From contig JAYTHU010000113.1 in the NCBI GenBank assembly GCA_043732305.1, forward strand, positions 1 through 31,660: 31,660 bases of DNA, read 5' to 3'. Positions 1 through 31,660 of the stretch are shown here, one piece after another. The stretch is from Oligoflexia bacterium (lineage in GTDB: Bacteria; Bdellovibrionota; Bdellovibrionia; JABDDW01). Numbering within the stretch: position 1 is the first letter of the stretch; each line of letters begins with the position of its first letter. The position numbers were made by a program, and so were the translations under genes. The notes beneath the pieces are model-generated. The model was not told the origin of the DNA. It saw nothing but the letters and a program-made list of their open reading frames with translations, and made no database searches.

Positions 1-1
1 T

Positions 2-2179
2 GCAATTCTAAGCGTTGCAATCTCTCTTCAGGCTCGTGCTCAGGTGCCATCAGTTTCAGCTCTGATGACTCCAAAACGATTGGTCGTCGATCAATATAAA
101 ACTGTGAAGGTCACTGATAGTTATCGCTGGTTAGAAGATTCAGAAAATGGCGAAGTAAAAGATTGGACGATTGCTCAGAATAAACGCACACGAGAATATC
201 TGGATAGTCGAAAAGTTCTCGCCCCCATTAAAGCGCAGTTGGAAAAATGGAATAGATTTAATTCACCTCGGTATTGGAATTTAAGTTTCAAAAAAGGAAC
301 TTATTTCGCTCTCAAGCTCAGCCCTCCGAAAAATCAAGCGATGCTGGTGAGTTTTACCTCGCTGGGATCCACGGGCGCGAGTCCTTTAAATGAAAAAATA
401 ATTCTAGATCCCAATGAGCTTAATAAAAAAGGTACCACCGCGATTGATTTTTATTCTGCATCGATTGACGGGAGTTTAGTTGCCATTTCACTTTCTGAGG
501 GTGGAAGTGAAATCGGCATCCTGCATTTTTATGATGTGAAAACGGGTAAGGCCTTGCCAGAGCAAATTGCGAACATTGCATTTCCTACCGGTGGTGGCAG
601 TGCGACCTGGAACAAAGAGGGCTCGGGAATTTACTACACTCGGTATCCTGCTTCAAACGAGGGTTCAATCGAAGACTCCTGGTTTTATCAGCAAATTTAT
701 TACCATAAAATTGGAACTCCGGTGACTTCGGATGTTTATAGTATCGGAAAAAATTTTCCTCGAATTGCCGAAACAGCGCTTTCTACCTCTAATGATGGCA
801 AATACATTTTAGCGACAGTTGCCAATGGAGACGGCGGTGAGTTTGCTCACTATTTTTTAGATACTTCCACCGAAGGTCCGAACTGGTTTCAGATCACTCG
901 ATTTGAAGACAAAATCACTGAGGCGGCTTTTGGTTTTTCAGAACCTTCAGCTATGGATATATTTTTGTTATCGAAGAAAAATGCACCGCGCGGAAAAATT
1001 TTAAAACTTTCTCTTAGTCATCCTGATCTTCGCTTAGCTAAAACGATTGTCGGTCAGGGACCAGGAATATTAAGTAGTTTTGTTCCAACAGCGACTAAAC
1101 TTTTTGTGAACTTTCAAGAAGGCGGCCCTTCAAATGTTTATGTTTATGATATTGGCGGAAAAAGACTTGGCCTAATTCAAGCGCCAATCATTTCATCTTC
1201 TAGCGATATAACTCCTACGACTGGCGATATTGTCAATTTCGCGAATGAGAGTTTCACCCAACCTGAGGCCTGGTATTCTTTTGACGGGGGCGCCAAAACT
1301 TGGATTCCAACAAAAACTAGTTTGGAAATGAAAAGCCCTATTGATCTTTCAGGTATGGAAGTCAAAAGAGAATTTGCGAAGTCAAAGGACGGTACTAAAA
1401 TCCCGCTCACGATTATTTTTAAAAAAGGTCTTAAAAAAGATGGGCAAAATCCAACTTTGCTCACGGCCTATGGAGGGTATGGAATTAATATTGCTCCGCG
1501 ATTTTTGGCCGATAATTATCTCTGGTTAGAGCATGGTGGAGTTTACGCCGTGGCTAATCTACGTGGGGGCGGAGAGTTCGGTGAATCTTGGCATTTGTCA
1601 GGAAATTTAACTAAAAAACAAAATGTGTTTAATGATTTTATAGCGTGTGCGGAGTATCTTATCAACCAGGATTACACCAGCGCAAAAAAATTAGCTATTC
1701 ATGGTCGAAGCAACGGCGGACTATTGATGGGTGCAGTTTTGACACAAAAGCCCGAACTTTTTGGTGCTGTGATTTCCGGAGTGGGACTTTACGATATGCT
1801 TCGAGTGGAGAATGACCCGAACGGTTCCTTCAACGTCACAGAATTTGGAACAGTCAAAAATCCTGAGCAGTTTAAGGCGCTCTATGCCTACTCGCCATAT
1901 CACCATGTCCAGGATGGAGTTAACTACCCCGCTGTTTTGCTCTACACGGGAGCTAATGATGGGCGTGTGGCCCCGTACCATTCTAAAAAAATGACAGCTC
2001 GACTTCAAGCTGCAACATCTTCAAATAGAGAAAATGCAAATCCTGTGTTTTTAAGAGTCACCTTTGATGGCGGACATGGGATGGGAAGAAGTGTTTCTCA
2101 AAAAGTTAGTGAAGAGGCGGATATTTATGCTTTTTTATTCGCACAGTTAGGAATGGATTTCGGACCCTCGATTCAATAA
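2..2179 (+). CDS. Prolyl oligopeptidase (peptidase S9A), probably secreted; 5' partial
   Basis: Motifs DSYRWLED, AYGGYG, NLRGGGEFG, catalytic GRSNGG (Ser), NDGRV (Asp), GGHG (His). The frame is open from base 2 (AILSVAISLQARA-QVP, resembling a signal peptide end), so the true start lies upstream of the window. Confidence 0.95.
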   Translation, partial: AILSVAISLQARAQVPSVSALMTPKRLVVDQYKTVKVTDSYRWLEDSENGEVKDWTIAQNKRTREYLDSRKVLAPIKAQLEKWNRFNSPRYWNLSFKKGTYFALKLSPPKNQAMLVSFTSLGSTGASPLNEKIILDPNELNKKGTTAIDFYSASIDGSLVAISLSEGGSEIGILHFYDVKTGKALPEQIANIAFPTGGGSATWNKEGSGIYYTRYPASNEGSIEDSWFYQQIYYHKIGTPVTSDVYSIGKNFPRIAETALSTSNDGKYILATVANGDGGEFAHYFLDTSTEGPNWFQITRFEDKITEAAFGFSEPSAMDIFLLSKKNAPRGKILKLSLSHPDLRLAKTIVGQGPGILSSFVPTATKLFVNFQEGGPSNVYVYDIGGKRLGLIQAPIISSSSDITPTTGDIVNFANESFTQPEAWYSFDGGAKTWIPTKTSLEMKSPIDLSGMEVKREFAKSKDGTKIPLTIIFKKGLKKDGQNPTLLTAYGGYGINIAPRFLADNYLWLEHGGVYAVANLRGGGEFGESWHLSGNLTKKQNVFNDFIACAEYLINQDYTSAKKLAIHGRSNGGLLMGAVLTQKPELFGAVISGVGLYDMLRVENDPNGSFNVTEFGTVKNPEQFKALYAYSPYHHVQDGVNYPAVLLYTGANDGRVAPYHSKKMTARLQAATSSNRENANPVFLRVTFDGGHGMGRSVSQKVSEEADIYAFLFAQLGMDFGPSIQ

Positions 2180-2181
2180 AA

Positions 2182-3354
2182 CTAGATGAGATCCACTAAG
2201 TTTTTGAAAAAGGTATTTAGGCTTTCAAGCGAGTGAAGGCTTGAGAATTTTTCTAAATTTTTCGCAGAGTTTTTCTCTCGCGATAAAAGAAGTTTGATTC
2301 CTTGAACCGCTTTAATCGGGTTTTGTTCAGGCACAGATGTGCCTAATTTAAATTTTCCCACGCGTTCGGCCATACAAAATCCCTTCGCGACTAAGATCGG
2401 AATTTTAAAAAAAGCAGCTTTAGTGAGAGCATTGCTGCTGTGATAAAACTTCTCATAAACTGCAAAGATGACATCGCAGATTGAAAACAGTCGATTGAAC
2501 TCTTCTTCATTAGCCACTCGATCCAAATGCATAAATACATTGGAGGGAGTTGACGCGATCGCGGATTTCAGCAGGTTTAATTCGTGGGGTCGGTTGTTTC
2601 GATGATTGAGTGGGCCTATCAGAATGAAAAACCATGGCAGCGACTTTTTTTCTGCAAGTTCCGCAGTCGCTAAAAAATTCAAAATTCCTTTGCGTTTGGA
2701 CATCTCTCCAAACAACCCAATAATTTTTCTACCGTTTGCTTTTCTAATTATTTTTTCTTCTAGCTCTCCAGTGCTTTCGGCTTTTTCTAGAAAAGAGACG
2801 TCAGGCATAACGAGGATATGTTTTGTGGGCATGATGCTTTGAAGTCGCGGCACGACTCCTTCATCTAGAACAGAAATGCCAACACAATTTTCGGCATCAA
2901 AAAATCTGTCTTTTCTAGTAAGACGTTTGTGCCAGAACTTAAAAATGCCTTTTCGTAAGTATTTTGGTGTGAGGTAAAGTCCTGTCCATTTGAATGGGAA
3001 AATTTCATCGACCATCAGTCCTGTCAGACGTTGCGAGACAATATTGACTTCAATGCCTGGAAGGAAAACAAGATCAGGAGTGAACTCTCGAAGCGAGTTT
3101 CGCACATCTCTCCACCATGTGGTTGCCATACATAAAGCGCCAGGTTCCAAGGCCTTGCTTGAAACGAAGATTCGCAAAGACAGGCGATTTTTGAAGTCCA
3201 GGCTTTTTGAATCGATCCATTCGCTGATTTCTTGAGGTTTCGGACTGATCGAAATGACTTGATGTCCTTGCAAAAGCAGTGAGTTTAAAATCATCTTATG
3301 ATAGCTGGGAATGTGTCCCATCCAAGCTGTATCAACAACAGCAATAATTTTCAC
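2182..3354 (-). CDS. GT-B fold glycosyltransferase (family 4-like)
   Basis: N-terminal GH motif; C-terminal FGEMSKRKG...CDVIFAVY...SSNALTKAAFFKIPILV pattern of GT4-like enzymes. GTG start overlaps the upstream stop (GTGA). Confidence 0.75.
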   Translation of the reverse strand: MKIIAVVDTAWMGHIPSYHKMILNSLLLQGHQVISISPKPQEISEWIDSKSLDFKNRLSLRIFVSSKALEPGALCMATTWWRDVRNSLREFTPDLVFLPGIEVNIVSQRLTGLMVDEIFPFKWTGLYLTPKYLRKGIFKFWHKRLTRKDRFFDAENCVGISVLDEGVVPRLQSIMPTKHILVMPDVSFLEKAESTGELEEKIIRKANGRKIIGLFGEMSKRKGILNFLATAELAEKKSLPWFFILIGPLNHRNNRPHELNLLKSAIASTPSNVFMHLDRVANEEEFNRLFSICDVIFAVYEKFYHSSNALTKAAFFKIPILVAKGFCMAERVGKFKLGTSVPEQNPIKAVQGIKLLLSREKNSAKNLEKFSSLHSLESLNTFFKNLVDLI

Positions 3355-4016
3355 GCGGCAGCAGCTTCACTAAGAATTTGGCTAAAATATTTCCTAAATA
3401 CCGAGCCTTCAGGCATGAATTTTTCTACCGTGATCCCGGCCTTCTTGCTCGAGAGAGTCATACTTTTTTTCCAAATATCTTCGAAAAGACTTTCCGTAGA
3501 GCCCACGGCTAGTGAGGGGAAGGCGCCATCCTCGACTTCGCCGAAAGCGACTATCAACATTTGGGAAAAAAGTTCTTTCATGGCTCGGTTATAAATTGTT
3601 TCGTTTTCCTTACCACGCAAATCTGTTCCGGCTTTGATTTCTTTGGTGGATAGTGGCGAGTTAATTTCGAGGGTTTCATAAATCTGGAGTGATTCAGAGG
3701 TTGACAGGTGTCGCTTTGGATTTGCATCTGTCATAAGCTTTAGGCCGGCCGTGAAGAGTTCTTTAGAAAAAAAAGTTGCACGATTTCTAAACCATTTTGT
3801 ATAAACAACGTCTCCGCAGTCAGAAAGGCGTTTCATCAAATGCCACATGTTGGCCACGCTGTCATCGGAATCTTCATTCCATTCCCAAGCCATCTTTTTA
3901 CCAGGAAAAAATTCGGACCATAACGATTCTGGTTCTGATTTATTCAAAATAGGGAAAACGAGGAGTATTCCCTTCTTGTTTATAATTTTAATGGCGTTAG
4001 CAGAATTTAATTTCAT
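3351..4016 (-). CDS. Conserved hypothetical protein, AlkZ-related winged-helix type
   Basis: SLW...W...VVYTKWFRNRATFFS and IYETLEINSPLSTKEIK winged-helix-like segment. ATG at 4016 is preferred over the longer start in the ORF track. Confidence 0.5.
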   Translation of the reverse strand: MKLNSANAIKIINKKGILLVFPILNKSEPESLWSEFFPGKKMAWEWNEDSDDSVANMWHLMKRLSDCGDVVYTKWFRNRATFFSKELFTAGLKLMTDANPKRHLSTSESLQIYETLEINSPLSTKEIKAGTDLRGKENETIYNRAMKELFSQMLIVAFGEVEDGAFPSLAVGSTESLFEDIWKKSMTLSSKKAGITVEKFMPEGSVFRKYFSQILSEAAAA

Positions 4017-4252
4017 AGGAGGCAAGATATATCTCAGGATGCAAATGTATAAAAGCGCTAAGTTTGGACTCAAAATGGGTACGATTTTGGAAAAATCTAC
4101 TGACTTAGATGGTTTATTAACAAACTTTATTGGCGATCTGCCTACTAAACCTTCAATCTAAAGCATTGAAGGTGCTATTTTACAGATTGATTAAATAGGT
4201 CGAATTTATTAAGGTGATGGTCCCCAAAACAAAAACTAAAGGATCTAAAATA

Positions 4253-4555
4253 ATGTTGAACTATGAACCTGAATTAGCCGAAATGCTTGGTCACTACATC
4301 AAAGAACGCCGCCAGAAACAAAAAATCAATCAGTATGAAGTAGCCAAAGGCGTGAATTGTTCCGCTCAGTTTTATGGACGTATTGAAAAAGGAACCGTTC
4401 TTCCTCCTCGTGCTACCCTTGTCTCTCTTATTACACTACTTGAACTTGATCAAATGGTTGTGAACCGTATTTTTAAATCCGCTTGTGTCAGCTATGTCGG
4501 CAAGGTTTATGAATCATCTTCTAAATCCAAATCTAGATCAAAGAAACGAGCATAG
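4253..4555 (+). CDS. XRE-family helix-turn-helix transcriptional regulator
   Basis: IKERRQKQKINQYEVAKGVNCSAQFYGRIEKG HTH_3 pattern; AAAGGA SD upstream of ATG 4253; basic Ser/Lys tail. Confidence 0.85.
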   Translation: MLNYEPELAEMLGHYIKERRQKQKINQYEVAKGVNCSAQFYGRIEKGTVLPPRATLVSLITLLELDQMVVNRIFKSACVSYVGKVYESSSKSKSRSKKRA

Positions 4556-4598
4556 TTTTTCACGCTAAGGATTAATTCTTGACAAGAACAATGACTAA

Positions 4599-4706
4599 AT
4601 GAAAATTCTCTTTGTTTGTCTTGGTAATATTTGTCGCTCTCCAACGGCTGAAGCGGTTTATCGAAAACGTTTTACTTCGGAGAGTTTTACTTTTGATTCT
4701 GCTTAA
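4599..4706 (+). pseudogene. Truncated low-molecular-weight protein-tyrosine phosphatase (35 codons)
   Basis: Manual translation gives [35 protein letters not shown], with the exact LMW-PTP P-loop CLGNICRS. It stops where DSAG(T) normally continues, and no continuation was recognised downstream. Confidence 0.85.
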
Positions 4707-5128
4707 GTTCCTGATTGAAAGCTCTTTTGTCAAAGTAGAAAATATACTGCGCCAGCAACCTACTCATTTCTCTGTTTCATGACGCAGTTCGTACTGGAAA
4801 TTCCATAAACGGAACGTCATCAAAGCACAGCATTAAAATCAATTTAGATTATTTGGAATAACTTAAGCCGCATGATTGATGAGGTCATTATTCTCTCGGT
4901 TTTCAAAGGAATTTCCCTTTGATTTTAAACTAGTTCTATTAACAACACTTTTTTCAGACCCAGTTTTTGCGACAAACATGCCTGTGGCTGACAAACTATG
5001 AAGCAGAGGGGAATCACTCACGAATTTTTTCGAATGGCAGCGGTCTTAGATAAAGCCAAACAAACGCAAAAGTACTTGGTTTCAGAGTTTAAAAAAAAAT
5101 CTAAGTCAGTCCTCTATGATTTAGTTTG

Positions 5129-5159
5129 AAGGGTAATCCTAAAAGGATTACCCTTTTTT
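5129..5159 (+). terminator. Perfect 12-bp hairpin with T-tract directly before the methyltransferase ATG
   Basis: AAGGGTAATCCT-AAA-AGGATTACCCTT then TTTT, followed by ATG at 5160. Confidence 0.65.
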
Positions 5160-6344
5160 ATGGCCATTTTAAAAGTTAAATTATTGCGGAATTTACGTCG
5201 TTCGGTTCTAAGGGGACATCCTTGGCTTTACAAAGAAGCACTGATTCCTACTGCAAAAGTAGAGCGCGCATCTCTTTGCCAGCTTTCAGATGCTAAAGGT
5301 GACTTAGCTTGGGGCATTTATGATCCGCATGGGGTTCTTGCGCTACGAGTTTTGAGTTTGGAAAAAAATCCTCCGGGTCGTGGTTATTTTGAAACTAAAT
5401 TCAACGAAGCTTTTGAATTGCGTTCGAACGTTCGTTCAACTGAAACCGATGGGTACCGTCTTTTCAATGGCGAAGGTGACTGGTTACCAGGACTCGTGTG
5501 CGATATTTATGGTGAGACCGCCGTAGTTCAGTTTGATGGCCAGGGTCCAAGTGAATTTTGGGATCGCGCACTTATCAGTTCGTGGCTTTTATCTCGAGCC
5601 GGTGTGACTTGTGTTGTAGAAAAAAAACGACGCGGTCATGACAAAACTGATCAAGTGGGTATTGAGGTTTTGACTCAGTCGCCCGATAGCGGCGCATTCA
5701 AAAGCGAAGTTATGATTAATGAAAATTCTGCATTATTTAAAGTAAATATTGAAAAAGGCCAGAAGACAGGATTTTTTCTCGATCAGAGGGACAATCGAGA
5801 ATTTGTTCGAGAGGTTTCATCGGGAAAAAGCGTCCTGAATCTTTTCAGTTACACTGGTGGGTTTTCTGTAAATGCTGGACTCGGCGGCGCGAAAAAAGTT
5901 GCGAGCGTCGATATGTCTCAGGGAGCTATCGACCTTTCAGAAATCAATTGGAGCTTAAATAAACTCGATGCTGGAAAACATCAAGGTGTTTGCGCGGATG
6001 TTTTTAAATATCTCGAGCAGGCGAGAGATCCCTGGGACCACGTTATTGTTGATCCACCGTCTATGAGTCATTCGGAAGCTACACGCGAAGTGGCCATCGC
6101 AAAATACATTGCGGTTTTTTCTGCAGCCGCTAAACGGGTAGGGCCACGCGGAAGTCTGAGCTTAAGCTCTTGTTCGAGTCATGTTTCCTACGACGATTTT
6201 TTTGAAATAATAAATGAAACAATGTCTAACGTGAGAAGACGTGGGCAAATCCTAAAAGTTTCTGGCCAAGGGTCTGACCATCCATTTCCACATGCTTGCC
6301 ATGAACTTCGTTATTTGAAGTTCGTTCATTTAGCTCTGGATTAA
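5160..6344 (+). CDS. rlmI: RlmI-family class I SAM-dependent rRNA methyltransferase (23S m5C1962 type)
   Basis: PUA-like GHPW, RLFNGEGDWLPGL, GQKTGFFLDQRDNR, LNLFSYTGGF, VDPP, LSSCS, DHP, YLK motifs. Confidence 0.85.
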   Translation: MAILKVKLLRNLRRSVLRGHPWLYKEALIPTAKVERASLCQLSDAKGDLAWGIYDPHGVLALRVLSLEKNPPGRGYFETKFNEAFELRSNVRSTETDGYRLFNGEGDWLPGLVCDIYGETAVVQFDGQGPSEFWDRALISSWLLSRAGVTCVVEKKRRGHDKTDQVGIEVLTQSPDSGAFKSEVMINENSALFKVNIEKGQKTGFFLDQRDNREFVREVSSGKSVLNLFSYTGGFSVNAGLGGAKKVASVDMSQGAIDLSEINWSLNKLDAGKHQGVCADVFKYLEQARDPWDHVIVDPPSMSHSEATREVAIAKYIAVFSAAAKRVGPRGSLSLSSCSSHVSYDDFFEIINETMSNVRRRGQILKVSGQGSDHPFPHACHELRYLKFVHLALD

Positions 6345-6357
6345 TTTTTCGGAAAAG

Positions 6358-6867
6358 TTATTTGATTGCTCCGGTGCATTCATCACCAAGGTGCTCAGAG
6401 TTTTTCTTCAAGCAGGCAACGTTTGCGGGAATGTCGCCTTTTTTAACGCCCCAGCAAAAACTGTTGATCTCAGATTCGCATGCGGCATATAAGCCGTCCC
6501 ATTTGGGTGGGACGGCAGCGTGCTTGAGAGGTTCCGAGGTTGTGCGCGTTTGTTCCTTAGAAATAGCTTTCGGAGCTTCGACAATCACAGTTGTGGAGTT
6601 TTTCATAACTTCTTCAGCTGAAGGGTCCGCAACCACCGGTTCTTTGACTACCGGTGAAGGAGCAGTCTTTCCAGCAAGGCTGGCTTTACACGCTGGTGTG
6701 ACTTTTTCTTTATGACTATTTAAGCAGGTACCTATTCTTCCTGCGCCACTTGCAACGTTAGAGCAGAATTTTACGACATCGGACCTGCATTTGGAGAGAT
6801 CTTTTACCGCAAAGCTCATGCTTGAAATTGATGTGATTGCGACAAGAATAAGTGCGGTTTTTAACAT
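6358..6867 (-). CDS. Secreted cysteine-rich repeat protein
   Basis: Signal peptide; two C-x3-(V/I)-x2-FC-x2-V...CL-x-x-(H/N)...C units separated by a Pro/Thr-rich linker; GGGGG SD. Confidence 0.75.
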   Translation of the reverse strand: MLKTALILVAITSISSMSFAVKDLSKCRSDVVKFCSNVASGAGRIGTCLNSHKEKVTPACKASLAGKTAPSPVVKEPVVADPSAEEVMKNSTTVIVEAPKAISKEQTRTTSEPLKHAAVPPKWDGLYAACESEINSFCWGVKKGDIPANVACLKKNSEHLGDECTGAIK

Positions 6868-7056
6868 TATTGCCCCCTAGGCTGTAAAATCATGAAGTTG
6901 TATTTAGTTTAACGGCATACTAATCGTAGTCAATGATGTTGGTATAAGTTGTGTTAGGTTTAGATTTTTCGCTTTTGAAGGTGGGAAACAATGGATGGGG
7001 TGGCACCTTAGTATACGAACCACTGGCGGTTGCAACTGGGAAAACTGCAGAAAACA

Positions 7057-7096
7057 ACTGCGGGCAGGTGGACTTGGTGAAGCTGGCTCGGAACCA
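7057..7096 (+). repeat. 40-bp conserved motif, copy 1
   Basis: ACTGCGGGCAGGTGGACTTGGTGAAGCTGGCTCGGAACCA; 37/40 identical to 10617-10656. Confidence 0.9.
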
Positions 7097-7135
7097 AAGT
7101 GGTATCTTAGATCAACACGTCCTTTCGTTGAGTAA

Positions 7136-7156
7136 TTCATTGAAATATTCAATGAA
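7136..7156. promoter_or_regulatory. Palindromic operator upstream of decayed TA copy
   Basis: TTCATTGAA-ATA-TTCAATGAA perfect inverted repeat; homologous to 10688-10716. Confidence 0.7.
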
Positions 7157-7185
7157 CGGTGGTTCCGTTTTTAACGGAATGAGGT

Positions 7186-7412
7186 TTGAGTAAACATCAA
7201 CACATTCTATTAAGTCTAGATGAGGGTGATTTCTTTGTGACTCTCCATGCACATAAGAGAATGGCTCAAAAAAATATAACTCACTCTGATATTCAATCAT
7301 GTGGCCGAACAAGAACAATTAGCGAAACCACGAGAAGTAAATTTGAGATCACAGGAAACGATTGTGATAGCGAAGATATAACTTTGATTTGCGTTGATGG
7401 TAATGGAGTTTT
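7186..7412 (+). pseudogene. DUF4258-type toxin, 3'-deleted paralog of 10748-10993
   Basis: KHQHILLSLDEGDFFVTLHAHKRMAQKNITHSDIQSCGRT aligns with the intact copy; the last codons and stop are lost in a deletion. Confidence 0.85.
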
Positions 7413-7780
7413 GATTATATTCATTTCACTAACGTTCCAATGAAAGATTCCAAGCATGGACCTGTCATTGATCTTAGCCTAGAAGTCTTGGATCGTCTGG
7501 CCGCAATGGCCGTGATTATTGAGCGGATTCCACTTAGGGGACTTGAAGTGAAATTTTAAAGAAAAGCTTCGGGGTTTTCTCTTGAGAAATTTGCAAATAA
7601 AATTGGTTTGACGCCCGGCACCGTTTTTTCATTGGGAAAAAGCCCTAAACAACGTCTCACTCTTGTGAATGAGGCCGCAGTGAGATCCTTGCTTGCAGAA
7701 GAACAATGAATCGATATTTCAGGCAAATTTTCTCAGCTGCTGGGAAACCAACCTCGTGATATCAATGTCAAAGCGAGCTG
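7413..7780 (+). pseudogene. XRE/HTH antitoxin pseudogene, paralog of 11006-11416
   Basis: DYIHFTNVPMKDSKHGPVIDL...IPLRGLEVKF then TAA (7557-7559); frameshift in the T-run near 7624-7629; TGA at 7707-7709; ends DINVKAS. Start and SD are deleted. Confidence 0.9.
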
Positions 7781-7795
7781 CGTAAATTACACCTT

Positions 7796-8236
7796 GGGAT
7801 CAACCTTGAAAGAAAGAAGAAGCTAGGCAAGAAAATAAAAGAATACGGGAGGATCCTGAAAGATGATCAGGATTGGGCCTATATTCTCCGATTGCTGAAA
7901 TATAAGCTTGAGCGGACACGTAAATGTATTGTTGCAAATGGAATAATTTCCGATGCGGCGAAGGTTGCAAATCAAATTCATGCTGTAGAGGTTCTACTTT
8001 CTCGAGTGGCAAATGAGCGGTATTACGAGGAAATTTCTAAGGACTTTAGAAAAAAGTATGGACGTCTTCGGATCATTACTGGAAGGAAAAAGCGGGGATC
8101 TTCAGCAGTTTCTATTCACTTTAAGTATCAGCATGAAACCAGGTAAAATTCTAAAAAAATCCACGTTGAAAGCATGTGCCTTCATCGAAAGGCTAGAAGA
8201 ATGCAATGCAACGATATTCGAAAAATGGAAAAATAA
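7796..8236 (+). pseudogene. Decayed hypothetical gene resembling phage-type 'D-x-DW...LKYKLER' proteins
   Basis: Frame reads GINLERKKKLGKKIKEYGRILKDDQDWAYILRLLKYKLERTRKCI...HETR*NSKKIHVES...MEK*. No start codon with SD; in-frame stop at 8144-8146. Confidence 0.45.
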
Positions 8237-8275
8237 TCTAAATTTGATCTTGCTTCAAATGGAGTGGTTTAGATT

Positions 8276-8303
8276 GAGCCCCTGCGGCCAGACGCAGGGG
8301 CTC
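8276..8303. terminator. GC-rich perfect hairpin (11-bp stem), possible terminator between convergent genes
   Basis: GAGCCCCTGCG-GCCAGA-CGCAGGGGCTC, followed shortly by TTTTT on the + strand. Confidence 0.55.
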
Positions 8304-8370
8304 CCCAGTTTTTCATTTGCCTTTGGCGAATATGTGTAGTGCTTCGCGCAGCGGCTCTACTGTTGCGGAT

Positions 8371-9576
8371 TTATTCAATTAACCTGTAAGTCAACCACTG
8401 CATTTGGAGCTTACCCAAGTCAATATCATATTTAATATAGAGAGTACCAGTTACTAAAAGATTACCGCCTCTATCTTCCGCCATAGACTCAAGAATAAGT
8501 GGACGTTGCCCTTTCGCGTAAGAGCTATAATTAAGGTGCCAGCTTTCTCCATGATCTATGCTGTAGTAGATTTCGCTCCAAGCCGTACGATCCATATTTT
8601 TCGACTTAGAACCATACAAATTTACAAGGGCGTAAACTTTGCCTTCTTTGCTTTGAAAAAAGTTTCGAACCACGAAACCAGGATTCGGAATCTCTTTAGG
8701 AGTTTGTAAAATAAAATTCGTCGAGTCAAAAGTTTTTAATGTCTTCCCGTTATCGTGACTTACCTGCAGCTTCCCTTCATAACCGAGATAAAGTGTGTCC
8801 TGCCGATCTAGAAAAAGCGATAATCCTATTGCATCAATCTCCCTATTGGCACTTGTGTAAAGGGTTTCCCACTGATTTTGATCCTTCGTCGGAGCAAAAA
8901 AAAGATTCCCACGATTATCAGTGCTAATGAGTTCACCTTTTGAATTTACAACCATTTGCGTACCTGAATAGTCGTTTTCTGAAACGGTCCAGCGATTAAG
9001 TAGAAGATGCCAGCTCGTTCCATTATCTAATGACTCCAAAACATCATAGTTATAGGCCTTTTCGGAGGAATGAAGAGGGTAAATGCAAAGACCATACAAG
9101 AGAAGACGATTTGCTTGGGGGATCAAAGTATGAAATCGTTCGTCGCCGCAGGTCTTTTTGAATGGGACCGTTATCTCGGTCCAAGTTCTCCCGTCGTCAC
9201 CACTTCGAAATAAAACCGTATTTCTGCTATAACGGCCGCGATCGCCGGTTAAAAAAATTGTACCGTCTTCAGTCAGAACCGGCAATAGGAAGGTATCTCC
9301 AAACTTTCCTATATAGGTAGTTGTCCAAGTTTCACCTTGGTCAACACTTCGACGTACAATCGGTAAATAAGGGCTTTTGATGAAACCAAACCCATCACTA
9401 CCAATCGATAGAAATGCGCCTGATTTGGTCGTGATTAATCCGTGTCCGATAGTTCCACCCATAGGTGCGTCGGTATTGCCTTCATGAACATAATGATCAA
9501 GAGGTTCAAGTGTTTTCGCCGAAACAGGATTTAACGTGAGGAAAATCGATACAAAAACTAAAATGGACATTGACAT
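8371..9576 (-). CDS. Secreted BNR/Asp-box repeat beta-propeller (sialidase-like fold)
   Basis: Signal peptide; five Asp-box-like repeats SVDQGETW, SGDDGRTW, SLDNGTSW, SHDNGKTL, SIDHGESW; GAGGT SD. Confidence 0.85.
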   Translation of the reverse strand: MSMSILVFVSIFLTLNPVSAKTLEPLDHYVHEGNTDAPMGGTIGHGLITTKSGAFLSIGSDGFGFIKSPYLPIVRRSVDQGETWTTTYIGKFGDTFLLPVLTEDGTIFLTGDRGRYSRNTVLFRSGDDGRTWTEITVPFKKTCGDERFHTLIPQANRLLLYGLCIYPLHSSEKAYNYDVLESLDNGTSWHLLLNRWTVSENDYSGTQMVVNSKGELISTDNRGNLFFAPTKDQNQWETLYTSANREIDAIGLSLFLDRQDTLYLGYEGKLQVSHDNGKTLKTFDSTNFILQTPKEIPNPGFVVRNFFQSKEGKVYALVNLYGSKSKNMDRTAWSEIYYSIDHGESWHLNYSSYAKGQRPLILESMAEDRGGNLLVTGTLYIKYDIDLGKLQMQWLTYRLIE

Positions 9577-10035
9577 AGAGCTACCTCATTCCATAGTTGA
9601 TAAATTGACCCACAAATTTAGATAACATCGCTTGCTACATACCCTAAGTTAGATCTTGCTCGATCACCAAGGAAAATTGTAAATAATAAAAAGAAGAATT
9701 GTGGTCGATTCACCTTCCCCAAATTTCTAAACTTTTGAAGATGTTCATTAAACAAATGGTTTTAAATAAGATTCCGCTCGAGATTGAACTGGCTTTGAGA
9801 GTTTCCGTGGTTCCTTGAGCGATAAAGTTCGCTTTTCAAGCTAAACCCAATCTGGTTCGCGAGCTGGGTAGCAAAGTTTGCCGTGAAATACCCAAGTGCC
9901 TGTTGTTAATTTATTTTTTGGAGTTACCCACCACAGAAAGACAAGAACCATTTTCTATTCTAGAGGCATTTGGAATGGATGGGTCAGTCTACCATGAGCT
10001 AACCCATTAACAGTCCAACAGTTTTCAGCACCGAC

Positions 10036-10062
10036 GCTACCAATTGCTACCACGCGCTATCA
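10036..10062 (+). repeat. Three phased heptamers GCTA(C/T)CA with 10-bp period; candidate integrase arm-type sites
   Basis: GCTACCA at 10036, GCTACCA at 10046, GCTATCA at 10056, directly beyond the integrase remnant stop. Confidence 0.6.
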
Positions 10063-10063
10063 A

Positions 10064-10530
10064 CTACTTTCTCCTCGATGAATAGACGTTATCCAGCATT
10101 TCTTCGATCTGAGGGACCTCAATTCTGAGATCCTCCGTTGCTCCCTCAATATCCGTAAGCGCTCCATCGCGCCCATCTTTTCAGCTTTCTTTTTTATGGC
10201 ATGATAGAGGATTTGGCGGGCTCAGGAGAAGTTCGGTGAGTCTTTCGTAGTCATCTGCAGTCTTGGTTGGTCCTTCGCCATTGTACCAGTCCAGGCTTTG
10301 CTGATGTTGATCTTGCCAGTGACAAGGTCAACGTCGGTCCACCTGAGGCTGTACAATTCACCGGAACGCATTCCAGTGAGAAGGGCAAGGGTCCAATGGG
10401 GAAAAAACCTGTGTTCTGTGTTTCTCGCCTCTCTCAGCAAAATATCAATTTCATTTCTGTTGAGAATGGCTTGATTGACTTCACCACACCTAACTCGAAT
10501 TCCTACGGCTGGGACATTTGTAAGTGAGCT
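10064..10530 (-). pseudogene. Tyrosine recombinase/integrase remnant
   Basis: ILNRNEIDILL...LALLTGMRSGELYSLRWTDVDLVTGKINISKAWT (box I with catalytic Arg); frameshift to YNGEGPTKTA; then C-terminal DIEGATEDLRIEVPQIEEMLDNVYSSRRK*. The N-terminus and the HxxR/Tyr region are missing. Confidence 0.85.
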
Positions 10531-10616
10531 AGACCTTTGAGTTAAAGACAGCTCTCCCCGCCCTTCGCTATTGTTTTTGTATGAAGAAAGGCAACAACAA
10601 AGGAGGAGAGAGTTGG

Positions 10617-10656
10617 ACTGCGGGCAGCTGGGCTTGGTGAAGCTGGCGCGGAACCA
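10617..10656 (+). repeat. 40-bp conserved motif, copy 2
   Basis: ACTGCGGGCAGCTGGGCTTGGTGAAGCTGGCGCGGAACCA; 37/40 identical to 7057-7096. Confidence 0.9.
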
Positions 10657-10687
10657 GTCTAAATAAGGAGATGTACTTAGAATTAGG

Positions 10688-10730
10688 CATTGAATAATTC
10701 ATTGAATTATTCAATGAGCTCTGTTATCAT
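10688..10730 (+). promoter_or_regulatory. Sigma70-type promoter of the TA operon overlapped by a 29-bp palindromic operator
   Basis: Palindrome CATTGAATAATTCA-T-TGAATTATTCAATG (10688-10716); -35 TTGAAT (10702-10707), 17 bp, extended -10 TGn-TATCAT (10725-10730); SD TAAGGAG at 10735-10741. Confidence 0.75.
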
Positions 10731-10747
10731 ATTCTAAGGAGTGGGAC

Positions 10748-10993
10748 TTGAATCAACACCAACACATTCTTTCGAGTTTGGAGGAGGGGACCTATTTGGT
10801 AACCTTGCATGCACGTAGAAGAATGGCTGAAAGGAATATCGCTCATTCCGACATTCGCGAGTGTGCGCGAACTGGCAAAATATATGATCAGGCAGATGGG
10901 AAATTTAAGGTTAATGGCTCTGACTGTGATGGCTATGAGATAAGTATAATTTGCGTTGAAGATAATGGCGTTTTAGTTGTCACAGTTTTCTAA
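10748..10993 (+). CDS. DUF4258-family putative type II toxin
   Basis: TLHARRRMAERNIAHSDI...G...VLVVTVF pattern typical of DUF4258; TTG start with strong SD; lies upstream of an HTH gene. Confidence 0.8.
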   Translation: MNQHQHILSSLEEGTYLVTLHARRRMAERNIAHSDIRECARTGKIYDQADGKFKVNGSDCDGYEISIICVEDNGVLVVTVF

Positions 10994-11005
10994 AAGGAGA
11001 GTTGA

Positions 11006-11416
11006 GTGAAAAAATGGAAAGAAAATCTCGATGGTCTAGTAGCGCTAGATTATATTCATTTTACTAGCGTTCCAATGAAGGATTCCAAACATGGACCTGT
11101 GATTGATCTTGCACCCGAAGTTTTAGATCGCTTAGCAGCGATGGCTGTGATCATTGAGCGTATTCCTCTCAGGGGACTTGAGGTGAAATTTTTAAGAAAA
11201 GCATCTGGACTTTCTCTTGAGAAATTTGCAAATAAGATTGGTTTGACCTCGGGTACAGTTTTTCATTGGGAAAAAGCCGAGGAACAACGGCTTACTCCTG
11301 TGAATGAAGCTGCGGTGAGAGCCTTGCTTGCGGAAGAATTGGGCATTGATATTTCTGGTAAGTTTTCTCAGCTTCTGGGAGACCGGCATCATGACATTGA
11401 TGTCAAAGCGAGTTGA
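11006..11416 (+). CDS. XRE/MqsA-like HTH antitoxin
   Basis: LRGLEVKFLRKASGLSLEKFANKIGLTSGTVFHWEK HTH; AAGGAG SD; 12 bp after the toxin. Confidence 0.8.
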   Translation: MKKWKENLDGLVALDYIHFTSVPMKDSKHGPVIDLAPEVLDRLAAMAVIIERIPLRGLEVKFLRKASGLSLEKFANKIGLTSGTVFHWEKAEEQRLTPVNEAAVRALLAEELGIDISGKFSQLLGDRHHDIDVKAS

Positions 11417-11697
11417 TTAAGATCTGCCTACTGAAGTTTGGTTTCCTTGGCTAAAGAAAAGCACAATAAATAATTAAAATTCTGATCTGAACAAAAGATG
11501 CCTCGTACGAGACGCCGGACGTCTTCAGAATCAAAAGTCATAATATTAATTAAACCGAATCAGTTTATAACCAAGAGATTTAGATCGGGGAATGGTCTCA
11601 ATCAAAACCTTCGTTTACATTTTGGTTTTTTGATTGGTAAAGATCTATAGTTGCCTTTGAAGACGGAGTTTTTATTTTGTATATAGTTTGTCCGTAA

Positions 11698-11889
11698 CTA
11701 TCTAGGTAATCCTCCAGATGGCCTGATGGGACTCAGAGCAAAGATCATTGGATGTGGCACAAGTAAGAGCTTGCGAGCCTCGTCCTGAATTAACATCTGT
11801 CTTGACGAGTCTCGACTGTCCATTGAATCCAACTTGTTGACCACGACGACGGCCAACGCGGCAAATGCGATCACAGAAAGGTATTTCAA
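11698..11889 (-). CDS. Small membrane/exported protein, last gene of the transfer operon (possibly degenerate)
   Basis: AGGAG SD then TTG at 11889: MKYLSVIAFAALAVVVVNKLDSMDSRDSSRQMLIQDEARK..., abutting the lipoprotein stop. Confidence 0.45.
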   Translation of the reverse strand: MKYLSVIAFAALAVVVVNKLDSMDSRDSSRQMLIQDEARKLLLVPHPMIFALSPIRPSGGLPR

Positions 11890-11890
11890 A

Positions 11891-12298
11891 TTATTTATCT
11901 CCTGTTTGATTATTTTGTTTTCGATTTGATTGATCATTAAAAATTGATGAGCCCCGTTGGCTTGCACCCGAGCCAGAATCATTTTGATAGCCTGGGCTTG
12001 AATTAAATCCAGTGACGCCGAACTTCTCTAAATTGAAAAGGGTGTCTTGTCTGACTTGGGCATCACGATCTTCAATACCCTGATGGGTGAAGTAACCCGC
12101 GATACCTCCGATGACGGCCATGCCGAGCGCGCCGTACATGGCGCCCTGGCCGCGATCTTGACTGTTAAGCATTGCCCCGCTAGCAGCGCCGAGTGCTGCT
12201 CCGGTTCCAATTCCTAGAAACGTGGACTTTGTGGCTGTCGCACAGCCACTCATTAATATACAAACCAAACTTGCACATACCATCTGTCTTTTACTTAT
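11891..12298 (-). CDS. Glycine-zipper lipoprotein (T4SS-associated)
   Basis: Lipobox LMSG-C; GxxxG zipper GIGTGAALGAASGA...GALGMAVIGGIAGY. AAGGAG SD lies 6 nt before an in-frame ATA at 12298; the first ATG is at 12283. Confidence 0.75.
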   Translation of the reverse strand: MSKRQMVCASLVCILMSGCATATKSTFLGIGTGAALGAASGAMLNSQDRGQGAMYGALGMAVIGGIAGYFTHQGIEDRDAQVRQDTLFNLEKFGVTGFNSSPGYQNDSGSGASQRGSSIFNDQSNRKQNNQTGDK

Positions 12299-12528
12299 AG
12301 AATTCTCCTTGAATAAAATTTTTATTTCTCCTTAGTCCAAGCCGGTTCATAAGCCATGATCCCCAAAGCTTATTCCCTCAACTTCACCTCATACTGTCAT
12401 TCCCATCTCGTCTTCCGCGCCCAAATACGTCAATCAACTGATGCCAACACAAAATGCGCTATATCCCTGACTCCCCCTCAAAAGCGCCTCGCCGGTTTCT
12501 GTAGTTTCCATAACTTAGCTGACGTTTG

Positions 12529-12560
12529 GGTACTATACGTATAGGACCTGAATAGGACCC
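12529..12560. other. Palindrome plus direct repeat downstream of the relaxase-like gene; candidate oriT element
   Basis: GGTACTATAC|GTATAGGACC near-perfect palindrome with perfect core CTATACGTATAG (12533-12544); ATAGGACC repeated at 12541 and 12552. Confidence 0.4.
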
Positions 12561-12572
12561 TCGATGGACGAG

Positions 12573-13325
12573 TCAACTCATCTCAAAACAACCATTATTG
12601 CGGTTAAGAAATGTCAAAACAAAATCTTCATTTTTCATTTTTTGAAATTGGCAAATGAAAATTTTAGGATTCAGTTTTGCTGCAACAATCTGTTCTGCCT
12701 GGCGAATGGCTGACTCAATTTCGGCTGTGGTGCAAACGTAAAAAACCGCGTTTATCTTAGAGGATAGATAGTAGTCCCGAAGTTTTCTTACATATCGCGA
12801 TACGCTCTTGGGACTGCTTTCAAATTCAAACGCTACGTTGATTTTGCCGATCTTGGTGTCCAGAACCAGAGCCGCGTCGGAATTTAGTAGAACAAACGGT
12901 CTAAATTCTTCCGACTCCTGAAATTGTCCACAGGCTTGTAGAACATTTTCTGGAAAGTAGCCCGCCACCATTTTTATTTTTTTAAGGCGCTTTCTCAAAT
13001 CCATAAGACATAAATCATGAACAATTGAATCACTTTTGCAGATAGGGTTTGTCACTGGAAGCGGATAAACTTTGGCGACCACTTTCAACCCCTTTTCATT
13101 CAAGCCATAAATTGCTCTCAACTTGTTTTGATGGAGTCCTCCAGTTTTTGTTAGATAACCAGCTCTGTACAAAATTTCGAGACGATTGTGAACAGTCGGT
13201 TGACGGCAACCTTTAAAAAAGTTCTCGCCAATTTGCTCCCTTGTTGCCACTCTATGCTCGAAGATAAGTTGCAAGATCGAAATATCCCGCTGGCTCAAAA
13301 TTACCCGTGGATTCCTTCGACTCAA
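12573..13325 (-). CDS. Replication-relaxation family protein (MOBC-like putative relaxase)
   Basis: N-terminal wHTH RDISILQLIFEHRVATREQI; HDL motif; PD-(D/E)xK-like SDAAL...AFEFESSPKS..RY..KLRDY; TTGA overlap with the FtsK gene. Confidence 0.8.
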   Translation of the reverse strand: MSRRNPRVILSQRDISILQLIFEHRVATREQIGENFFKGCRQPTVHNRLEILYRAGYLTKTGGLHQNKLRAIYGLNEKGLKVVAKVYPLPVTNPICKSDSIVHDLCLMDLRKRLKKIKMVAGYFPENVLQACGQFQESEEFRPFVLLNSDAALVLDTKIGKINVAFEFESSPKSVSRYVRKLRDYYLSSKINAVFYVCTTAEIESAIRQAEQIVAAKLNPKIFICQFQKMKNEDFVLTFLNRNNGCFEMS

Positions 13326-14827
13326 TCGGTTTTTTTGACAGTCACAAGAGTATTGATGTTCGTATCTGCCTCTTTGTTTTCAATTGAAACGTCCAGCATC
13401 GGGCCAAAACATCTACCTTCATCGCCCGCCATTTTTTCTGCCAAGACTTTGCATTCTATATCAAGTTCCTCCTCTGAAAGAAACGGCGTCTGAACTTCAA
13501 GAAATTTATTCCCACCATTCCAAATGGCCCGACCTTTAATATCGGGAAGTGCGTAAGCATCAACATTTCCGAGGGCCGTGTTAGAGCCCGCGTGGGTGGA
13601 CATCTTAAATGCAATTCGACCATTTAGATTTTCAAGGGTCTTAGTATCCAGAGACTCTTTTACGGCCTTTTGAGTCGCCATAATGATATGAATGGCAGCG
13701 GCTCTGGCAAGTTTTGCCAATTCGTCGGTCAGCTCTCGGGCTTCAGCTACTATTTCTTTTTTAGAGCTTTGGCTTGAGACCTTGCCATACAAGACCGACG
13801 CTTCATCAACCGCGAGTACAATCAAATCCATTTTATGAACAGAGGGTTCAATTCTCTTGATTCCCTTTTGCTCCATGAAAACAAAACGCCTGTGCATTTC
13901 TTCTCGGATCTTCTTTAATACTTGAACGGCCTCCATCTCATCTTTTGCCACTCGTACATTGGGAAGCTGGCTAAATTCTTTCACCTCAACGCCGCGCTTG
14001 AGGTCAATTAAATACATCTGCATTCGCGGAGAGGTTCTTAATAAGCACACAAGTAACTGGCGAAAGAAAAAACTTTTCCCGCCGCCGGTGCTACCTGCAA
14101 TTAGCAAGTGGGGAAGCTCTCGCAGTTCTTGAACGATAAGACCAAAGACAGATTCTCCGACGACAAAGGAATATGGCTTTTTCAGTAGTGCCACAACTTC
14201 GCCAAAATGGAGCATCCTGGTAAGTTCTTTTTTGCATAAAAGAATGCTAATGGTCTGCCGATCTGCCGATGCGGTCACACCCTCTACAATTTGACCAAAA
14301 GAGAATTCAAGGTCCCCACGCTTGGCTTCAAATTTATCAACGCCGATACCTTTGCACTTAATAATGAGCTTTGATTTGCTCTCGTTTATGGCTATTGCAT
14401 GGACTACCTTTGGCGTTTTCCCTTGGGCATTACGCAAGCCTACGGTGTCCAGGTCCTTTTGAAACCGGCGGCGCTGGAAATACAGCCTCACACCCATGGC
14501 CATAAGCCCGCCCCACGAAGTCAAAACTAGTAGCAAAACAAAGTGCCAGGCACGCGCAAACCTTCTCAAAAAGATAACGACCGTTGGCGTGAATGCCGAG
14601 GGCCAAATGAAATGCAGACACTTCAAATAGGCATAGTCACCAAACGTAATTGCAAAAATCACCAAGAAAATGGACGCTGCAACAATTAAAAACTCCTCCG
14701 AGCGAAACTTGATTTGCTTAAAGCCGGTCCATGCAAGACCACCACTCCAACATAAAATCTTAAAAATACCCTTAAAGAACTGACCAGAATTTCCGCCGCT
14801 CTTTGCAGTATTATTTTCCATTGCCAC
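13322..14827 (-). CDS. FtsK/SpoIIIE-family ATPase with N-terminal TM helices (TcpA-like coupling protein)
   Basis: PHLLIAGSTGGGKS (Walker A), IDLKRGVE, LAVDEAS (Walker B), RAAAIHIIMATQK, IKGRAI. Confidence 0.9.
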   Translation of the reverse strand: MAMENNTAKSGGNSGQFFKGIFKILCWSGGLAWTGFKQIKFRSEEFLIVAASIFLVIFAITFGDYAYLKCLHFIWPSAFTPTVVIFLRRFARAWHFVLLLVLTSWGGLMAMGVRLYFQRRRFQKDLDTVGLRNAQGKTPKVVHAIAINESKSKLIIKCKGIGVDKFEAKRGDLEFSFGQIVEGVTASADRQTISILLCKKELTRMLHFGEVVALLKKPYSFVVGESVFGLIVQELRELPHLLIAGSTGGGKSFFFRQLLVCLLRTSPRMQMYLIDLKRGVEVKEFSQLPNVRVAKDEMEAVQVLKKIREEMHRRFVFMEQKGIKRIEPSVHKMDLIVLAVDEASVLYGKVSSQSSKKEIVAEARELTDELAKLARAAAIHIIMATQKAVKESLDTKTLENLNGRIAFKMSTHAGSNTALGNVDAYALPDIKGRAIWNGGNKFLEVQTPFLSEEELDIECKVLAEKMAGDEGRCFGPMLDVSIENKEADTNINTLVTVKKTD

Positions 14828-15734
14828 TGCGGTAACCTCCAGTGAGAGAAATAATCACGTCGCTGCCCTCGGAGACAGTCACATAGTCGGGAATCTGGGC
14901 CAGTTTTTCGGCCTGGCGATTGGCCTGCATTTCAGTGACTTTAGAAAGCCCGTTGTAAACCCCATTTTTTAGCGTCGCTTTGGGCGTCGATTCAAAAGAG
15001 TTTCCGAGTCCTTCTTTCTCAACCATGATCTCAGACATACCGCTGACCATTGAGAGCCCCACAACCGAGGCCATTTGGCTGCCAGTGTTGTTGTGAAAGT
15101 CACCTATGATACCAGGGGCGTAATCTTTGCTACTCAAGCCCCGAGCTTGCAGGACAATCTCTTGGCCGTCGGGAAGTAACCCGTGATCAAAGGTCAAATA
15201 GACACGTTCGTCGTGACCTGGGTAACTCACTTGGCCAAACAAAATCGTTGCCGGTGGAAATGCGCCGTTGCCATTTTTATCACTACCTCCGTAAAGCAGA
15301 GTCACTTGCACCGTTTGAGGCGATCTAGTGTCGATGCCGGTGAGGAGTTTTCCGATAAAGCTTGTCCCTATACTGATTTGATCCGCACCTTCTCCAGGGG
15401 TGATCACCTGCTTGGCTTTGTACTTAACCACTATTCCTCTGCCGGAACCTTTCGTGGGCCTTTGAGGTCCGTGACTGCCGACGCCACCCAAACCAGGGGA
15501 TGATTCTGGCCCAGGTTTTGACGGTGGAGTTTGCGATTTTACGAGCGGAGCATCGCTATGCTTGATCGAACTGTCATCTTCTTTAAAAAAAATAGCAGGA
15601 ACCAGTGAACCCGCAATCCCCAACGACATCGCCGCCACTGTTAAAATAGCCACGTTCTTCTTATTGATAACATTTTTTCCGCCCTCTTCTCGCAACAGAA
15701 ATTTCTTAAACCATCCTTTGATTCGAGAAATCAT
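14811..15734 (-). CDS. TrbI/VirB10-like T4SS core protein
   Basis: Single TM helix, Pro/Gly-rich linker, beta-rich domain ISIGTSFIGKLLTGID...FPPATILFG...RVYLTFD..LLPDG...GIIGD; position in the operon. Confidence 0.75.
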   Translation of the reverse strand: MISRIKGWFKKFLLREEGGKNVINKKNVAILTVAAMSLGIAGSLVPAIFFKEDDSSIKHSDAPLVKSQTPPSKPGPESSPGLGGVGSHGPQRPTKGSGRGIVVKYKAKQVITPGEGADQISIGTSFIGKLLTGIDTRSPQTVQVTLLYGGSDKNGNGAFPPATILFGQVSYPGHDERVYLTFDHGLLPDGQEIVLQARGLSSKDYAPGIIGDFHNNTGSQMASVVGLSMVSGMSEIMVEKEGLGNSFESTPKATLKNGVYNGLSKVTEMQANRQAEKLAQIPDYVTVSEGSDVIISLTGGYRSGNGK

Positions 15735-16468
15735 AGAAATTTACCAGCAACAGTTTGTTGAACTTCGACTTTCTTTAAACGTAAATTCATCGAAAAACTT
15801 TTTTGCTTGGGTAAATTCACAAACAAGCGTCCATAGGTAGTTTTGCCGGAGCTCACTGTCTTATCTTTGAGAACAAACTCCTGCGGCGAAAACTTGATCT
15901 TTTGACCACTTGCTGAAACTTTCAAATCCTCAAGGGAAACTGCGTTCAGGCTTGGATTTTGAAAACCCAAGTCAATGATATAAAAATCTCGCTTCTCGAA
16001 ACGCTGTATTTTCAAAACGGCCACATTCAACTTCACCAATTTAAAAATCAAATTGGGCCTGGAAACCTCGTGAATCACAGACGAAGGAGACGAAGCAAAG
16101 CCCATTGTAGACGCGGCCTCTTTCCACCGGACTTGAACAAGATCGTCATAGGCTCCTTGCCCAGTATTCTTGAGTAAAAATCCGTAGACACTCTTTGTCC
16201 CATATACAAACAAGTTTGTGGCAACAGCCCCCTGGGGTTGAATGGCCACATCGTTGTCAATGAACTCAATGGAATAATAATTTGAATTTCCGAGAACTAC
16301 TTTCTTGGGCTTCTCAGGAAACCGGAGCACCGTGGATTCACCCATGCGCAAATTGATCGGAGCCATGGTGGTACTATCAATATAGATTGTTCGCACCGTT
16401 CCTGCCCAGAGCTGCTCAGATTGAATGAGTAAGCAAAGAACAGAGACCAACCAGAATTTAAAACTTAT
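15731..16468 (-). CDS. TrbG/VirB9-like secreted T4SS protein
   Basis: Signal peptide (SFKFWLVSVLCLLIQSEQLWA); INLRMGESTVLRFPEKPKKVVLGN...TNLFVYG VirB9/TraK-like N-domain. GAGGGG SD lies 7 nt before an in-frame ATA at 16468. Confidence 0.7.
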   Translation of the reverse strand: MSFKFWLVSVLCLLIQSEQLWAGTVRTIYIDSTTMAPINLRMGESTVLRFPEKPKKVVLGNSNYYSIEFIDNDVAIQPQGAVATNLFVYGTKSVYGFLLKNTGQGAYDDLVQVRWKEAASTMGFASSPSSVIHEVSRPNLIFKLVKLNVAVLKIQRFEKRDFYIIDLGFQNPSLNAVSLEDLKVSASGQKIKFSPQEFVLKDKTVSSGKTTYGRLFVNLPKQKSFSMNLRLKKVEVQQTVAGKFL

Positions 16469-16469
16469 A

Positions 16470-17066
16470 CTATTTCCCCTCGTGGAAAGTTTCACCGTTG
16501 ACGTAAAGTCCGAGTGGATTCCATTCGGAGGCAGATCCACGAGCTAAATCAAATGAAACTTGAGTGGGAACGATCAACGGAATTCCGTCTACATGCAAAA
16601 CCACATCAAAAATAGCAACGGTCGCGTCTTTTGTTACCTGAACGGAAAGTCCTGAAACGTCTTGCTTGATGGTTTTACCTAAAAACTGCTTTTCTTTGCG
16701 CTGTTTTAAAAGAGAAAATTCCTTGGCCTTAAACCCATCAGTTACAAGTGGTGCAATGTCTTGAGTAATTTTATCCGGCTCAAGGGCGCTCCACTGATAA
16801 GAAAGCTTCACATACTTCTCAATAAATCTTTTGATTCCGGCCTCGTTTAACTCCACATTTGCTCGATGACCCTGAAAATAAAAATAATCATCACCTGTGG
16901 CCATGGCCACAATAGGTTTGCGACTTGCCATCATCATGCAGAGACACGTCAATAAAACGCAGACAGCCGCAAGAGCTACCCCCGCTGCTTTATAAATGAA
17001 AAGTAGACGATTGAGCGCACTCCATTGATTCAAAACATTACTTTCTGTTGTTTCTTTCGGTTGCAA
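16470..17066 (-). CDS. VirB8/TraE-like bitopic T4SS protein
   Basis: One N-terminal TM helix; IKRFIEKYVKLSYQW; C-terminal NPLGLYV hallmark of VirB8-like proteins; AAGGAG SD with TTG start. Confidence 0.8.
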   Translation of the reverse strand: MQPKETTESNVLNQWSALNRLLFIYKAAGVALAAVCVLLTCLCMMMASRKPIVAMATGDDYFYFQGHRANVELNEAGIKRFIEKYVKLSYQWSALEPDKITQDIAPLVTDGFKAKEFSLLKQRKEKQFLGKTIKQDVSGLSVQVTKDATVAIFDVVLHVDGIPLIVPTQVSFDLARGSASEWNPLGLYVNGETFHEGK

Positions 17067-18033
17067 ATTTCTTTCTCCTTTCTTTTTTTATTAATTCTTT
17101 CGCCGAATCGGGAAGACCGGCTTCAGAATATTTGTTTGCGAAATTCTTTAAATGCGGATGCACTCGGCTGGCAAAAACTTTGGCCCTTCCTGAAATGGGA
17201 TTGGTTAGTGGTTTAGCTAAAAATCCAGCGGCCCCCAATGCTCCACCGGCCATTTTTGCTCCGTGCATTTTGGTCGCTACCATCGCAGCTTTCGCAAACA
17301 TCAATCCAGGTGCCGCCGCAAGAGCAGAAGACGCTGATTGCAAGCCGTCACCCAAAAGTGATTTCGTAAAAATTGGGATGAGCAGCATACAAATACCAAT
17401 GAGTAAATTCATCACCATGGATAAAATGTAATCATCTGCACCCGTGACCTCTGGATTGAGAGCAAGCTTGAGCAAAAGTGACCCGAGAAGCGTCCACAAA
17501 ATTTTCCAAGTCGCAACGCTAATGAGTCCTCTATAAAGATTGCCGACAATTCCAGCGGTGGATCTGGGGATGTAGCAAAGAAGCATCAGGGGCGCACAGA
17601 TATACAAAATTGCCCAGACAAAGTGCATAAGTGCAATGGATGAAAAAAATCCGATATAGGCAATCAAGTAAGCACCGATCGAAAAGAAGTAAATGATATG
17701 CCCTCGCAAATCAAAAAGACTTCCGCCGCTTTCACCTTGGGAGTTCGGCCCAAGATGCTTGATTTCGTCCCACAATGTCTGAGTCTGATCTATTTTGGAT
17801 GTGATACCGTCGCTCAACATCGCAATCAGATTGATGACTGTGCTGAACGACAACAAAAGCAATATCGAAATGACCGTCCGTCTCAAAAGGTCGTTGATGT
17901 TCGGCTGTTGATCAGAACTTTTGAGCAATTCAAAGACAACCAAAAGAGCCACCAGAGGAGGGAGAAGGGTCCAGTAAATACCGACCATCTCCCCATTGAG
18001 GCTCTTTGCATACAGATTTAAATTATCAAACAT
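17038..18033 (-). CDS. VirB6/TrbL-like polytopic membrane protein
   Basis: About six hydrophobic segments, ILYICAPLMLLCYIP motif, Ala/Gly-rich C-terminal tail; sits between B5-like and B8-like genes. Confidence 0.75.
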   Translation of the reverse strand: MFDNLNLYAKSLNGEMVGIYWTLLPPLVALLVVFELLKSSDQQPNINDLLRRTVISILLLLSFSTVINLIAMLSDGITSKIDQTQTLWDEIKHLGPNSQGESGGSLFDLRGHIIYFFSIGAYLIAYIGFFSSIALMHFVWAILYICAPLMLLCYIPRSTAGIVGNLYRGLISVATWKILWTLLGSLLLKLALNPEVTGADDYILSMVMNLLIGICMLLIPIFTKSLLGDGLQSASSALAAAPGLMFAKAAMVATKMHGAKMAGGALGAAGFLAKPLTNPISGRAKVFASRVHPHLKNFANKYSEAGLPDSAKELIKKERRKKFATERNNRK

Positions 18034-18036
18034 CGG

Positions 18037-18723
18037 CTAAAATTTTGCGAGATTCGTATCGAGTTTGAAATTCTGAAATCCACTGGCAAGATCGCTGTCA
18101 AAGCGTTGATAGCTTGTGACTTCATCCTTGCCTTGCTTGTTCTGCATGGCCAGTTGCTCACTCTGAAGCTTAAGCATTTGCGTGTTGACTCGGATAAGCT
18201 GCGACAAACTATTTAAAATCTGTCCGCTGGCCTCGGCCTGCATCCGTGCCGCCCCTTTGGGAGAAGCCTCACGACTTTGCACTAAAATCTTAATCGAGTT
18301 CTGCTCTTGCTGATCCGAGTAGTCTTTGAACGAGTTGGCCATACGAATGCTCTCGGCCACAGTTTGATCGTTAAGAAGTTGGAGCGCTTGCACCTTGCTT
18401 TTTGGAACTCGTCCATAGAGATCTGAAACTTTATCCATGGCAGATTTGAAATTTTGCAACTCCGCCATGATTCGCTCATCCCTCACAGGAAGGGCATTCA
18501 AAAGACCGATGGAGTTTTCAATTCCAGAGTTCACAAGCCGCAAATAATCTTCTGTGCTTTTTCCCTGCTGAATCATCATTTGAAACTGTTGGTAGTGCTT
18601 GATGTTTTCAGCAAGAATTTGAATTAAAACGGCCACGTCTCCGCCGAAGAGATCTGCGCGTGCCATGGGGGTTAAAAGAAAAATGGTCAAACCAAGTATC
18701 CGTCCGAAACGGAAAATTTTTAT
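18037..18723 (-). CDS. VirB5/TrbJ-like secreted helical protein
   Basis: Signal peptide ending PMARA-DLFGGD; Gln-rich coiled coils; SPKGAARMQAEA. GGGAG SD lies 7 nt before an in-frame ATA at 18723. Confidence 0.65.
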   Translation of the reverse strand: MKIFRFGRILGLTIFLLTPMARADLFGGDVAVLIQILAENIKHYQQFQMMIQQGKSTEDYLRLVNSGIENSIGLLNALPVRDERIMAELQNFKSAMDKVSDLYGRVPKSKVQALQLLNDQTVAESIRMANSFKDYSDQQEQNSIKILVQSREASPKGAARMQAEASGQILNSLSQLIRVNTQMLKLQSEQLAMQNKQGKDEVTSYQRFDSDLASGFQNFKLDTNLAKF

Positions 18724-18776
18724 ATGTGGTCTCCCGTTAAATTTGAGAAATTTTTGGTACGATTCAAACTATTGAA

Positions 18777-19982
18777 TTAATCACCTATTGGTGTGGATAT
18801 AAATCTTTTAACTTTTTCAATATCGAAAACCGGACCCGTCGCCCAGCGAGGTAGATCTGCTTGCGTATACAAGCTGATACGAAACTCTCCTCTTTGTTGT
18901 AGTCCATTGCTGTTATATTCTGAATCCGACACAAAATTTATTACCTTGTTATTTATAAAATATAATTCCTTACTCGATGCGCTTTTAAGATACTCTTCCG
19001 TTTGTTCCAGATAGTTATTGCATCTCGCAACTTCTAGCAAAATATCAGTCTGGCAGTTGGTACTCAACTTAAAATTAATTTTCACCTCTATCGAGCGGAC
19101 AAGAAAATTCTTTTTCGAAGCAAGCAGTTCTCTATTAAATGCAGACGGAATCATCCAATTTTGAACCGTTAAGGAATCAGATTTCCTCGCAAATTTTAAA
19201 AACTTTGCATTCTGATAAATAGAGACGGCTGGGCTGAACATTCCAGAAATTGTCGCAACAATTACTTCTTGGTTCGCATTTTTGGCATCCTTGCAGATAA
19301 CCGCTCCGCCGGAATCTCCATAGCTAATATTTTTATCTAAGGGCAAAGTCTCAAGCTGCAATCCAAATCTTGCATTTGTAGAAGGCCCGATGTTTTGCAC
19401 CTGTCGAAAATAAATTTCCGAATCGACATTTACTTCAGTTCCAAATTTTATCAAATCACCCCTAAAGGTTCTAATGGCACATTCGCCTGAGATGAGTCGC
19501 TTGAACTCAGTCTTCTCCAGCGCGATAGTGGGAGTTTGCCCGATAAATGGGGTTTCGGGATCAACATTGAGCAAGCCCATGTCCGTATTCACCGCGCCGC
19601 CAACGCCGGTTTGCTCACCTTTTTTAAATTCCTCCAACAAGTCTGGTGGAATTGCAGCAAGATCAAATTTGATCAAGGTCGAATTAAATTTTGGATGAAT
19701 GATCGCATTCATAACTCGGTGTTGTAACTTTTCAAATGGGCAGCTAACAGTGGTTTGAAGTTCTTCATTTTGAATGTAGGCTGCTCCAAAGTAGGCACAG
19801 TGAGCGGCGGTTAAAAATTCCGTAGGACTTATAAATGTTCCCGAGCATTGATGTGTCGTCTTCCCATTAACTTGAAACTGCAACAAACAAGAAGCTAGAT
19901 TATCTTTTTGAGTATCGAAGGCGAGACACTCAAATGACAATAAGCTAGTCAAAAGACAAATTACGGCACTAGTTTTTAACAT
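18777..19982 (-). CDS. Secreted trypsin-like (S1) serine protease with C-terminal extension
   Basis: CSGTFISPTEFLTAAHC (His), DMGLL (Asp), GDSGGAVIC (Ser); signal peptide; GAAGGTG SD. Confidence 0.9.
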   Translation of the reverse strand: MLKTSAVICLLTSLLSFECLAFDTQKDNLASCLLQFQVNGKTTHQCSGTFISPTEFLTAAHCAYFGAAYIQNEELQTTVSCPFEKLQHRVMNAIIHPKFNSTLIKFDLAAIPPDLLEEFKKGEQTGVGGAVNTDMGLLNVDPETPFIGQTPTIALEKTEFKRLISGECAIRTFRGDLIKFGTEVNVDSEIYFRQVQNIGPSTNARFGLQLETLPLDKNISYGDSGGAVICKDAKNANQEVIVATISGMFSPAVSIYQNAKFLKFARKSDSLTVQNWMIPSAFNRELLASKKNFLVRSIEVKINFKLSTNCQTDILLEVARCNNYLEQTEEYLKSASSKELYFINNKVINFVSDSEYNSNGLQQRGEFRISLYTQADLPRWATGPVFDIEKVKRFISTPIGD

Positions 19983-20036
19983 TGGAAATCACCTTCTCTA
20001 ATGAGGCATTACTTAAATCTAATAAAAGTCAGTAAG

Positions 20037-20052
20037 TGCAAAGGGCGGACCG
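20037..20052 (-). promoter_or_regulatory. Candidate sigma54 (-24/-12) promoter for the protease gene
   Basis: Minus strand CGGTCCGCCCTTTGCA = GG-N10-GC with TTGCA, about 55 nt upstream of ATG 19982. Confidence 0.5.
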
Positions 20053-20108
20053 ACCATATAAAAACTTGAGATCAAATATAACATCGTTGAGGTACCTAAA
20101 ATATGAGT

Positions 20109-20432
20109 TCAAATCAAAAGTCCCCACCTGCTTTTGAGGGCTTCGATAACGGCATTTTGAAGTCTCGGTTGCATCGCAAACGCCCGCTCGAAAGGGTCTG
20201 CCCCTTCTGTAATTTGATCTGACCAAATTGCCTTCGCCCAGGCGATGGCCCCTGAGTGACCACCGCCGAAATCATTTTGAGAAATGCTATACCAGTCGAT
20301 TTCTTGGCTTTGCATATTCAAATGGGTTAGTGCCTTTCTTTTCAATTCATCATCGGCATTGAAAATTAGCAGGACGGCCTTTAATTCTCGCGACAAATTT
20401 ATAAATGCCTTTTCAGTTTCAAAATTATTCAT
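20109..20432 (-). CDS. Hypothetical protein translationally coupled to VirB4
   Basis: ATGA overlap with the VirB4 stop; 107 aa; no motif recognised. Confidence 0.7.
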   Translation of the reverse strand: MNNFETEKAFINLSRELKAVLLIFNADDELKRKALTHLNMQSQEIDWYSISQNDFGGGHSGAIAWAKAIWSDQITEGADPFERAFAMQPRLQNAVIEALKSRWGLLI

Positions 20433-22870
20433 GCAGCTTCCTTTGCTTCTGTGGGTTCAAACGCTAATTTTTTTAGAATTTCAATCTTCGTCAGTTCAGG
20501 ATGTGCTTTCTCCATCTCTTGAATCTTTGCTTTGTCGGCAGCGTCGCTGGTGCAGATCCAGTAAGACAAGGGCTCCGGCACTAATCTCAAAATAGATTGG
20601 TTTTCATCTTGCAGAAAAAACAATTCGCTATAGGCACCCTTTATCACTTGAAGACTCTTGATGGCCTCGACCTGAGCATCGTTAAAATCAAAGATCTCTT
20701 GGAAGTCCTTCCAATCAATTTTTCTCTGCCGCAAAATAATCACGCTTGATGAATTGGGCATGAGGGCATCGCGGATCTCGGGATCAGCCAAGAAGTCCCG
20801 ATAGTTCTGGCTGATGCACCAAATTCCGGCGTTATATTTTCTCCAGGTCCTATAACAGGTGATAATGAACTGCTTCGCCAACTCTCCACTTTTGAAAAAC
20901 CTTTCCGCCTCGTCACAAATAAGCAAATAGGGTCTTGCTAGGTCCGCCGATGCTGCGTCTTGAATGAACGCCGTTAAAAGCAAAAGCAGAATGTCTTTCA
21001 GCTCAGGGTGGTTGGTGAGACCTTGAACTTCAATGGTCACTAAATCTTTGGTGAGTGTGATTGTGCTGGGTCCATCTAAAAGTCGTCCATAAGCCGTGCT
21101 GCCGGTGCAAGAAAAAAGAATCTGTCCACACTTTTGCATTTCAATGTCTTTGTGATGGTCTAAAATATTTTTTAGATCAGACAAATAAGGAACTCGCCCA
21201 ATGGTTTTGTGATAGGCCTCAAAGATCGTTTCCTCAAGCATGGCCTTCTCGCGTTTCCCCAGAGACTTTTGATCGGTGTCCTTGAGAATTAATTCAAGAA
21301 CAGCCAAAATCATTTTTATTCTTGCCGGTGATGGAGTGGTCTCACCATTTGGCAGATCAAAAACATTGATACGAAGGCCACTCTCTAAATTCAAATCAAC
21401 GAACTCGCCATCAAGGCATTCCAGAAGGCGTTTTGAACTCGCACCATTATCAATCCAAAAAATTCTTGGCGTATTTTTTTGGCCATAAAACATGAGCATC
21501 AATTGGCAGAGGGTAAAACTTTTTCCCGAACCCGATCCGCCAAATATTAGCCCGTTCCAGTTCGGCAGCTCCTTTGCAAACGGATCAAAAGAGAAGAGAC
21601 TGCTTTCTCGGTTCGGAATCAAACACACTGGCTCTTGGTTGCCGGCCCAACTTCCATAGAGCGGGAGCAAATGAGCAGCGTTGCTACTTTTCATTTTATG
21701 CTGGCGGAGGCCAGTGCAGGTCCCAGGCAAAGCTTCGATAAAAACATCAAAGCATGGGAGAGTTTCGACAACACCCTCGGCCTGACCCATAGAGCGAAAG
21801 GCCTTTAAGACCTCGTCGGAGCGTTCTTCAAGTTCAATTTTAGACTTGGCCCAAATGATCACGGCAAAATCCATGGAGACCAGGCGCTCACTGCCTTCTA
21901 AAAGTTCACGCAGCAGACTTTCAATGTCGGCAAGCTTTGATTCACTTTCTAGATCACTAACATTTTGTGAGCCGGAGGCCATAGCACTGGCCACACGTCG
22001 TTTAAGCTCCAGACGCTCTCGCTCTTTTGTCTGATCTAAAATACGGATATTTTGGCTGCTCCAAAAATGAAATGGCAACGCCGTTGCAAGTCCCGCCACC
22101 ATGGAGCTGTAAGTGCTACCTTCTGGCAGGGTTTTGAGCGTGATGGTACGGAAAAAATAATCGCCCATCCGCAGATGATCTCGATGAACCTCAATATCTG
22201 TCAGAGTCAGTTGCTCAATCATGGATGGTGAGAACAAATCTTTATTCTCACGCATTTCGGGCACCCCTTGGCTTTCAGAGCGGGCAAGATTTAAATATTC
22301 AAAACAGAGATTGAACCACTCTTTTTCTGTAAGTGACCGAGGCGAAAGTTTCGTATTTTCAAGGGAGGATTGAATTTGCTTAAGCGCACGTTCGAACTTT
22401 TCACGATGAGCCTGGTACTCAGCCGCACTCATGGTTTCATAAAGCTTTGGAGCCTCCCAAAGTTTTCTTTTTCGATATGAAAATGGACGGCTTCGCACAA
22501 ACAGAAAAAATTCAGGGATGAAATATGATTTACTCTCTGCATTCTGTCTTAAAAAAGAAAGCCTAGCTTCAGCTACAGGTTGATAGACTTTTGGTGCCGC
22601 CGATGAAATTGCCTCATGTTCTGAAAGCAATTTCTCAACGCTTGGTGAGACTCGATAGAAAAGTTGGAGCCGTAAACCCTCTTCTGCTGAAATCAAAAGA
22701 TTTTCGATTTGGCGGTTAAAATTATTAATTTCTTCTTCTGGGAGACAACCAACATCAAAACCCGTAAGCTTGAATGCTCCACCGAGGGAACCGTCGGCAT
22801 AAACCATGAGTCCGTCATCGAAATGCCAAAATGGCAGACGATCAGCCAGAGAATTGATTTTATTTTTCAT
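20429..22870 (-). CDS. virB4: VirB4/TraC-family conjugation ATPase
   Basis: NGLIFGGSGSGKS (Walker A), IDNGAS, INVFD, LICDEA (Walker B), RKYNA..CISQ; 813 aa; follows B2/B3-like genes. Confidence 0.92.
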   Translation of the reverse strand: MKNKINSLADRLPFWHFDDGLMVYADGSLGGAFKLTGFDVGCLPEEEINNFNRQIENLLISAEEGLRLQLFYRVSPSVEKLLSEHEAISSAAPKVYQPVAEARLSFLRQNAESKSYFIPEFFLFVRSRPFSYRKRKLWEAPKLYETMSAAEYQAHREKFERALKQIQSSLENTKLSPRSLTEKEWFNLCFEYLNLARSESQGVPEMRENKDLFSPSMIEQLTLTDIEVHRDHLRMGDYFFRTITLKTLPEGSTYSSMVAGLATALPFHFWSSQNIRILDQTKERERLELKRRVASAMASGSQNVSDLESESKLADIESLLRELLEGSERLVSMDFAVIIWAKSKIELEERSDEVLKAFRSMGQAEGVVETLPCFDVFIEALPGTCTGLRQHKMKSSNAAHLLPLYGSWAGNQEPVCLIPNRESSLFSFDPFAKELPNWNGLIFGGSGSGKSFTLCQLMLMFYGQKNTPRIFWIDNGASSKRLLECLDGEFVDLNLESGLRINVFDLPNGETTPSPARIKMILAVLELILKDTDQKSLGKREKAMLEETIFEAYHKTIGRVPYLSDLKNILDHHKDIEMQKCGQILFSCTGSTAYGRLLDGPSTITLTKDLVTIEVQGLTNHPELKDILLLLLTAFIQDAASADLARPYLLICDEAERFFKSGELAKQFIITCYRTWRKYNAGIWCISQNYRDFLADPEIRDALMPNSSSVIILRQRKIDWKDFQEIFDFNDAQVEAIKSLQVIKGAYSELFFLQDENQSILRLVPEPLSYWICTSDAADKAKIQEMEKAHPELTKIEILKKLAFEPTEAKEAA

Positions 22871-23165
22871 AAATTTTAAATCCTATGCGGTCACTGTGAT
22901 GTGATTTCAGGGCGGCGGAAAAGTGACCAGGGGTGATGTAGTACCTAACCAAGTGGAGCAAAAAACCGTCGGGTTTGTTCCGCTTTCCAAAATAAAGAAC
23001 GAGAAGAGCCGCCGACGGAACGCCCAGAACAAGAACCGTCGGAAGCTGAAAGAAATTAATCACGGCAGCCAAGATGAGTGAGGCAATCAGATCGAGGGCT
23101 TCCATGCCCCCAACCTTCATGCGCACATCTAGGCCACGGTGAACCGTGGACTGAGATAGCTCCAC
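22860..23165 (-). CDS. VirB3/TraL-like membrane protein
   Basis: VHRGLD..MKVGGMEALD, two TM helices, KRNKPDGFLLH; lies between the pilin and VirB4. Confidence 0.75.
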   Translation of the reverse strand: MELSQSTVHRGLDVRMKVGGMEALDLIASLILAAVINFFQLPTVLVLGVPSAALLVLYFGKRNKPDGFLLHLVRYYITPGHFSAALKSHHSDRIGFKIYEK

Positions 23166-23495
23166 CTAAAACCCCGAACCCACGGCGGCTTGAAGCCAGT
23201 GAATCACGACGGGCGCCAAGAGACCGACCGCACAGGCAATCAAAACTAAAATCATCCTGGCTTTCGAGCTTTGATCTCCGCTGGCCGCCAGAATCGCGCT
23301 GTAAACCAATCCCAAAATTGAAATGGCGGGTAAGATCGTGCCAATGATCTTACTCGTGAGCCCATTCACCCTCTGTGCGAGGGGGTCCGCCCCAATGCCG
23401 CCAAAGTCATCGGCGAAAGCCATGTGGGGCGCAAAGAGAAAAATTCCAAAAATGCCTGCAACCAGGCACACCGTCCACAAAGTGGATGGTTTCAT
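23166..23495 (-). CDS. TrbC/VirB2-like pilin
   Basis: Signal peptide ending HMAFA, then two hydrophobic helices separated by the short loop GDQSSKAR. Confidence 0.8.
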   Translation of the reverse strand: MKPSTLWTVCLVAGIFGIFLFAPHMAFADDFGGIGADPLAQRVNGLTSKIIGTILPAISILGLVYSAILAASGDQSSKARMILVLIACAVGLLAPVVIHWLQAAVGSGF

Positions 23496-23497
23496 TC

Positions 23498-23833
23498 TTA
23501 GCTTTGTGTCACCAAGACTAACCGCTGTGGCAAATAGCGCCCAATTTTTATGAAAATCTGATTGTTGGTCTCTTGGCTCGAATAGCCAGAGCCGACTTCC
23601 ACGCGGTGAGAGAATTTGCCGTTGATGTCAATGGGAGCGTGGACGACGTAATCAATCCTATCGGCGCAAGCTTCTTTGGGGCGCAAGTAGAGCACAGTGC
23701 GAGGAGCATCGAGCACCATTCTATACTCGCCGAACTCTTCAATGAAAAATGCGACGCCAGCATGAAATGTTTCACCTGTCTGTGGGTCCATCCAAACGAG
23801 GTCTTCTTTTTTCTGCTTTTTTAAATTTTGCAT
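23498..23833 (-). CDS. Hypothetical beta-rich cytoplasmic protein
   Basis: GGAG SD and ATG; ends 2 bp before the pilin start; duplicated (A/V)G-x-(A/G)-(F/Y) strand pattern. Confidence 0.7.
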   Translation of the reverse strand: MQNLKKQKKEDLVWMDPQTGETFHAGVAFFIEEFGEYRMVLDAPRTVLYLRPKEACADRIDYVVHAPIDINGKFSHRVEVGSGYSSQETNNQIFIKIGRYLPQRLVLVTQS

Positions 23834-23894
23834 AAATAATTCTCCGTAAATAATGAAATATTTTTGCCGCCCGAGAACCGTCCATTAAAATTTG

Positions 23895-24173
23895 TTAGAA
23901 GATGGAACCGTTTTTAAGATTCAGTCTTGATTTGTTGATTGCGTCGAGTTTTAGCTCCACTGAGCGAAGACCCACATGAAGCCTGGCGAGTCCTCGGTGA
24001 ATCAAAGAGACAACATCTTCTCTTTTGATTCCGGCGCTATGGGCAATTTCAACATAGTTGGCCTTCTCCCAAAAGTGCATGTAGATGGCGAGCCTCTCCA
24101 GATGGGGAAGTCTCGTGATCCGGTCTCTAATCAAAGCTTCTTGCGCAATATTTGTTTTTTTAAAACTTTGCAT
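23895..24173 (-). CDS. Stand-alone sigma70 region-4-like HTH protein
   Basis: LPHLERLAIYMHFWEKANYVEIAHSAGIKREDVVSLIHRGLARL matches the sigma r4 pattern; GGAGGGG SD before ATG 24173. Confidence 0.75.
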   Translation of the reverse strand: MQSFKKTNIAQEALIRDRITRLPHLERLAIYMHFWEKANYVEIAHSAGIKREDVVSLIHRGLARLHVGLRSVELKLDAINKSRLNLKNGSIF

Positions 24174-24184
24174 TTTCCCCTCCA

Positions 24185-24325
24185 TCAATGTCTCAAATAC
24201 ATGAGGCGATATCTAAGTTGCTCCTCTTTGATTCTTGCGAGCTCCGTCTCGTTGATTTCAGACTTGAGCCAAAAAATGTAAATGCGTTTGGCCAATGACT
24301 TAATGCGGTCAAATATTTTTTTCAT
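24185..24325 (-). CDS. 46-aa small protein (not in ORF track)
   Basis: AAGGGG SD, then MKKIFDRIKSLAKRIYIFWLKSEINETELARIKEEQLRYRLMYLRH*; fills the gap between two operon genes. Confidence 0.65.
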   Translation of the reverse strand: MKKIFDRIKSLAKRIYIFWLKSEINETELARIKEEQLRYRLMYLRH

Positions 24326-24542
24326 TTTTAGCCCCTTTTGGAAATGGAATGATGTCTGCGTTCTTGTCTGATCTTTTTCGCTTTCGTCTTAGCGGAAGGA
24401 TATTTTCAATACTCACCACATTGTCTGATGGCTCACTCGCTTCTCTGGCAACTTCTTGTTGGTCAGCCTGCTGAGTTTCAAGGTGAAGACTGCGTGGACT
24501 AATATTCATCGCCATTATTAAAATCGAATGGGTCCAACTCAT
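24309..24542 (-). CDS. Hypothetical 77-aa protein
   Basis: ATGA overlap with the TraR/DksA stop; low-complexity, basic C-terminus. Confidence 0.55.
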   Translation of the reverse strand: MSWTHSILIMAMNISPRSLHLETQQADQQEVAREASEPSDNVVSIENILPLRRKRKRSDKNADIIPFPKGAKNEKNI

Positions 24543-24976
24543 GCGGCCCTCGCACCAATGCAGAGGCTAAAGAGTCTCTCTGGCGTAATCCATGCGACAT
24601 TGTTGACGGACTTGGTGCTTGGCCGACCTTCCTCGGTTTGTTTGCAGCTCACGCAGCACGCAGCGCTGGGCAGAGCAGCTAAGCGTCTTGGGTCGATCAA
24701 TTCCCCACAAGATACGCATTCGCCGAAAGTGCCTTGATTGATCCGTGCTAGAGCATTCTGCAATTGACCTCGACGGACCATATTGCCCTCGTGAATCTCA
24801 ATGCGTGCAGCGAGGTCACTCTGCTCTTGAGCGTGATCCATTCCGTCTTGCAAAAAATTGGTTTGTTTTTCCGTTGCTTCCACTAGATCAGTTTTAAAAA
24901 CTGAAATGGCTTCTTCGACTTGAGCTAGGCTCTTTGTAATTTGAGAACTAAAATTGATTAACTGTTCTTTGTTCAT
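24539..24976 (-). CDS. TraR/DksA family C4 zinc-finger transcription factor
   Basis: Coiled coil with DGMDHA (DxxDxA tip); ALARINQGTFGECVSCGELIDPRRLAALPSAACCVSCK zinc finger. Confidence 0.92.
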   Translation of the reverse strand: MNKEQLINFSSQITKSLAQVEEAISVFKTDLVEATEKQTNFLQDGMDHAQEQSDLAARIEIHEGNMVRRGQLQNALARINQGTFGECVSCGELIDPRRLAALPSAACCVSCKQTEEGRPSTKSVNNVAWITPERLFSLCIGARAA

Positions 24977-25061
24977 CGGTTTCCCCTTTTCTGTGGGGAA
25001 AAAATTTGCCCCACAACTTTTTAGAATTGCAAAGCCGAGGGCAAAGCGTGCCAGAACAGCA

Positions 25062-25074
25062 CAAGCTATTGATT
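25062..25074 (-). promoter_or_regulatory. IHF consensus site upstream of the transfer operon
   Basis: Minus strand AATCAATAGCTTG is an exact match to WATCAANNNNTTR. Confidence 0.55.
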
Positions 25075-25125
25075 TGTTTTAGAGAGTTTGAAAAATGAGG
25101 ATGTAAAATAGGATTTGCGGAACTG

Positions 25126-25154
25126 GATTTTCAAACGGGACTGCGTTGAAAATC
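25126..25154. promoter_or_regulatory. Inverted repeat, candidate enhancer (UAS)
   Basis: GATTTTCAA-N11-TTGAAAATC. Confidence 0.45.
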
Positions 25155-25290
25155 AGGAGATGTCTGGATTGATTTTTATTTTTGAGAGAGGTTTCGGATA
25201 CTTCGCACTCTGGAGAAAACCAACGTGATTGCGATTGAGTAAAATGTTTTTTTCTTTCCATCGTAGAAATTGATGTCGTCTAGTTCGAGG

Positions 25291-26247
25291 TTAGATAAGT
25301 TTAAATTTCACCCCGCTCTTCGGATTGTAGAACCACGCATTGGTGACGCCTGTCAGTGCGACGGCACGGTCAAATACTGAAGAATCAGTATTTATAACGA
25401 CCAATTCAAGCCCTTCCTTGTCTGTCGGTGCATAGGTTCCAATAAGTGCGTTGATGTCGGCGTCATAGTCACCAAGCGAATAGCCCCACAACACCAGCCT
25501 CCTGGCTTTCGGAATCCAAGTGCTTGCAAGCGAGTGAGCATCCATAAGGGCTTCAATAAAATTTGAGCGAAACATTGAGATAGTTGATTTGATAAAGTTT
25601 TGATTGAGACCCGCTAGTTCCTGCTGTGTGAAAATTGAAAAATCATAAGCTGTGTCTTCGACGATTAACTCAGTCGGAAATACGATGCTATCGGGATGCT
25701 CACATCTTCCATGAAGATGTATGAGATTTTCAACGGAACTATCCTGCCAAAGAGTGTTATCCCAGTTCGTAGTAATGTAGTGGGCTTTTGATCCGAGAAT
25801 CTTAGCAATCTCAGGATCTATCCTAAGTTTCATTTTGGTCTGGCTAGTATGAAATAGCTGGGCAATGTTAATCCTCAAGTCAAGAAAACTGCCTACCAAC
25901 TTTGACAAACCCTTCTGGTGAGTCGTATGAATCGAATCAAATTGAGTTTGCCCCTTTTTGTGTTTGGCCCAGTTCACAAAATAAAGTCCACGAGCAATTT
26001 TAAACTTGTATGACATCAATGCTAGCTGATGAAAGGCCTCTTTGTCTTGACGGCGCAGGCTGGTCACTTTTGGCAAGACTGAATTATCGGAATTCAGCCA
26101 GTGATCGAGAGCCGCTCTTAAAGGCTGCCAGCCACCTTCAATCGCACCATTCCCGACAAAGGCAACAACGTTAATCTCATTTTTATTGTTGTTCTTAATA
26201 ATAGTCGAACTATCCTCTCCTTCGTTTTTCTCTTGCTTCAATGTCAT
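25291..26247 (-). CDS. SIR2-like domain protein (putative NADase/defence effector)
   Basis: FVGNGA, YITTNWDN, LIHLHG, LVLWGYSLGDYDADI, LVVIN motifs of the SIR2_2 family; GGGAGG SD. Confidence 0.75.
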   Translation of the reverse strand: MTLKQEKNEGEDSSTIIKNNNKNEINVVAFVGNGAIEGGWQPLRAALDHWLNSDNSVLPKVTSLRRQDKEAFHQLALMSYKFKIARGLYFVNWAKHKKGQTQFDSIHTTHQKGLSKLVGSFLDLRINIAQLFHTSQTKMKLRIDPEIAKILGSKAHYITTNWDNTLWQDSSVENLIHLHGRCEHPDSIVFPTELIVEDTAYDFSIFTQQELAGLNQNFIKSTISMFRSNFIEALMDAHSLASTWIPKARRLVLWGYSLGDYDADINALIGTYAPTDKEGLELVVINTDSSVFDRAVALTGVTNAWFYNPKSGVKFKLI

Positions 26248-26317
26248 AGAGCCCTCCCAATAGATAATTTGCCAAAGAAAGTATTAAAAGCAGACCTCGC
26301 CTTTACAGGATCGAAAT

Positions 26318-26347
26318 ATTATACTTCCAATTGTTAGATTGATCCAA
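26318..26347 (-). promoter_or_regulatory. Candidate sigma70 promoter for the SIR2-like gene
   Basis: Minus strand TTGGAT-N18-TATAAT, about 70 nt upstream of ATG 26247. Confidence 0.45.
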
Positions 26348-26364
26348 GGCCAGAGCGCTAAGAT

Positions 26365-27096
26365 TCATCGCTTCGGATCGTACCAGTATTTCAAATCTTC
26401 CTTGGTTTGTTTCACTCCCGCAAAACCCCGGATCACTTGGCCAATAATAGGAATGGCTGATCTAAAACCAATTTCTTTTCTATCTAAGGTGGTTACTTGT
26501 ACCGACTTTAAAATAATAAATTTCTTTCCGATTTTTCGCCCATGGTTCTTTAAAAGAATCGCAAATGCTGAATCTTCAGCCACGAGGCGGTCTTCGGGGA
26601 AGCCACCCACTTCAAGTGCGGCCTCTTTCCAAAAGAAAAACATCGCACCTTGAATCCCAAAAAAAATTTCGACAAGGGATTGAATTATAAATGCACCAAA
26701 TTTTACCTTAAGCTTGTTCGTCAGTAGCTTAACGCCAAAGGCCCCGCCAACGTACTTCTGCCCCTTCATCGTTTCCCAAACTTTAACGAGCCCATCTTCT
26801 GGCAGGAAGCTATCAGCATCAATGGTGACGATTAAATCGAAGGAGGCTCTTTTAATGCCAGCATTTCGAACAGAAGAAATATTCCGGACATGATGATTTT
26901 CTACGACCGCGCCCAAAGATAAAGCTAAACTCTCTGTCTTGTCTGTAGAGATGTTGTTGACTACCACGATCTCCGTTGGCAACGAGACTTGATTTGCGAA
27001 ATGTGCGCAAGCTTTTTTCGCAGCCTCTATTGTAGCCGGTAAAAACTTTTCTTCGTTGAAAGCAGGAATTACAATTGAAATGCCTTGAGCGCCCAT
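26365..27096 (-). CDS. Glycosyltransferase family 2
   Basis: ISIVIPAFNEE, VVVNNISTDKT, RNAG, IDADS (DxD), GGFPE...AED. Confidence 0.9.
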   Translation of the reverse strand: MGAQGISIVIPAFNEEKFLPATIEAAKKACAHFANQVSLPTEIVVVNNISTDKTESLALSLGAVVENHHVRNISSVRNAGIKRASFDLIVTIDADSFLPEDGLVKVWETMKGQKYVGGAFGVKLLTNKLKVKFGAFIIQSLVEIFFGIQGAMFFFWKEAALEVGGFPEDRLVAEDSAFAILLKNHGRKIGKKFIILKSVQVTTLDRKEIGFRSAIPIIGQVIRGFAGVKQTKEDLKYWYDPKR

Positions 27097-27135
27097 TTAG
27101 AAATCGTAGACGACCCAGGCTCTGTTTGCCAACGA

Positions 27136-28503
27136 TTATTCCAAGCTCGGTCTCATTCCCATCCGCGTAAGCATCGTGTGCAATGATGACGCCTTCATTC
27201 CAAGGCGTTCAGCCGCGTGCTGGACCGACTTTGAATTACGGATGGTGTAGGTGATGAGTTGTCGGCGCTCGCGCTCCTGCCGCCCCTCTAGCTGCTCAAT
27301 AGTGGTTTCTGAAGTTGCGGTGGCCTCCAGCGGAAAGTTTTCTTCCAAAATCTTGTCATCAATTTCTTTGCGGGTGCTCTCTGTAAGTGCGGCGGAGACA
27401 TAACCGTCGAGTTCGCCCACGTTGCCAGGCCAACTGTACTTTTCTAAATACCTAATAGCTCGCTTAAGAAATTCTTTGCGTTCACCAGTTTCTCTAAAAT
27501 ACTTTTGGCAGAAATGAACCACCAAGGGCTCAAGGTCCTCGGGGCGCTCTCTAAGCGGCGGTATCTTGACCGTTAGAAATTTTATTCTGTAGTAAAGATC
27601 ACGCAAGAAACTTCCGTCGGCCACGCGCTCTTCAATGTCGGGCCAGCTCGAAGCGATCAGTCTGAATTCAACTGATTCCTCACGAGCGCCACCAACCCGC
27701 CGAATCTTTTTCTCACGAAGCGCACGCAATAATTTTCCTTGCGTGGGACCATCTAGATAATGAAGTTCGTCGAGATAGACAGTTCCGCCGCGTGCTAATT
27801 CCAAAATTCCTACTTTGCGGGTCGTGGCTCCAGTGAAGGCCCCTTTTTCATGACCAAAAAGTTCTGATTCCACAAGGCTACTGTTTTGAAAGGCCGCGCA
27901 GTTGACAACAAATAATTTATCTGGTGGCCCAACATGAAGCGCTTTAGCCACCATTTCTTTTCCTGAGCCAGTTTCTCCTAAAATTAAAATTGGCTTATCA
28001 CTTGAGCGGAATTTTTGAATTTTCTGAACGACGCGAGCCAGTCCCTCCGAACATCCCACCATGCCAATGGAAGCGATGAGTTTGGTGGCCTCAACTGCGG
28101 TGAGCGGCGGCTTGGCCTTTCGATATTTCTCAAATTCGACGCAAGCATCGGCAACAGATGAATTGAAATAATTTAGATCTTCATTCTTCTCGATAAAATT
28201 GACAACGCCAGCGCGAATCGTCGCCCGCATTGACTCCACAGATGGATAAGCGGAGTACATGAGAATTACCGCTTCATCGTTGAGGGTACGAATCTCTGTA
28301 GCTACCTCAGCGCCATTCTTATCCGGCATCTTGTAGTCTAAAATGATAACGGCATATTCTTTACTGCTAGATCTGACGCACTCGATAGCGTCATTGCCAC
28401 AGACTGCGGTGTCCACATTATAGCCCCAGCGGCGCAGAAGATCCTTGGTGGTCGAAAGATTCTCCGCTTCATCGTCAACAAGCAAAATATCATAATTGAC
28501 CAT
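27136..28503 (-). CDS. NtrC-type sigma54-dependent response regulator
   Basis: REC (LLVDDE, LDYKMP), AAA+ (GETGSGKE, ESELFGHEKGAFTGA, LDEL, WPGNVGEL), Fis-type HTH. GGAGG SD places the start at ATG 28503. Confidence 0.95.
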   Translation of the reverse strand: MVNYDILLVDDEAENLSTTKDLLRRWGYNVDTAVCGNDAIECVRSSSKEYAVIILDYKMPDKNGAEVATEIRTLNDEAVILMYSAYPSVESMRATIRAGVVNFIEKNEDLNYFNSSVADACVEFEKYRKAKPPLTAVEATKLIASIGMVGCSEGLARVVQKIQKFRSSDKPILILGETGSGKEMVAKALHVGPPDKLFVVNCAAFQNSSLVESELFGHEKGAFTGATTRKVGILELARGGTVYLDELHYLDGPTQGKLLRALREKKIRRVGGAREESVEFRLIASSWPDIEERVADGSFLRDLYYRIKFLTVKIPPLRERPEDLEPLVVHFCQKYFRETGERKEFLKRAIRYLEKYSWPGNVGELDGYVSAALTESTRKEIDDKILEENFPLEATATSETTIEQLEGRQERERRQLITYTIRNSKSVQHAAERLGMKASSLHTMLTRMGMRPSLE

Positions 28504-29938
28504 GAGATACCTCCGCAAATATGGGCAGTGCCTTGGTAGACTCTGCACGTTCAAATAAAACCGAGAATTCAGTTCCAATATTAGGTTCGCTTGTAAAAGA
28601 AATTTCAGCGCCAAACTCTTTGCAAATCTTGTTCACGATCCCCAAACCAAGGCCCGTGCCTCGACTAGGTTTTGTGGTGAAGTCAAAATCAAAAATTTGC
28701 TTTTGAATTTTTAAATCAATGCCAGAACCATTGTCTTGAATCGTAAGCATTAGTTGACCATTTTTCTCTTTTATCGAGACAATGATTTGGCCGGTGCTAG
28801 AGGGCACCGCTTCGGCAGCGTTTCGCACCAAATTTTCTAAAATGCGGTAGTAACCCAGCTTAGAAATATTTGCTAACGGCGCGGAAGTAAAATCTCGGAT
28901 AAATTCAATGCTTATTAATTTTTCCGCGATCTCCGGTAAATTTTTAAGCTCTCGTAAAACATTTTCAGTCTCAGATTGAAGATCACAAGAGTTTTGATCA
29001 TTTTTAGAAAAGGTTCCCGCTGACGGAATGATACGCACTTGGCGCAAAAGCTCGCCCATTCTTTTCAGGGTGGACTCAATATTTTGAACTTCTCTCGAAT
29101 CAACTTTGCCTTCTGTCTCAAGGGTGTTCAAAAGCAAATAAAAATATTTTGCAAGAAGGGCATGGGGAGTTTTTAGGTCATGACCTATTTCTCTCAAGAG
29201 AGATAGCTGTGCATCGGCCTTGGCAGTTTGAGCGGTTTCCGTTTGTAACTTTTCAATTTCCACATGCAAGTTATCCACGGCGAGCTGCATGGGTTTCAAT
29301 TCTGCAAAAGGAGCCTCAACGGTTGTCGTGTGCGCTTGAGGGTTATTTTTTAAATGACTGGCCCACTCTGAAAGTGTGGCTCCAACCTGGCGAGCCGAGC
29401 GATTGAGTGTGGCGGAAAGGCCAATTGCTAAGCCTAAAAATGTGGAGATCAAAAGAAAAATAAAAACTACAACTGAATTTATATCCAAAGACGGCTTGAT
29501 TGTGAGTTGGAGATATCCAAAAAGATTCTCCTCTTTGACATCGTCAAAATAAATAGGATAAAGCAGACTCAACCCGTTATGGACCCAGCAGTAAGTCATG
29601 ACCTGAGTGCATTTAGCATTTTTGTCAGATTCATTCAATGGGTATAAAACTTTGAAGTCTGTACTCAAGATGACCGCAGATTCGTCGCCTTTTAGTTCGA
29701 GAGCCCGCTGCATCTGAAACTGAGCATCCCTGACATCTTCCTGTAAAATCATGGGGCGAAAAGCTCTTGCCACTGACTTAGCTTGCACCATGATTTGTTT
29801 TTCTGTTGCCACCTTTGATGAGTACCAAATACAGGGAATTGAAAAAATCAAAGTGAATAAAAATCCCACGGATGACCAGCGCACTGTCTGGCTTCTAAAA
29901 AAGCTCTCAAGGCTTTTGATCCGTGGACGCTTGGTCAC
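28490..29938 (-). CDS. Membrane sensor histidine kinase
   Basis: Two TM helices; H-box EIGHDLKTP; N-box NLVRNAAEA; DNGSGI; FTTK..GTGLGL. Confidence 0.95.
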   Translation of the reverse strand: MTKRPRIKSLESFFRSQTVRWSSVGFLFTLIFSIPCIWYSSKVATEKQIMVQAKSVARAFRPMILQEDVRDAQFQMQRALELKGDESAVILSTDFKVLYPLNESDKNAKCTQVMTYCWVHNGLSLLYPIYFDDVKEENLFGYLQLTIKPSLDINSVVVFIFLLISTFLGLAIGLSATLNRSARQVGATLSEWASHLKNNPQAHTTTVEAPFAELKPMQLAVDNLHVEIEKLQTETAQTAKADAQLSLLREIGHDLKTPHALLAKYFYLLLNTLETEGKVDSREVQNIESTLKRMGELLRQVRIIPSAGTFSKNDQNSCDLQSETENVLRELKNLPEIAEKLISIEFIRDFTSAPLANISKLGYYRILENLVRNAAEAVPSSTGQIIVSIKEKNGQLMLTIQDNGSGIDLKIQKQIFDFDFTTKPSRGTGLGLGIVNKICKEFGAEISFTSEPNIGTEFSVLFERAESTKALPIFAEVSHGQL

Positions 29939-30182
29939 TTCTGCCCTCGGAAACGAATCTTTGATAAAGTCACAGACTCGTCAGATTGGGGGATATGACT
30001 TAAATCTAATTCGGATCGAGCGATGCCAACAGTGGAAAGATGAAATAAAGAGAGTAGATAATTTTGGCAAATGGCATCGTGCAAGATTGAGCGCATTTGC
30101 GAAAGTTTTTTATCGGCCTCGGGTTGCTTTCTTGCCGTATCTAAACGCTCAAGAAAATTATTGCCGTTGGATGATATGACTG
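29935..30182 (-). pseudogene. C-terminal fragment of a gene, probably an ABC/family-5-like solute-binding protein, cut by the IS
   Basis: Open frame VISSNGNNFLERLDTARKQPEADKKLSQMRSILHDAICQNYLLSLFHLSTVGIARSELDLSHIPQSDESVTLSKIRFRGQK*. Its TGA overlaps the kinase GTG (GTGA), and the frame closes just inside the IS end. Confidence 0.6.
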
Positions 30183-30238
30183 CACGGCTAATTCATTCTT
30201 TTTGTAATGCGTCGATATTTATCTAGAAAAGAAAATAG

Positions 30239-30267
30239 TGGACAAATCCTGCGAAATTTTCTATGCT
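30239..30267 (+). promoter_or_regulatory. Sigma70 promoter of the transposase, probably leaderless transcript
   Basis: TGGACA-N17-TATGCT; the GTG start at 30274 is 6 nt after the -10 box and has no SD. Confidence 0.6.
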
Positions 30268-30273
30268 AAATGA

Positions 30274-31581
30274 GTGAAAATAGATTTTTCAAAAGTCATT
30301 GTACGTCCAATTTTATCGACTAATGAAGAGGCTCGCTTAGTTGAACTCATGAGGGCACACCATTATTTGAGCTACAATGGTGTTATTGGCGAGAGAATTC
30401 ATTACGTGGCAGAATATGAAGGGACTTGGGTAGCTCTCTTAAGTTGGGCCTGTGCAGCACTTAAGACTGGCGATCGCGACAAGTGGATTGGTTGGTGTCG
30501 TGAGCAGAAAATGGCGCGGCTGAAATTCGTTTCGAACAATTGGCGCTTTTTGATTTTGCCAGAGTTTCAAATTAAAAATTTAGCCTCCCATGTTTTGAGT
30601 AAAAATCTCCGCAGACTCTCGAATGATTGGGAGCAGAAATACAAGCATCCAATCCTGATGGCAGAGACATTCGTTGATGCCACTCGAAATCGTGGAACTT
30701 GTTATCGTGCCGAGAACTGGATTCTTGTTGGCGAGACGCAGGGTTTTCAAAAGGACCAAGACAGCTATCATTTTCACGGCAACAAGAAACTGATTTTTAT
30801 GAAGCCCCTCCGGCCAAGAGCGCGTGAGATTCTAGGCAACGAGTGGACTCATCCGCTATTCTTACAATTGATACCCAGAAAGGTAACTATGGCAAATACG
30901 GATAAGATTTTAATTTTTGGCGAAACCGGTCTCTACGAATTTTGCAAAGGTCTACAAGACTCCAGGTCAAAGTATGGACTTCGCCATCAAGGATCTGGAC
31001 TCATGGTTCTTTGTACGCTAGCTGTGCTATCGGGAGCAAAGAGCTACAATGCAATTGGGGCGTGGATTAAAACAATACCGATAAAGACACTTCACAAGCT
31101 TCGAATTTGGGTCTGCCCCAGTGTCTCGACAGTTCGGCGATATCTGATGGGGCTTGATAGTCTCGATACAGATCAAAAGCTAACACAGTGGCTTTTGTCG
31201 AATGACTCTCTCAATGGGATAGCTCTAGCAATTGATGGTAAAACTTTGCGCGGAAGCCGCAATGGCGAAACACCAGCCGTACAGCTGTTGTCGATTGTCA
31301 CTCACGAAGACGCTCAGATTATTGCTCAACGTAAAATTTCAGATAAGACAAATGAGATTCCTGTTGCCAGACAACTTATAGAGGATCTACCAATTCAAGG
31401 TGCCATAATCACCGCAGACGCGCTTCACACTCAAACTGAAACTGCCACCACTATAGTCAGAGACAACAAGGCTGAGTATGTCTTCACGGTAAAGGACAAC
31501 CAGCCAAAACTAAAACAAGAAATCCAATCATCGCTGCAAAACAGCGATTTTTCCCCCTCAGCAAATAGCTCACACCATTGA
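30274..31581 (+). CDS. DUF4338 (DruA-like) domain fused to ISAs1 DDE transposase, frame 1
   Basis: HHYL, RDKWIGW, NNWRFLILP, NLASHVLS, ETFVD..GTCYRAENW (DUF4338); AIDGKTLRGS, KTNEIP, ITADALHTQ, VKDNQP (ISAs1 DDE). Confidence 0.92.
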   Translation: MKIDFSKVIVRPILSTNEEARLVELMRAHHYLSYNGVIGERIHYVAEYEGTWVALLSWACAALKTGDRDKWIGWCREQKMARLKFVSNNWRFLILPEFQIKNLASHVLSKNLRRLSNDWEQKYKHPILMAETFVDATRNRGTCYRAENWILVGETQGFQKDQDSYHFHGNKKLIFMKPLRPRAREILGNEWTHPLFLQLIPRKVTMANTDKILIFGETGLYEFCKGLQDSRSKYGLRHQGSGLMVLCTLAVLSGAKSYNAIGAWIKTIPIKTLHKLRIWVCPSVSTVRRYLMGLDSLDTDQKLTQWLLSNDSLNGIALAIDGKTLRGSRNGETPAVQLLSIVTHEDAQIIAQRKISDKTNEIPVARQLIEDLPIQGAIITADALHTQTETATTIVRDNKAEYVFTVKDNQPKLKQEIQSSLQNSDFSPSANSSHH

Positions 31582-31660
31582 AAAAGGCCACGGTCGCATT
31601 GAAGAACGAACGATAAAAATATCGTCGCTAGTATCTGGACAAGTTGCCTTTCCCTTTGCT
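31556..31660 (+). CDS. ISAs1 transposase C-terminal part in the +1 frame (3' partial)
   Basis: PQQIAHTIEKGHGRIEERTIKISSLVSGQVAFPFA contains the ISAs1 hallmark EKGHGRIExR; begins at TTTTTCCCCC. Confidence 0.85.

Follow-up and report, generated by a model that had tools for sequence, protein, structure and literature searches.

A likely ICE-borne conjugation module in Bdellovibrionota that combines a VirB-type channel, a putative FtsK/TcpA-type coupling ATPase, and a MOBC-like relaxase

Introduction

Among described conjugation systems, close counterparts of the locus reported here are the TcpA-coupled systems of class MPF_FA (pCW3 Tcp, Tn916/ICEBs1), in which a membrane-anchored FtsK-family ATPase replaces VirD4, the relaxase is not of the HUH type, and VirB11 is missing. 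For Tn916-type TcpA systems, the DNA moved is described as single-stranded (PMC3548315). According to a 2025 review, every Gram-negative type IV secretion system (T4SS) uses VirD4-family couplers, and TcpA is confined to some MPF_FA systems (PMC12857230). MOBC relaxases (CloDF13 MobC and pAD1 TraX) carry PF13814, an N-terminal winged helix, and an acidic/lysine motif, and the literature describes their pairing with VirD4; in streptococcal IMEs, TcpA was never found together with MobC (PMC5357655). Phage phi18-2 of Bacillus and two phage-like Bacillus plasmids also carry adjacent genes for FtsK and Replic_Relax proteins, in the order seen here.

In this work, we analyzed a 31,660-nt stretch from an Oligoflexia bacterium (hereafter the window), which is an entire contig (C113), and the reading stops at the right edge of that contig. 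It resembles the TcpA-coupled systems in all three features named above. Unlike them, it has VirB2, VirB9, and VirB10, as suits a host with two membranes, a VirB4 outside MPF_FA, and a relaxase that is MOBC-like rather than MOBT or MOBM.

Data and comparisons

The window and 80 relatives (81 loci, each relative with up to 10 kb per flank) were compared, and ATPase and VirD4-type genes were counted in 301 genomes. The named relatives point to Bdellovibrionota as the host phylum. Exchange in the coupler slot was counted in 139 VirB4 loci, with the coupler on the same strand as and downstream of VirB4. The VirB4 reference tree covered eight MPF classes with one to five references per class. As a test for the absence of VirD4, PF02534 was found in 13 of the 301 genomes and not in the genome studied here. 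Because it had overlooked a VirD4-type gene on contig C51, this count was dropped and a family alignment was used, which placed VirD4-type genes in 100/301 Bdellovibrionota genomes, including this one.

Gene content and organization of the transfer operon

The putative operon comprises the following genes:

24539-24976, minus strand: TraR/DksA zinc-finger regulator (Pfam zf-dskA_traR 1.5e-9), accessory, in 4/81 loci
23895-24188, minus strand: stand-alone sigma-70 region-4 HTH protein (Pfam 7e-9; profile match 1.4e-11)
23498-23833, minus strand: orf111, all-beta protein encoded just 5′ of the pilin gene, conserved (38/81 loci)
23166-23495, minus strand: VirB2-like pilin (TrbC/VirB2 3e-6; three hydrophobic segments)
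22860-23165, minus strand: tentative VirB3-like membrane protein (position; 42/81 loci; family profile against Bacteroides TraF 1.2e-3)
20429-22870, minus strand: VirB4 ATPase (TraC-F 1.5e-87 and VirB4_CagE 5e-53, both under cut-off)
18777-20432, minus strand: non-core cargo slot with orf107 and a trypsin-like protease (synteny)
18037-18690, minus strand: likely VirB5-like protein (position; 54/81 loci; Atlas clusters)
17038-18033, minus strand: VirB6-like polytopic membrane protein (five hydrophobic segments; family support)
16470-17066, minus strand: VirB8-like protein (family support; conserved NPxG motif)
15731-16540, minus strand: VirB9-like protein (CagX 4e-4, VirB9 5e-5; family profile against R388 TrwF 6e-5)
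14811-15734, minus strand: VirB10, outer-membrane core (TrbI 6.3e-15, above cut-off)
13322-14827, minus strand: FtsK/TcpA-type ATPase, likely coupling protein (FtsK family 2e-20)
12573-13325, minus strand: MOBC-like (Replic_Relax) nuclease (PF13814 6e-10; MobC_subf 7e-4; conservation; model and fold search)

The order B2-B3-B4-B5-B6-B8-B9-B10, followed by the FtsK-family ATPase and the Replic_Relax nuclease, all on the minus strand, agrees with the gene content and order given in the initial annotation. The 4-bp overlaps, described there as many, occur at 4 of 17 junctions. The protease that it listed in the operon is present (18777-19982; Trypsin 5e-11; hydrophobic N-terminus by hydropathy) but is a one-off insert, found in 1/81 loci, and was ruled out as a core component; orf107 occurs in 3/81 loci. 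VirD4, VirB11, and HUH relaxases, which it had reported as missing, were likewise not found in the window, nor was a lytic transglycosylase. When the same four were searched for in the 81 loci, the sole match was the VirD4 of a neighboring second element in one relative (L034). VirB11 also had no match above cut-off in the genome. HUH relaxase matches are present on two other contigs of this genome (C88 and C242). Searches of the window for tRNA, tmRNA, and Rfam families were negative.

The sigma-70 region-4 HTH protein is likely the operon regulator, and a related cluster (c15) is found in 26/81 loci. The model of orf111 is all-beta (pLDDT 88.5). A fold search with it returned no convincing structural neighbor (best Z 7.0, rmsd 3.9, 94 aligned), and a kinship with DUF736/ssDNA-binding proteins (Atlas 0.79/0.78) is a weak lead. 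The B3 and B5 assignments are tentative as well. The B5 family falls in Atlas clusters with PF07996 (20% of members, 0.91) and DUF4141 (11%, 0.90), and its members have no Pfam family in common. For B6, 18 of 45 family members match TrbL/VirB6 (best 2.7e-5); for B8, four of 45 match VirB8 (1.2e-6) and three TraE (1.2e-10). The window's own B5, B6, and B8 proteins had no library match. Profile searches of solved structures with B5, B8, and orf111 returned nothing credible, and pairwise hhalign comparisons of B5, B6, and B8 with single references were weak (probability ≤18). The locus combines VirB4 and channel genes with an adjoining relaxase and ATPase, as in conjugative T4SSs, the ATPase being assigned its coupling role from the slot that it occupies.

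VirB4 phylogeny and comparison with known classes

In our trees, VirB4 belongs to a Bdellovibrionota-specific group (support 87/52), which appears, with moderate support, to lie outside all eight MPF classes as represented by their references. Nesting in an established class, a possibility raised in the initial annotation, was therefore not recovered among these references. VirB4 did not group with MPF_B, C, G, I, FA, or FATA, each represented by one or two references on an open backbone.

MPF_F systems (TraC of F, IncC, and IncHI) resemble the window in that TraC-F is the best NCBIfam profile for VirB4 and that VirB11 is missing. However, their references form a clade that excludes the window VirB4 (98/93; 100/100 in another tree), TraH, TraG_N, TraN, TraU, TraW, and TraF are absent from the window, and the gene order is virB-like. 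The order of the channel genes is as in R388 of MPF_T (VirB/D4), and family profiles match TraF, TraI, and TraJ of MPF_B (Bacteroides p5482) weakly (E 1e-3 to 7e-3). In contrast to both classes, the window lacks VirB1 and VirB11 and has an FtsK-type coupler, and its VirB4 is in neither of their clades.

The FtsK-type ATPase

The ATPase has N-terminal membrane segments, Walker A (GSTGGGKS) and Walker B (DEAS) motifs, and no gamma domain, and its gene overlaps virB10. Among solved structures, its profile matched 6O1W/X/Z, "DNA translocase coupling protein," at 1e-46 (positions 117-453) and FtsK at 1e-32, with no match to TrwB/VirD4 entries; TcpA is the best match by both structure and profile. 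There was no VirD4 family match, and the tree places the ATPase on the FtsK/TcpA side, apart from VirD4 (97/94); the grouping with VirD4 that the initial annotation had named as refuting was not recovered. These ATPases form their own clade (93/92). A sister relation to TcpA specifically was not recovered; the fork with TcpA is unsupported either way, and the three TcpA references are themselves not one clade. The PF01580 motor, the membrane anchor, and the lack of a gamma domain are TcpA-family features, whereas the TcpA setting (MPF_FA, Bacillota, MOBT or MOBM) is not that of the Bdellovibrionota family. One FtsK protein of the Bacillus phage and plasmids scores 8e-60 against the ATPase profile, and TcpA scores 1.6e-61. 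A complex prediction of the ATPase (110-480) with the relaxase yielded a score of 0.00 and no call either way.

Relaxase and candidate oriT

The relaxase consists of a winged helix and an acidic/lysine motif (H103 D104 D150 E167 E169 K173). In the family alignment (54 rows), D104 and E167 are conserved in 54/54, D150 in 53, and K173 in 51. With PF13814, the winged helix, and a PD-(D/E)xK-type motif, it has the features expected of MOBC enzymes; against the curated MobC model NF041423, it scored 19 bits (cut-off 200). The top Foldseek match of the model was FokI (E 2.3e-4) with a low TM-score (0.24), and a wide fold search gave winged-helix matches only. The family also matches plasmid relaxases that are paired with VirD4-type proteins, namely, those of B. 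cereus (probability 98.8) and Bdellovibrio HAGR004 (98.9).

The 289-bp gap between the relaxase and lipoprotein genes holds a conserved site:

12284-12572, minus strand: candidate oriT, non-coding, 3′ of the relaxase gene

It contains GGTCCTAT direct repeats and a palindrome at 12559-12529, an IHF-like motif (12517-12502), and a GTCAG motif (12474-12459). Motif 1 has a log-likelihood of 198 vs. 63-68 in four shuffled sets, and motif 2 sits 42-43 nt after it in 24/61 regions. A motif pair beating all shuffles was found in 0/9 loci of the second FtsK clade and 3/7 VirD4-type loci and not in CloDF13. The repeats are separated from the candidate cut site, as in pAD1 TraX, and the window's motif agrees with the nic sequence of CloDF13 at 8/11 bases. 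The GTCAG site is a candidate cleavage site of the relaxase.

An element family with two types of couplers

The element is likely a member of a large family of integrated elements (ICEs) in Bdellovibrionota. The synteny that the initial annotation suggested looking for was recovered across the phylum: the ATPase is carried by 81/301 genomes, about a quarter, and gene order is maintained in 44 of 53 long loci. The relaxase comes after the ATPase in 76/81 loci, and an integrase terminates 49/55, as expected of ICEs at the family level. The distribution is patchy and multi-copy, with the ATPase in 0/18 genomes of one genus. Six loci (L052, L055, L066, L067, L070, and L077) have the arrangement FtsK-relaxase-Mom-integrases, and the DNA examined around them showed no channel genes.

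The 139 VirB4 loci include 70 with an FtsK-type coupler (median 3.9 kb), 44 with a VirD4 type (median 4.0 kb), none with both, and 25 with neither; in three FtsK-type loci, a VirD4-type gene is encoded on the other strand, no more than 25 kb away. The VirD4-slot proteins match SXT_TraD (1e-29 to 1e-37), and the VirD4-type sisters retain B10, lipoprotein, relaxase, c9, and integrase neighbors. Since these sisters have VirD4 in the ATPase's slot and the two never occur together, the FtsK protein is most likely a replacement coupling protein. As to the direction of the swap, both F1+F2 (p-AU 0.18) and F1+VirD4 type (p-AU 0.19) are compatible with the data. The VirD4-type gene of this genome belongs to a sister element on C51, separate from this operon and with its own relaxase and integrase; none of the three refuting outcomes named in the initial annotation was observed. 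The ICE family, the same scaffold with VirD4, and the lost excision module described below are points that the initial annotation lacked.

Element tail and loss of the excision module

Beyond the candidate oriT, we found the following features:

11891-12283, minus strand: glycine-zipper lipoprotein (family in 59/81 loci)
11698-11982, minus strand: small ORF whose 3′ end diverges from a paralogue on contig C66
10748-11416, plus strand: DUF4258 + HTH pair, toxin-antitoxin-like, where the missing c9/xis genes would be
10225-10698, minus strand: tyrosine integrase remnant (profile positions 157-233 of 371)

The lipoprotein may be VirB7/TraV-like or act in exclusion; the window's copy lacks the C-terminal motif of the family. 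Positions 11732-11939 are 89% identical to C66:1709-1917. The small ORF looks cut because the match to this paralogue ends at about 11732, and it marks the point at which the conserved tail of the element was lost. The DUF4258 + HTH pair has a second copy at 7057-7780. The integrase is a 77-position remnant, with no intact copy in the window, and ends at a multi-copy repeat (10154-10266); att sites were searched for in the window and not found. Across 4000-14000, joints were absent from the contigs of two DNA runs of a single study. Judged by gene content, the window copy appears to have intact transfer genes and to have lost its excision genes. It probably cannot excise alone because the integrase is reduced to a remnant, and it could move flanking chromosome or lend its channel to other elements.

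Coupling model and alternative explanations

We consider it probable that this is the conjugation module of an ICE in which an FtsK/TcpA-type coupler and a MOBC-like relaxase feed a minimal VirB2-B10 channel, most likely with ssDNA. This supports the hybrid system proposed in the initial annotation. The ATPase lies in VirD4's gene position, which makes a role as coupling protein probable. An integrase would excise the element, and the relaxase would bind the repeats 3′ of its own gene. The IHF-like bend may then carry the relaxase to the GTCAG site, where the cut would be made. A ring of the membrane-anchored ATPase would pump the strand into the channel, which would be powered by VirB4 without VirB11. 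Points that weigh against this model are the missing sister relation to TcpA, the phage or plasmid FtsK protein that scores as well as TcpA, the uneven recovery of the motif pair, the opposite-strand VirD4-type genes at three loci, the low TM-score to FokI, the weak B3 and B5 identities, and the lack of a lytic transglycosylase in the loci.

An alternative keeps the ICE and the coupling role of the ATPase but would have the FtsK-type ring pump dsDNA across both membranes through the channel, after the restriction-like nuclease has opened it. The ATPase is nearest TcpA and FtsK across the whole motor region, and MOBC enzymes are restriction-nuclease relatives for which a covalent DNA intermediate was not detected. 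TcpA is reported to be FtsK-like and proposed to move dsDNA (PMC12857230), points that also run counter to the coupling model with ssDNA, and a pore of ~22 Å has been quoted (PMC13492992). However, the relaxase family and the channel genes also occur with the VirD4 type in 44 of the 139 loci, and the same relaxase family accompanies VirD4-type proteins on small plasmids. The gamma domain, which orients FtsK and TraB on dsDNA, is missing from the ATPase, and we found no literature description of a dsDNA-passing diderm T4SS. The initial annotation allowed for either form of DNA; single-strand transfer is favored here by the pairing of the relaxase family with VirD4 in the sisters, by the missing gamma domain, and by the ssDNA description of Tn916-type TcpA systems, and we regard the dsDNA reading as unlikely, if a serious contender. 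A bolder version, a ninth MPF class centered on Bdellovibrionota with an FtsK-type motor in place of VirD4, no covalent pilot, and dsDNA passing through a two-membrane channel, seems to us doubtful.

The ATPase and nuclease might also act as a pair in replication/segregation of the circle formed on excision, with the channel borrowing VirD4 from another element. Like pairs occur in the Bacillus phage and plasmids with no transfer channel alongside in the stretches examined, an observation that counts against the coupling model; the six channel-less Bdellovibrionota loci and the wide occurrence of VirD4-type genes in the phylum, this genome included, point the same way. Yet the ATPase overlaps virB10, has an N-terminal membrane anchor, and swaps with VirD4 in the slot, while the channel-less FtsK-relaxase-integrase units resemble mobilizable elements with TcpA couplers (PMC5357655), so that we judge this explanation improbable. 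A T4SS that secretes protein or releases DNA, e.g., for predation, with an ATPase like the EssC/EccC type VII motors, is more improbable still: EccCa and EssC are the top NCBIfam scores of the ATPase (6e-16 and 1e-13) and a secreted-type protease lies within the operon, but these scores are far under cut-off and under the TcpA match, the protease is a singleton, a relaxase and an integrase recur at the positions described above, and the spread is that of a mobile element.

Implications

If the ATPase is the coupler, as the preferred ssDNA coupling model holds, the VirD4-only rule for Gram-negative systems is broken at scale, the ATPase being present in about a quarter of the Bdellovibrionota genomes sampled. 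Either motor is found with the one scaffold and the one relaxase family, so that these elements provide a natural swap experiment. It bears on the strandedness of the DNA moved by TcpA/FtsK couplers and on the way in which MOBC relaxases, with no covalent link to the DNA, deliver it. Were the ninth-class reading true, this would be the first dsDNA-conjugating Gram-negative T4SS, with the VirD4 sisters serving as natural controls. Conjugation in predatory bacteria may escape standard typing, to judge from the related plasmids of Myxococcus and HAGR004, which carry the label non-mobilizable. Such predators dwell on or within other bacteria and could act as conduits for genes.

Organization of the Predicted Transfer Operon

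The genome comprises 242 contigs (2.99 Mb, 98.4% complete), of which the window is the entire contig C113. On the minus strand, the genes are arranged as traR, orf77, a sigma-70 region-4 protein, orf111, virB2, virB3, virB4, orf107, a trypsin-like protease, virB5, virB6, virB8, virB9, virB10, an FtsK-family ATPase, and Replic_Relax; after a gap of 289 bp come a lipoprotein gene and a short ORF. The initial annotation had listed pilin-B3-B4-orf-protease-B5-B6-B8-B9-B10-FtsK-Replic_Relax-gap-lipoprotein-orf, and we read the same order; the many 4-bp overlaps that it described do exist, but at only 4 of the 17 junctions. The features central to this work are as follows.

13322-14827, minus strand: FtsK/TcpA-type ATPase
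12573-13325, minus strand: Replic_Relax nuclease, MOBC-like relaxase
12284-12572, minus strand: gap 3' of the relaxase gene, candidate oriT

Direct library matches were found for VirB2, VirB4, VirB10, the ATPase, and the nuclease, with a weak match for VirB9. VirB6 and VirB8 were identified through their families (TrbL/VirB6 matched by 18 of 45 members; VirB8 matched by four and TraE by three of 45), and VirB5 is a likely assignment from its position and Atlas leads (PF07996 in 20% of one cluster, score 0.91). Upstream, at 25291-29938, are a SIR2-like gene (weak match, 0.011), a glycosyltransferase gene, and a histidine kinase/sigma-54 response regulator pair that may control the operon; relatives of the regulators occur in 8 of 81 loci (the window and 80 relatives) and those of the kinases in three. 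The contig probably ends at the window's edge because of a single ORF at 30274-31581, in which a DruA/DUF4338-like N-terminal domain (1.8e-24) is fused to an ISAs1 transposase.

The FtsK/TcpA-Type ATPase

The ATPase has hydrophobic segments at 45-63 and 95-113 and conserved Walker motifs of types A and B, and a Pfam-type library search found no gamma-domain match. Among solved structures, the best matches of its profile were 6O1W/X/Z, titled "DNA translocase coupling protein", over positions 117-453 (E 1e-46), and FtsK came next (1e-32); the search returned no TrwB or VirD4 entry. We take 6O1W/X/Z to be pCW3 TcpA, which agrees with the TcpA structure as described in a review. Scores against the ATPase profile were 1.6e-61 for clostridial TcpA, 8e-60 for FtsK of a Bacillus phage-like plasmid, 1e-37 for chromosomal FtsK, and 1e-5 for TrwB. 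In a 31-row motor-domain tree, the 18 Bdellovibrionota ATPases cluster together (93/92) on the side of FtsK and TcpA, with no single sister group supported. A grouping with VirD4, which by the initial annotation would have refuted its reading, was not recovered, as the tree splits VirD4 from these proteins (97/94). The ATPase so appears to work like TcpA; a place inside a TcpA clade does not follow from the tree.

Exchange of FtsK- and VirD4-Type Proteins

The FtsK-type protein probably does the job of VirD4, the standard coupling ATPase, and the strongest evidence for this is their mutual exclusion at one position, the slot after virB10. A coupling-protein family search found a VirD4-type gene on contig C51 of the same genome, located between the end of virB10 and the genes for the lipoprotein, relaxase, c9 (a conserved gene before the integrase in relatives), and a serine integrase. 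Six more loci from other genomes have this scaffold with a protein of 536-561 residues in the slot, and all seven VirD4-slot proteins match SXT_TraD at 1e-29 to 1e-37. Across 301 genomes, the VirD4-slot alignment matches 100 genomes and the VirB4 alignment 96.

Of the 150 listed VirB4 rows, eight weak ones and three upstream halves of split genes were dropped, and coordinates were paired for the other 139; the pairing used the matches listed, and 12 VirB4 and 19 VirD4 matches lie outside these. Within the 22 kb downstream and in the same orientation, 70 of the 139 listed loci have an FtsK type (median 3.9 kb) and 44 a VirD4 type (median 4.0 kb); no locus has both and 25 have neither, several of which are at contig ends; three to five candidates were scored per genome, and related genomes make these counts non-independent. 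Nine genomes among the matches listed have both kinds as separate elements, and a VirD4-type gene lies within 25 kb on the opposite strand at three FtsK-type loci. A count of VirD4 based on PF02534 (13 of 301 genomes) was discarded because it missed the slot-type subfamily.

In six loci (L052, L055, L066, L067, L070, and L077), the FtsK-type ATPase and the relaxase are accompanied by a Mom-family gene and a pair of tyrosine-integrase-like genes. Channel genes are absent from their available DNA, and these units are likely mobilizable elements. Their VirD4 counterparts, L089 and L095, carry a serine integrase.

Distribution and Conservation

Among 7995 candidates scored, 445 are relatives of the ATPase at E<=1e-10. 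Of 121 genome loci, the best 80 are titled as members of Bdellovibrionota groups, apart from a handful whose label is just bacterium, Proteobacteria, or Deltaproteobacteria; judged by these titles, the host probably belongs to this phylum. In an evenly drawn sample of the organism's own phylum, 81 of 301 genomes have a match at E<=1e-40, some of them several times, and 74 of 258 well-assembled genomes of the phylum have an ATPase match. The 81 loci were chosen by ATPase similarity, such that the window's clade is over-represented; the relaxase is present in 76, VirB10 in 67, and VirB4 in 55, and these counts are affected by the many loci that end at contig ends. Of the 53 loci with 9 kb or more upstream, 44 keep the order B4-B5-B6-B8-B9-B10-ATPase-relaxase; of the 55 with 7 kb or more downstream, 49 have a serine or tyrosine integrase there. 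Searches of the 81 loci with single reference proteins, which covered about 10 kb on each side of the ATPase such that more distant accessory genes could exist, did not find VirB11, lytic transglycosylases, HUH relaxases, MOBT relaxases, or SSB; the sole match of a VirD4 profile was to a neighbouring second element in L034.

The window's own 3-Mb genome also carries one VirD4-type element, and on contigs C161, C235, C214, C141, C51, C66, and C227 there are, at a minimum, three additional VirB4 genes or pieces and two more FtsK-type genes of this family. HUH relaxase domains occur on contigs other than C113, at C88:935-1261 and C242:766-1002 (PF03432, 5e-15; TrwC fragment, 1e-9).

Phylogenetic Placement of VirB4

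Among plasmid proteins, the best matches of VirB4 come from Myxococcus, Deinococcus, and Thermus, at about 25% identity. An ATPase-domain tree of 37 rows, with one to five references for each of the eight known mating-pair-formation (MPF) classes, unites the two FtsK-bearing clades and the VirD4-bearing clade (each 100/100) in a single group (87/52) that falls in none of the classes, and MPF_F (98/93) excludes the Bdellovibrionota clades. The full-length tree agrees (group, 80/66; MPF_F, 100/100), and it is compatible with either coupler as the first: neither pairing of the first FtsK-bearing clade, with the second one (p-AU 0.18) or with the VirD4-bearing clade (p-AU 0.19), is rejected. The nesting within an established class that the initial annotation had raised was therefore not observed with one to five references per class, and at this sampling a further MPF class is at most plausible.

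In L064, L073, L078, and L080, another kind of channel (TraB-like VirB10, divergent VirB4, and TraH-like and TraG_N-like genes) goes with the same FtsK-type ATPase and relaxase; the VirB4 of this second channel groups weakly with MPF_F in one tree and with MPF_G in another (97/94, long branches). The closest plasmid VirB4 is on the Myxococcus plasmid NZ_CP123279.1 (L081, 13989-24874); the genes after it encode a DUF2381 protein, a protein kinase, and an Ig-like protein, and no recognisable coupling protein was found after VirB4 in this stretch.

Relaxase and Candidate oriT

Among 54 aligned relatives of the relaxase, H103 is conserved in 53 rows, D104 in 54, D150 in 53, E167 in 54, and K173 in 51, and position 169 is Glu in 46 and Asp in the other eight. 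The predicted structure (pLDDT 96.4) has an N-terminal winged helix, and its best Foldseek match is FokI (E 2.3e-4, TM 0.24). The winged helix and nuclease features agree with TraX (MOBC) as described in PMC12857230. The family resembles VirD4-adjacent relaxases of a Bacillus cereus plasmid and a Bdellovibrio HAGR004 plasmid. Two 11-12 kb plasmids of the cultured Bdellovibrio sp. HAGR004 (L105:4822-7747 and L106:7767-10692) carry this family next to a 727-residue gene, which is VirD4-type in L105; both plasmids are typed as non-mobilizable and represent a possible test system.

The gap 3' of the relaxase is at most a candidate oriT for this clade. Motif 1, TAAntnntTgaaAtnA, is common to 61 non-redundant regions (of 73) 3' of the relaxase stop, with a log-likelihood of 198 versus 63-68 in four shuffled sets, and in 19 of 24 cases it is within 0-2 mismatches of the IHF consensus. 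Motif 2, AGTCAG, lies 42-43 nt after motif 1 in 24 regions and 52-54 nt after it in eight. Folding of the first 65 nt is better than that of shuffles (z<-2) in 32 of 61 regions, compared with 8 and 10 of 61 further on; for the window, z = -1.7. The motif pair outscored every shuffle in 29 of 49 additional loci from the same clade, which include near-copies of training loci and are not independent, in three of seven VirD4-type loci, and in none of nine loci of the second FtsK clade; in CloDF13 it was not above the shuffles. Motif 2 of the window agrees at 8 of 11 bases with the nic sequence of CloDF13 that is quoted in PMC5935869.

State of This Copy

The transfer genes in the window are open frames. 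After 11732, the sequence parts from the paralogous copy on C66, which continues with c9, xis, and an integrase; beyond this point the window keeps a DUF4258-HTH pair and part of a tyrosine integrase, a fragment that ends at a multi-copy repeat. The region is covered by contigs from two DNA runs of a single study, one of which may be the source, with raised depth at the repeat. Judging from its gene content, this copy probably cannot excise by itself.

The c9 family (e.g., L005:13103-13516; about 125 residues) precedes the integrase in 54 of 81 loci and is missing from the window's copy. It has no credible Pfam match and, from a pattern assessed by eye, looks like a ribbon-helix-helix DNA-binding protein. 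A DUF4258 + HTH (toxin-antitoxin-like) cassette is duplicated at 7057-7780 and 10617-11415 (68-82% identical). The repeat at 10154-10266 also occurs at the ends of C212, C31, and C53, at about six-fold depth in the runs; on C53 it adjoins a transposase fragment that is presumably ISL3-like.

Proposed Transfer Mechanism and Implications

We consider it most likely that the relaxase would cut one strand and that the FtsK-type ring would couple this single strand to the VirB11-less channel. The main rival, with roughly a third of that weight, is that the ring would pump double-stranded DNA: TcpA is proposed to move dsDNA (PMC12857230, PMC13492992) and MOBC enzymes leave no detected covalent link (PMC12857230), yet this relaxase family and this channel also work with VirD4. 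The slot exchange fits poorly with a role of the ATPase and relaxase in replication or segregation, as in Bacillus phage pairs, which we regard as improbable, and with protein secretion by a type IV secretion system, the least credible of these explanations.

According to the literature, TcpA is limited to Firmicutes/MPF_FA (PMC12857230, PMC3548315) and was never found paired with MobC in streptococcal IMEs (PMC5357655). The titles and abstract openings searched contained no description of a system with FtsK in place of VirD4; subscription journals and the supplementary tables of large surveys of integrative conjugative elements (ICEs) could hold one. The system with the FtsK-type ATPase is real and widespread, is missing from the reviews consulted (PMC12857230, PMC3548315), and represents a conjugative ICE variant new to them.

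Follow-up and report, generated by a model that had tools for sequence, protein, structure and literature searches.

Some conjugation genes in one family of integrative conjugative elements (ICEs) from predatory Bdellovibrio-type bacteria (Bdellovibrionota) repeatedly have AUA, AUU or AUC (AUH; ATH in the DNA) at the position of the start codon. Such starts are known from single genes, and here they most likely keep the encoded proteins scarce. From sequence comparison and by analogy with genes studied elsewhere, we consider it probable that these codons are real near-cognate translation starts, with which the ICEs of one clade (clade A) throttle minor subunits gene by gene. Three of them, all ATA, lie in the window, the whole 31,660-nucleotide stretch of DNA analysed here.

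The element in the window is an ICE of this family, for which literature searches found no published description; 113 of 401 Bdellovibrionota genomes have a VirB5-like match. VirB4, pilin, VirB9, VirB10, coupling ATPase and relaxase are all encoded in the window, as expected of the conjugative type IV secretion system (T4SS) of an ICE, and its transfer genes span their profiles in full. The relevant genes are as follows (SD, Shine-Dalgarno sequence).

10090..10500 (limits approximate), minus strand: broken tyrosine-integrase remnant
11891..12298, minus strand: glycine-zipper lipoprotein of 135 aa, starting at ATA 12298, with the lipobox Cys as residue 19; SD AAGGAG 12310-12305, spacer 6 nt
12573..13325, minus strand: Replic_Relax-type relaxase, TTG start (PF13814, E 6e-10)
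13322..14827, minus strand: FtsK/SpoIIIE-type ATPase (PF01580, E 2e-20)
14811..15734, minus strand: VirB10/TrbI, ATG start in the window copy (PF03743, E 6e-15)
15731..16468, minus strand: VirB9, 245 aa from ATA 16468; SD GAGGGG 16481-16476, spacer 7 nt; matches the TrwF and TIGR02781 profiles
16470..17066, minus strand: VirB8-position protein (named from position only), TTG start with strong SD
17038..18033, minus strand: VirB6-position membrane protein (named from position), ATG start
18037..18723, minus strand: VirB5/TrbJ-like exported protein of 228 aa, starting at ATA 18723; SD GGGAG 18735-18731, spacer 7 nt
20429..22870, minus strand: VirB4/TraC ATPase, ATG start
22860..23495, minus strand: VirB2 pilin (23166-23495) together with the gene at the VirB3 position (22860-23165), both with canonical starts (PF04956, E 3e-6)
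23498..23833, minus strand: conserved 111-aa gene found in clade-A elements only (Atlas lead DUF736 at 0.79)

The FtsK-type ATPase is likely the coupling protein. VirB11 and VirB1 were not seen in the window, none of the NCBIfam T4SS models scored above cut-off for it, no PLSDB plasmid matched the element, and a scan for promoters and terminators stayed at chance level. Family searches with the VirB8-position and VirB6-position proteins gave no match.

As the original prediction held, in-frame ATA codons with an SD and a signal peptide are present at 12298, 16468 and 18723, each in the context T-ATA-A; that of VirB9 lies 1 base past the VirB8 TAG (16472-16470). Other start codons in the window are poorer. 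The earliest canonical codon of the VirB5-like gene is TTG 18690, within the h-region, and there the database entries begin (217 aa; P0090). The alternative ATG 12283 of the lipoprotein has no SD (−1.1 kcal/mol), while an SD of the same length precedes the upstream ATT 12319, and comparison with orthologs supports 12298. For VirB9, the SD of GTG 16495 is weak (−3.2) and TTG 16450 lacks one.

The VirB9-like protein was correctly labelled at the outset and is confirmed as VirB9 by its profile matches to TrwF (E 1.8e-9) and TIGR02781 (E 4.4e-5). The VirB5 label is based on gene position and on language-model features (Atlas, 0.90-0.91 to TrbJ/VirB5 clusters); searches of Pfam, PDB sequences and folds gave no VirB5 match, the predicted structure being all-helical (pLDDT 71) and retrieving generic helical hairpins only. 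The lipoprotein family matches glycine zippers in 52 of 55 members and, weakly, TraT in 16 of 55; we call it a glycine-zipper lipoprotein, any role of which in the secretion complex would be putative. The window lipoprotein lacks a C-terminal PxV..W..G..GH..W segment present in many orthologs, a C-terminus that may resemble TraV.

Tabulation of orthologous starts, the check proposed with the original prediction, covered 112 loci, 105 with a VirB5-like match and 99 in the tree; L005, whose N-terminus is in another frame, stayed outside the VirB5 curation, and six loci with too few genes for the tree outside curation altogether. After curation and deduplication, the VirB5-like genes of clade A (n=53) comprise 24 ATH, 23 canonical, 4 ambiguous and 2 TTT starts; the lipoprotein genes (n=38) comprise 16 ATH, 20 canonical and 2 ambiguous. 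The elements being related, these counts overstate independence, and parsimony gives no more than 6 (VirB5-like) and 4 (lipoprotein) canonical/ATH switches. At one aligned position ATG, GTG and TTG are exchanged for ATA, ATT and ATC, and the next residue is mostly K, R or N. ATT and ATC share the position with ATA, and what is conserved is therefore AUH as a class. The expectation of conserved AUA initiation therefore stood as regards a conserved non-canonical start at the orthologous position, but not as regards AUA itself, and conservation of the T-ATA-A context across orthologs was not found. Ten of the 24 VirB5-like and 7 of the 16 lipoprotein ATH genes have no in-frame ATG, GTG or TTG from the upstream stop to the h-region, the wrong ATA having been taken for the lipoprotein gene of L067 in this comparison; judged by their sequences, these ten VirB5-like genes possess no canonical codon able to yield a signal peptide.

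In a blind test the best SD was chosen first and the codon read afterwards, with an earlier, identity-based division of the clades that placed L104, L109 and L111 in clade B. Among the clade-A VirB5-like genes that have an SD (n=47), 26 carry an in-frame ATH and the two other frames give 2 and 3; among the lipoprotein genes (n=37) it is 17 in frame and 1 and 7 out of frame. For clade-A VirB9 the in-frame count, 8 of 34 vs 9 and 4 in the other frames, does not exceed background. VirB9 is the weakest of the three cases, its AUH start coming only from curation, with orthologs compared. The SD lies at an aligned spacing of 3-5, the host mode, at 37 of 40 ATH sites vs 10 of 38 canonical ICE starts, counts that are partly circular because start calls were curated by eye. 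SD energy was not significantly stronger at ATH than at canonical starts (p 0.40 and 0.20), nor was local mRNA structure weaker at ATH starts.

The pattern is specific to certain elements. Starts in the sister clade (clade B) are canonical, the three automatic ATH calls there (L141 twice, L132) having been counted as canonical for a canonical codon nearby, and additional copies of the element within the same genome have canonical starts at matched genes. The 43 AUH-start loci, duplicates included, come from two classes. VirB8 (ATA/ATT), VirB10 and a serine recombinase also have SD and ATH in some elements, so the pattern is not limited to exported proteins, as had been supposed.

The host genome does not share it. 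Among 1211 long ORFs lacking a canonical start with SD, in-frame SD followed by ATT, ATA or ATC occurred 21, 11 and 9 times (out-of-frame controls 9,5, 12,4 and 8,4); CTT showed the same excess, and host-wide relaxed initiation was rejected. Of 105 host lipoprotein candidates, 32 have an SD of at least 5 nt, with 26 canonical, 5 other and 1 ATH start, the last being the window gene itself. The host scan for SD and ATH returned infC (ATC) among its top matches and, apart from infC, no general excess. Two further host candidates were noted, one without an ortholog and one whose paralogs match the core only.

If these codons are used, initiator tRNA would pair with AUA, AUU or AUC through the first two bases, aided by a normal-to-strong SD at the best spacing of the host, and a protein with its full signal peptide would be made at a lower rate. 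The throttle would be fixed, acting chiefly where a gene has a ribosome-binding site to itself (VirB5-like protein and lipoprotein), in some cases also on VirB8/9/10 and a recombinase, and sparing pilin, VirB3, VirB4 and VirB6; minor envelope subunits would thereby stay scarce, which may be the selective reason for such starts. What was found for the VirB5-like and lipoprotein genes agrees with near-cognate attenuation: an AUH codon behind a normally spaced SD, no adequate canonical alternative, correspondence to the position of ATG, and a functional gene. Lower output is expected from studies of other bacteria: AUA and AUU gave about 10% of AUG in S. aureus (PMC13009471), the corresponding figure for E. 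coli is 1-2% (10.1101/063800), and in E. faecalis an ATT reporter of EbpA gave about 3.5-fold less than ATG (PMC4447247). Against a throttle, AUA mRNA in vitro reached 0.95 of AUG in rich-medium and 0.56 in minimal-medium extracts (PMC5499595), and about half of clade A has canonical starts.

A regulatory switch, in which AUH starts follow the IF3-to-ribosome ratio like infC and the mating apparatus is completed only in one physiological state, for example growth inside prey, is a less likely reading, although the best placed of the alternatives. IF3 discriminates against AUA, AUU and AUC (PMC5499595), the output of S. aureus ccpN from AUA varies with medium (PMC13009471), the host infC has an ATC start, and 9 of 12 callable infC genes of the phylum have ATH (ATT, ATC, ATA; 16 of 31 loci parsed). 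However, extra IF3 hardly altered AUA translation in vitro (PMC5499595), and close relatives have TTG or GTG, which IF3 accepts, where others have ATH. ATH states of the VirB5-like and lipoprotein genes are not coupled (both ATH in 9, one only in 8 and 6, neither in 8), no accessory gene family (at least 5 loci) tracks the ATH state in the clade, and the AUH-start products of the ICE are not translation factors, as feedback of the infC type would have it. There is a rather small chance that host IF3 proofreading serves clade-wide as a shared switch, with the pilus-tip-like protein, the lipoprotein and variable core subunits behind AUH, perhaps also UUU; if so, conjugation would be tied to the growth phase of the predator without an element-encoded regulator.

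Somewhat less probable again is near-neutral drift, whereby little protein is needed, so that with a good SD any ATN start will do and the third base is free to change. A, T and C exchange about as in synonymous Ile codons (same in 14 of 22 pairs, 11.3 expected), and canonical and ATH elements exist side by side. Switches of the lipoprotein gene fit neutrality, its 4 G-to-H switches being not clearly below neutral sites (15% of 34 sites equally low). The third base of the start is nonetheless far less changeable overall than four-fold sites, with 9 (VirB5-like) and 8 (lipoprotein) changes on the tree against four-fold-site means of 18 and 19, and with none of 25 and none of 34 such sites changing as little. 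In a core subclade, whose support is weak (0.55), ATG makes up 1 of 28 ATN starts (3.8% of 52 sites equally low). ATA to ATG, a single transition, is absent in VirB5-like pairs with dS of at least 1.7, clade B and host genes lack such drift, and the four-fold sites of clade A are not markedly AT-richer.

The proposal of the original prediction that selection silenced a domesticated element, here widened to a dying one with the starts as knock-outs, now appears highly improbable. The window copy has a broken integrase remnant in place of an intact integrase and may be immobile; related loci carry serine-recombinase-like (50 ORFs) or tyrosine-integrase-like genes (22 ORFs), families named from motifs. 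The AUH starts are nevertheless shared by many intact elements. In pairs with ATH in both members, dN/dS is 0.01-0.07 for the VirB5-like gene (7 pairs) and 0.06-0.10 for the lipoprotein (4 pairs), resembling VirB4 and VirB6, so that by this sequence measure both genes are under strong purifying selection. A short-ORF check of ATH elements flagged VirB2 alone, a length artefact.

ATH might also be an internal isoleucine reached by readthrough, by frameshift or from a start elsewhere, since a nearby SD can promote frameshifting, as in prfB. We regard this as very improbable: many orthologs have an in-frame stop 3-8 codons before the site, the gene preceding it differs between elements (trypsin-like in the window), and ATG stands at the identical position in sister elements. 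An assembly error, or the suggested C-to-T change of ATG in a TC context, has a negligible chance despite three window sites that are all ATA with +4 A, for Logan contigs from the runs X1 and X2 (one study, possibly the source of the assembly, and contigs lose rare variants) span the three sites and agree at each of them, other assemblies carry ATT and ATC at the same site, which such a mutation cannot produce in one step, and +4 A is about equally common after ATH (20/24) and after canonical starts (18/22).

The element resembles the VirB/D4-type systems R388 Trw and pKM101 Tra in its order VirB2-3-4-5-6-8-9-10 and in a VirB9 homologous to TrwF/TraO, and differs from them in its FtsK-type ATPase and Replic_Relax relaxase. 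In the N. gonorrhoeae GGI, TraK and TraB levels are reportedly low, and traK and traB are said to have alternative starts. T4SS subunits are translationally damped there too, but through RNA structure, with RNA switches at traH and parA (PMC8716806), instead of AUH codons. A close parallel is E. faecalis ebpA, a minor pilus subunit gene with a good ribosome-binding site and a signal peptide obtained only from the rare start, misannotated at a downstream canonical codon and having ATG in other species; there a single sortase-pilus gene on the chromosome is concerned, whose ATT start is fixed in one species and proven by experiment (PMC4447247), whereas the ICE has several conjugative T4SS genes, three interchangeable codons and repeated switches across the phylum, known from sequence. 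Codon class and AUH interchange are shared with infC (AUU/AUC/AUA) and E. coli pcnB (AUU), but infC is reported to feed back through its own product, a loop not visible in the ICE genes (PMC5499595, 10.1101/063800). S. aureus cvfC1 (AUU), ccpN and citZ (AUA) likewise combine conserved AUH, a well-placed SD and less output, but are chromosomal single genes with extended SDs (PMC13009471).

In the literature consulted, AUH starts amount to a handful of single genes per genome, and our search of open-access sources found no report of AUH starts across a conjugation machine. Within the family, dozens of orthologs form a natural series in which one site is occupied by ATG, GTG, TTG, ATA, ATT or ATC and has switched independently several times, and this makes throttle, IF3-linked switch and drift directly testable. 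Among the best 120 database homologs of the VirB5-like protein, 72 were called with at most 16 residues before the cleavage site, a systematic annotation error that conceals signal peptides and by which similar starts in other mobile elements would likewise escape notice.

The operon in the window runs VirB2-3-4-5-6-8-9-10; after it come genes for an FtsK-type ATPase, a Replic_Relax relaxase and a lipoprotein. VirB3, VirB5, VirB6 and VirB8 were labeled by position, and the identity of VirB9 was confirmed by a profile match to TrwF. The VirB5 label draws on language-model support only, with no specific match to VirB5 in sequence and fold searches; the lipoprotein is a glycine-zipper protein with a putative role in the T4SS. 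The original prediction placed in-frame ATA codons behind strong Shine-Dalgarno sequences (SD) at three of these genes, and on re-reading they are present, 6-7 nt from the SD:

12298, minus strand: ATA start of the lipoprotein, SD AAGGAG
16468, minus strand: ATA start of VirB9, SD GAGGGG
18723, minus strand: ATA start of the VirB5-like gene, SD GGGAG

Contigs of two runs (possibly the source samples) cover all three sites and read only ATA; assembly error was rejected. Canonical alternatives (ATG, GTG or TTG) in the window are poor. The VirB5-like gene has no canonical codon upstream of TTG 18690, itself within the hydrophobic stretch; ATG 12283 of the lipoprotein lacks an SD, and GTG 16495 of VirB9 has a weak one. 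For the lipoprotein, an upstream ATT (12319) is a rival to ATA 12298. At its other end (11891-11940) this protein lacks a C-terminal segment found in many orthologs, and a loose end at 11939 in contigs of both runs suggests variant or shared sequence there.

All 16 named relatives belong to Bdellovibrionota, and the VirB5-like protein has a match in 113 of 401 genomes of that phylum. The ortholog set comprised 112 loci, window included; a six-gene tree of 99 loci gave clade A (n=68), to which the window belongs, and clade B (n=31), with support of 0.988 and 1.0. In a blind test the best SD was picked first and the codon read afterwards, in and out of frame. ATA, ATT or ATC (ATH) stood in frame in 26 of the 47 clade A VirB5-like genes that have an SD (against 2 and 3 out of frame), in 0/26 of a distant group, and in 17/37 lipoprotein genes (against 1 and 7). 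VirB9, with 8/34 versus 9 and 4 in other frames, is at background level. VirB9 ATH codons lie at or beside the VirB8 stop in about 10 loci of a few lineages, and the start layout in the related locus L003 is identical to that in the window.

Starts in clade A, curated by eye and deduplicated at 90% identity, were 12 ATA, 9 ATT, 3 ATC, 12 ATG, 6 TTG, 5 GTG, 2 possible TTT and 4 ambiguous for the VirB5-like gene, and 7 ATA, 9 ATT, 19 ATG, 1 GTG and 2 ambiguous for the lipoprotein; clade B lipoproteins have ATG (17/17). The non-canonical start recurs, but as any of three codons rather than as ATA. It occupies the ATG position of sister elements, mostly 20-28 codons ahead of the cleavage site (VirB5-like) or 17-18 ahead of the lipobox cysteine, and 10/24 VirB5-like and 7/16 lipoprotein ATH genes have no canonical codon able to give a signal peptide. 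In L107 and L108 the VirB5-like gene offers no canonical codon, and its 8-nt SD precedes TTT and an n-region rich in K/R; this is a possible UUU start, counterpart of UUG. L014 and L015 carry low-complexity repeat expansions within the signal-peptide regions of the VirB5-like and VirB9 N-termini.

We infer that the AUH codons (AUA, AUU or AUC) are probably true near-cognate starts, at which initiation would keep minor envelope subunits scarce. Reporter output from AUH was about 30% of AUG for EbpA (PMC4447247), about 10% in S. aureus (PMC13009471) and 1-2% in E. coli (10.1101/063800), and one in vitro study had AUA almost equal to AUG (PMC5499595). A switch governed by IF3 or growth phase seems unlikely, and near-neutral drift of the start codon quite improbable. 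The element starts would act like those of pcnB, ccpN, cvfC1 and ebpA, in the last of which ATT throttles a pilus-tip gene, and they share the sequence features of that class. Unlike in those genes, AUH starts in this family span several genes of one conjugative T4SS, the three codons interchange, and the start type has switched repeatedly across the phylum. AUH throttling of single genes was known already; no report of AUH starts across conjugative T4SS genes was found in the literature searched, which covered freely accessible main texts.

A genome-wide scan of the host showed no excess specific to ATH; infC was among its top matches (contig G000:C228, minus strand 5854), with ATC behind GGAGGT and an ATG 3 codons downstream, and its ATH start is kept in 9 of 12 callable relatives. 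Host lipoproteins have canonical starts, and other element copies in the same genome have ATG, GTG or TTG at matched genes; the AUH-start trait travels with the element. Three host genes on plus strands (G000:C66:8261, C147:1479 and C62:77005), one protease-like and two encoding signal-peptide proteins, have an SD with ATT or ATA and no good canonical start; orthologs of two were not informative on the start.

Parsimony gave 6 canonical/ATH switches for the VirB5-like gene and 4 for the lipoprotein; exchanges among the ATH codons themselves numbered 6 and 5, respectively. A, T and C exchange at the third base about as in synonymous Ile codons, lipoprotein G/H switches did not differ significantly from four-fold sites, and SDs at ATH sites were not significantly stronger. 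The start third base changes at about half the rate of four-fold sites, ATG makes up 1/28 VirB5-like ATN starts in a weakly supported core subclade, and SD spacing is that preferred by the host in 37/40 ATH sites, a partly circular figure. Selected silencing, raised originally, was rejected on dN/dS comparable to VirB4 and VirB6 in pairs with ATH in both members (0.01-0.07 for the VirB5-like gene, seven pairs; 0.06-0.10 for the lipoprotein, four pairs; 0.29 in one pair that had hardly changed), several pairs being saturated. A TC-context C-to-T origin of ATA fell with the finding of ATA, ATT and ATC at one aligned site, and frameshifting was also rejected.

Elsewhere in the element, a strong SD with ATH was seen in 4/49 VirB8 genes (one with ATG alongside), 5/44 VirB10 genes and the serine recombinase of 4 loci; it was rare in clade B (L112, L113) and absent at VirB2, VirB3, VirB4, VirB6 and a 111-aa gene in the same survey. 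The recombinase-like gene of L091, L092, L093 and L095 has an SD and ATA, immediately after an in-frame stop in L092 and L093, and in this subclade it, too, seems to begin with AUA. Recombinase- or integrase-like genes are present in related loci; in the window, a broken remnant is all there is of the integrase. VirB4 and the VirB5-like gene, neighbors in close relatives such as L001, are kept apart here by a trypsin-family gene and an ORF of 107 aa (18777-20432). Upstream of the operon (27136-29938 and 23895-24976) lie candidate regulators: a response-regulator/sensor-like pair (families in 25 and 16 clade A and 5 and 3 clade B loci, respectively), a sigma-70 region-4 protein and a DksA/TraR-like gene. 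On the plus strand, a pair of small genes (10748-11416), the last of them encoding an HTH protein, resembles a toxin-antitoxin module, with the toxin role suggested only by the layout. Also on the plus strand, 30274-31581 encodes an ISAs1-family transposase that is extended at its N-terminus.
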